Shown here: piece by piece, positions 1 to 54,795 of the stretch
Position numbering within the stretch: the first letter of the stretch is position 1
Layout of the letters: every line of letters starts with the position of its first letter
NCBI GenBank assembly: GCA_027923505.1
Contig: BROI01000013.1
Location: 868,001-922,795 of the forward strand
Origin: Mayamaea pseudoterrestris
Taxonomy: Eukaryota
DNA length: 54,795 bases
Direction: 5' to 3'
The notes under the pieces: generated by a model
The model's input: only the letters and a program-made list of their open reading frames with translations
Told to the model about the DNA's origin: nothing
Databases searched by the model: none
Translations under genes and position numbers: made by a program

Positions 1-3000
1 TGTGTCGCTGTGGAGACAATGGGCACGATGGTGCAGAACGAACTTGGTTTAACAGCATACAAGTCGGTAGTTTTCTCTTTTGGTGCGATATACTTTCGAC
101 AATGACGCTTCTTACGGAAATATCTTTCATTAACAAAAGCGGCTTTGCGGCGGCATCGATTACTATTTACTTGGACCAATTCGGAATTCCGGTGAGTACG
201 ACCTGTATATCAACGCTTGTCGAGCGCAACATAGTCATGTGCACTGATTCTTTGATGCGCAATGTCGACAGTCGGATGGTCTCGACGAAGTAAATCAAGC
301 AGTGCCGGTGGAAGCAGATCTTGTTCTCCTAGTTGCCATTTGCAAGACGGCTCGGGTCGCGCGGTTTATTCGGTCCAATACGGCTCTCACAATTTCCAGC
401 AAGGTTAATTGGTTCGCCTTGGTCAATCTCCTCAACCCATGTTGGTATTTGAGGGCCGTGATCCGGGCAATGGTGCTTGTCTGTGACTCCTGCGTCTCGT
501 CGCGACGCAAAAATCGCAATGACCGACAGTCATCGGCGATGGACGATTTTTCGTCCAACGGTCTGGGAAAAGAGGACGAATCCCGCTTTCGACGCTCATC
601 TTGGGGTGCGCTGGGGCTTGGAGCTCTGGCTGCCATACGCGAAAAGAATAGCACACTGGCAGATGTCCAGGTTGGTGTTAAATCTTGGCCGATCAGGGCG
701 ATGCGATTTATTGGATTGGCTCCTGCCAGTGATGAACAGTGGAGGCGCCATGTGGCTGCGACTAAAATTCAGCGTCTATGGCGACGGTACAAAGGAATGG
801 ATCCTGACTACCTTCTCGAGAGTGGCACAGGCTGGAAGCCTCTTGGTCGCGCGTCAAAGACAACGGATCAGGCATTACAGAAGAAATCGTCCATAATGCA
901 CTTCTCTATCTCACGCGCTTTACCTGGTAGACGAGGCACTACCACAGCATCAGCTGCTGCAACGAAACCCTTAAATAGAAGTGGACGAAAGACTGTCAAC
1001 CGGGAGTCCCAGGTTGGTACGGCTATGCGCGAGCTGACTGGACAGAGAGTCGCCATTGGCATCATTATTGGTTTGCTTTTGACTGTGCTGTTTACCTACA
1101 CGGAGGTTGATGCGACACGCCCAGCAACAATGATCGTTCTGCATAATCAGACGTCTTATCCTGCGTTTGCCAACCGCTCGCTCGAGGCGGCTATGAGCAG
1201 CTCCATTCCAGATCTTTACACGTACGTATTGGCCAACGGTCAGATCAAGAATTTTTCTATTTCCGAAATGCAGGCTGGAGAACGAGCCTTGCGCCCAAGA
1301 GAAACTTTAATTGTGACTATTCAAGGATATGACGGAAGCGCGACGACTGGCAAATTTGCGTTAAAGGACGAGCGACAGGAAGAAGCCCTTGTCGCGCTAC
1401 TATCAACCATTTTTATTCTTGTCGTTTGGTTTTTCGGGGTAACGGCGTTTGCAGGCCCAGTCATGGTACTCGTCGTCATTCCCATAGAGCGCATGGTTCG
1501 ACTCCTTGGGATGCTGATGGTGGATCCGCTTGGTTATGAAAATTCGCCGCGTTATAAGAACTTTATGAAAGAGGAGGATCAAATAACAAAAAACACTCGT
1601 TGGACTAAAGAAGTTTTGAAAGGAATGGAAACGTCGTTCCTTATGTCAACGATTCTGCGCATCGGATCACTCATGAAGGTCGGCTTTGGTAGCGCCGGCG
1701 TCGAAATTATTCGGAACAATCTTGAGAAGGGACAAAACAAGAACAATCTGGCCTTGAATTCGCAGGGTTCAAGTGTTTCTTGTATTTTCCTCTTTTGTGA
1801 TATTCGTCAGTTCACTGACGCGACTGTTCTTGCACGAAGAGGTTTTCGTTTTTACAAATAGAATGCCGCCGTAGTGCATTCAATCGTCACTGCATATGGT
1901 GGTTCTGCGAATAAAAATATTGGCGACGCATTTCTTTTGGCTGGCGACTGGACAAGCTGACCAGGACAACACTTTTGGCGGCGACGAGGAGACATACACA
2001 GCACATCACAACCAAGCCGACAAGGCTCTACTTGCTTGGTGAAGATATGCTGCCTTGCCGTTCGACGACTTTTACATTTCCACCACGAGCGAAAATGCTC
2101 GCGCAGCCCTTCTCGTAAATTTGCAAAAAAGAAATGGTTTGGTCAGATGGGGTTCGGTCTGCTGCGGAAGCTTGCAGGGCTTGGGTCGCAACGTAAAATT
2201 GACGCGACTTATATTTCCGCCACGTCGAACGGCTGGGTTTTGGAATCCTCGACAAAGGAGTATGGCGTCAACATGTTAATGTCCGACGCTTTCATCGTCT
2301 CCTTCACCCAAGCACCCGTCGCCGGTGCCGCAAGGTTGACCAACTACTTCTTTTAGAAGACGACGTTGACTTTGCTGAGATTACTTTGACGATGCAAATG
2401 CCCCGTCTCATTGGCTCTTCCTTCGACATGGATATTAATGCACTTTGGCGAGCACCGAAAAAGAAGGGACAGCGAGATGGCGGTGAATCGGACTCCTGTA
2501 CAGGTTCTCAACGGGGTTTCTTCTCGACGAGATCTGACGAGAATATCGGGTGGCGTGGTGGAAGGAGTTCGACGACGCAGCGTCATGACTATCAATGGAG
2601 AGAAGTGAAGACTTGAGCGACACATTCCCTGGAGCGACAGGAACTGGGCAGGGCGCACAAGGGCAATCGGAGATGATAAAGCCTGGTGTTGGTCCTTTCT
2701 ACAGGACCGGCAATCTACAATGCGAATGTGTGGGTGAATGAGGACTTTGCGAAAGAAAGGGCCGCGCTTTTCAGATGGTCTCTTTTTCCAGAAATTTAGC
2801 TCTGGCTTGCAAGCTTTCTACTCAAGGGTTGGGATTTTGCAAAGCAGTGTTTTTCAACAGATTTTGGATCGTTTTGAAGATGGACCATCTCGGCACTTTT
2901 TGAATCAGATTGGTGAGCACAGCGGCGTGCCTCTAAAGGCTTTAAAGGTGGCATTCAGAGTAGCACCCAGCGTTGTCATTGTCGGCCCTACTGATACAAA

Positions 3001-3013
3001 CAGACGTGAATAA
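1..3013 (+). CDS. Ion-channel-linked class III adenylyl cyclase (Paramecium/Plasmodium AC-alpha-like architecture); 5'-partial; frameshifted after ~1830
   Basis: ORF 302-1861 has an S4-like stretch (KTARVARFIRS), an IQ-like motif (AATKIQRLWRR), ESQVG..MRELT..RVAIGII, TM helices and the cyclase start CIFLFCDIRQFTDAT. Other frames continue with GGSANKNIGDAFLL, GSQRKIDATYIS, LESSTKEYGVNMLMS and FEDGPS. Exon structure not resolved. Confidence 0.8.
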
Positions 3014-4173
3014 TATATTGTAATAAGTTTAGGTTGGCATCATTTTTTGCAGCCGCGTTTTACTGAACATGCCTTTCGCACTTCCAACCTGCGAAGGAAG
3101 TAGGAAGTAGTACTCAAGTTGCGAAGTCCCATTCACAAGGTTGCCAACCACTGCGCATGGAAAGAGTAGTGTAAGTTTATATCACTGAATTCCGCAACCA
3201 TGGAATGGAAATGTCGAGAGAGCACCAGGCAAAGAAACCGTGGAAGAAAAGACCGAAACAACCTCAGCGGATACAAACGAGTACATGCCGAGCACCGGAA
3301 CAAACTATCACCACTTGGTGTCAATCGTTTTTCTCGCTATGTGCCTTGCTAATGAACTCCTTCGTTATTCTCGCATCTGCATGGGTGACTGCTATGTAAC
3401 GTTGCGCCACGGATAAATCTATGGACGCAGCGACGTACCGAAAAAGATGCGAGTCACATCATTCCTCATTCATGCCTAATTTCCATAGCAAAAGTTACGC
3501 CAAAGTGAGAAAGGAAAGTGTGGCAGAAATACAAGCGTCATCAGGCGGTATATGAACACCGATAAAGTTAGCGATTTCGTCGTCACTCTGGCATCTCGGG
3601 AGTCCGATCATGGTATAAAATGCATCGTCGTCGGCATGGTGCAACATGCTATCCGCCAGGCGTTAAAGCAGCTAACTTTCGTACCTGATTACTTAGCGAT
3701 CGTCCATGGGGCACCGGTATTGCCAGTTGACAGAAACGATGAATGGCACGCGGATGAGACAATACTGGCTGGAGCCTCGTGCTACTGTTTTCTGCTTATC
3801 CTCATTTTCGCATCACAAGTTTGGATGCCTGGGTTCATCAGTCGCTGGTCCGGATATGACAAGGCAGCTTGCTCGATCATGCAGTCTGATGCGTCAACGC
3901 ACCCGGGACGAGAAGTTTGTGAAAGGTTTGAACTTTTTCGTGGTCTTCATGCAGTCGCGGTTTCTGTCGTAAGCTTAACCGGTACGACATCTCCACCCTT
4001 GCCCGTGGATGATGACGCATGTGCCAATGTCAGCCGTTTTTCACGCCGCACGCAGCGCTGCCGCGGAGCGGCCTCGTTCGATTTGGCTCTCGTTTCTCCG
4101 TTCATCATTATTTGGTAAGAACAAGTTGGCCGCGTGCCGACCGTTCAGTTTTTGCAACCTTAACTTATTGACC

Positions 4174-5190
4174 ATGTCGCGTCCAAAACAAGCGCCTGGA
4201 AGCCCCGCTGCCCGCCGGACGGTGTTTGGGGAGCCTCGACAAGCGAAATTTTCGATTCTCGGTCTGGCGGTATTGCAGCTTGACCACGATCATGAGGACG
4301 AGAAGCAAATACCGCGCAAACGCTTCGACAATGCTATTACCATCGATCTTCCTCGCGATTTCAACCATTGCTGTTTCAGTTGCTTGTCTTCAAGGCTGAT
4401 ACTGGAAACTTTCATAAGAGGAACAGCCGCTGTTGCATTCTCTTTCTGCTATTATACATCAAGAAGGAATTCAAATTATCAAATAGTCAGCCGCATGACT
4501 TGACGGCAGACCTAAGTAAGGTGCTCGAGCATTTGCACGTTCCTCTGACGGTCGCGGAGATGATCTACTGGGTTCCTTCTACGACTTGCTTGTCGGTTAT
4601 CGGGAGAAACACGGACACGTATTGGTACCTCGTCTCAGTGAGGTTGGACTCAGTGATTGGTCACCGATATGCGCGAGCAGTACAAGGCTCTGTAAGAGTA
4701 CCAGTCGATTTGTATATTTGAACTTGTTCTACAACGTTTGCAATCATATCTGTGGTTATTCACAGGAAGACGGGTCCAGGTTTCCCAGCTCACGGATGAT
4801 CGACGTGTAGCTGGGCAACGTTCGTCTGGCAAAGTGCAGTCGTCCCAATGGGACGCGCGATATAAACCTTGGTGCAAAGGTACGCCGTCTTTGTGTTTGC
4901 TATTGCTGACAATGCGCCACGACCACTGTCAGAGTGGAGCTGACTCGTCGGTGTTTCGCGTTGTAAAGGCGGTTCATGGAGACTGCAAGGTGCCTCAGCA
5001 TTACAAAGGAGAATCGGGCGCTTGGGAAATGGACGGCAAAGCAGAGGGAACAATACAAAGAAAATGAAAGAAAGGAGAACATTCATTTCTGACGCATATC
5101 GCTTGGAAAAGCGAGCAGCTCGGCTTTCTTGGCAAATTCGCACGTCCTTGGATCCTGATGATGCCGGCAGTTTCCAGCTTTGCATGACGT
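4174..5190 (+). CDS. Helicase-associated (HA) domain protein, frameshifted or degraded
   Basis: Two HA-like fragments in different frames: YREKHGHVLVPR...LSDW and AVHGDCKVPQHYK...W..KQR.QYK. Boundaries are approximate. Confidence 0.5.
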
Positions 5191-6074
5191 AGTGCCAGTC
5201 AAGGTGGAAACGAACATGAAGTCAGTGGTAGATTCAGAGGCTCATCGAGATTCACCATGCGCATGTGCTTCAGTAAATGTCTAAAACGCTTTCGCTAGGG
5301 CCTGCTCGTGTTGGGACAGCAGCGCGTGTATTACTGGTACTGGCAGTTAGAGGTTAAAACAGTTTGATAGGTTGACTGTATATTGCTTACAAGAGTGTAT
5401 GGATATACAATCTTGGAATGCCTGTGGTTGGAGCGACGTGCTGCGATGCCATTTTGAAGAAGCACTGTTATGTGCGGTAAGATGGGACCAGTGTGCGCCG
5501 TACGATGATCACCGCGCACACCCTATCGTCATATGCCCGTTGCTCTGTTTGGAATTGTATCCGACGAAAGCGTTACTAGTTGTTGGGTTCTATTTCAGCT
5601 TCTGTCTTGCAGTAATATAGCATGAATAAAGTTCTTCAATAGGGTAGCAGCAATGCAAACAGATCTTCCACCATGTCTGCTAATCTTTACGTTCGTTCTG
5701 GGACATTCACGTATATGACCAAATAATCAAGACTGCATTGGTTGAGGTCTATCCATCAACTTCTCCAGCATTTGGGCCAGGGTTATATACAAAGGATACT
5801 CTGCCTTGTAGACCCCAACCACGAAGTCAAGCGTCGTTCATTTTATCAGAGTCATGGGTGGGATGTATGTATTCAGTAGAACTGCAACTGCGTGTTTTTA
5901 CCTTTCCATCACCTTCCAGTTGGTACTGTTAATTGTGATCAGAAGCTAAGCTTAGCGTTTTGATGACGGCATTCGGTGACGCTTGAGTGGCGACGGCAGT
6001 CGGCAATGATATCATACACGGCGCTGGCACCTGAGCGGTGCTTTAAACTACAACGACAAGCAAGTGTTTCAGCC

Positions 6075-6733
6075 TGTCGTTTACCCCGGACTGGTGGTAC
6101 AGTATAGCGAGCCCTAGGTATGTGTTACTATGGCGAAATGTTAACAAGTGTTTTGCACAATGTCCTGACTTACCAGCGAACCTCCATTTCCATCCGTCGT
6201 CCTTCGTTGCGTGTGCACAGGACTCTACCATAAGAATGCCAAGATTCTCTTTCTCGGGCTCGACAATGGAAAGGCTACCTTGCTGCTACTATGCTAAGAA
6301 CCATGTTCAGGTGCATGTTCCGACACTTCATCCGAGCAGTTGAGCTTGTATTGGCAATATCAAATTCTGGCGTTTGATGGTCTCAGCGGACTAGGACAAT
6401 GATCGATTGTGGCAGGATATTTTCCTGTTGATGGAGTAGTGTATTGGTGGATCTGGTGTGACCGTAGTGTTCCAGGAGTAGAGGAGCTTAACTGCTCAGA
6501 GGAGCTGCAAGACGTTCCATTCTTGGTGCTCGGTAATAAGATCGATATGCCCCATAGCATCGGAGGAAGAGCTAAAGTACGCGCTTGGCTTAATGGACAC
6601 GTATGGTAAAGACAAGGTCCGGATGCGCAATCGGCAGTTTCGTCCCATCGAGCTGTACATGTGTTCGTCTGTTTGAAAAGTGGGTTATACCCTGATAAGC
6701 TTCGTCTGGCTCCTCTCCAGTTCTTGACCGTAA
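6075..6733 (+). CDS. SAR1: Small GTPase Sar1 (COPII); frameshifts probably from sequence error
   Basis: [16 protein letters not shown] after an AG acceptor at ~6220, then [48 protein letters not shown] and QFLT. Probable GT-AG intron 6118-6220. Confidence 0.85.
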
Positions 6734-6741
6734 ATAAGTTA

Positions 6742-6764
6742 AGAAGAGAGAGAGAGAAGAAGAA
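6742..6764 (+). repeat. (GA)n/(GAA)n microsatellite
   Basis: agaagagagagagagaagaagaa. Confidence 0.7.
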
Positions 6765-7082
6765 AGCTACTAGGTGTTACTGATGGATTGTGATGGGATT
6801 ACTTTTGGTTTGCTGCATCGTGCACATTGATATCGTGACTTTAATGCCTTATTTCTTAGCTTTTGCGCGACTCGCTACACGATTTTATACCAGAATCCGA
6901 TCGACCGTCACGCTCTGCCCATGATTTGCCGCGCCTGTCCTGGTCGCGCGCGAAGCCGTTCGAACAGCAACCGCACAACGCAACCAATAAACAAACAAAC
7001 AAACAAGCAGCAGCAGAAGCTGGCCGCAAGGCGCGCGAATACCGAGCAAGCAGGGAGGCAAACCAGAGGAACAGACACCCGA

Positions 7083-7852
7083 GCAATCAAGCGAATTAAC
7101 AAGCAAGCAGGCGCGTGGACGACCGACCGACTGCTCCAGCAAGCCATTTAATTAGCAAGCAGGCAAGCGAGCAAATTAACAAGCAAGCAGGCGATTTAAT
7201 AAGCAAGCAGGCGAGTGGACGACCGACTGATGGCTCCAGCACGCCATTTAATTAGCAAGCAGGCAAGCGAGCGACTTAAAAAGCAAGCGGGCGAGGCGGA
7301 CACCGACCCGACTGGCCGACCGACCGCTGCTCGAGCACGCCATTTTATTAGCAAGCAGGCAAGCGAGCAAATTAACAAGCAAGCAGGCGATTTAATAAGC
7401 AAGCAGGCGAGTGGACGACCGACTGATGGCTCCAGCACGCCATTTAATTAGCAAGCAGGCAAGCGAGCGACTTAAAAAGCAAGCGGGCGAGTGGACAACC
7501 GACCGTCTGGACGACCGACCGACTGCTCCAGCAAGCCATTTAATTAGCAAGCAGGCAAGCGAGCGATTTAACAAGCAAGCAAGCAATTTAATAAGCAAGC
7601 AGGCGAGTGGACGACCGACCGACTGCTCCATCAAGCCATTTAATTAGCAAGCAGGCAAGCGAGCGAGTTATTAAGCAAGTGGACGACCGACCGACTGCTC
7701 CAGCAAGCCATTTAATTAGCAAGCAGGCGAACGAGCGAGTGACTAAGCAAGCAGGCGAGTGGACGACCGACCGACTACTCCAGCAAGCCATTTAATTAGC
7801 AAGCGGGCGAGCGAGCGATTTAATAAGCAAGCAAGTCAATAAGCAAGCAAGC
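7083..7852 (+). repeat. AAGC-rich tandem repeat, ~70-98 bp monomers forming a 196-bp dimer, directly upstream of the LINE ORF
   Basis: CCATTTAATTAGCAAGCAGGCAAGCGAGC and GTGGACGACCGACCGACTGCTCCAGC recur about 8 times. Near-identical ORFs at 7215, 7411 and 7607 give the 196-bp period. Confidence 0.9.
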
Positions 7853-7908
7853 ACACATGCACGGAGGTTAAGATTTAACCACGTAAACAAATCAGCCAGC
7901 AATCTACC

Positions 7909-10900
7909 ATGGTGGAAAGTGTTGGCATAAATAAGCACCGAAGCATGGGAAGAGCTGGACGACCTTCCCGGAATGCTCCTGTAAGTCCCTCCTCTTTAAC
8001 GGCAGCCGAGAAAAGAGGAGTATTTGGACATGCACTAGTGGCTCCAGCAAGTGATCATGTTTGGTTACTGTTTGTTAACATTGGTGGGTTGTCGGCGGTT
8101 CCAGTATGTCAAGTGTGGCGACCTTGCGGTAGTTGTAAAGACTGCTTAATAAGATCCAAAGTTAACGAACTGCGTGTGGATGTGTTGGGTCTGTCCGAGG
8201 TGAACGTGAATTGGCGGCATGTGGCATCGCATCAGCGGTTGGAGCACAGGTCAAAGGGCTGGTTTGAAGCATGTCGAATCTCGTCTGCCTGCTTTGACGG
8301 ATATCCAGGTCACAAGTCTGCAGTGTTGTACGGCGGAACATCTATATGGAGCGTCAACAAGATGGCAACCCGAGTGGACTTTCAGCTGACAATCCGCGAC
8401 TCTTTGGGCAGATGGAGTGGCCATGGGTTTCGAGGAAGGCATGGAGCAGTTCTGGTGGCGTTAGTGGCGTATCGCCCAGTGGTTAACAAGAGTGGTGCCG
8501 AGTCAGTTTGGAGTCAGCAATACGCCCATTTTGCAGGCAAAGGCCAAGAGGTGGATCCTATAGCACGGTTTGACAGTGACCTGCAGGCAGTCATCCGCCA
8601 GCTCCAGAGCAACAACTGCCATATAGTCTTGGGCATTGATGCTAATGAAGATTTGGCTAAGGACAGCAGTGTCTTCCGGGGGAAGATGGAGGAATTGGGG
8701 CTCCTGGAAACGATCCTCCAACAACACGGACCAGGACCTCCGACCATGTCTCGCGGTAGCACAAAAATTGATGGCTTGTTTGTGTCACCGTCACTCCAAG
8801 GCCTCAAATGCGGGTACACCGGCTGGATTGCAGATCACACGGGGCTATTTATGGATGTTCCAATGCATGTAGCCCTGGGTCACTCCGTTCCACCAATCCT
8901 GCGCCCAGCCATGCGCCGTCTCAAGCTGCAAGATCCACGGGTAGTGGCTGCTTACTTGGCTTCCTACAAGGCGTCTTTGTTGGCAGCATCCAGCATACCT
9001 GCTATGGCAGAGTTATGGGCCAAGGCAAAGCAACGATACCATCCACGTCAAACTGGCAGCTGCTTTCAGGAGTGGGAGCATTCCAAGTACGTTCGGTTGG
9101 ATGCTCAATGCACCATGGCAATGCTGGAGGCTGAGCGTACATGTCGCAAGCTCTTCCTTGGGGCAGTCCCTTGGTCACCGGCATTCTTGGAGTTGCAACG
9201 CTACCAACAGCTTCTATACCTGGTGCTACGCCGGCGACGGGGCCACAAGATCAGATTGGCAACCATCTGGCGCCAAGCCAGGCGCTCCAGGAAGACTGAA
9301 GTTATCAAATGGCCTCGTGCAAAACTGAAACGCGCACTGCTCCGGGTGAACCAGGAGATAAAAGATTTCAAGCAGCAATTAGCACAGCAGTCCCGCCGTA
9401 CGCACAATGAGAAGCTGGTTGAAAGTCTGGCGGCTGCAAAGGGTATGGAGGCAACTGCTATCATCCGCCAAATCATAGTGAGAGAGGAAATGCGTGATAA
9501 CGCTCGTATTATACGGTCTGCCTTGAAGCAAAGCCACAGTGGGGCGGTGGCAATGGTACAATCAACGACCTCGGAAGGTGATCTAGTTACTTGGACTGGC
9601 AAGGAAGATATGGAGGCTGCCATCATGAAGGAGTGCAATGCTAGGTTCCGTCAAGCATCGAATACAGACTTCCTGACTGCACCATTGTATCAACAAGTGG
9701 GCCCCCTTGGTGTGTCTCCATTCTGTGACCGCATGTTAGCAGGCCAGTTGGACGATTCAGATCTTGTGGGTGTCTCTGAGTATGCAATCAAACTGGCACG
9801 CCAACTAGAACGCCCAGCGCCACTCCGTGATCGGTTCTGCCATCCGGTTCCGGATTTGTCAACGTTCCAATATGGCTGGAGAATTCAGAAGGAGCAAACG
9901 GGTGCCTATCCGGGGCGACACTTTGGACACATGATGGCAAATGTGCAGGATCCAGACATTGCTGAGTTTCATCGCCAGCTAGAGTACCTGCCAATGCTTA
10001 CTGGCCGCCCGCCTCCATCCTGGTGTAAGGCTGTTGATGTCATGATTGAGAAAAAGGCCGGCAATTTCCAAGTGGACAAGCTGCGTGCTATCTGTCTGTT
10101 TGACGCAGTAGCCAACCACTGCTTCAAGTACCTAGGCAAGGCAATGATGCTCACTGCAGAAGCTGACGGCTTGCTGGCTAAAGAGCAAGGTGGATCACGC
10201 CGAGGTCATTGCGCTAATTTCATTGGCCTTGAGAAACGCCTCTCATTTGATATGTCTCGCCAACTCCGCCGGCCAATGGCTCTTTGTTCCAATGATGCTC
10301 GCGCCTGCTATGACCGCATTGTTCACGCCGTGGCGGCATTGAGTTTACAGCGTGTTGGAGTTCCAAAACCAGCAGTGATATGCATGTTCTCCACTATCCA
10401 GGGACTGGAGCACAATGTTCGGACCATTTACGGTGACTCCAAAGCATACTTTGGTGGGAGCCAGGATCAGCACTTATATGGAGTTCCGGTCTCAACTATT
10501 GGTCAAGGCAATGGGGCAGGTCCTCAGATCTGGGCATTGGTCTCTACTCCTGTACTAAATATGCTCCGTGCAGAGGGACTCGCAATGGCATACCAAGGGG
10601 CTTTAACTGGCACAACTGTTAGCTTTGTTGGCTACTCCTTTGTTGACGATACCGATCTAGGAATTTGTGCGGCACACCTGCAAGACCCAGCACATGTTGC
10701 AGCAGAAATGCAGCGGTCTCTCGACCATTGGGAAGGAGGACTCCGGGCTACTGGTGGCGCTATAGCTCCTGAGAAAACTTTCTGGTATCTCATGGCATAT
10801 AACTGGCACGCAGATGGCTCTTGGTCTCTCAAGCCAGAAGGTGAATGCCCAGCACAGCTCCAAGTCAGGGACATGCACGGCGTTACTCAGCCAATACAGC

Positions 10901-13707
10901 GCTATCCAACAAACCATGCTGAGCGAACACTGGGTATCTATCTGGCTCCGGATGGAAGTGAGTCCAGGCAGGCGCAAGTTCTTTATGAGAAGTCTGTGGC
11001 ATGGGCAAACAAGTTGAGAGCGAGTCATTTACCCCGTCATCTGGCCACCATTGCATATCGCACCACGATTGACAAGTCTTTCTCATATCCCCTGGTTGCC
11101 ACCTGCCTCACTTGCAAGCAGTGCCAGCGTATCCAAGGACCAGCAATGACAGCAGCTTTGCAACTGTCTGGTATTGGCAGCGACACACCCAATGCAGTCC
11201 GGACTGGTCCTCTCAAGTTTCAAGGCCTGGGCTTTCCAGATATGTATACCACCCAATTGTACACCCACATTGAGGCACTGGCATTTGCTTCTGAGCATCC
11301 ATCACGCAACACATCGCAACTACTCCACGTTAGCTCCGAGCAGTTGAAGCTGGAACTTGGTGTCAACGGTCCTTTGTTTGACGCCGATATGTCTCGAGTC
11401 TATACAACAACCAAAAGTTGGATTCAATTTACAGACGAGTGCTGCTATGACCATTCTATCCAACTCCTGGATGATTTGCCCACCTTCCAGCCACGGAGAG
11501 ATGGAGACTTGCTCATTATGGAAGTGTTTCGCAACAATGCTGACTGGTCACCCTCTACCTTGGGTATCCTGAACCGCTGTCGCATCTTTCTTCAATTGCT
11601 TTATCTTTCCGACATGGTGCACGCAGATGGTACCTATATCACGGAGGCAGCATGGAATGGACAAATTGACAAGTCACGCAATACTCCTTACTCCTGGCCA
11701 GCACAAGGTTCTTTGTCAGATCGCTGCTGGGCACTCTGGAGGACAGCACTGCAGCATCACTGGTGTAATCGCAACCGGCAGTTACGTCATAGTCTGGGGG
11801 CATGGGATGACATGGAGCCTACTACAAGGTTTTACTTTAGCCCAAGGCTGGATATTCTCATGGAGAAAGCTCCCACTGGCTGGTTTCAATATGGTTACAG
11901 TGGCACGGGTTGTCGTCGACGTGTCAGGGTATTCCAAAAGCTATTGTGGGCAGTGCCGCGGCCACCAGACTTAGCCAGAGCATCAGTACAAATGGTTACT
12001 CCCGTGGAGGTCCGGTTCAACAGTTGGGGTGCTTCCATGGCTGCTCCTTCTACTCCATCACTGTCTGTTCTGGCATCCATGCGTGTTTCCCTGCCTGAGC
12101 CATCTCGCTGGATTCTTGACCATGTTTCTCTGCCACCAGATGAAGGTGCTGCAATCGTCACGGCACTCCAAAATGGATTGGCTGTTGCTGTAAGTGATGG
12201 ATCCTACGAGCCAACGTTGCAAACTGGAGCTGCAGCCACTACCATCCAAGGTGCCAACGCCACAAATGCTATCTTTGCCAGCTGCCTAGCTCCTGGCCAG
12301 CCTGCGGACCAAAGTGCCTACCGGAGTGAACTGATTGGCTTGTACCAAACTATTGTCCTTGTGCACCTGCTATGCCGACATTATAATGTGACAGAAGGGT
12401 CCCTTGAGCTTGCATGCGATGGCCTCTCAGCACTCAAACAAGCTAGCAAGGTTCAATCACAGACGCCATTGAGCCAGTCACATTTTGATATCATTTCTGC
12501 CTGTAAACGCCTGATGCGTGACACCCCCATTCAATGGAAAACACGGCATGTACTTGGTCACCAGCGCGAACGAGGCGGTTGGGAAGGCGCTCAACTTGTG
12601 GGTCCCCTGGATCGCTGGGCCACTCTGAATGACTCCATGGATGAGGCCACCAAGTGTCACCGCCTTCAGTTTGCGGATCACTCCACGGGTTCAATGCCTC
12701 ATTTCCTCTATAAGGAAATAATTCCTATTTGCATTAATGGCATCAAACTGTGCAAGGACGTGCAGTCGGCAATACGTGAGCAAGTGAATGGGCCGCCTCT
12801 CCTAAATTACTGGCGCAGCAAGGGCAAATTTGGTGAATCCACGGAGGCGGCTGTGGATTGGCAAGCTTCTTTCAAAGCTATGAAAAGTCTGCCACTGGGG
12901 CGTCAACAACACCAGACCAAAATGATCTCCAAGTTTGTGGCAGTCCGCCACCGCACCAAATTACGGAACCATTCCCAGGAAGACACTTGCCCATCCTGCC
13001 TGCAACTCCCTGTACCAGTCCAAGTCACAGAAACAGTTGACCATTTATATATCTGTCCAGGTGCAGACACCCTCTGGAATGAGCGCATGGAAGAATTGGA
13101 GAGCAAGCTCGTTCACCTTGGTACACTTGGCCCTATTCGAATTGCAATTGTGGAGGGCCTAAAAGCATGGCGTTCCAACTCTACTCCGCCAGTTCAAACC
13201 ACCGCATCAATCCAAGCTTTGATCACAGCACAGAATCACCTAGGGTGGCACGCAGCCTTTGAGGGGCGCTTTGCCATTGGATGGGCAGCAGCTCAGGAAC
13301 ATTACTATCGCCGCTCCAATGCTAAACCGTATCACAATGGGAGGCGCTGGCTATCTCAAATTATCATCAAACTATTTGAAATATCTTGGGATATGTGGTC
13401 ACAGCGCAACGACGCTCTCCACCAACGGGAAACTGGCATCAGAGTCCTCGACCTGCGCCGGCAGGTTGATGAAGAATTCGCACTGGGCACCTCCAACATT
13501 GCTCGTCTCCGCGACCTCATGAAGCCTGGAAAATCCCGTATCCAACAGCGTCTACCAACACAAATCGAATCCTGGCTCCATCAGGTCCGCACCGAGCGTC
13601 AGCTTCGATCAAAACAAACACCTGCCGAGAGGGTCGTTCAGCGTCAGCAATCTCTAATGCACCGTCTGTTCCGCCCATCTTTGCAAACAATACTTGAACA
13701 TGGCTAG
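7909..13707 (+). CDS. LINE polyprotein (1932 aa): AP endonuclease + reverse transcriptase + RNase H + C-terminal zinc knuckle
   Basis: APE motifs FVNIGG, LSEVN, AYRP, IDANE, KIDGLF, ADH. RT motifs KLRAICLF, NDARACYDRI, GQGNGAGPQIW, FVDDTDL. RNase H motifs VSDGS, YRSELIG, CDGLSAL, HVLGHQ, LNDSMD. CPSC..ETVDHLYIC. ACCATGG start context. Confidence 0.95.
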   Translation: MVESVGINKHRSMGRAGRPSRNAPVSPSSLTAAEKRGVFGHALVAPASDHVWLLFVNIGGLSAVPVCQVWRPCGSCKDCLIRSKVNELRVDVLGLSEVNVNWRHVASHQRLEHRSKGWFEACRISSACFDGYPGHKSAVLYGGTSIWSVNKMATRVDFQLTIRDSLGRWSGHGFRGRHGAVLVALVAYRPVVNKSGAESVWSQQYAHFAGKGQEVDPIARFDSDLQAVIRQLQSNNCHIVLGIDANEDLAKDSSVFRGKMEELGLLETILQQHGPGPPTMSRGSTKIDGLFVSPSLQGLKCGYTGWIADHTGLFMDVPMHVALGHSVPPILRPAMRRLKLQDPRVVAAYLASYKASLLAASSIPAMAELWAKAKQRYHPRQTGSCFQEWEHSKYVRLDAQCTMAMLEAERTCRKLFLGAVPWSPAFLELQRYQQLLYLVLRRRRGHKIRLATIWRQARRSRKTEVIKWPRAKLKRALLRVNQEIKDFKQQLAQQSRRTHNEKLVESLAAAKGMEATAIIRQIIVREEMRDNARIIRSALKQSHSGAVAMVQSTTSEGDLVTWTGKEDMEAAIMKECNARFRQASNTDFLTAPLYQQVGPLGVSPFCDRMLAGQLDDSDLVGVSEYAIKLARQLERPAPLRDRFCHPVPDLSTFQYGWRIQKEQTGAYPGRHFGHMMANVQDPDIAEFHRQLEYLPMLTGRPPPSWCKAVDVMIEKKAGNFQVDKLRAICLFDAVANHCFKYLGKAMMLTAEADGLLAKEQGGSRRGHCANFIGLEKRLSFDMSRQLRRPMALCSNDARACYDRIVHAVAALSLQRVGVPKPAVICMFSTIQGLEHNVRTIYGDSKAYFGGSQDQHLYGVPVSTIGQGNGAGPQIWALVSTPVLNMLRAEGLAMAYQGALTGTTVSFVGYSFVDDTDLGICAAHLQDPAHVAAEMQRSLDHWEGGLRATGGAIAPEKTFWYLMAYNWHADGSWSLKPEGECPAQLQVRDMHGVTQPIQRYPTNHAERTLGIYLAPDGSESRQAQVLYEKSVAWANKLRASHLPRHLATIAYRTTIDKSFSYPLVATCLTCKQCQRIQGPAMTAALQLSGIGSDTPNAVRTGPLKFQGLGFPDMYTTQLYTHIEALAFASEHPSRNTSQLLHVSSEQLKLELGVNGPLFDADMSRVYTTTKSWIQFTDECCYDHSIQLLDDLPTFQPRRDGDLLIMEVFRNNADWSPSTLGILNRCRIFLQLLYLSDMVHADGTYITEAAWNGQIDKSRNTPYSWPAQGSLSDRCWALWRTALQHHWCNRNRQLRHSLGAWDDMEPTTRFYFSPRLDILMEKAPTGWFQYGYSGTGCRRRVRVFQKLLWAVPRPPDLARASVQMVTPVEVRFNSWGASMAAPSTPSLSVLASMRVSLPEPSRWILDHVSLPPDEGAAIVTALQNGLAVAVSDGSYEPTLQTGAAATTIQGANATNAIFASCLAPGQPADQSAYRSELIGLYQTIVLVHLLCRHYNVTEGSLELACDGLSALKQASKVQSQTPLSQSHFDIISACKRLMRDTPIQWKTRHVLGHQRERGGWEGAQLVGPLDRWATLNDSMDEATKCHRLQFADHSTGSMPHFLYKEIIPICINGIKLCKDVQSAIREQVNGPPLLNYWRSKGKFGESTEAAVDWQASFKAMKSLPLGRQQHQTKMISKFVAVRHRTKLRNHSQEDTCPSCLQLPVPVQVTETVDHLYICPGADTLWNERMEELESKLVHLGTLGPIRIAIVEGLKAWRSNSTPPVQTTASIQALITAQNHLGWHAAFEGRFAIGWAAAQEHYYRRSNAKPYHNGRRWLSQIIIKLFEISWDMWSQRNDALHQRETGIRVLDLRRQVDEEFALGTSNIARLRDLMKPGKSRIQQRLPTQIESWLHQVRTERQLRSKQTPAERVVQRQQSLMHRLFRPSLQTILEHG

Positions 13708-13959
13708 GAGAGCTACCACAGCATGTTCAAAACCAAGCACCATTTGATGTTATATGTTCCATTGTTATCTCATGTCCAGCCAAGAACCTTCTGTCTGGTG
13801 TCCAACATGAATGTACCGCTCGTGTCGTCTCTCAATTTGGGATACAACCCTTTCGTCGGGCAGTTTTGACTGCACTGATGGCGGGAGCGACAATAAAGCC
13901 GCACAGGCTGCTTTGTAGATAGTTAACTACCACAAAGTAAATCATTGAGTTATTATTAT

Positions 13960-16900
13960 TGCAACTTGTGGTGTTGGCCATACCCACAGTGGAGGCCATA
14001 CCCATGGTGTCAGCCTCCAGGCAGTCCTTTTTGCACCATTTGAGACTATGCACCTGTCAATGGCATACCCTGGACATGTTTTGCCTGACTCATTGGGTAT
14101 TTGGGTGGCCAGGGCATGGGGCGTTTGACAGGGATGAATCTGCAACTTGTGGTGTTGGCCATACCCACAGTGGAGGCCGTACCCATGGTGTCAGCCTCCA
14201 GGCAGTCCTTTTTGCACCATTTGAGACTATACACCTGTCAATGGCATACCCTGGACATGTTTTGCCTGACTCATTGGGTATTTGGGTGGCCAGGGCATGG
14301 GGCGTTTGACAGGGAAGAATCTGCAACTTGTGGTGTTGGCATAACCACAGTGGAGGCCTTACCCATGGTGTCAGCCTCCAGGCAGTCCTTTTTGCACCAT
14401 TTGAGACTCTGCACCTGTCAATGGCATCCTCTGGACATGTTTTGCCTGACTCATTGGGTATTTGGGTGGCCTGGGCATGGGGCGTTTGACAGGAAAGAAT
14501 CTGCAACTTGTGGTGTTGGCCATACCCACAGTGGAGGCCGTACCCATGTTGTCAGCCTCCAGGCAGTCCTTTTTGCACCATTTGAGACTATGCACCTGTC
14601 AATGGCCTACCCTGGACATGTTTTGCCTGACTCATTGGGTATTTGGGTGGCCAGGGCATGGGGCGTTTGACAGGGAAGAATCTGCAACTTGTGGTGTTGG
14701 CCATACCCACAGTGGAGGCCGTACCCATGGTGTCAGCCTCCAGGCAGTCCTTTTTGCACCATTTGAGACTATGCACCTGTCAATGGCATCCCCTGGACAT
14801 GTTTTGCCTGACTCATTGGGTATTTGGGTGGCCAGGGCATGGGGCGTTTGACAGGGAAGAATCTGCAACTTGTGGTGTTGGCCATACCCACAGTGGAGGC
14901 CGTACCCATGTTGTCAGCCTCCAGGCAGTCCTTTTTGCACCATTTGAGACTATGCACCTGTCAATGGCATACCCTGGACATGTTTTGCCTGACTCATTGG
15001 GTATTTGGGTGGCCAGGGCATGGGGCGTTTGACAGGGAAGAATCTGCAACTTGTGGTGTTGGCCATACCCACAGTGGAGGCCGTACCCATGGTGTCAGCC
15101 TCCAGGCAGTCCTTTTTGCACCATTTGAGACTATGCACCTGTCAATGGCATACCCTGGACATGTTTTGCCTGACTCATTGGGTATTTGGGTGGCCAGGGC
15201 ATGGGGCGTTTGACAGGGAAGAATCTGCAACTTGTGGTGTTGGCCATACCCACAGTGGAGGCCGTACCCATGTTTTCAGCCTCCAGGCAGTCCTTTTTGC
15301 ACCATTTGAGACTATGCACCTGTCAATGGCATACCCTGGACATGTTTTGCCTGACTCATTGGGTATTTGGGTGGCCAGGGCATGGGGCGTTTGACAGGGA
15401 AGAATCTGCAACTTGTGGTGTTGGCCATACCCACAGTGGAGGCCGTACCCATGTTGTCAGCCTCCAGGCAGTCCTTTTTGCACCATTTGAGACTATGCAC
15501 CTGTCAATGGCATACCCTGGACATGTTTTGCCTGACTCATTGGGTATTTGGGTGGCCAGGGCATGGGGCGTTTGACAGGGAAGAATCTGCAACTTGTGGT
15601 GTTGGCCATACCCACAGTGGAGGCCGTACCCATGTTGTCAGCCTCCAGGCAGTCCTTTTTGCACCATTTGAGACTATGCACCTGTCAATGGCATACCCTG
15701 GACATGTTTTGCCTGACTCATTGGGTATTTGGGTGGCCAGGGCATGGGGCGTTTGACAGGGAAGAATCTGCAACTTGTGGTGTTGGCCATACCCACAGTG
15801 GAGGCCGTACCCATGTTGTCAGCCTCCAGGCAGTCCTTTTTGCACCATTTGAGACTCTGCACCTGTCAATGGCATACCCCTGGACATGTTTTGCCTGACT
15901 CATTGGGTATTTGGGTGGCCAGGGCATGGGGCGTTTGACAGGGAAGAATCTGCAACTTGTGGTGTTGGCCATACCCACAGTGGAGGCCGTACCCATGTTT
16001 GTCAGCCTCCAGGCAGTCCTTTTTGCACCATTTGAGACTATGCACCTGTCAATGGCATACCCTGGACATGTTTTGCCTGACTCATTGGGTATTTGGGTGG
16101 CCAGGGCATGGGGCGTTTGACAGGGAAGAATCTGCAACTTGTGGTGTTGGCCATACCCACAGTGGAGGCCGTACCCATGTTGTCAGCCTCCAGGCAGTCC
16201 TTTTTGCACCATTTGAGACTATGCACCTGTCAATGGCATCCCCTGGACATGTTTTGCCTGACTCATTGGGTATTTGGGTGGCCAGGGCATGGGGCGTTTG
16301 ACAGGGAAGAATCTGCAACTTGTGGTGTTGGCCATACCCACAGTGGAGGCCGTACCCATGTTGTCAGCCTCCAGGCAGTCCTTTTTGCACCATTTGAGAC
16401 TATGCACCTGTCAATGGCATACCCTGGACATGTTTTGCCTGACTCATTGGGTATTTGGGTGGCCAGGGCATGGGGCGTTTGACAGGGAAGAATCTGCAAC
16501 TTGTGGTGTTGGCCATACCCACAGTGGAGGCCGTACCCATGGTGTCAGCCTCCAGGCAGTCCTTTTTGCACCATTTGAGACTATGCACCTGTCAATGGCA
16601 TACCCTGGACATGTTTTGCCTGACTCATTGGGTATTTGGGTGGCCAGGGCATGGGGCGTTTGACAGGGAAGAATCTGCAACTTGTGGTGTTGGCCATACC
16701 CACAGTGGAGGCCGTACCCATGGTGTCAGCCTCCAGGCAGTCCTTTTTGCACCATTTGAGACTATGCACCTGTCAATGGCATACCCTGGACATGTTTTGC
16801 CTGACTCATTGGGTATTTGGGTGGCCAGGGCATGGGGCGTTTGACAGGGAAGAATCTGCAACTTGTGGTGTTGGCCATACCCACAGTGGAGGCCGTACCC

Positions 16901-19900
16901 ATGGTGTCAGCCTCCAGGCAGTCCTTTTTGCACCATTTGAGACTATGCACCTGTCAATGGCATACCCTGGACATGTTTTGCCTGACTCATTGGGTATTTG
17001 GGTGGCCAGGGCATGGGGCGTTTGACAGGGAAGAATCTGCAACTTGTGGTGTTGGCCATACCCACAGTGGAGGCCGTACCCATGTTGTCAGCCTCCAGGC
17101 AGTCCTTTTTGCACCATTTGAGACTATGCACCTGTCAATGGCATCCCCTGGACATGTTTTGCCTGACTCATTGGGTATTTGGGTGGCCAGGGCATGGGGC
17201 GTTTGACAGGGAAGAATCTGCAACTTGTGGTGTTGGCCATACCCACAGTGGAGGCCGTACCCATGTTTTCAGCCTCCAGGCAGTCCTTTTTGCACCATTT
17301 GAGACTATGCACCTGTCAATGGCATACCCTGGACATGTTTTGCCTGACTCATTGGGTATTTGGGTGGCCAGGGCATGGGGCGTTTGACAGGGAAGAATCT
17401 GCAACTTGTGGTGTTGGCCATACCCACAGTGGAGGCCGTACCCATGTTGTCAGCCTCCAGGCAGTCCTTTTTGCACCATTTGAGACTATGCACCTGTCAA
17501 TGGCATACCCTGGACATGTTTTGCCTGACTCATTGGGTATTTGGGTGGCCAGGGCATGGGGCGTTTGACAGGGAAGAATCTGCAACTTGTGGTGTTGGCC
17601 ATACCCACAGTGGAGGCCGTACCCATGGTTGTCAGCCTCCAGGCAGTCCTTTTTGCACCATTTGAGACTATGCACCTGTCAATGGCATACCCTGGACATG
17701 TTTTGCCTGACTCATTGGGTATTTGGGTGGCCAGGGCATGGGGCGTTTGACAGGGAAGAATCTGCAACTTGTGGTGTTGGCCATACCCACAGTGGAGGCC
17801 GTACCCATGGTGTCAGCCTCCAGGCAGTCCTTTTTGCACCATTTGAGACTATGCACCTGTCAATGGCATCCCCTGGACATGTTTTGCCTGACTCATTGGG
17901 TATTTGGGTGGCCAGGGCATGGGGCGTTTGACAGGGAAGAATCTGCAACTTGTGGTGTTGGCCATACCCACAGTGGAGGCCGTACCCATGGTGTCAGCCT
18001 CCAGGCAGTCCTTTTTGCACCATTTGAGACTCTGCACCTGTCAAGGGCATACCCGGGAAATGTTTTGCCTGACTCATTGGGTATTTGGGTGGCCAGGGCA
18101 TGGGGCGTTTGACAGGGAAGAATCTGCAACTTGTGGTGTTGGCCATACCCACAGTGGAGGCCGTACCCATGTTGTCAGCCTCCAGGCAGTCCTTTTTGCA
18201 CCATTTGAGACTCGCACCCACCCCCTGGACATGTTTTGCCTGACTCATTGGGTATTTGGGTGGCCAGGGCATGGGGCGTTTGACAGGGAAGAATCTGCAA
18301 CTTGTGGTGTTGGCCATACCCACAGTGGAGGCCGTACCCATGGTGTCAGCCTCCAGGCAGTCCTTTTTGCACCATTTGAGACTATGCACCTGTCAATGGC
18401 ATACCCTGGACATGTTTTGCCTGACTCATTGGGTATTTGGGTGGCCAGGGCATGGGGCGTTTGACAGGGAAGAATCTGCAACTTGTGGTGTTGGCCATAC
18501 CCACAGTGGAGGCCGTACCCATGTTGTCAGCCTCCAGGCAGTCCTTTTTGCACCATTTGAGACTATGCACCTGTCAATGGCATCCCCTGGACATGTACAT
18601 GTTTTGCCTGACTCATTGGGTATTTGGGTGGCCAGGGCATGGGGCGTTTGACAGGGAAGAATCTGCAACTTGTGGTGTTGGCCATACCCACAGTGGAGGC
18701 CGTACCCATGTTTTCAGCACCAGGCAGTCCTTTTTGCACCATTTGAGACTATGCACCTGTCAATGGCATACCCTGGACATGTTTTGCCTGACTCATTGGG
18801 TATTTGGGTGGCCAGGGCATGGGGCGTTTGACAGGGAAGAATCTGCAACTTGTGGTGTTGGCCATACCCACAGTGGAGGCCGTACCCATGTTGTCAGCCT
18901 CCAGGCAGTCCTTTTTGCACCATTTGAGACTATGCACCTGTCAATGGCATACCCTGGACATGTTTTGCCTGACTCATTGGGTATTTGGGTGGCCAGGGCA
19001 TGGGGCGTTTGACAGGGAAGAATCTGCAACTTGTGGTGTTGGCCATACCCACAGTGGAGGCCGTACCCATGTTGTCAGCCTCCAGGCAGTCCTTTTTGCA
19101 CCATTTGAGACTATGCACCTGTCAATGGCATACCCTGGACATGTTTTGCCTGACTCATTGGGTATTTGGGTGGCCAGGGCATGGGGCGTTTGACAGGGAA
19201 GAATCTGCAACTTGTGGTGTTGGCCATACCCACAGTGGAGGCCGTACCCATGTTGTCAGCCTCCAGGCAGTCCTTTTTGCACCATTTGAGACTATGCACC
19301 TGTCAATGGCATACCCTGGACATGTTTTGCCTGACTCATTGGGTATTTGGGTGGCCAGGGCATGGGGCGTTTGACAGGGAAGAATCTGCAACTTGTGGTG
19401 TTGGCCATACCCACAGTGGAGGCCGTACCCATGGTGTCAGCCTCCAGGCAGTCCTTTTTGCACCATTTGAGACTCTGCACCTGTCAATGGCATCCCCTGG
19501 ACATGTTTTGCCTGACTCATTGGGTATTTGGGTGGCCAGGGCATGGGGCGTTTGACAGGGAAGAATCTGCAACTTGTGGTGTTGGCCATACCCACAGTGG
19601 AGGCCGTACCCATGTTGTCAGCCTCCAGGCAGTCCTTTTTGCACCATTTGAGACTATGCACCTGTCAATGGCCTACCCTGGACATGTTTTGCCTGACTCA
19701 TTGGGTATTTGGGTGGCCAGGGCATGGGGCGTTTGACAGGGAAGAATCTGCAACTTGTGGTGTTGGCCATACCCACAGTGGAGGCCGTACCCATGGTGTC
19801 AGCCTCCAGGCAGTCCTTTTTGCACCATTTGAGACTATGCACCTGTCAATGGCATACCCTGGACATGTTTTGCCTGACTCATTGGGTATTTGGGTGGCCA

Positions 19901-22900
19901 GGGCATGGGGCGTTTGACAGGGAAGAATCTGCAACTTGTGGTGTTGGCCATACCCACAGTGGAGGCCGTACCCATGTTGTCAGCCTCCAGGCAGTCCTTT
20001 TTGCACCATTTGAGACTCTGCACCTGTCAATGGCATCCCCTGGACATGTTTTGCCTGACTCATTGGGTATTTGGGTGGCCAGGGCATGGGGCGTTTGACA
20101 GGGAAGAATCTGCAACTTGTGGTGTTGGCCATACCCACAGTGGAGGCCGTACCCATGTTGTCAGCCTCCAGGCAGTCCTTTTTGCACCATTTGAGACTAT
20201 GCACCTGTCAATGGCATACCCTGGACATGTTTTGCCTGACTCATTGGGTATTTGGGTGGCCAGGGCATGGGGCGTTTGACAGGGAAGAATCTGCAACTTG
20301 TGGTGTTGGCCATACCCACAGTGGAGGCCGTACCCATGTTGTCAGCCTCCAGGCAGTCCTTTTTGCACCATTTGAGACTCTGCACCTGTCAATGGCATCC
20401 CCTGGACATGTTTTGCCTGACTCATTGGGTATTTGGGTGGCCAGGGCATGGGGCGTTTGACAGGGAAGAATCTGCAACTTGTGGTGTTGGCCATACCCAC
20501 AGTGGAGGCCGTACCCATGTTGTCAGCCTCCAGGCAGTCCTTTTTGCACCATTTGAGACTATGCACCTGTCAATGGCATCCCCTGGACATGTTTTGCCTG
20601 ACTCATTGGGTATTTGGGTGGCCAGGGCATGGGGCGTTTGACAGGGAAGAATCTGCAACTTGTGGTGTTGGCCATACCCACAGTGGAGGCCGTACCCATG
20701 TTTTCAGCCTCCAGGCAGTCCTTTTTGCACCATTTGAGACTATGCACCTGTCAATGGCATACCCTGGACATGTTTTGCCTGACTCATTGGGTATTTGGGT
20801 GGCCAGGGCATGGGGCGTTTGACAGGGAAGAATCTGCAACTTGTGGTGTTGGCCATACCCACAGTGGAGGCCGTACCCATGGTTTCAGCCTCCAGGCAGT
20901 CCTTTTTGCACCATTTGAGACTCTGCACCTGTCAATGGCATCCCCTGGACATGTTTTGCCTGACTCATTGGGTATTTGGGTGGCCAGGGCATGGGGCGTT
21001 TGACAGGGAAGAATCTGCAACTTGTGGTGTTGGCCATACCCACAGTGGAGGCCGTACCCATGTTGTCAGCCTCCAGGCAGTCCTTTTTGCACCATTTGAG
21101 ACTCTGCACCTGTCAATGGCATACCCTGGACATGTTTTGCCTGACTCATTGGGTATTTGGGTGGCCAGGGCATGGGGCGTTTGACAGGGAAGAATCTGCA
21201 ACTTGTGGTGTTGGCCATACCCACAGTGGAGGCCGTACCCATGTTGTCAGCCTCCAGGCAGTCCTTTTTGCACCATTTGAGACTCTGCACCTGTCAATGG
21301 CATTGTCAGCCTCCAGGCAGTCCTTTTTGCACCATTTGAGACTATGCACCTGTCAATGGCATCCCCTGGACATGTTTTGCCTGACTCATTGGGTATTTGG
21401 GTGGCCAGGGCATGGGGCGTTTGACAGGGAAGAATCTGCAACTTGTGGTGTTGGCCATACCCACAGTGGAGGCCGTACCCATGTTTTCAGCCTCCAGGCA
21501 GTCCTTTTTGCACCATTTGAGACTATGCACCTGTCAATGGCATACCCTGGACATGTTTTGCCTGACTCATTGGGTATTTGGGTGGCCAGGGCATGGGGCG
21601 TTTGACAGGGAAGAATCTGCAACTTGTGGTGTTGGCCATACCCACAGTGGAGGCCGTACCCATGGTTTCAGCCTCCAGGCAGTCCTTTTTGCACCATTTG
21701 AGACTCTGCACCTGTCAATGGCATCCCCTGGACATGTTTTGCCTGACTCATTGGGTATTTGGGTGGCCAGGGCATGGGGCGTTTGACAGGGAAGAATCTG
21801 CAACTTGTGGTGTTGGCCATACCCACAGTGGAGGCCGTACCCATGTTGTCAGCCTCCAGGCAGTCCTTTTTGCACCATTTGAGACTCTGCACCTGTCAAT
21901 GGCATACCCTGGACATGTTTTGCCTGACTCATTGGGTATTTGGGTGGCCAGGGCATGGGGCGTTTGACAGGGAAGAATCTGCAACTTGTGGTGTTGGCCA
22001 TACCCACAGTGGAGGCCGTACCCATGTTGTCAGCCTCCAGGCAGTCCTTTTTGCACCATTTGAGACTCTGCACCTGTCAATGGCATCCCCTGGACATGTT
22101 TTGCCTGACTCATTGGGTATTTGGGTGGCCGGGGCATGGGGCGTTAGGGAAGAATCTGCAACTTGTGGTGTTGGCCATACCCACGGGAGGCGGGTGGGGG
22201 CGCCCAGGGCCTACCCATGTTGTCAGCCTCCAGGCAGTCCTTTTTGCACCATTTGAGACTCTGCACCTGTCAATGGCATACCCTGGACATGTTTTGCCTG
22301 ACTCATTGGGTATTTGGGTGGCCAGGGCATGGGGCGTTTGACAGGGAAGAATCTGCAACTTGTGGTGTTGGCCATACCCACAGTGGAGGCCGTACCCATG
22401 TTGTCAGCCTCCAGGCAGTCCTTTTTGCACCATTTGAGACTCTGCACCTGTCAATGGCATCCCCTGGACATGTTTTGCCTGACTCATTGGGTATTTGGGT
22501 GGCCAGGGCATGGGGCGTTTGACAGGGAAGAATCTGCAACTTGTGGTGTTGGCCATACCCACAGTGGAGGCCGTACCCATGTTTTCAGCCTCCAGGCAGT
22601 CCTTTTTGCACCATTTGAGACTCTGCACCTGTCAATGGCATACCCTGGACATGTTTTGCCTGACTCATTGGGTATTTGGGTGGCCGGCCGTGACGGGAAA
22701 TCGCCTGGGGGCGCACTGTGTTTGGCCAACCCACAGTGGAGGCCGTACCCATGTTGTCAGCCTCCAGGCAGTCCTTCAACCCACAGTGGAGGCCGTACCC
22801 ATGTTGTCAGCCTCCAGGCAGTCCTTTTTGCACCATTTGAGACTATGCACCTGTCAATGGCATACCCTGGACATGTTTTGCCTGACTCATTGGGTATTTG

Positions 22901-25900
22901 GGTGGCCAGGGCATGGGGCGTTTGACAGGGAAGAATCTGCAACTTGTGGTGTTGGCCATACCCACAGTGGAGGCCGTACCCATGTTTTCAGCCTCCAGGC
23001 AGTCCTTTTTGCACCATTTGAGACTCTGCACCTGTCAATGGCATACCCTGGACATGTTTTGCCTGACTCATTGGGTATTTGGGTGGCCAGGGCATGGGGC
23101 GTTTGACAGGGAAGAATCTGCAACTTGTGGTGTTGGCCATACCCACAGTGGAGGCCGTACCCATGTTTTCAGCCTCCAGGCAGTCCTTTTTGCACCATTT
23201 GAGACTCTGCACCTGTCAATGGCATACCCTGGACATGTTTTGCCTGACTCATTGGGTATTTGGGTGGCCAGGGCATGGGGCGTTTGACAGGGAAGAATCT
23301 GCAACTTGTGGTGTTGGCCATACCCACAGTGGAGGCCGTACCCATGTTGTCAGCCTCCAGGCAGTCCTTTTTGCACCATTTGAGACTCTGCACCTGTCAA
23401 TGGCATACCCTGGACATGTTTTGCCTGACTCATTGGGTATTTGGGTGGCCAGGGCATGGGGCGTTTGACAGGGAAGAATCTGCAACTTGTGGTGTTGGCC
23501 ATACCCACAGTGGAGGCCGTACCCATGTTGTCAGCCTCCAGGCAGTCCTTTTTGCACCATTTGAGACTATGCACCTGTCAATGGCATACCCTGGACATGT
23601 TTTGCCTGACTCATTGGGTATTTGGGTGGCCAGGGCATGGGGCGTTTGACAGGGAAGAATCTGCAACTTGTGGTGTTGGCCATACCCACAGTGGAGGCCG
23701 TACCCATGGTGTCAGCCTCCAGGCAGTCCTTTTTGCACCATTTGAGACTCTGCACCTGTCAATGGCATCCCCTGGACATGTTTTGCCTGACTCATTGGGT
23801 ATTTGGGTGGCCAGGGCATGGGGCGTTTGACAGGGAAGAATCTGCAACTTGTGGTGCTGGCCATCCCGCGCCACATCGCGCGGTGGCCCCAGGGTGCGTA
23901 CCCATGTTGTCAGCCTCCAGGCAGTCCTTTTTGCACCATTTGAGACTCTGCACCTGTCAATGGCATCCCCTGGACATGTTTTGCCTGACTCATTGGGTAT
24001 TTGGGTGGCCAGGGCATGGGGCGTTTGACAGGGAAGAATCTGCAACTTGTGGTGTTGGCCATACCCACAGTGGAGGCCGTACCCATGTTGTCAGCCTCCA
24101 GGCAGTCCTTTTTGCACCATTTGAGACTCTGCACCTGTCAATGGCATACCCTGGACATGTTTTGCCTGACTCATTGGGTATTTGGGTGGCCAGGGCATGG
24201 GGCGTTTGACAGGGAAGAATCTGCAACTTGTGGTGTTGGCCATACCCACAGTGGAGGCCGTACCCATGTTGTCAGCCTCCAGGCAGTCCTTTTTGCACCA
24301 TTTGAGACTCTGCACCTGTCAATGGCATACCCTGGACATGTTTTGCCTGACTCATTGGGTATTTGGGTGGCCAGGGCATGGGGCGTTTGACAGGGAAGAA
24401 TCTGCAACTTGTGGTGTTGGCCATACCCACAGTGGAGGCCGTACCCATGGTGTCAGCCTCCAGGCAGTCCTTTTTGCACCATTTGAGACTCTGCACCTGT
24501 CAATGGCATACCCTGGACATGTTTTGCCTGACTCATTGGGTATTTGGGTGGCCAGGGCATGGGGCGTTTGACAGGGAAGAATCTGCAACTTGTGGTGTTG
24601 GCCATACCCACAGTGGAGGCCGTACCCATGGTGTCAGCCTCCAGGCAGTCCTTTTTGCACCATTTGAGACTCTGCACCTGTCAATGGCATCCCCTGGACA
24701 TGTTTTGCCTGACTCATTGGGTATTTGGGTGGCCAGGGCATGGGGCGTTTGACAGGGAAGAATCTGCAACTTGTGGTGTTGGCCATACCCACAGTGGAGG
24801 CCGTACCCATGTTGTCAGCCTCCAGGCAGTCCTTTTTGCACCATTTGAGACTCTGCACCTGTCAATGGCATCCCCTGGACATGTTTTGCCTGACTCATTG
24901 GGTATTTGGGTGGCCAGGGCATGGGGCGTTTGACAGGGAAGAATCTGCAACTTGTGGTGTTGGCCATACCCACAGTGGAGGCCGTACCCATGTTGTCAGC
25001 CTCCAGGCAGTCCTTTTTGCACCATTTGAGACTCTGCACCTGTCAATGGCATACCCTGGACATGTTTTGCCTGACTCATTGGGTATTTGGGTGGCCAGGG
25101 CATGGGGCGTATGAGGGGTAAGAATCTGCAACTTGTGGTGTTGGCCATCCCACAGGGGAAGGCCGTCCCATGGTGTCAGCCTCCAGGCAGTCCTTTTTGC
25201 ACCATTTGAGACTCTGCACCTGTCAATGGCATACCCTGGACATGTTTTGCCTGACTCATTGGGTATTTGGGTGGCCAGGGCATGGGGCGTTTGACAGGGA
25301 AGAATCTGCAACTTGTGGTGTTGGCCATACCCACAGTGGAGGCCGTACCCATGTTGTCAGCCTCCAGGCAGTCCTTTTTGCACCATTTGAGACTCTGCAC
25401 CTGTCAATGGCATACCCTGGACATGTTTTGCCTGACTCATTGGGTATTTGGGTGGCCAGGGCATGGGGCGTTTGACAGGGAAGAATCTGCAACTTGTGGT
25501 GTTGGCCATACCCACAGTGGAGGCCGTACCCATGGTGTCAGCCTCCAGGCAGTCCTTTTTGCACCATTTGAGACTCTGCACCTGTCAATGGCATACCCTG
25601 GACATGTTTTGCCTGACTCATTGGGTATTTGGGTGGCCAGGGCATGGGGCGTTTGACAGGGAAGAATCTGCAACTTGTGGTGTTGGCCATACCCACAGTG
25701 GAGGCCGTACCCATGGTGTCAGCCTCCAGGCAGTCCTTTTTGCACCATTTGAGACTCTGCACCTGTCAATGGCATACCCTGGACATGTTTTGCCTGACTC
25801 ATTGGGTATTTGGGTGGCCAGGGCATGGGGCGTTTGACAGGGAAGAATCTGCAACTTGTGGTGTTGGCCATACCCACAGTGGAGGCCGTACCCATGTGGT

Positions 25901-26410
25901 GTCAGCCTCCAGGCAGTCCTTTTTGCACCATTTGAGACTCTGCACCTGTCAATGGCATCCCCTGGACATGTTTTGCCTGACTCATTGGGTATTTGGGTGG
26001 CCAGGGCATGGGGCGTTTGACAGGGAAGAATCTGCAACTTGTGGTGTTGGCCATACCCACAGTGGAGGCCGTACCCATGGTGTCAGCCTCCAGGCAGTCC
26101 TTTTTGCACCATTTGAGACTCTGCACCTGTCAATGGCATACCCTGGACATGTTTTGCCTGACTCATTGGGTATTTGGGTGGCCAGGGCATGGGGCGTTTG
26201 ACAGGGAAGAATCTGCAACTTGTGGTGTTGGCCATACCCACAGTGGAGGCCGTACCCATGGTGTCAGCCTCCAGGCAGTCCTTTTTGCACCATTTGAGAC
26301 TCTGCACCCGTCATGCCCCTCTTTTTGCCTGACTCATTGGGTATTTGGGTGGCCAGGGCATGGGGCGTTTGACAGGGAAGAATCTGCAACTTGTGGTGTT
26401 GGCCATACCG
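13960..26410. repeat. Satellite A: 181-bp monomer, ~68 near-identical tandem copies
   Basis: Unit TGCAACTTGTGGTGTTGGCCATACCCACAG...GGGGCGTTTGACAGGGAAGAATC recurs every 181 bp; about 54% GC with only 2 CpG per unit. Confidence 0.98.
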
Positions 26411-26875
26411 ACAGTAGGGAGAAAAGACGTTTCAAGCCTAAAGCCGGGCTTGAATCCTTGTTAGTACCTCTTGAGACGAAAGTCTGCACCTGTCAGCGCA
26501 TCCCCTGGCATGTATATTGTCTACCGTTCGTGTATTTGGTGGCCATCCCGTAGGCGGATGGCTCGTCCGTTTCAAATTGGCAGTATAGTCTTCACTGCTG
26601 GTGGTGTTTGCACGGCTTCGCTCTGTAGAGTCCGAACATTCGCTGTGTCCGCCGGTTCCGGTTCTGATGTACCTGCGGTAGTCTTTCACGTTGTCAGTCG
26701 TGAATTCTTCGGTACGGTGAAGTGTGTAGGGTTTGGGCCAGTGGCTGACTTTCATCTCGCCTCGTCGTAGGAGTGTGGTCGTGAACGGGATGTTCCGTGT
26801 CTTGGTGCCGCTGGGACCGTGTCGATGTCCTTTTCAATGTTGCTTTGTTCGTCGGCCAAAACGGGGATCCCAGCA
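26397..26875 (-). repeat. 3' LTR of the copia element (left end garbled with satellite A)
   Basis: Matches 36888-37414 and shares the end ...AACGGGGATCCCAGCA (5'-TG on the minus strand). Many indels relative to the other LTR. Confidence 0.9.
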
Positions 26876-29800
26876 CCCTTCCCTTGGAGAGCGATGGCTT
26901 CAGGCATTGAATCCATCTTGTAGTACTCATCCTCTCCAACTAGGATCCGTGCATGGCGATTGAAGGTAGAAAGGTCCAAGTTCTTGGTGAAGATGTCGGC
27001 AGTGTTCTTCTTGGTTTCAATGTACTTGACAAGGAGGATGCCGTGTTCTTTGAGCTCTCGAGCGAAGTTGTGGCGTACGTCAACATGGCGTGTGCGCCCT
27101 CCTGTCTTCCAGCTGTTGATGATGTCGATTGCGCCGCTGTTGTCCATTTCCAAGACCATTGGCAGTTGGACTTTGAGGCCTATTGACTGAAGAATGGCAT
27201 GTGTGTGTAGCATGTCTTGTATGACGTCGGTACCTGCGGACATTTCAGACTCAGTTACTGAAAGGGAGACGTGTTTCTGTAGGCGGCAAACTCTCGCGGA
27301 CGGAACACCTTCAGGTAGGTGATGCCACCGGAATGACTCTTGTGCTTGTCGGGATCCTTGGCGTAATTTGAGTGCGCTTCTGGCGCTGAGATAAAGACGT
27401 GGTTTGGGCCGGTATACTCGCGGTTTGGGAGGAACAGTCTGCCTCTCTTTGGTGTTGCACACATGTAGCGGATGGCTCGGCACGTCATGGCTTTCCCTGG
27501 GCTTTCTTCCCGTTTTGCTGATCATTTATGGCGTAGAGGTGTCTCTGGTCGAGACCATCGGGCGAGGTAAAGTAGTTTGCCTAGGCCTTGTCGAAGAGTC
27601 TCTGTTTTGTTGCTAGCGGAGCCCTTTGACGCATGGTACCTACAGTGGTGCAGGACCATGCCTCTTGGCGTTCGCCGGGGATGACTCGTCTTGTAAGCTT
27701 TGTAGGAGGACTGGTTGCGTCCATCGCATGTAGTTTTCGCCTCGTTCATCTTGCAACCGATGTATTCGTCCATTGCGCCGTCCCCTCTTCGCCGTCAAAG
27801 TGCTGTAGAAGTCTGTTTCTTTGTCTTCAATCATGTCTCGGGGCCGCTTAACAGGAGATCGTCGATGTGCGAGACGATGTGCATGTGGCGGTCGCCATCT
27901 TGTTTGTAAAACAGGCAAGGGTCGGCAACGCTCCGTTCAAAACCTATTTGTCGAAGTGCTTTGACCAGTTGGTCCCAGAACGCTCGCGCAGCTTGTTTAG
28001 TTCCGTATAGCGTGCGCTTGAGTAGCCAAACGTGATTGGGTGGATAGTCGTCTTGGAAACCTTCAGGTATGTGCATGTAACACTCGTGGCCTTCGTCAAA
28101 CGTGTGTGAGGAATGCTCCGCTTATATCGAAGATGTGTGGCTCGTATCCCATCATGATGGCAAGAGTTGTGACAATCTTGATGGACGTTGGCGATGCTAC
28201 TGGAGATGAGATCTTGTTGCTGTCGTAGTGGATTCCGTCTTCTTGTTCGTAGCCTCTTGCTGTGATTCGTGCTTTGTATGTGCCGTTTGACTTCTTCTTG
28301 AGCACCCACTTGCTTGTCATGCACTTTGTTCGAGGTGGTATCATGCTGCGTGAAACGACTTGGAATGTGCCGTGCTTGATGAGGTTGTCCTTCTCCTTGT
28401 GAATTGCCTTGATCCATTCGGGACGCTCTGGACTGCCCATGGCTTGCTTGAATTTGATCGTATGCAACTCTTCTGTGTTGATGAATCCGCCTCCAATGCC
28501 TGCTCCAACGCACGCAAACTCTCCGAGTGTGGGAATGGGAGACGCGTCGTAGAAGATGCTTGCACTAGACGGCGTGCTGGGCATGTCGCGGAAGAAGTAT
28601 TCAAAGGTGGAGTTCGTGGGTTCGTTTGGTGGTTCGCTTGTCTCGTCGAGGTTTAAATGGATTTCTGCAGGGATCAAGTCGGCGCTATGGAAGCTTTGTT
28701 GATCTTCATGGTCGTTTTCTTGTTGGTATGGCGAATCATGAACGGATGTATGTGTGTCGTCGTGAATCGTTGAAGAGGGAACGTGTAGGAGGTCGGCCAT
28801 GATGGCAAGTTGTTCTGGCGGTAGATCGATTTGCTGGTTTGTCGACTCGTCGCTTTCGTCTTGTGTCTCGGTGACTAGTATAGATGTTTTATCTTCATGG
28901 TCATCTGGGTTGAAACCCTTCCCGAGTTGAAGAGTCGGGCTGCAAACATTGGAGACTCGAGTCGTGATCACTGTTTCGATAGACGCTTGAGGTGCGGCTG
29001 GTTGAGGTGCGGGACGTCCATTTGCTCGTGTGAGCTCTTCTTCATATTCATCGTCGTCTGCATTAATGTCCCACAGCCCGATTGCTTGACTGTCTCCTGC
29101 ACTGCTATGGTCGTCGGCTCTTGGGACTAAGTCGGGTATGGAATCATTTAATGATACGGAGTCGTCGTCGCGCTCGTGTGATGGCTCGTAGGCAGCTTCG
29201 TAACGTTGATCTTGTGTAGGCAAACAGAAACTATCTTCGTTGCACCTGTCAATGGCATACGCTGTCACATGCGCTGCTGTACTCGGTATTTCGGGGTACC
29301 AGGGCATGGGGCGTTCGACGAGACTGATTCTGCATCTTGTGGTCGCCATGCCCACAGTGGAGTACCCTGCTTTTCAGCCTCGCAGTACTTTTTGCACATT
29401 TGGACTCTGCTGATCTGTCACTGGCATACCGTTGGCAGTTTTTTGCCTGACTCATTGGGAATTTGGGTGGCCAGGCATGGCGGCGAATGTTGCAGGGACT
29501 GATCGGTCAACTCGTTGGTGTTCTTGGCCTTTCTCACGTGGTGCGAGGCCACCATATTGTCGTGAGCCTGGCAGATGATCTTGAGCTTTGCGATCCTCGT
29601 GAGTGATTTGAGACTATGCACGTGTCTTTGAATTGCGTTTGCTTGGCGATCGGCGATTGTAGTATGCGCTCTTGGAGATTGAGGCGTATTGAGTATGTCT
29701 GTTCCTTCTTCTTGCGCGCTTGTTGGTGCATTCGCATTTGGGTGGTATATTGTAAGTGCAGTTGGATTGAAGGTGTCGGGCGCTGATTGGATTGAGTTTG

Positions 29801-31470
29801 TTGGTGAGGCTTCCGATGCTTCTGGAGTGTCATGGTCAATCAGATCAATCAGCGAGGTAGATCGTGTCAGGATGCGCTTTGTATGGAACGTTGGTTTCTT
29901 CTTGTTCTTGTCGTCTGGAGATTTCGCGGGTGGCGGCGGCAAATTCTCATGGTGATGCGGTGAGAAAAGACTGCTGTAGTTGCTGCTGCAGGAAATGACG
30001 TCAACGAGTGGTGTAGTGACGATTTCGTGACGCGGGGGCTTAGGTTGAAAGTACGGTCGGTGAAGAAATGTGACGTCCTTGACGTCATGTACGCGATTGG
30101 TCTCGGGATTGAAGACGCGATAGCATCTGCTCGGGTGATTTTTGCTGTAGCCGACAAAGATGCCTTGGAATCCTTTAGGTGCAAGATGAGACTTTAATCC
30201 GGATATCACGACAGTGACTGCTTCGCCGTATGGATGTAGATTCTTGATGATGGGCGACTCGGTGCCGTAGAAGTGTTTGAATCGAGTTGCTAGAGTGCCC
30301 TTGTGCTCGACGATAGCAAGATTGTCCATGTCGGTTGAGTATTCGAAGGCAGACGGTGCCAAATGAAACCGAATTGAAGGTGGAATGTTTTGGGCTGTGA
30401 ATATGGCGCGCGTGCGGTTGGTAAGCGTCGGGAATCCAATCTCGACAAGACTGTTCTGCTGTGGAGTGTCTCTTGCCGTCCATTCAATCTCGATTGGCAA
30501 TTTCCAAGCGGAGCTCTTCATTGACTTGGCTAATGCTTGGTTCTCTCCGGCGTTGTCCATTCGAAGGTATTTGACTGTAATGCCGCGTTGGATGAGATAG
30601 TAGAGCATCTGGCATGTCGGCTCGACGATTTCCCCTTTGGTGCGGTACATGGCGCTATGCTTGTAGCCTGTCGCTTCATCGACAATGAGTTGCCATTGCG
30701 GTTGAATGGAGGAGAATCCAAGTTCTGATTTGCTCTTCATGACTCTGAATGACGAAAGATCCATGTAGAGTCGCTCGCCTGGCTCTGTGGCTCGGATGCG
30801 CGGCGATATTTGAGGGACCGGTTGCTTCTTGGCTTTTCCTATTGCGCAGGCGACGCACTTGTTCTTGGACGATCCGTGTATTTCCCATCTGAAGTGTTTG
30901 GCAATTGCGAGTGTCATTTGAGGGCTTTGATGTCCACACAGCTCGTGCATTTGTTTATAGGAGAGACGGCGTGTCGGAAGCAAGTTGGCTGCAATCATGG
31001 CGAACTCGTTGCGAGGCGCTTGAACTAATGGCATTGGAATGACTCGTCTCAAGTACATGCAGTAAAGATGACCTCGCTTGGTAGGAATCAGCAAGTCGAA
31101 GACGATGGAGTGTTGGTTTTCTTTTTCTAGCCAGATCTTCTTGTTGCCGCTGCGGAGGTTCCATCCTGTCGCTAAACGTTGAGTGATGCTGAATAGATTG
31201 AAGGCACAGTCTGCAACGCATACCCGAGAGTGGAGGGCGTCGACCGAAGCTAATTGCCATGGTTTAAGTCGGCGAGCGACTTTTGATTTCCCATTGTGAT
31301 GCCTTCATTTCGTATCTGTCGGGCATCGAACAGGCCTTCTGGAGATGTGTGCAGTCGACGGTTGCTGCGTGTCCGGATTTCGGAATGCTTCAGTAGCCAA
31401 GTTGGGGACACGTATGGATCGTGGATAGATTGCGGACGATTGTTGGTGTTGTTTCCCGCGTGGATGGCGC
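26752..31470 (-). CDS. pol: Copia pol (protease, integrase, RT, RNase H), broken by several frameshifts
   Basis: Protease region EGITMGN and NLFSITQRLATGW. Integrase HHCC (HELCGH..CVAC), YMDL, RMDNAGEN, PQQNSLVE, GIFVGY. RT KWVLKKK..YKARITARGYEQ, DISGAFL, LYGTKQAARAFW, DPCLF, HIDDLLL. RNase H EMDNSGA, RTRHVDVR, ADIFTKNL. Confidence 0.9.
26876..26885 (-). other. Polypurine tract
   Basis: Minus strand AAGGGAAGGG immediately before the TG of the 3' LTR. Confidence 0.85.
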
Positions 31471-34400
31471 TACCGGTGTACCTCAGGATGCATTGGCTCT
31501 GGTAATGATTGTTTGTTGTGTTGGGTTGCGGGGCTGGAATCTGCGCCGCTGCGCTTCGCTGCGTGTCTGCCTCCGCCTTTTGCACGAGGGTCTAGTAGTT
31601 CCTGTCGTTCTGCTTCTCTCTCGCTTTCTGGAAATTGGTCGAGGTAGTTGAAAGTCGTTAAGTCTTTGCTGAATTCCAAGCCGACGTTGCGGAGGTCTTC
31701 TTCTAGTGTGCTGCGCGTTCGCAATGTTCCTTCGAGTGCTCGTCTTTTGACTTCCTTGGCAATTGCATGATCGATGACGACTTTTAAACGTTCGTCAAAC
31801 AGTGCTTCCTCGTCTTCTTCATTGATTTCTTCGAACCAGAAGATGAGATCCTTGAGGAAACGCCTTTGGCTGAAACGTTCAAGCATGCACAGTCGTGCGG
31901 CGCTTGCAGGGTTTGTCTCGATGTCTTGCTCATCCTTCTTTATTTGTTGGATGGTGGTTTCGTAGCGCGCTCGAGAAACGACATGCTCAGGCGCTTGATT
32001 GCGGTGTTCCCAGGATTGAAGAAAAGCTTGATAGCCTTCATAGGTGAAGGAGTCTGATCCGTAGCTTTGACTGCTCGGGTACGCATCTGAATCGTAAGTT
32101 GCGTCGTCTGAGTTGGTTTCTTCGTCGCCAGGATTGCTCATGATGATTTCGACTCGCTCTGTATCCCAGACTCGGAGACCAGTGAATTGGTAGTAGCGGT
32201 CTCGCGTTGAGTCGATTGCTTCTTGATGCGTAAAGGCGTGTGGCATGGCTATGTGCTCGAGAAAGAACTCTTGTAGATCGGCAAACATCACTTTTATGGC
32301 GTCTGACAGCTCGTATAGTGGGGGATTGATGAACAGGACGCTTTGCAAGACGTGGAATGGCGGTAGATCATTCGAGTTGGCTTGTGGCGGAATGTTGTTT
32401 GGAATTCTTGGAGCAAAGGTTGGATACAAGTGCTCGACTTCTTTTAGCTCGTCTGCTGTAAGGAAGTCTTTGGGTAGCCAGTCTCCTCGCCATTGCGCAA
32501 AGCTTGTCGCTACAAGTTCTTCTACACTTTCTTCTTCTTTCAATTCAATTGGAGGACTTGTTGTTGGAGTTGAATCCTTGTCGGCGCTGCAAGTTGTGAC
32601 GTTGTCGGTGCGCTCATGTGTGTCGCATTCGTTGGCGTTTGTGGTTGTTGGCTCAAGATTAGTGGCTTCAGTTGTGTCGCTGCTCGTTGTGACGTTATTG
32701 GTGCTTTGCGTAGCGTCGTAGCCATGGTAGGAATCGTTGAGGTTGCTTGCTTGTTCTTCAATTGATGTGTGGACTTGTTGCTCCGATTTACTTGGCTCGT
32801 CTTGTTTGTGAAATGGCAGACCCTTCCCGTCTTCTTGCTTCGTTTGCTCAAGTGTTTCAATGTTTTGAATTAAAGTGCTGAAGTGTCTCCGTTCTTGCTC
32901 GGTTGGAGTCTTGCTGTTGACAAATTCGTCTTCAAAGTCACTTTCTTCTTCATCACTTGTGCTTGGGTCGCCGCATATGGATGCCCAACTGCGTCCATTG
33001 AGATTTGACGATGGAAGATTTGGCTTTGGCTTTGGTGACTCACTCGTTGCGGACGACTTTGTTAAAGACACTAATTCGACGGCTTGCTTCTTGTTGGTGG
33101 AGCTTGACGTTGGTCTTGCACGTTTCGTTCGAGTTGTTGGTGGTGCTGGAGGCTGCTCGATTGATGAATCGTCTTCTGATGAATAGTCTTTAATCTGATG
33201 TGGCTGTAGACCGCGCCAATTGGTTTGTGGATATAAAGGCGACTGTGTTGGAGCTGCAGGAGTGCGAGTAGGGAGTGCTGGATAAGTTTCATCAACTAAG
33301 TCGGCATGTATGAAGGCAAATTCGCTCCTTGAGTTTGTAGAAGGATACCGGCGGCTTGAAGAGGAACGTTGCGAAGAGGAACGATGCGATCGCTGAGTCA
33401 ACTGAAGGGCTTCGTGTACTGCTGCAAGTCCTTGTTCGAGTAGTAATGGCGCTTGACGAGGCACTTGTTCACGCATAATGGTTCGCGGGTGAGGTTCTTG
33501 ATGATGGTTTTGATGATCAAGTTGGCGCGGTTGCTCTTGTTGATCTCGGCGACGATAATCATTGTCTCTTGGTTGGTCTCTTGCGCGCTCGTTGTTGCGA
33601 TTCTGTCGATAACGACGGTCTTCTTGCTGATCATCTTGTGGAAGACGACGATCTTGCTGTCGATTTGAATTGCGAGGACGCTCTCTTGGTCGTTCTAAAC
33701 CACGCTCTTGTTGCTCTCGTGCTTCTTCATCTTCCAATTGACGACGAGCTTCGATTGACAGGCGAGTGTTCCATCCTCGAGGACGACGATGGGCGTTTTC
33801 GACTCGTTCAAAGCAGTCGGCGCTTCGATGATATGGTTGATGGCAAAGGTAGCATTTGAATGATGGTGGATTTCGCGTGTTGTTATAGTTGGTTTGCGGG
33901 CGTTCATTGCGAGTTGGTGGTGCTTGATGTTGACGAGTGTTTTGTTGGCGTGAAGTTTCTTGTTGCGGCGGTTCTGGTTGCGCTGCATATAGAACAATCT
34001 CGTTGACTCCTTGTATTAAAGCTTCTTCATCTTCTGCTGCGTAAATCGTTTGGTAGATAGTCGACACGACGCCTTCCATTTCGGTCTTGGTCAGGGCGCG
34101 TTGCTTGGTCTTTTGCTCTTGCGCTAGAGCGAGGCAGTATTGAGGCGGCAGCTTGTTCATGAGCGTAGCCATCAGGTCTTCTGCAAGAAGTGTTTGGTTG
34201 AACTTGATGGCTTGCGATTGCATGAGGTCGATGAGGTCTTGAGGATTTGCTGTTGGTCGTTCGAGCTTGAGATTTTGAATGCTTCGTTGGTAAAGTGTTG
34301 GCGCCATGAACTTGTCTGGAGAGAACTTGATTTCCAATGCGTTGATAACTTTCCAAGCTTCGCCTCCTGGGTACTCGGTTGATTCTGCTCCGACAAGATG

Positions 34401-34718
34401 GTCGTTCAACTCAGGGAATGGCGACAGTGCGATGGAGAGCATTTGCATGAGCGTTTCGTTTTGCTTGCGTTCCGCTTGTTTGTTTCGAATGATTTGGATT
34501 TCGTCTGCTGTTGAGTTAGCTGTAGGATCAGTAATGACTTCATTTTGAGTAGCTGGTAAATGCTCGGGTCGACTGCCTCTTATAGGACGGCGACAGCCTG
34601 CAATTCTTGCATGATTCTTGAACTGGTTGAACCATGATGGAAAGGCTTCGATGGTGTTGGTTATCTTTGGCGTTTTGTAGAGCGCATTCATAGTGATATC
34701 TTCTTGTTGGTCGGTCAT
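31470..34718 (-). CDS. gag: Copia Gag with a long C-terminal extension (1082 aa; probably continuous with pol in the true sequence)
   Basis: FPSWFNQFKNHA, AWKVINALEIKF, and the zinc knuckle CYLCHQPYHRSADC (CX2CX4HX4C). Start context CAATCATGA. Confidence 0.9.
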   Translation of the reverse strand: MTDQQEDITMNALYKTPKITNTIEAFPSWFNQFKNHARIAGCRRPIRGSRPEHLPATQNEVITDPTANSTADEIQIIRNKQAERKQNETLMQMLSIALSPFPELNDHLVGAESTEYPGGEAWKVINALEIKFSPDKFMAPTLYQRSIQNLKLERPTANPQDLIDLMQSQAIKFNQTLLAEDLMATLMNKLPPQYCLALAQEQKTKQRALTKTEMEGVVSTIYQTIYAAEDEEALIQGVNEIVLYAAQPEPPQQETSRQQNTRQHQAPPTRNERPQTNYNNTRNPPSFKCYLCHQPYHRSADCFERVENAHRRPRGWNTRLSIEARRQLEDEEAREQQERGLERPRERPRNSNRQQDRRLPQDDQQEDRRYRQNRNNERARDQPRDNDYRRRDQQEQPRQLDHQNHHQEPHPRTIMREQVPRQAPLLLEQGLAAVHEALQLTQRSHRSSSQRSSSSRRYPSTNSRSEFAFIHADLVDETYPALPTRTPAAPTQSPLYPQTNWRGLQPHQIKDYSSEDDSSIEQPPAPPTTRTKRARPTSSSTNKKQAVELVSLTKSSATSESPKPKPNLPSSNLNGRSWASICGDPSTSDEEESDFEDEFVNSKTPTEQERRHFSTLIQNIETLEQTKQEDGKGLPFHKQDEPSKSEQQVHTSIEEQASNLNDSYHGYDATQSTNNVTTSSDTTEATNLEPTTTNANECDTHERTDNVTTCSADKDSTPTTSPPIELKEEESVEELVATSFAQWRGDWLPKDFLTADELKEVEHLYPTFAPRIPNNIPPQANSNDLPPFHVLQSVLFINPPLYELSDAIKVMFADLQEFFLEHIAMPHAFTHQEAIDSTRDRYYQFTGLRVWDTERVEIIMSNPGDEETNSDDATYDSDAYPSSQSYGSDSFTYEGYQAFLQSWEHRNQAPEHVVSRARYETTIQQIKKDEQDIETNPASAARLCMLERFSQRRFLKDLIFWFEEINEEDEEALFDERLKVVIDHAIAKEVKRRALEGTLRTRSTLEEDLRNVGLEFSKDLTTFNYLDQFPESEREAERQELLDPRAKGGGRHAAKRSGADSSPATQHNKQSLPEPMHPEVHR

Positions 34719-34726
34719 GATTGCGA

Positions 34727-36733
34727 TTAGAATGAGTAGTAAAAGTTTTGGCTATTGGTCGGACGTTGATAGCTAATGTTGGTGTCGGCGGATGGAAATT
34801 GACGGTTTGGGGTAGCTAAACGTTGCTGACGTGGCCAATTGAGTTGCTGATGTGACGGAGTTTGAAAACGTGAACGAGCGTGGAACTGCTGAGCGTGTTG
34901 ATCGCGACGATGGACACGTTGTTGATTTGTCACTTGTCGATTTCGTTGAGCTTGTAAGTGCAGCTGTCGTTGTTGTTGATTAAGAAGATGATTTAAACGA
35001 GTTACTTGAGCTTGAAGACTGTTTATATCGCGTGTATGATGAGTTGTAGTGTTGCGCGTGTCGTTGATGCGAGGTTGGACTCGAAGGATTGGATTGGAGG
35101 TTCGGTTTTGCTGTCGGGTTGGCGTGACAATTCGATTCGCTTGTTGCTGTCTTAAACGCTGCTGGTAAGGACGATTGCTGTTCGTTTCGTTGCGACGTTG
35201 ATTGCGTCTTTGACTAACAGTGATTCGATTGCGTTGAAGATTGATCGAAGCTTGTTGCGTTGTTGATGCGCGCTCTTGACTTGCTTGTCGCTGTCTGTTT
35301 CGTTGTTGAAGAAGTGCTTGACGACGGTCTGCAACGCTTTGAACTGCTGCGATGCGAGATGCTTCTTGGTAAGTGCTTGAAACGTTCTGAGAGCGAAGAG
35401 TTTGTTGCGATGGTCTCGTGTCTTGGCGATGCGCTTGTCTAACTGGCGCTTGATTTGCTTCTTGTTGGCGAATTGAATTGATTGATCGGCAAGTATGCGT
35501 CGTGCTTGTTGGCGATGTCTCTAATTGCTCGTTGACTGGCGATGAGTTGCTGCTTGGCGAGGGTACGTGTGTTTGCGTATTGGCGATGCACACAGAACAA
35601 GCGCACGTCGTCTCTGTGTTTATATCTGGTACTTCAGAAAGTCTTTGCAAGTCTTGACGTCTGTTTTCTTCGTCCTTTTGAAGCAGGAAACGAGTCTTCT
35701 TGAGGAAGTAAAGAGTTACTGGATGCGATAGGTCTTTTGCTTCGAATTCGTCTCGCTCGTTGCGCAAAGTGTCTTCTAGTAGAAGAATCTCCTTCTCTTC
35801 GGGCGTGAAAGGATTGTTCGGTCGGCAAAGATCAAGGCTCTTGTAAAAGTCTGCTCGCTTTTCGTCAAGGAAGATTAATGACTTTGGAGAAAAGATGAAG
35901 GCTTTGAGAAAGGGTACGTTGCTGTCGATGTAACTTGTTTCGACGCCTGATTGTGCGGTTGACTCGGCAACTTTTGCTAATCCTTCTTCTTTGAATTCTT
36001 CCGCAATGTGACTGTAAAACACTTCGTTGTTGGCAAGGTCTTTAAACTGATTGAAGCGCTGCTCACAAGCTTGTTCCGGGTCGATTGGCTTTGATGAAGG
36101 CGGCGGTAGAATGCCTCGAAAGATCCAGGCGAAACGCTTGTCTTCTTCGTCCCAAGTCCAAGGGGTTGGAGGAGAGACGCGCGGGTCGTAACGATACCAG
36201 CCGTATCGAACGTTCGGGTGGTTGTAGACTGCTTTCTCTTCGTCAGTGGCGGGTCGTCCAGTTAGATGCCAGTCTTCGGGGTTGTTTGGTGAAAGACGAC
36301 GAAGGCTGTCGCGCGGGTTGGACTCGGTTGAAATGCGCTCTCGTTCTTGATTGCTTGCAATTTGATCGGCGGCGGTAAGTCGGATTACTGGGCGGCCTTC
36401 TGGAGCGACCGATTGGAGACTTGAAGGGTTGAACTCGTGTAAAGTAATGTTGATGAAGAGGACGACGACTTGTAGAAGGCGTCGTGAAGAATTAAAGACT
36501 TGGCGGCTTGTGCTGAAGCGGCGAAGGAAACTGTAAAGAAGGCGCGTGACTTGTGGAGTGAGAGGCGACTTGGAAAGAAGAGTGCTCGGCAGACTAGGTA
36601 AAGTAGTTCTGCTCAACTGATGGAGACTTGAAATCTGCTCGACGACGTTGGCCTTGATCAAACGCTTGATCCGACTCGAGGTAAACTGAAAGATAAAGGC
36701 AAAAGGGTCGCTTGTAGGCTTGCTCTTGCTCAC
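34727..36733 (-). CDS. ORF0: AUG-less 668-codon ORF of unknown function upstream of gag; start codon non-AUG and not determined
   Basis: A 2-kb stop-free frame on the element's sense strand with no ATG. The track start is GTG. It ends TAA 8 nt before the gag ATG. Confidence 0.75.
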   Translation of the reverse strand: MSKSKPTSDPFAFIFQFTSSRIKRLIKANVVEQISSLHQLSRTTLPSLPSTLLSKSPLTPQVTRLLYSFLRRFSTSRQVFNSSRRLLQVVVLFINITLHEFNPSSLQSVAPEGRPVIRLTAADQIASNQERERISTESNPRDSLRRLSPNNPEDWHLTGRPATDEEKAVYNHPNVRYGWYRYDPRVSPPTPWTWDEEDKRFAWIFRGILPPPSSKPIDPEQACEQRFNQFKDLANNEVFYSHIAEEFKEEGLAKVAESTAQSGVETSYIDSNVPFLKAFIFSPKSLIFLDEKRADFYKSLDLCRPNNPFTPEEKEILLLEDTLRNERDEFEAKDLSHPVTLYFLKKTRFLLQKDEENRRQDLQRLSEVPDINTETTCACSVCIANTQTHVPSPSSNSSPVNEQLETSPTSTTHTCRSINSIRQQEANQAPVRQAHRQDTRPSQQTLRSQNVSSTYQEASRIAAVQSVADRRQALLQQRNRQRQASQERASTTQQASINLQRNRITVSQRRNQRRNETNSNRPYQQRLRQQQANRIVTPTRQQNRTSNPILRVQPRINDTRNTTTHHTRDINSLQAQVTRLNHLLNQQQRQLHLQAQRNRQVTNQQRVHRRDQHAQQFHARSRFQTPSHQQLNWPRQQRLATPNRQFPSADTNISYQRPTNSQNFYYSF

Positions 36734-36887
36734 TCAATACTCCGCTTGTTGCTGCAGAGCGTTGGAAATTCGAGGTTGACAGAAAGGGCTTGAAGAAATC
36801 CGCGTCCGGTTTTGTTCAATGCTTTGGAAACTTGGTAAAAAGATCTTGGTTCAATCGGCAAGTAATTACTTTGCTTGAGATCCAAGA

Positions 36888-37414
36888 TGAAGGTCCGTAC
36901 GGAAGTAGGGAGAAAAGACGGTTTAAACGCTAAAAGACTGGGGAAACTTTGAATCTATTGTTAGTAGATCCTCTAGAATGAGACGAAAGTGAAGCGGTCG
37001 ATTTCGCATCCAAGAGTGGCTTCTCATTCATACGTATGTATATTGTCTACCGGTCGTGTCATTTTGTACTGGCCATCCCGTAGGCGGGATGGCTCTCGTC
37101 CGTCTACAGAACTGGCAGTATAGTCTTCACTGCTGGTAGTGTTTGCACGGCTTCGCTCTGTAGAGGCCCAACATTCGCTGTGTACGCCGGTTCCGGTATT
37201 CGATGTACCTGTGGTAGTCTTTCTACGGTTGTCAGTCGTGAATTCTTCGGGTACGGTGAAGTGTGTAGGGTTTGGGCCAGTGGCTGACTTTCTACTCTCG
37301 CCGTCGTAGGAGTGTGGTCGTGAACGGGATGTTCCGTGTCTTGGTGCCGCTGAGACCGTGTCGATGTCCTTTTCAATGTTGCTTTGTTCGTCGGCCAAAA
37401 CGGGGATCCCAGCA
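36888..37414 (-). repeat. 5' LTR of the copia element (~527 bp, TG...CA on the minus strand)
   Basis: Minus strand TGCTGGGATCC...GGACCTTCA. The inner end is inferred from the CA and a partial match to 26397-26419. Confidence 0.85.
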
Positions 37415-40400
37415 AAGCCCTGTAGGTGCCCAAAATACACCAGAATGGTGCCAACATCATTATTCAGGCTGCGCTACAAGATGGTAGGCTTGGCTGGTGT
37501 CTCAGGGGATGGCAATGTATTTGGTGACAACTTGTCACCAGTCTCAGCCCGCAGATGCCTGGACATTCAAACACCCCTACAGCAAGCCCTGTAGGTGCCC
37601 GAAATACACCAGAATGGTGCCAACATCATTATTCAGGCTGCGCTACAAGATGGTAGGCTTGGCTGGTGTCTCAAGGGATGGCAATGTATTTGGTGACAAC
37701 TTGTCACCAGTCTCAGCCCGCAGATGCCGTGACATTCAAACGCCCCTACAGCAAGCCCTGTAGGTGCCCAAAATACACCAGAATGGTGCCAACATCATTA
37801 TTCAGGCTGCGCTACAAGATGGTAGGCTTGGCTGGTGTCTCTGGGGATGGCAATGTATTTGGTGACAACTTGTCACCAGTCTCAGCCCGCAGATGCCGGG
37901 ACATTCAAATGCCCCTACAGCAAGCCCTGTAGGTGCCCAAATTACACCAGAATGGTGCCAACATCATTATTCAGGCTGAACTACAAGATGGTAGGCTTGG
38001 CTGGTGTCACAGGGGATGGCAATGTATTTGGTGACAACTTGTCACCAGTCTCAGCCCGCAGATGCCGGGACATTCAAACGCCCCTACAGCAAGCCCTGTA
38101 GGTGCCTGAAATACACCAGAATGGTGCCAACATCATTATTCAAGCTGCGCTACAAGATGGTAGGCTTGGCTGGTGTCTCAGGGGATGGCAATGTATTTGG
38201 TGACAACTTGTCACCAGTCTCAGCCCGCAGATGCCGTGACATTCAAACGCCCCTACAGCAAGCCCTGTAGGTGCTCAAAATACACCAGAATGCTGCCAAC
38301 ATCATTATTTAAGCTGAGCTACAAGATGGTAGGCTTGCTGGTGTCTCAGGGGATGGCAATGTATTTGGTGACAACTTGTCACCAGTCTCAGCCCGCAGAT
38401 GCCATGACATTCAAACGCCCCTACAGCAAGCCCTGTAGGTGCCCAAAATACACCAGAATGGTGCCAACATCATTATTCAGGCTGCGCTACAAGATGGTAG
38501 GCTTGGTTGGTGTCTCAGGGGATGGCAATGTATTTGGTGACAACTTGTCACCAGTCTCAGCCTGCAGATGCCAGGACATTCAAACGCCCCTACAGCAAGC
38601 CCTGTAGGTGCCCAAAATACACCAGAACGGTGCCAACATCATTATTCAGGCTGCGCTACAAGATGGTAGGCTTGGCTGGTGTCTCAGGGGATGGCAATGT
38701 ATTTGGTGACAACTTGTCACCAGTCTCAGCCCGCAGAAGCCGGGACATTCAAACGCCCCTACAGCAAGCCCTGTAGGTGCCCAAAATACACCAGAATGGT
38801 GCCAACATCATTATTCAGGCTGAGCTACAAGATGGTAGGCTTGGCTGGTGTCTCAGGGGATAGCAATGTATTTGGTGACAACTTGTCACCAGTCTCAGCC
38901 CGCAGATGCCGGGACATTCAAACGCCCCTACAGCAAGCCCTGTAGGTGCCCAAAATACACCAGAATGGTGCCAACATCATTATTCAGGCTGCGCTACAAG
39001 ATGGTAGGCTTGGCTGGTGTCTCAGGGGATGGCAATGTATTTGGTGACAACTTGTCACCAGTCTCAGCCCGCAGATGCCTGGACATTCAAACACCCCTAC
39101 AGCAAGCCCTGTAGGTGCCCGAAATACACCAGAATGGTGCCAACATCATTATTCAGGCTGCGCTACAAGATGGTAGGCTTGGCTGGTGTCTCAAGGGATG
39201 GCAATGTATTTGGTGACAACTTGTCACCAGTCTCAGCCCGCAGATGCCGTGACATTCAAACGCCCCTACAGCAAGCCCTGTAGGTGCCCAAAATACACCA
39301 GAATGGTGCCAACATCATTATTCAGGCTGCGCTACAAGATGGTAGGCTTGGCTGGTGTCTCAGGGGATGGCAATGTATTTGGTGACAACTTGTCACCAGT
39401 CTCAGCCCGCAGATGCCGTGACATTCAAATGCCCCTACAGCAAGCCCTGTAGGTGCCCAAAATACACCAGAATGGTGCCAACATCATTATTCAGGCTGAA
39501 CTACAAGATGGTAGGCTTGGCTGGTGTCTCAGGGGATGGCAATGTATTTGGTGACAACTTGTCACCAGTCTCAGCCCGCAGATGCCGGGACATTCAAACG
39601 CCCCTACAGCAAGCCCTGTAGGTGCCCAAATTCACCAGAATGGTGCCAACATCATTATTCAGGCTGAACTACAACATGGTAGGCTTGGCTGGTGTCTCAG
39701 GGGATGGCAATGTATCTGGTGACAACTTGTCACCAGTCTCAGCCCACAGATGCCGTGACATTCAAACGCCCCTACAGCAAGCCCTGTAGGTGCCCAAAAT
39801 ACACCAGAATGGTGCCAACATCATTATTCAGGCTGCGCTACAAGATGGTAGGCTTGGCTGGTGTCTCAGGGGATGGCAATGTATTTGGTGACAACTTGTC
39901 ACCAGTCTCAGCCCGCAGATGCCGGGACATTCAAACGCCCCTACAGCAAGCCCTGTAGGTGCCCAAAATACACCAGAATGGTGCCAACATCATTATTCAG
40001 GCTGCGCTACAAGATGGTAGGCTTGGCTGGTGTCTCAGGGGATGGCAATGTATTTGGTGACAACTTGTCACCAGTCTCAGCCCGCAGAAGCCGGGACATT
40101 CAAACGCCCCTACAGCAAGCCCTGTAGGTGCCCAAAATACACCAGAATGGTGCCAACATCATTATTCAGACTGCGCTACAAGATGGTAGGCTTGGCTGGT
40201 GTCTCAGGGGATGGCAATGTATTTGGTGACAACTTGTCACCAGTCTCAGCCCGCAGATGCCGGGACATTCAAACGCCCCTACAGCAAGCCCTGTAGGTGC
40301 CCACAATACACCAGAATGGTGCCAACATCATAATTCAGGCTGCGCTACTAGATGGTAGGCTTGGCTGGTGTCTCTGGGGATGGCAATGTATTTGGTGACT

Positions 40401-43400
40401 ATTTGTCACCAGTCTCAGCCCACAGATGCCGTGACATTCAAACGCCCCTACAGCAAGCCCTGTAGGTGCCCAAAATACACCAGAATGGTGCCAACATCAT
40501 TATGCAGGCTGCGCTACAAGATGGTAGGCTTGGCTGGTGTCTCAGGGGATGGCAATGTATTTGGTGACAACTTGTCACCAGTCTCAGCCCGCAGATGCCG
40601 TGACATTCAAACGCCCCTACAGCAAGCCCTGTAGGTGCCCAAAATTCACCAGAATGGTGCCAACATCATTGTTCAGGCTGCGCTACAACATGGTAGGCTT
40701 GGCTGGTGTCTCAGGGGATGGCAATGTATTTGGTGACAACTTGTCACCAGTCTCAGCCCGCAGATGCTGAGACATTCAAACGCCCCTACAGCAAGCCCTG
40801 TAGGTGCCCAAAATACACCAGAATGGTGCCAACATCATTATTCAGGCTGAACTACAAGATGGTAGGCTTGGCTGGTGTCTCAGGGGATGGCAATGTATTT
40901 GGTGACAACTTGTCGCCAGTCTCAGCCCGCAGATGCCGTGACATTCAAACGCCCCTACAGCAAGCCCTGTAGGTGCCCAAAATACACCAGAATGGTGCCA
41001 ACATCATTATTCAGGCTGCGCTACAAGATGGTAGGCTTGGCTGGTGTCTCTGGGGATGGCAATGTATTTGGTGACAACTTGTCACCAGTCTCAGCCCGCA
41101 GATGCCGTGACATTCAAACGCCCCTACAGCAAGCCCTGTAGGTGCCCAAAATACACCAGAATGGTGCCAACATCATTATTCAGGCTGCGCTACAAGATGG
41201 TAGGCTTGGCTGGTGTCTCAGGGGATGGCAATGTATTTGGTGACAACTTGTCACCAGTCTCAGCCCGCAGATGCCGGGACATTCAAACGCCCCTACAGCA
41301 AGCCCTGTAGGTGCCCAAAATACACCAGAATGGTGCCCAAATCATTATCAAGCTGCGCTACAAGATGGTAGGCTTGGCTGGTGTCTGAGGGGATGGCCAT
41401 GTATTTGGTGACAACTTGTCACCGGTCTCAGCCCGCAGATGCCGGGACATTCAAACGCCCCTACAGCAAGCCCTGTAGGTGCCCAAAATACACCAGAATG
41501 GTGCCAACATCATTATACAGGCTGCGCTACAAGATGGTAGGCTTGGCTGGTGTCTCAGGGGATGGCAATGTATTTGGTGACAACTTGTCACCAGTCTCAG
41601 CCCGCAGATGCTGGGACATTCAAACGCCACTACAGCAAGCCCTGTAGGTGCCCAAAATACACCAGAATGGTGCCAACATCATTATTCAGGCTGCGCTACA
41701 AGATGGTAGGCTTGGCTGGTGTCTCAGGGGATGGCAATGAATTTGGTGACAACTTGTCACCAGTCTCAGCCCGCAGATGCCGGGACATTCAAACGCCCCT
41801 ACAGCAAGCCCTGTAGGTGCCTGAAATACACCAGAATGGTGCCAACATCATTATTCAAGCTGCGCTACAAGATGGTAGGCTTGGCTGGTGTCTCAGGGGA
41901 TGGCAATGTATTTGGTGACAACTTGTCACCAGTCTCAGCCCGCAGATGCCGGGACATTCAAACGCCCCTACAGCAAGCCCTGTAGGTGCCCAAAATACAC
42001 CAGAATGGTGCCAACATCATTATTCAGGCTGCGCTACAAGATGGTAGGCTTGGCTGGTGTCTCAGGGGATAACAATGTATTTGGTGACAACTTGTCACCA
42101 GTCTCAGCCCGCAGATGCTGTGACATTCAAACGCCCCTACAGCAAGCCCTGTAGGTGCCCAAAATACACCAGAATGGTGCCAACATCATTATTCAGGCTG
42201 CGCTACAAGATGGTAGGCTTGGCTGGTGTCTCAGGGGATGGCAATGTATTTGGTGACAACTTGTCACCAGTCTCAGCCCCCAGATGCCGGGACATTCAAA
42301 CGCCCCTACAGCAAGCCCTGTAGGTGCCCAAAATACACCAGAATGGTGCCAACATCAATATTTAAGCTGCGCTACATATGGTAGGCTTGGCTGGTGTCTC
42401 AGGGGATGGCAATGTATTTGGTGACAACTTGTCACCAGTCTCAGCCCGCAGATGCCGTGACATTCAAACGCCCCTACAGCAAGCCCTGTAGGTGCCCAAA
42501 ATACACCAGAATGGTGCCAACATCATTATTCAGGCTGAGCTACAAGATGGTAGGCTTGGCTGGTGTTTCTAGGGATGGCAATGTATTTGGTGACAACTTG
42601 TCACCAGTCTCAGCCCGCAGATGTTGTGACATTCAAACACCCCTACAGCAAGCCCTGTAGGTGCCCAAAATACACCAGAATGGTGCCAACATCATTATTC
42701 AGGCTGAACTACAAGATGGTAGGCTTGGCTGGTGTCTCTGGAGATGGCAATGTATTTGGTGGCAACTTGTCACCAGTCTCAGCCCGCAGATGCCGGGACA
42801 TTCAAACGCCCCTACAGCAAGCCCTGTAGGTGCCCAAAAACACCAGAATAGTGCCAACATCATTATTTAAGCTGAGCTTCAAGATGGTAGGCTTGGCTGG
42901 TGTCTCAGGGGATGGCAATGTATTTGGTGACAACTTGTCACCAGTCTCAGCCCGCAGATGCCGTGACATTCAAACGCCCCTACAGCAAGCCCTGTAGGTG
43001 CCCAAAATACACCAGAATGGTGCCAACATCATAATTCAGGCTGAGCTACAAGATGGTAGGCTTGGCCGGTGTCTCTGGGGATGGCAATGTATTTGGTGAC
43101 AACTTGTCACCAGTCTCAGCCCGCAGATGCTGGGACATTCAAATGCCCCTACAGCAAGCCCTGTAGGTGCCCAAAATTCACCAGAATGGTGCCAACATCA
43201 TTATTCAGGCTGCGCTACAAGATGGTAGGCTTGGCTGGTGTCTCAGGGGATGGCAATGTATTTGGTGACAACTTGTCACCAGTCTTAGCCCGCAGATGGC
43301 GTGACATTCAAACGCCCCTACAGCAAGCCCTGTAGGTGACCAAAGTACACCAGAATAATGCCAACATCATTATTCAAGCTACGCTACAAGATGGTAGGCT

Positions 43401-43626
43401 TGGCTGGTGTCTCAGGGGATGGCAATGTATTTGGTGACAACTTGTCACCAGTCTCAGCCCGCAGATGATGTGACATTCAAACGCCCCTACAGCAAGCCCT
43501 GTAGGTGCCCATATAACTCCAGAATGGTGCCAACATTCAATATTCAAGCTACGCTACAAGATGGTAGGCTTGGCTGGTGTCTCAGGGGATGGCAATGTAT
43601 TTGGTGACAACTTGTCACCAGTCTCA
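37415..43626. repeat. Satellite B: 169-bp monomer, ~37 copies
   Basis: Unit AAGCCCTGTAGGTGCCCAAAATACACC...TGGTGACAACTTGTCACCA...CAAACGCCCCTACAGC recurs every 169 bp. Confidence 0.98.
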
Positions 43627-44700
43627 GGATTGATGGAGCAAGACTACAATTGGGGGTAGATTTGGAAGGCCATGCCTTGTAGCACCATGGAGCTCGTTCC
43701 TGTGTGGATGTCTGGATTGCCCTCCCATACCATAGCTGCTAGGAATCAGCTATGGATAATTGTTTTGCACCAATATCACCGCAAGCATGACCCCAAGCAT
43801 AGTCATACGGGATTGATGAAGCAAGACTACAATTGGGGGTAGATTTAAAAAGCCCATGCACTGTAGCACCATGGAGCTGGTACCTGTGTAGGTATCTGGA
43901 TTGCCCTCCCATACCATTGCTGCTAGGAATCCGCTATGGAAGGTTTTTTGCACCAATCTCACCGCAAGCATGTCCCCAAGCATAGCCAAACAGAATTGAT
44001 GGAGAAAGACTACAATTGGGGGTAGATTTGGAAGGCCATGCCTTGTAGCACCATGGAGCTCGTTCCTGTGTGGATGTCTGGATTGCCCTCCCATACCATT
44101 GCTGCTAGGAATCCGCTATGGAAGAATTTTTATGCACCAAACTCACAGCAAGCATGTCCCCAAGCATAGCCAAACAGGATTGATGGAGCAAGACTGCAAT
44201 TGGGGGTAGATTTGGAAGGCCATGCATTGTAGCACCATGGAGCTGGTACCTGTGTGGATGGCTGGATTGCCCTCCCAAACCATTGTTGCTAGGAATCCGC
44301 TATGGAAAATTTTTATGCACCAATCTCACCGCAAGCATGTCCCCAAGCATAGCCAATTGGTATTGATGGAGGGAGACTACAATGGGGGGGAGGTCTGGAA
44401 GGCCATGCACTGTAGCACCATGGAGCTGGTACCTGTGTGGATGGCTGGATTGCCCTCCAATACCATAGCTGCTTTGAATCAGCTATGGATGATTTTTTTG
44501 CACCAATCTCACCGCAAGCATGTCCCCAAGCACAGCCAAATGGGATTGATGGAGCGAGACCACAATTGGGGTTCGATTTGAAAGGCCATGCACTGTAGCA
44601 CCATGGAGCTGGTTCCTGTGTGGATGTCTGAACTGCCCTCCCATACCATACGAGTAGCTTCGAGGAAACAGCTAAGGAAGTTTAATTTTGCACCAATCTC
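43627..44700. repeat. Satellite C: ~183-bp monomer, ~6 diverged copies
   Basis: GGATTGATGG-like unit starts at 43627, 43810, 43993, 44177, 44360 and 44543. Confidence 0.92.
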
Positions 44701-44708
44701 CAGGCATT

Positions 44709-45092
44709 CTATCTGGTAGCGCAGAGTGAACAATGGTGCTGTCACTATTGCTGGGTGATTCAGGTGTAGAAATGGCCTGGTATATTCAGGCATCTACATG
44801 GCTTGATGATGGGGCACTTGAATGTCAAGACATCTGCAGACTGAGACTGGCGTTAATTCTCAACCGTCACTATGCAGTCTACTGAAATACCTTGTTGGCA
44901 CCATCCTTGGGTGATTTGGGCATCTATGTGGCTTGATGTATGAGCGTTTGAATGTCAAGGCATATCTGGGCTGGGACTGAGGACAAATTCTCAGCTGTCA
45001 CATTGCAATCTACTGAGACACCAGCCAGGCAATTTGCATCTTGTACCGCACCTTAGATACGGATGTTGACACCATTCTGGCTTGCTTTGGAC
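44709..45092 (-). repeat. Decayed inverted copies of satellite B (~2-2.5 units)
   Basis: gcgtttgaatgtc, ctgagactgg, ctgagacaccagcca, catcttgta.cgca and gatgttg.caccattctgg match the reverse complement of the 169-bp unit. Confidence 0.8.
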
Positions 45093-45392
45093 AAACGCAT
45101 AACGCTAGGTATTAGCATTTGTATAACATAGCTGATGGTTGGAACGGTATTCAATCGCATGAACAATGACGACAACTTGACCATGGCCACGCAAAAATGA
45201 GTGCTCATCAGCCGCCCGTTCTTACGCACCCTGATTACAAGCAATAATTACCAGTGACATACAGCCACGATGCAAGCTATACATAGAATCAGAATAACTT
45301 CTAGCAGATGTCTGCAACAATTGATGCAACAATCAAAAGTCATTGTCTCTAATACATCATGACTACCATCACCATCAGTTCATTTCATTTGA

Positions 45393-45780
45393 TGGCACGG
45401 AGGCGGGCCTGGAGCCGATGCTCCCACCATTACAGTTTCCTTTCGCCTTGCCAATGACTCGATTAAAACAGTCAAAGCTCGGATTGGCAAGTTACTACTA
45501 CAAATGGCACACCGCCACGACGTGGACTTGGAAGGCGCCTGCGAAGGTGTTTGTGCCTGCAGCACCTGCCACTTGATATTTCCGGCAAGCATTTACAATC
45601 AGCTACCGGAACTATTGGAATATGAAGAAGATATGCTGGACATGGCATTTGGATTAACTGAAACGAGTCAACTTGGGTGTCAGGTCATTGTCATCACCGG
45701 AAATGGAGAATGCAGTATCGGAGTTGCCCAAGGCGGCGATAAACTTTTATGTGGATGGGCATGTCCCAAAGCCGCCTTAG
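45393..45780 (+). pseudogene. Mitochondrial-type 2Fe-2S ferredoxin (adrenodoxin/Yah1-like), probable pseudogene
   Basis: DLEGACEGVCACSTCH, EEDMLDMAFGLTETS-Q-LGCQ, and a C-terminus NFYVDGHVPKP in another frame. In-frame TGA at 45390-45392 upstream. Confidence 0.8.
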
Positions 45781-47715
45781 GGAGTCAAGAGGGAAGTGGA
45801 GCTTGATGATTGAGGATGTGGCAATGTTTAGAGAACGAAGCTTGGCTAAATTATTGACCTTGGAATTGGATCAGGGAGAGCGGCAAACAAGCTGATTCTT
45901 GTCATGTAACTAACATACATTAGCACAATATTATACTATACACTGTTCCTATTATTGCCTCAAAACGGAGTGGAAGCAAGCACTTGAAGAAACGGATGCA
46001 ATGCGACCAAAATGGTGCCGCGGCGGGACCAATATAGCTCCGATGACAATAACAATTACACCGTTCGATGCCGCTTCATTTACTTAGTAGATCTATAGTG
46101 TTTTAAATCAATGCTAGAGTCCAAGTGTACGCTTTAAAAGACGAGAAAGGATCCTTGGCGGCGGTGGGAAAAAAGAGGTGCGCGTTTCAAAGTTTAACGA
46201 AAACCCCAGCTTTTGAGCGAGTATGCATTGTGATGTGTTTGCTATACTTGAGTCGAATTACTAATGACAGTAAACTCGTTCTCCCGCCAAACGCAGGGCA
46301 AGGTCTCGTCGAACTTGCTCACGTAAAGACGCGGTTCGATCGCATTCACACTACACCTCACTAGGCGGAGCGACCAAGGCACCCCACACGTAGCTAAACA
46401 GGAATCGTTAGCCACGATTGCATGCTCTGCAGGTCCGTCGCAAATCGTCGCCATGGCTGACAACCTTGTTCCTACTCGGAAGCGCCAAGCAGATGGACGC
46501 ATAGGAATCGCAACGCTGCATACATTCCATGCAGATGGCAATGCGTTAGGAGCGACGTCGAAAAACGACGGGTTGATAGCTTTGTTTGTATGTAGATTGC
46601 TTGCGCAAGTCGTGCGGTTGGTGATATGGCAGCATCGTTGCCGCCATCGAGGGATCACGCCATTTCGAATTTCTGCATGCAGCGTTTCGTAACGGAACCA
46701 ACGCAGCAGCACGGGTTCCAAGCAGATGGTCAGTTGACGACGTGCAGCGTCAATGGGGTGCTCATGGGAGGTTGCATGCAAGTCCTACAAAGTACAACGT
46801 TGGCGTCGCCAAAGGATTTATCAGATTCTGCATGCAGCGTTTGCAACATTTTCGAAAGTAAAGGAATTTCGCTTCGTCGCCATGGTTCGCGGTTGCAGTT
46901 GGATATATTGACCAGCAGCTGTCGTTTCCTTTGTTCGCCTATTCCGGAGGCTTCGCCGTCGTCAATGTGAAGCGTTGAGCGATTAAAAAGTTCCGGCAGC
47001 AAGGTGAGTAAGTCCGAATGTGCCTGCCGCGAGTTGTTGTCGCGCTTTCGTCGCTGGCGACGCGTCGTTGCATCCCCATGGCTCATATCGGTTGAATCTT
47101 TGTCCTTGACAATCCTGCATACAGCGTTTCCTCAACCTCCATGATGCGTCACATGGGCGTAAGTAAGGAGAAGAGGTGCGCCGTTTGATAACTGCAGTCG
47201 TAACGGAGCGCCATAACAACTTGCTATGCCCCGTTTTCTTCGAAAGTCGAGGTATGGCCGCATTCTGTTCCTCGCCTCGAGGCAATAATGAAATGACAGA
47301 GAAGAGCATGTCATCACCTCACGCTTACTAAAGCCCCAACGCACGTGGCTCAGAAAAGAAAGATCAGGATCCAGTACTCCCCATTCATGTGTGATTGACG
47401 GACGCAACCGCGAGTGCGTCGAAACCGAATAATGTCGAACGATGCAGAGTATGTCACGCTGTAAGGTCGACGCCGCGACGGATAAATAATCGTGCTTTTT
47501 GTTTTCGTTCCGCTTCGTCAAGGCTTGTCGACAACAACGTCTATATGCAAGCAAGAGGATCACGAATCACGGTTCGTTTGACTATCGAATCCTCGAGAAA
47601 TATTTGGTGGCTTGTGTGCATCTGCTCAGCAATCGTGGCGAACATCAGACTCCAGAGATTGGCAAACCACACTTTCGACTTCACAAATTCAGCGCAACGC
47701 AAACCAACGTATAAG

Positions 47716-48933
47716 ATGAACAGAGACAACGGCAGCGCCCCAGACCAGCATCACAAGGCAAGCAAGAAAGAAGACAATCATAATAACATGAACAACAACT
47801 CCAAACTCCCCGCCGAGATTGACGACAAGGAGTCGGACGACAGTGAAAGACACAACAACGACACGGACGACAATGACATGGACGACCATGACGACAACGA
47901 CGATCGCGGCGTCGTGAGCACTGGCGATGAGCAGCAGCAGGAGCATCACAATCAAACACACGGCGACGGCCAGTCTCGCAAACTCAAGCGCCTCCACATG
48001 AACCGCGAGTCGGCGCGGGCCCGCCGCAAGCGCAAGAAGGTATTGATGGAGTCGCTCGAGCAGCAAGTGTCCGACCTGATGAAGCGCAACCAAGTTTATA
48101 GGCTCGTCAACGAGTCACTCACGACGCAGGTGCAGCAATTGGAGTCGGACTTGGCTGTCGCCAATGCTACCATTGTCATGCTGCGGACGAATAGTGGCAA
48201 TGCTGCTGCTGCCAATGGTTCCAACAATGGATCATTGTCGTCGTCACAGCAGCAGCAGCAGCAGCAACACTTGTTTGGTGGAGGAAACGCCGCCAATGTA
48301 TCATCTGCCGGAGACATGATGAGCTCCCACAGCGCCAGTAGCAGCAACGACTCGGCCATTCATCGCTTCTTGGCGTCGCAGCATTCGCGCCGGGCCAGTG
48401 GCAACTTGTTTCACAACACGGCACTCTCGGCGCAAGACTATGGACTCTTTGGGAATAGCAACAGAAGCGGTAACAACGTTGGTGGTGGATGCAGCAGCAG
48501 TCAGGATAATATGCAGCAGCAGCACCGCCAGCGGGATTTACAGTCGCAGCTTTCGCAGGTGAACATTGATCGAGTGCTTGCCAATCTGCTGCAGCAGCAA
48601 CAGCAGCATCACTTGGCAGCGTCGCCGCGACATGATCGTGTTGCGGTGAACCAATACTCGTCCCTTCCTCCCAATGATACATTGGCATCGGCAGTGGAAA
48701 TGGGACGTTTGCGAGCCATTGGGCAGCGACTGGATCACGTTAGCGGCGGCGCCGACGTTGCTGCTTTGGATAGTCCCACCGTGGCCGACGACTCGCGCCG
48801 CAAGGCGTACGATGCCATATTAAAGTACCAGCAGCAGCAACAGCAGCAGTATCAGCAACAACATCAGCAGCAGTTTCACAAGCAGCAGCATTACGAGCAT
48901 GGCAAACAAAAGGACCATGACAACAACCTCTAA
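47716..48933 (+). CDS. bZIP transcription factor with Q/N-rich regions
   Basis: Basic region KRLHMNRESARARRKRKK followed by a leucine heptad LEQQVSDL...L...LESDL. Likely ATG at 47716. Confidence 0.9.
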   Translation: MNRDNGSAPDQHHKASKKEDNHNNMNNNSKLPAEIDDKESDDSERHNNDTDDNDMDDHDDNDDRGVVSTGDEQQQEHHNQTHGDGQSRKLKRLHMNRESARARRKRKKVLMESLEQQVSDLMKRNQVYRLVNESLTTQVQQLESDLAVANATIVMLRTNSGNAAAANGSNNGSLSSSQQQQQQQHLFGGGNAANVSSAGDMMSSHSASSSNDSAIHRFLASQHSRRASGNLFHNTALSAQDYGLFGNSNRSGNNVGGGCSSSQDNMQQQHRQRDLQSQLSQVNIDRVLANLLQQQQQHHLAASPRHDRVAVNQYSSLPPNDTLASAVEMGRLRAIGQRLDHVSGGADVAALDSPTVADDSRRKAYDAILKYQQQQQQQYQQQHQQQFHKQQHYEHGKQKDHDNNL

Positions 48934-49120
48934 GGCAATGGAGCCGACAGGACCCAGTATATGTAAATGTGTGAATGTAGCCGAAAAAGGCTTTCGCGTT
49001 GCTCGGAATCTTTCCATGCAGCTGCAGATTAGTGAATCATCTTAATAACTTAGAGAGAAAACGTTTTTACATTGGAACATACTTTACATACAGTAGCACC
49101 ATCAATACATAGCTAGACAA

Positions 49121-50635
49121 TTACAAGTTTGACGGTATAAACACTGAATAGCCCGATAGTGCAGTCGCCATGAGGCAGCTCGATATTTGCGGATGCCAGT
49201 GAACCTCCTTAAACTGCTCGCTGCCGCAGTGGACGAACAACAGTTGCGGTGGAATCTCCAAATCCTTGGTAGTAGCATCCTCTTCCACCGACAAGTCGTA
49301 AACGTAGGCACCGCTATCATCACTGGCAGCCAACATGCTTTCATCCGTTGGATGCCATTCGACGGATGTAATGGGTGTCTTGTGAACGGTGAAGCGAGCC
49401 AGTGGATCAGGACTCTCCTTGCTAAAGTGACGAAGATCCCATACGGAAAGAGTTCCATCATCACCACCAGTGGCCAGTAAATTGGAAACGAGTCGATTCC
49501 ACGACAAGACATTGACATCGGCTCCATTCGCATGAATCTTGTGACCAAGCATGGCCTTGTGGGGCGCTCGCGTGTCAAAGATCCGAATGTAGCCGCCGCA
49601 TTCGGCAGCGCCAAAGACGGTCGCTTCCGTCGGACTCCACTGCAAGTCTTCCACGGACGGATTCACGTCAACTAATCGATCAGTCGTATTGCTGCTTTCG
49701 TAAAAGCTAGAGACGGCGTAGCTGCCTTCCTCGCGGGGGTTCCAAAGGTGAATGCTTCCGGAGCAGTCGCCCGATGCGAGCAAGCCTTGCTTTTGAAGGG
49801 ACCAGTCGAGTGCATAACCTTCCGTTGAGTGACCCTTGTACGAGAAGAAGGGTTTCTTTGGAATGTCATTCATCTTGGTCGTTTTGCCTTCGGATGTGGA
49901 GAATCGCTGCAATATGGAAGAAACATTAAACAGGTTGACCGTCCCTTGGTCACTCCAAGTAGCAACAATTTCCGTTCGTTGCGGCATGCATCGAACGCGA
50001 TTGACGCCTCCATAGTGCGGTATCGAGTAGTGTTCCATGATTGGATCCAAGTCAACTTCGTCGTCAGACTCTTCATCGGCTGATTCATCATCCTTTTCGG
50101 GGTCATACTCCTCGCCCAAAATGTCGTCGTCAGTTTCCTGCTGCACCTTGCTCAAGTCGGCTAGTTTCATGACAGTCAAACTATTTTGTCCAGCTCGATC
50201 TGCTTGCGTTCCAATGGCGGCAATGAGAGAATGTGGAAACTTGGTCCGAGCGTCGCCAAGATCGTCTCGTATAAAGTCAAACGAAAGTGATGGCCATTCG
50301 CCCGTTAAAAAATGAACCATTTTATATGCCGACGGATCCATTTCCAGCTTTCCAGGTTCCAACGGCTCGCCAGTGAGAGGATTCCAGGATTGAATCACTT
50401 CCATGCCGTCTCCATCGCCACCTTCATTGCCTTGGTCGTCGTCAACATCGTCGGCATCTTCCCACTGCTCGTCGTCTTCGTCTTCAGCGACGATTTCTGG
50501 AAATGGATCTTCGAAACGCAAATTATCCTTCGTTTCTTCCTTTGCTTCTCGAAGAGCTGGAGCTAAAGGTGATTTGGATTTTGAATCGTTGTTGTCCGCC
50601 TTGGCGGGACGATTTCGCTTGGTTTTCTTTCCCAT
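49121..50635 (-). CDS. GRWD1: Glutamate-rich WD40 protein GRWD1/Rrb1 (ribosome biogenesis)
   Basis: FEDPF, AYKM..EWPSLSFD, HYGGVNRVR, GHSTEGYALDW, SVEDLQWSPTE, DVNVLSWN, PPQLLFVH, KEVHWHPQI. Confidence 0.93.
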   Translation of the reverse strand: MGKKTKRNRPAKADNNDSKSKSPLAPALREAKEETKDNLRFEDPFPEIVAEDEDDEQWEDADDVDDDQGNEGGDGDGMEVIQSWNPLTGEPLEPGKLEMDPSAYKMVHFLTGEWPSLSFDFIRDDLGDARTKFPHSLIAAIGTQADRAGQNSLTVMKLADLSKVQQETDDDILGEEYDPEKDDESADEESDDEVDLDPIMEHYSIPHYGGVNRVRCMPQRTEIVATWSDQGTVNLFNVSSILQRFSTSEGKTTKMNDIPKKPFFSYKGHSTEGYALDWSLQKQGLLASGDCSGSIHLWNPREEGSYAVSSFYESSNTTDRLVDVNPSVEDLQWSPTEATVFGAAECGGYIRIFDTRAPHKAMLGHKIHANGADVNVLSWNRLVSNLLATGGDDGTLSVWDLRHFSKESPDPLARFTVHKTPITSVEWHPTDESMLAASDDSGAYVYDLSVEEDATTKDLEIPPQLLFVHCGSEQFKEVHWHPQISSCLMATALSGYSVFIPSNL

Positions 50636-50894
50636 GGTGACGGATTTTAAAGAAGGAAGGAACGAAACCTTGAATGGCGTTCATCCTCTCCAAGCGGTCG
50701 ATGGTCAGACGCTTCTAGAATGTGAGTACCGTTCAGACTCGACACATGGTACGTCATCGACCTGATGACGTCGCGGCGAGCTGACTGCGCGCGGCGCGGC
50801 GGAGGCGTACGCACGACGCCGATTGTTTCGTTTCGACTGCAACCCCTCACATCTTTCGTCTCCTTCGCACTTGTAAACCATTCAATTGACCAAC

Positions 50895-52423
50895 ATGAAA
50901 TTCTCCCAGGCCTTCCTCGTCGCCCTTGCTGCATCCAGTGCATCTGTCAGCGCCTTTGCGCCTGTCCGTAAGTCTTGAATCGGAGGAGTGGATCCTTTGC
51001 GCGCACGTCAGCCTGAGTGTCGTCAAAATTTGTGAATCTTTCTTGCAATTGCATTCTAACGCACATTCTCATCATCAGGCCCTCAATTGAGTGTCCGCGT
51101 CCCAACCTTTGACTCTGTGTTCGAGCTCGAGGCCAAGAAATCCATTGAAGACCTCAGTGATGCCGAACTCAAGGGCAAGAAGGTTCTTATCCGATGTGAC
51201 GTTAACGTTCCACTCGACGGCAAGACGATCACGGACGACACGCGCATCCGCGCCTGCATTCCCACCATTCAATACTTGACAAAGAAGGGAGCGATCGTTT
51301 CCGTCTGCTCGCACTTGGGACGCCCCAAGGACGGACCAGAGGACAAGTTCTCCCTTGCTCCTTGCGCCGACCGCATGGGCGAGCTTCTCGGACAGACTGT
51401 CACTCTCGCACCGGACTGCATTGGTGAGGAGGTAACCAAGATTGTTGATGCCGCCAAGGAGGGTGATGTCATCATGCTTGAAAACACTCGTTTCTACAAG
51501 GAGGAGACCAAGAACGAGCCTGGATTCGTTGAAAAGCTTGCCGCTCCGTTTGACCTTTTCGTCAACGACGCCTTTGGTACTGCCCACCGCGCCCATGCCT
51601 CCACGGAAGGTGTCACCAAGTTCCTTCAACCGTCAGTTTCTGGCTTCTTGCTTGCCAAGGAACTCGAGTACCTTGATGGAGCCGTCAAGAACGGAAAGAA
51701 GCCCATGGCTGCCATTGTTGGTGGATCCAAGGTCTCATCCAAAATTACCGTCCTTGAGGCCCTTCTTGACAAGTGCGACAAGATTATTATTGGAGGAGGC
51801 ATGGTCTTCACCTTCTTGAAGGCCAAGGGTCTTGGAGTTGGTTCGTCCCTTGTCGAGGACGACTACGTTCAGACTGCCAAGGATGTTTTGGCCAAGGCCG
51901 AAAAGCTTGGAAAGGAAATCCTTTTGCCAATTGACATTGTCATTGCCGACAAGTTTGCCCCGGACGCCGAGTCCAAGGTTGTCCCGGTTGATGCCATTCC
52001 TGATGGCTGGATGGGACTTGACAACGGTCCGGAGACGACCGCACAACAAAAGGAGGCACTCAGCGACTGCAAGACTGTCATGTAAGTTCCTGAGTGGCTG
52101 TGATTTTCGTGGCTAAAATGATTGTTGTGGCAGGTTTTGCTAATTTTACAAACTTTTTTCTACAACGCAGCATGAACGGACCAATGGGAGTGTTCGAATT
52201 CGAAAAGTTCGCAGCCGGAACATTGGGAATTGTCAACATCCTCGCCGACTTGACCAAGGAAAAGGGTGCCATCACCATCATCGGAGGAGGAGACTCTGTT
52301 GCCGCCACTGAGCAATCTGGACGTGCCGGAGACATGTCTCACATCTCCACGGGAGGAGGTGCTTCCCTAGAACTTTTGGAGGGCAAGGTTCTTCCAGGCG
52401 TTGCCGCCCTGAACGACAAATAG
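50895..52423 (+). CDS. PGK: Plastid-targeted phosphoglycerate kinase; exons 50895-50967, 51079-52081, 52171-52423
   Basis: Signal peptide [23 protein letters not shown] (ASAFAP-type). [71 protein letters not shown] introns preserve the frame. Confidence 0.97.
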
Positions 52424-52687
52424 ATTATGCGGACGGCCTACCTACCGGTGCCTGCATGATTCCACGAGACTGTAGTCTATAACCACACGCTGTAATAAAT
52501 TCTTATTGGATTCAAACTTTAGTTACTGTCTTGTAAATGTGACGAGTTTATTTTTCGCATACTTTAACAACACGACGTCATGTCACGTCAACAACAAAAT
52601 TGCAACTGAAGAAACAAGTGGTTCTTTCGGCAGTAATCTAAAACAGAAGTGTGCACCCCAAACAGGAAACAGTTTGATTCGCGAAGC

Positions 52688-54666
52688 TCACAAGGCAGCC
52701 GGCTCTAGTAATGGCTTGTTTCCTTGCATTGAACCGAGTTGCCATCGCAAAGCATTAGACAGTCTTGCCAATGGCGTCATAGTGACAACTTGCAATTTCG
52801 GTGCATGATGTGGAACATAATCAACCTCAATGCCGCCTTCATCACTAATTGATGCTTCAGCAGCTGCTTCGCTCTCATCGGTGCTTGATCCTTGTCCATC
52901 GGCACGCAGTAGTCGATCGCTCTTGGCTTGCTCTGCCAGCTTCAGCCCCTCCTGCGCCATGGCGCACCATGCCTGGGAAACTTCCACAAGTGTGCTAAAC
53001 GCTTGGCGTTTTATTTGATACTCGAACGGGCAAGATTGCACAAACACAACGTCGCAGCTTGCCTTGACGACGCAAGTGTATCGCTGCTGTGATGGTTGAT
53101 TGTCGCCAACAAGTACATCATTCGGCAAGCAGGTAGGTTCAGACTCTTCCTTTTCGGCTCGTACAAGCCATCGCTCCACGACGCAGAATCGGTCATTGAA
53201 CGGAATATCGGCAAAAGTGGTTTTCGATTCGAGGATTGCTAACCGCTTGGAGAGGACGATATACCGCTGCGTCTTGGTTGTCGACGCGAATGGAGGCCCT
53301 AGCAACGAATGCGTCTTGGCCTTGAATGATATCGATCGTTCCTGCATGAATTCAATGGCTATTCTGTAGTTGTGATTATGTCTTTGCCGATCAACTGTCG
53401 CGCTTGCCGGATGCAGCGAGGTGCACGCAACTGCCATGACATCGTTTGAAGCAACATTCTTCCATGGTCCGTAGCAAATGTCCACATCGCCTCGCTTCCG
53501 TTGACAGTCGATAAAGTTGTATGGCGCATCATACGCGTAAAAGACGCTGAAAACTCAATGACGTTAAGTCCGACGAAACGTTCGCCCGCCTCGTTGCAAA
53601 TCAAGTTGGTACCAAGCGGAGGATAATACATGTTGATCCAGTCCTCGTCTGAGATCTCCAATTGAGCGTTATGGTGATGAGATTGATTCAGTGGTGACGC
53701 GAGGATGTCATCTATCCCTTCCAAGTCATCTCTCTCAACAGAGTCAATAGCATTGTATGCCGCCTCGTCGCGATCTTCCTCCTCCATGGGCAAGCCTTTA
53801 TCATTCACGTCCAGCGCACTATCATGAGCATGCCCGCATAGCCACCGAATTGCCCTTGGTTTCTTCGCGTCCTCACTGCCTTTGGCAGCTGTCGCGTCGT
53901 CGTCATCGTCCTTCGGATAGTAGTACTTGTAACCTGCTCCAGCCGCCTGCGCCGTGAGCGCACCCACGAGAAAGAGCCATGGATGCGTCACGGCTGTCAT
54001 GACTGCCAATATGGCAACGCCAACGTTCGGCGCCGTGACATGCGACTGTAGCGTTCTTGTCCAATGGACTTTTTGAAAGTCGGAAGGTGAAAAGTAGGGA
54101 ATGACTGAATCCGAGTCAGAGTCGCTGTCACGTGAATTGTTTCGCCTTTTACGTCTATTGCTGTTCAAAAGTGAGCTGAGTGATGCTAGTCGGTAATGAT
54201 TGTCGTCGTCATCCTGCGGGCCGAGCCAGTCCGTGACGCAAGTTGTAGTGCTTCGCGAGGCAAGCTGCCGATTGTGGTGGTCGATCTTTGCAACTGCTGA
54301 CTTTGTAGCGTTGCAAGGTGACAGTGAATTGACAATTTGCTTCCCCTGCGGCTCATCCGATGTCTTCTTTTCTTCAAGCGAGGATACTTCGCTTTCATTA
54401 AACGACTTGTCGAGATATTGTTGCGGCTGTTTCGCATTGCAGCAGCTGTCGTTGCAGTAGTCAGCACTGGCACTACTTTGATTGGGTAGATCAAATTGAA
54501 CGTAGATAACTGGATCCCGTATAATCGGAGCCGTTTGATGACGAAAGGGACGGCCTTTTTTACGATGCTCCGATGGAGGCGAGGATGCCAATTCAAGTTC
54601 GACGGCGTTGCTTGTTTCGTCTGCCGTTTCAGACGGAGTTGTTCTACAGTTCATCGGCATTACCAT
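52688..54666 (-). CDS. VASt (StART-like lipid-binding) domain protein, one frameshift near 53545
   Basis: Joined ORFs give F..DDAPYNF....RGDVDICYGPW, ERSISFK, GPPFASTTKTQR and SKTTFADIPFNDRFCVVERW. Hydrophobic segment in the N-terminal half. Confidence 0.75.
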
Positions 54667-54795
54667 GGCTGTAATGCTGAATCAGCTTTTGCTAATTGCA
54701 AGAACGACTTGGCCAAAATTTTCTTTACTTTATGCAATCTGCTACCGATAGTCTCAATATAGTCTCAATCTACTAAACGACGCTCGGATCCTTCT

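Follow-up and report, generated by a model that had tools for sequence, protein, structure and literature searches.

A tract of 2288 nt on the minus strand of the analysed window (the whole stretch of DNA, 54,795 nt) is devoid of ATG in all three frames. The tract coincides with the 5' leader that is predicted for a Ty1/copia-like element, because it starts near a TATA-like motif and the 3' end of the LTR and it ends at the gag ATG. Within it, a frame of 668 codons without any Met (ORF0) is open and looks coding. According to our preferred reading, to which we assign a probability of roughly 45%, the leader is AUG-free because it was selected for scanning to gag, and ORF0 is translated at a low level from a near-cognate codon. 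The features of the element are listed in Table 1.

Table 1. Features of the retrotransposon and of its ATG-free tract, ordered along the sense strand (coordinates refer to the window)
Feature	Position	Strand	Remarks
5' LTR	36904..37414	-	begins with TGCTGGGATCC at 37414; inner end approximate
TATA-like motif AATATACATA	37035..37044	-	conserved in both LTRs; ~30 nt upstream of the tract start
Last ATG before the tract	37007..37009	-	ggATGcg; found in the 3' LTR too
ATG-free tract	34719..37006	-	2288 nt; predicted 5' leader, TSS region to gag start
Inr-like TCATTC	36976..36981	-	read in the sequence; putative function only
ORF0	34727..36733	-	668 codons stop to stop; no Met; ends with TAA
gag start ATG	34716..34718	-	first ATG after the tract; caatcATGa, A at -3; 8 nt after the ORF0 stop
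gag-frame ORF	31470..34718	-	1082 codons from ATG; CX2CX4HX4C zinc knuckle in the translation
pol part 1 (pol1), protease-integrase region	29418..31304	-	628 codons; SH3_retrovirus, E=3.2e-11
Reverse transcriptase (RT), two frames	27831..29373	-	RVT_2 4-89 in ORF 28096-29373, 94-176 in ORF 27831-28121
Polypurine tract AAGGGAAGGG	26876..26885	-	directly upstream of the 3' LTR
3' LTR	26414..26875	-	~92% identical to the 5' LTR; abuts a 181-bp satellite

The element has its sense on the minus strand, so that a CAT in the forward sequence is a sense-strand ATG. There is a CAT at 34716 and the next one is at 37007, which leaves a gap of 2291 nt. The initial annotation had reported that no CAT occurs between the gag start (34716-34718) and 37007, and a computed count agrees: from 37006 to 34719, there are zero ATGs, also when each frame is counted separately. 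The window contains 1224 CATs (22.3 per kb). The tract is ~8 times longer than the runner-up ATG gap on the minus strand (294 nt); on the plus strand, ATG gaps reach 431 nt at most. About 30 ATGs had been estimated for a region of this length. Base composition predicts 26.8, and ~35 are predicted if the observed/expected ratio of gag-pol (1.32) is applied. A dinucleotide Markov model, the most conservative one, predicts 9.1, but this model is over-conservative, because the counts of AT and TG are themselves lowered by the missing ATGs. Even so, none of the sequences simulated with it lacked ATG (0/2000 and 0/3000). ATG is the sole trinucleotide that is absent from the tract, the next rarest being GGG (1 observed vs 1.7 expected). 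The surroundings are rich in ATG, as had been noticed for gag and the outer LTR: gag-pol has 124 in about 7.8 kb (15.8 per kb), and the part of the LTR that precedes the tract (408 nt) has 6. The ATG-free tract is thus confirmed as real and is far beyond chance.

The assignment of the element to the copia type, with its sense on the minus strand, stands. RVT_2 (PF07727) is matched in two adjacent minus-strand ORFs (E=2e-14 for its positions 4-89, E=6.8e-15 for positions 94-176), and the integrase region with its SH3-like domain (29418-31304) is upstream of the RT (29373-27831) on the sense strand. With the LTRs, the polypurine tract and the zinc knuckle of gag (CYLCHQPYHRSADC), this makes the element a Ty1/copia-like LTR retrotransposon. 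Pfam scans of the gag-frame ORF did not match a gag model. The pol1 region is in the gag frame and is split off by two in-frame stops (TAG 31472-31470, TGA 31307-31305). It has the HHCC and D,D,E columns that are common to 12 copia polyproteins. None of its 82 relatives exceeds 41% identity, the majority being polyproteins of ~1100-1900 aa on contigs of ~4-10 kb. We consider pol to be decayed in this copy because RVT_2 is split over two frames. With LTRs that are 92% alike, two in-frame stops and a frameshifted RT, this copy is decayed and not functional.

Self-BLAST pairs the LTRs as 26510-26875 and 37036-37414 (92.4% over 381 columns). Upon MAFFT alignment, the last ~100 nt of the 5' LTR can be aligned with the 3' LTR only with indels, and shared blocks reach up to CGTCTTTTCTCCCTACT at 36904. 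The last ATG of the 3' LTR is at 26501 and therefore its final ~87 nt are likewise ATG-free. The ATG-free zone had been suggested to start about where transcription could start. This agrees with its position ~30 nt past the TATA-like motif, a predicted promoter element, and with the ~100 nt of 5' LTR that remain downstream of its start, a typical R-U5 length. The transcription start site (TSS) would accordingly be located at the start of the tract, and the reported Inr-like TCATTC (36981-36976) is present just inside it. Where the tract ends, the gag frame has its first ATG, and the context of this ATG is good, as claimed (A at -3). This ATG (34718) is the first one after 37007; it is the first on the RNA only if the predicted TSS is at or after ~37009. 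The ATG at 37009 is in the frame of ORF0, but four stops occur before ORF0, and on its own it opens a uORF of 28 codons. The leader folds weakly. In 120-nt windows, its MFE averages -16.9 kcal/mol, vs -18.3 for gag and -21.6 for pol, and the last 500 nt ahead of gag fold least.

One frame of the tract had been described as stop-free for 2 kb and as ending 8 nt before the gag AUG. This is correct, the frame being open from 36733 to 34730 and followed by TAA (34729-34727), while stops number 20 and 15 in the remaining two. Relative to ORF0, gag is read in the -1 frame, with an overlap of 25 nt between both frames. Stops are rare in a composition that is A/C-rich and TA-poor, and the median longest ORF in simulations has 168 codons. 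The longest simulated open frame has 516 codons (n=3000) vs 668 in ORF0. When scored against the codon table of gag and pol, ORF0 has a log-likelihood of +0.23 per codon, compared to -0.03 and -0.09 for the other frames. Its frame scores best in all of five segments, narrowly so in codons 400-540. From a length that exceeds all simulations and a gag-pol-like codon usage that is restricted to this frame, ORF0 looks coding. Part of the codon signal could reflect a Q/R-rich composition that ORF0 has in common with the disordered part of gag. Met is found in none of the 668 codons of ORF0, but in 15 of 1082 in gag and in 13 of 628 in pol1. ATGs that could arise at codon junctions are also avoided. 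When codons for Asn, Asp, His or Tyr precede a codon starting with G, they end with T in no case and with C in 20 cases, while elsewhere in ORF0 there are 36 with T and 48 with C. The same junction count shows no such avoidance in gag (22 T, 35 C) or in pol1 (8 T, 17 C). Avoidance is by synonymous choice rather than by loss of dipeptides, because 20 of these dipeptides occur, with ~22 expected. The predicted protein is basic in its N-terminal part (codons 1-110, pI 11.9), acidic with a mixed composition in codons 110-400 (pI 5.1), and again basic and Q/N/R-rich in codons 400-668 (pI 12.0).

ORF0 has no relatives at E<=0.001 among 5.8 billion proteins. An exhaustive search of 1.84 billion representatives also returned none, nor were any found among metagenome contigs or in the ESM Atlas, and no Pfam family was matched. 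A model of residues 105-400 that AlphaFold computed without an alignment has a mean pLDDT of 35.7 and is uninformative. Contigs of four public runs (two studies, four organism labels) contain the ORF0-gag junction and portions of the leader. The initial annotation had proposed to examine other copies for conservation, and the evidence from these is thin. Among the 40 differences listed (there are 295 more), 14 are in the leader and none of these makes an ATG; 12 are inside ORF0 and none of these makes a stop. A 3-nt deletion at 36575 is in frame. However, loss of 1 nt at 36278 in a version with ~90% identity would shift ORF0, and the listed ORF0 variants are 4 synonymous and 8 non-synonymous, which is near the neutral expectation (n=12). 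Six of these 12 cluster in the last 22 codons.

According to the preferred reading, the tract would be the full 5' leader of the Ty1/copia-like genomic RNA. Selection would have cleared it of every AUG, so that a cap-dependent 40S subunit could scan ~2.3 kb up to the first AUG of that RNA, at which gag starts. ORF0 would be a Met-free coding region for an orphan accessory protein whose Q/N/R-rich tail is strongly basic and for which a role in RNA binding or another accessory role is a guess from composition. Because such an RNA offers no AUG either ahead of ORF0 or inside it, translation would be possible only by near-cognate initiation, which is argued here by elimination. A minority of scanning ribosomes would start ORF0 at a near-cognate codon, and the majority would leak through to gag. 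We infer that the tract was selected for scanning, that ORF0 is translated and which codon starts it. The proposal of a bicistronic mRNA with an extra non-AUG protein is partly supported: ORF0 looks coding and is AUG-free, but no convincing start context was found and the listed variants are near neutral. Both start codons proposed initially, GTG 36733 and ATT 36448 (caacATT), are present in the sequence, but the GTG has a poor context. In the ORF0 frame between 37006 and 35900 (approximately the first 280 codons of ORF0), no near-cognate codon has both a purine at -3 and a G at +4. Our best guess is CUG 36592 (A at -3), with ACG 36547 and AUU 36448 as alternative candidates. Downstream hairpins at four candidate start sites are not significant (z from -1.09 to +0.92).

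The leader might be AUG-free for scanning while ORF0 has ceased to be translated or never was. ORF0 would then be left over from a captured or ancestral coding sequence, or the long leader would have a role at the level of RNA (packaging, dimerisation) and the open frame would be residual. We consider this unlikely, even though it is the alternative that survives best. It would be consistent with the lack of homologues in any search and of a good start context, with the near-neutral listed variants and the frameshift at 36278, with the low confidence of the structure model, and with a composition in which stops are rare. It does not account for an open frame that is longer than the simulation maximum, for gag-pol codon usage in that frame only, or for the use of synonymous C at junctions with the dipeptide count as expected. 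Also, the removal of ~30 ATGs takes time, in which an unconstrained frame should gain stops, as the other two frames did.

An AUG could instead be supplied on another form of the RNA, for example by a transcript that starts upstream and has AUG 37009 spliced to ORF0, or by a spliced subgenomic mRNA; for gag, an AUG-free tract would be required on the unspliced RNA all the same. It is in favor of this option that ATG 37009 shares the frame of ORF0 and that other LTR elements are known to make spliced accessory mRNAs, for example Cer1 (CERV; abstract of PMC10309623); splicing has also been described for BARE1 (PMC3735527). We nevertheless rate it as improbable. Four in-frame stops separate ATG 37009 from ORF0, and the only joint seen in public contigs (33152 to 33245) is in gag, outside the leader. 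Splicing explains the data no better, because the genomic RNA would need to avoid Met codons within ORF0 in this case too.

ORF0 and gag might also form one translational unit, by a -1 shift or by termination at the UAA and reinitiation at the gag AUG 8 nt further on. The frame relationship, the 25-nt overlap and the close spacing of stop and start would fit, and termination-reinitiation with UAAUG is known in non-LTR retrotransposons, as a section of PMC5902531 describes. SART1 and caliciviruses, which are treated there, resemble the element in having consecutive ORFs on one RNA with a stop near a start. In contrast to these, the element lacks the UAAUG overlap, and the first 60 nt from the gag AUG are without structure (-1.2 kcal/mol, z +0.8). 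No slippery heptamer (X XXY YYZ) occurs in 34790-34720. Coupling does not require, and termination-reinitiation does not predict, the removal of AUGs from all three frames of ORF0, and how ORF0 itself starts would stay unexplained. We thus regard coupling as very improbable.

An origin of the tract by chance, by mutation bias or as an assembly artefact is close to refuted: the sense strand is G-poor (17.5% G; TG 46 observed vs 88.7 expected), but an equal strand bias extends across the ATG-rich gag-pol region and none of 3000 composition-matched simulations lacks ATG, while G-to-A hypermutation is contradicted by ATA not being enriched (10 observed, 46 expected) and by the survival of six Trp codons in ORF0, and an assembly artefact by the recurrence of the tract sequence in contigs of independent runs.

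For AUG-free leaky scanning, the closest known systems are rice tungro bacilliform virus (RTBV) and the badnaviruses, both Caulimoviridae, and the analogy to RTBV drawn initially is apt. In RTBV, ~10% of the ribosomes start ORF I at an AUU, and the rest scan 900 nt across ORFs I and II, which are without internal AUGs; in badnaviruses, ORFs I and II are likewise kept AUG-free (both from the relevant section of PMC5902531). As in the element, one or more long AUG-free ORFs precede a gag/pol-type ORF on the RNA of a reverse-transcribing element, which in these viruses is the capped genomic RNA. Several differences should be noted. The AUG-free distance is 2.5 times longer in the element (2288 nt vs ~900 nt in RTBV). 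The viruses are plant pararetroviruses related to Ty3/gypsy, whereas the element is Ty1/copia. They reach ORF I by shunting over a structured, uORF-rich leader, whereas the leader analysed here is AUG-free from the predicted TSS onwards. Finally, they have ORFs I and II, whereas the element has a single upstream ORF without any AUG and without similarity to anything. Leaky scanning has been shown for RTBV and was inferred for badnaviruses; for the element, it is proposed here. It is possible, if somewhat doubtful, that a copia-type lineage, probably of diatoms, has independently evolved the strategy of badnaviruses and RTBV, with a bicistronic genomic RNA and a Met-free protein of ~600 residues. 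Membership of the element in the Caulimoviridae is ruled out by its LTRs, integrase and RVT_2, but it may work like RTBV.

MLV glyco-Gag is initiated at a CUG upstream of the gag AUG on genomic RNA. Like the proposed ORF0 product, it is an extra retroelement protein from a near-cognate codon upstream of gag. The analogy, which had been drawn initially, fails with respect to structure: glyco-Gag is an in-frame N-terminal extension of Gag, whereas the frame of ORF0 differs from that of gag and is closed by a TAA ahead of the gag ATG. An extra ORF upstream of gag is also known from Ogre (ORF1). In plant LTR retrotransposons, additional ORFs (aORFs) either precede or follow gag-pol (aORF passages of PMC7264820). 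Like ORF0, they are sense-oriented extra ORFs of the internal region and their function is not known. They are, however, mostly found in Ty3/gypsy elements, between pol and the 3' LTR, and the aORF passages of PMC7264820 mention neither AUG-free ORFs nor leaky scanning. The CoDi elements of diatoms, which are compared here by their published description, are copia-type, and a lead from the PGK gene that neighbors the element points to diatoms as its probable host group too. CoDi elements have the order PR-IN-RT-RH and LTRs with TG/CA ends, some of their families have CCHC knuckles, and their authors searched for an "ORF1" ahead of the polyprotein ORF (excerpts of PMC2806351). With ~11 kb between its LTR ends, of which the leader takes up 2.3 kb, the element is outside the CoDi length range of 5182-8062 bp given there.

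No description of an AUG-free leader in an LTR retrotransposon was found among the papers listed by full-text searches of an open-access collection. If the preferred reading is true, this would, to our knowledge, be the longest natural tract that is kept AUG-free for scanning and the first such case in an LTR retrotransposon. Scanning by 40S subunits would be dependable over >2 kb in vivo, and selection would be able to strip all AUGs, including Met codons, from a gene of 668 codons so that one mRNA yields two proteins. A translation strategy of plant pararetroviruses would extend to Ty1/copia elements of a distant eukaryotic group. There would be a class of accessory genes that is invisible to ATG-based annotation, ORF0 being missed by standard gene callers. 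The element would also provide a natural substrate for the study of scanning processivity and near-cognate initiation in a protist.

A stretch that starts with TGG (TGGATCTCAAGCA, ~36884-36872), a candidate for the tRNA-complementary primer-binding site, is found ~20 nt inside the apparent end of the LTR, the inner end of which is uncertain by tens of nt. The window contains no tRNA genes with which this stretch could be compared. Matching 5-bp flanks, as expected for a target-site duplication, were not seen; the element is located between two different satellites.

The inferred 5' leader of the Ty1/copia-like element is devoid of ATG in its sense strand over 2288 nt (34719-37006). As the minus strand carries the element, each ATG of its sense strand appears as a plus-strand CAT. 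From the CAT at 34716 to the next one at 37007 there are 2291 nt, in a window with 1224 CATs in 54,795 nt. The runner-up CAT gap in the whole window is 294 nt, and on the opposite strand ATG gaps reach at most 431 nt. The initial annotation had described this zone as AUG-free; the recount (0 ATG from 34719 to 37006) upholds this and lies beyond all simulations. With a sense-strand composition of 30% A, 30% C, 17.5% G and 22% T, 26.8 ATGs are expected in the tract, or about 35 at the rate of the element's own gag-pol (124 ATGs, observed/expected 1.32). A dinucleotide Markov model predicts 9.1 ATGs. This model is over-conservative because the lack of ATG itself largely accounts for the low counts of AT (100 observed versus 153 expected) and TG (46 versus 88.7). 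None of the sequences simulated with the Markov model was free of ATG (0 of 2000 in one run, 0 of 3000 in another), and ATG is the only trinucleotide that is absent from the tract. Chance or mutation bias can be discarded almost entirely as the cause, since it is excluded by the simulations and gag-pol has an equal strand composition yet is ATG-rich. The ATG-free state of the tract is confirmed and is remarkable.

Other biases were seen in the leader (34719-37006) relative to gag-pol. CpG is enriched (observed/expected 1.39 versus 1.09), as is ACG (1.42 versus 1.12), and both CTG (0.49 versus 0.80) and GTG (0.51 versus 0.68) are somewhat depleted. The ratios for CTG, GTG and ACG may hint that strong near-cognate starts are selected against, too.

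One frame of the tract, ORF0, is open for 668 codons (36733-34730) and is closed by a TAA (34729-34727). The remaining two frames have 20 and 15 stops, and the longest ORF across 3000 simulations had 516 codons. When scored against the codon table of gag and pol, frame 0 has a log-likelihood of +0.23 per codon, versus -0.03 and -0.09 for the others. It ranks first in all five segments of ORF0, with a narrow margin at codons 400-540. Met codons are absent from ORF0 (0 of 668), whereas gag has 15 in 1082 codons and the first part of pol (pol1) has 13 in 628. In ORF0, ATG avoidance follows the reading frame: NAY codons that precede a codon starting with G end on C in 20 of 20 cases, whereas those elsewhere end on T in 36 cases and on C in 48. 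Dipeptides of this kind are about as numerous as expected (20 versus ~22), and gag and pol1 lack this bias.

The main rival explanation is that ORF0 is an untranslated relic. It would fit the lack of a homologue in any database searched. A protein search scored 7990 candidates with lengths of 367-1169 aa, none of which matched at E<=0.001. There was no match by phmmer, run exhaustively over 1.84 billion representatives, no usable match in the ESM Atlas and no family in Pfam. A metagenome scan returned 89 pattern matches, none confirmed by tblastn. It would also fit that the ORF0 protein is largely low-complexity (codons 400-668 being Q/N/R-rich, with a pI of 12.0), and that the AlphaFold2 model of residues 105-400, computed from the single sequence with no alignment, is uninformative (mean pLDDT 35.7). 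The frame-aware avoidance of ATG and the length of ORF0 argue against a relic, which we consider unlikely, if still the strongest of the alternatives. Two candidate relationships were rejected. ORF0 is not a paralogue of gag (best BLASTP E=1.6). A 24-nt word from the leader has exact matches in metagenome contigs at one locus, which shares only 25 nt and was attributed to chance, having no protein similarity (best tblastn E=0.31).

Parts of the stretch are found in eight public sequencing runs from two studies, and no RNA run is listed among them. Contigs from four runs (organism labels A-D) were aligned to 31400-37400 at a likeness of at least 80%. Run X1 contributes 155 matching contigs (61, 59, 29 and 6 in the bands >=99%, 95-99%, 90-95% and <90%) and run X2 contributes 164 (88, 48, 19 and 9). 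Due to this spread over the likeness bands, several diverged versions must exist. One contig of 1123 nt spans 35104-36226 with differences at 2-3 positions. Runs X4 and X7 have contigs over parts of ORF0, and one from X7 crosses the ORF0-gag junction (34681-34855). Among the 40 differences listed of 335, 14 are in the leader, none of which creates a new ATG. Twelve of those listed are within ORF0 (4 synonymous, 8 non-synonymous; six in the last 22 codons), and none creates a new stop. Two indels were found in the leader. One is an in-frame deletion of 3 nt at 36575, carried by 4 contigs from 3 runs; the other, at 36278, removes 1 nt from a version that is ~90% alike (one contig each in X1 and X2). 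The best-matching runs may include the source of the window itself. The other copies slightly favour conservation of the leader and of ORF0.

Two contigs of X1 and two of X2 match the window as far as 31589 and continue with unlike sequence; thus, the 3' end of gag and pol in the window may differ from the commoner version. That no X1 or X2 contig aligned to 31400-31588 is a gap which carries no weight. One X1 contig over the 5' LTR (36872-37400) has a single-letter difference, and the 3' and 5' LTRs are 92% alike. The copy in the window may be a recombinant. Contigs from X1, X2 and X4 share just 154 nt of the leader (36470-36623; the end at 36623 in X1 and X2 only) and run on both sides into unrelated, ATG-containing sequence. 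Further contigs match the LTR as far as 36872 and diverge from there. The leader seems to be a mosaic, and the LTR, together with a possible primer binding site ending on ...TGGATCTCAAGCA, seems to be common to another internal sequence.

The ATG-free tract begins within the 5' LTR. The outer 408 nt of this LTR contain six ATGs, the last of which (ggATGcg at 37009) is ~30 nt downstream of a AATATACATA motif (37044-37035) kept in both LTRs and ~105 nt ahead of the inner LTR end. Likewise, the last ATG of the 3' LTR (26501) is 87 nt from the LTR end. An R-U5 region of ~100 nt is ordinary in copia-type elements. In the simplest reading, we infer that transcription starts at ~37010-36980 and that the tract represents the entire leader, from the transcription start to the gag AUG. 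If used, the AUG at 37009 would open a uORF of 28 codons. An AUG very near the cap is poorly used, according to the Kozak rule as quoted in PMC5902531. If transcription starts a few nt upstream of 37009, this AUG would be too close to the cap for good use. At the other edge, the gag ATG (34718) is 8 nt beyond the TAA of ORF0, in the context caatcATGa. In Rfam, the region 34500-37500 has one sub-threshold match (flavivirus cHP, 34689-34718; 22.1 bits versus a gathering threshold of 40, E=0.25), which was rejected as chance.

Scanning ribosomes would travel along the ATG-free leader to the first AUG, which is the gag start. Such a model would jointly explain four features: the loss of ATG from all three frames, the sharp edges of the tract, an A at position -3 relative to the first AUG and the weak predicted structure of the leader. 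The mean folding energy per 120 nt is -16.9 kcal/mol in the leader, -18.3 in gag and -21.6 in pol, and ranges from -6.6 to -15 kcal/mol in the last 500 nt of the leader. The sole strongly folding 120-nt window of the leader (36095-36214; -36.5 kcal/mol versus the leader mean) apparently contains a 6-bp hairpin, CGATAC...GTATCG, identified by eye within ORF0.

Under the scanning model, ORF0 would be reachable solely via a near-cognate codon. The motifs named in the initial annotation are all present (TCATTC at 36981-36976, GTG at 36733, caacATT at 36448). Five near-cognates have an optimal context; these precede ORF0 or lie in another frame, and the reading frames that they open are just 2-51 codons long. 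Among in-frame candidates, CUG 36592 ranks first, with A at -3 and 621 codons. ACG 36547 and AUU 36448 come next, and GTG 36733 has a T at -3. It is our guess that ORF0 might start at CUG 36592. No significant downstream hairpin was found at GTG 36733, CTG 36592, ACG 36547 or AUU 36448, nor a significant reinitiation-type structure in the 60 nt from the gag AUG (all z from -1.09 to +0.92). Alternatively, splicing could supply ORF0 with an AUG. This is rather improbable, as four stops intervene and no support was found. It is even harder to believe that ORF0 and gag are coupled by frameshifting or reinitiation: the region 34790-34720 has no slippery heptamer for a -1 frameshift, and the 60 nt from the gag AUG show no significant fold. 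A bicistronic mRNA with putative non-AUG translation of ORF0, as initially proposed, is a plausible reading.

The proposed working of the element would parallel that of RTBV and badnaviruses. In RTBV, the AUU of ORF I serves as a start for ~10% of the ribosomes, and the others continue scanning for 900 nt across ORFs I and II, which are AUG-free; when this AUU is mutated to AUG, translation of ORF III falls drastically (PMC5902531). Badnaviruses also keep ORFs I and II AUG-free (PMC5902531). Since LTRs, an integrase and RVT_2 are present, the element falls outside this family. Nor does it have the glyco-Gag arrangement, as ORF0 uses another frame and is closed by a stop codon. Plant LTR elements are known to carry additional ORFs ahead of gag, for which the relevant passage does not mention AUG depletion (PMC7264820). 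An untranslated leader is mentioned for BARE in a passage that does not state its AUG content (PMC3735527). Searches of a set of open-access full texts revealed no LTR retrotransposon described as having an AUG-free leader.

Features of the element and of its surroundings in the window
Feature	Position	Strand	Remarks
5' LTR	36904-37414	-	
3' LTR	26414-26875	-	
gag-frame ORF	from ATG 34718	-	1082 codons, CX2CX4HX4C knuckle
pol1 ORF	29418-31304	-	628 codons, gag's frame, beyond two in-frame stops; integrase SH3-like domain, E=3.2e-11
181-bp satellite	13960-26415		three blocks of 40.6, 8.1 and 20.0 copies
169-bp satellite	37410-43627		36.8 copies, 96% matches
183-bp array	43627-44649		5.6 copies
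Partial 169-bp unit	44893-45080		inverted, ~77% alike
bZIP protein	47395-48933	+	long uninterrupted ORF
RBBP4/CAF1C-like WD40 protein	49121-50680	-	long uninterrupted ORF
Phosphoglycerate kinase (PGK)	51060-52085	+	E=3.7e-122
VASt-domain protein	52688-53554	-	long uninterrupted ORF

The element is assigned as Ty1/copia-like because its integrase is upstream of the reverse transcriptase and RVT_2 is present. Direct repeats (26510-26875 and 37036-37414) have 92.4% identity, and shared blocks extend with indels to ~36904 (5') and ~26414 (3'). In the alignment, both LTRs begin with TGCTGGGATCC, which at the 3' LTR is immediately preceded by a polypurine tract, AAGGGAAGGG. The gag ORF matched no Pfam gag model and, when compared with 8000 candidates (601-1913 aa), had no homologue at E<=0.001. 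The HHCC and D,D,E columns of pol1 are common to 12 copia polyproteins. Its 82 relatives all have at most 41% identity; most contain RVT_2 and many also zf-CCHC or Retrotran_gag_2. In viral contigs, 24 pattern matches to pol were obtained, none of which was confirmed. The nearest pol relatives are mostly polyproteins of ~1100-1900 aa on contigs of ~4-10 kb, a size which suggests that the long leader may be specific to the lineage of the element. The element's length of ~11 kb compares to 5.2-8.1 kb for the diatom CoDi elements (PMC2806351). RVT_2 is divided between two frames and, judged by its sequence, the copy in the window is decayed in pol.

The element is flanked by the 181-bp and the 169-bp satellite, and this region looks centromere-like or heterochromatic. 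A pol segment of ~282 bp (29241-29522), situated where integrase meets RT and the frame is broken, has 77-79% identity to ~1.5 units of the 181-bp satellite. Either the satellite may derive from the retrotransposon family or satellite DNA may have inserted into this copy.

The four neighbouring host genes (bZIP, RBBP4-like, PGK and VASt) have long ORFs without introns. The nearest ESM Atlas cluster of PGK is mostly from Bacillariophyta, which is a lead to a diatom host rather than proof. For an open frame of 1942 codons (7879-13707, plus strand), Pfam gave no match at E<=0.001. Ahead of it are AGCAAGCAGGCG-rich tandem repeats of 72-196 bp (7082-7833), which by themselves account for the two widest ATG gaps of the plus strand (431 and 309 nt).
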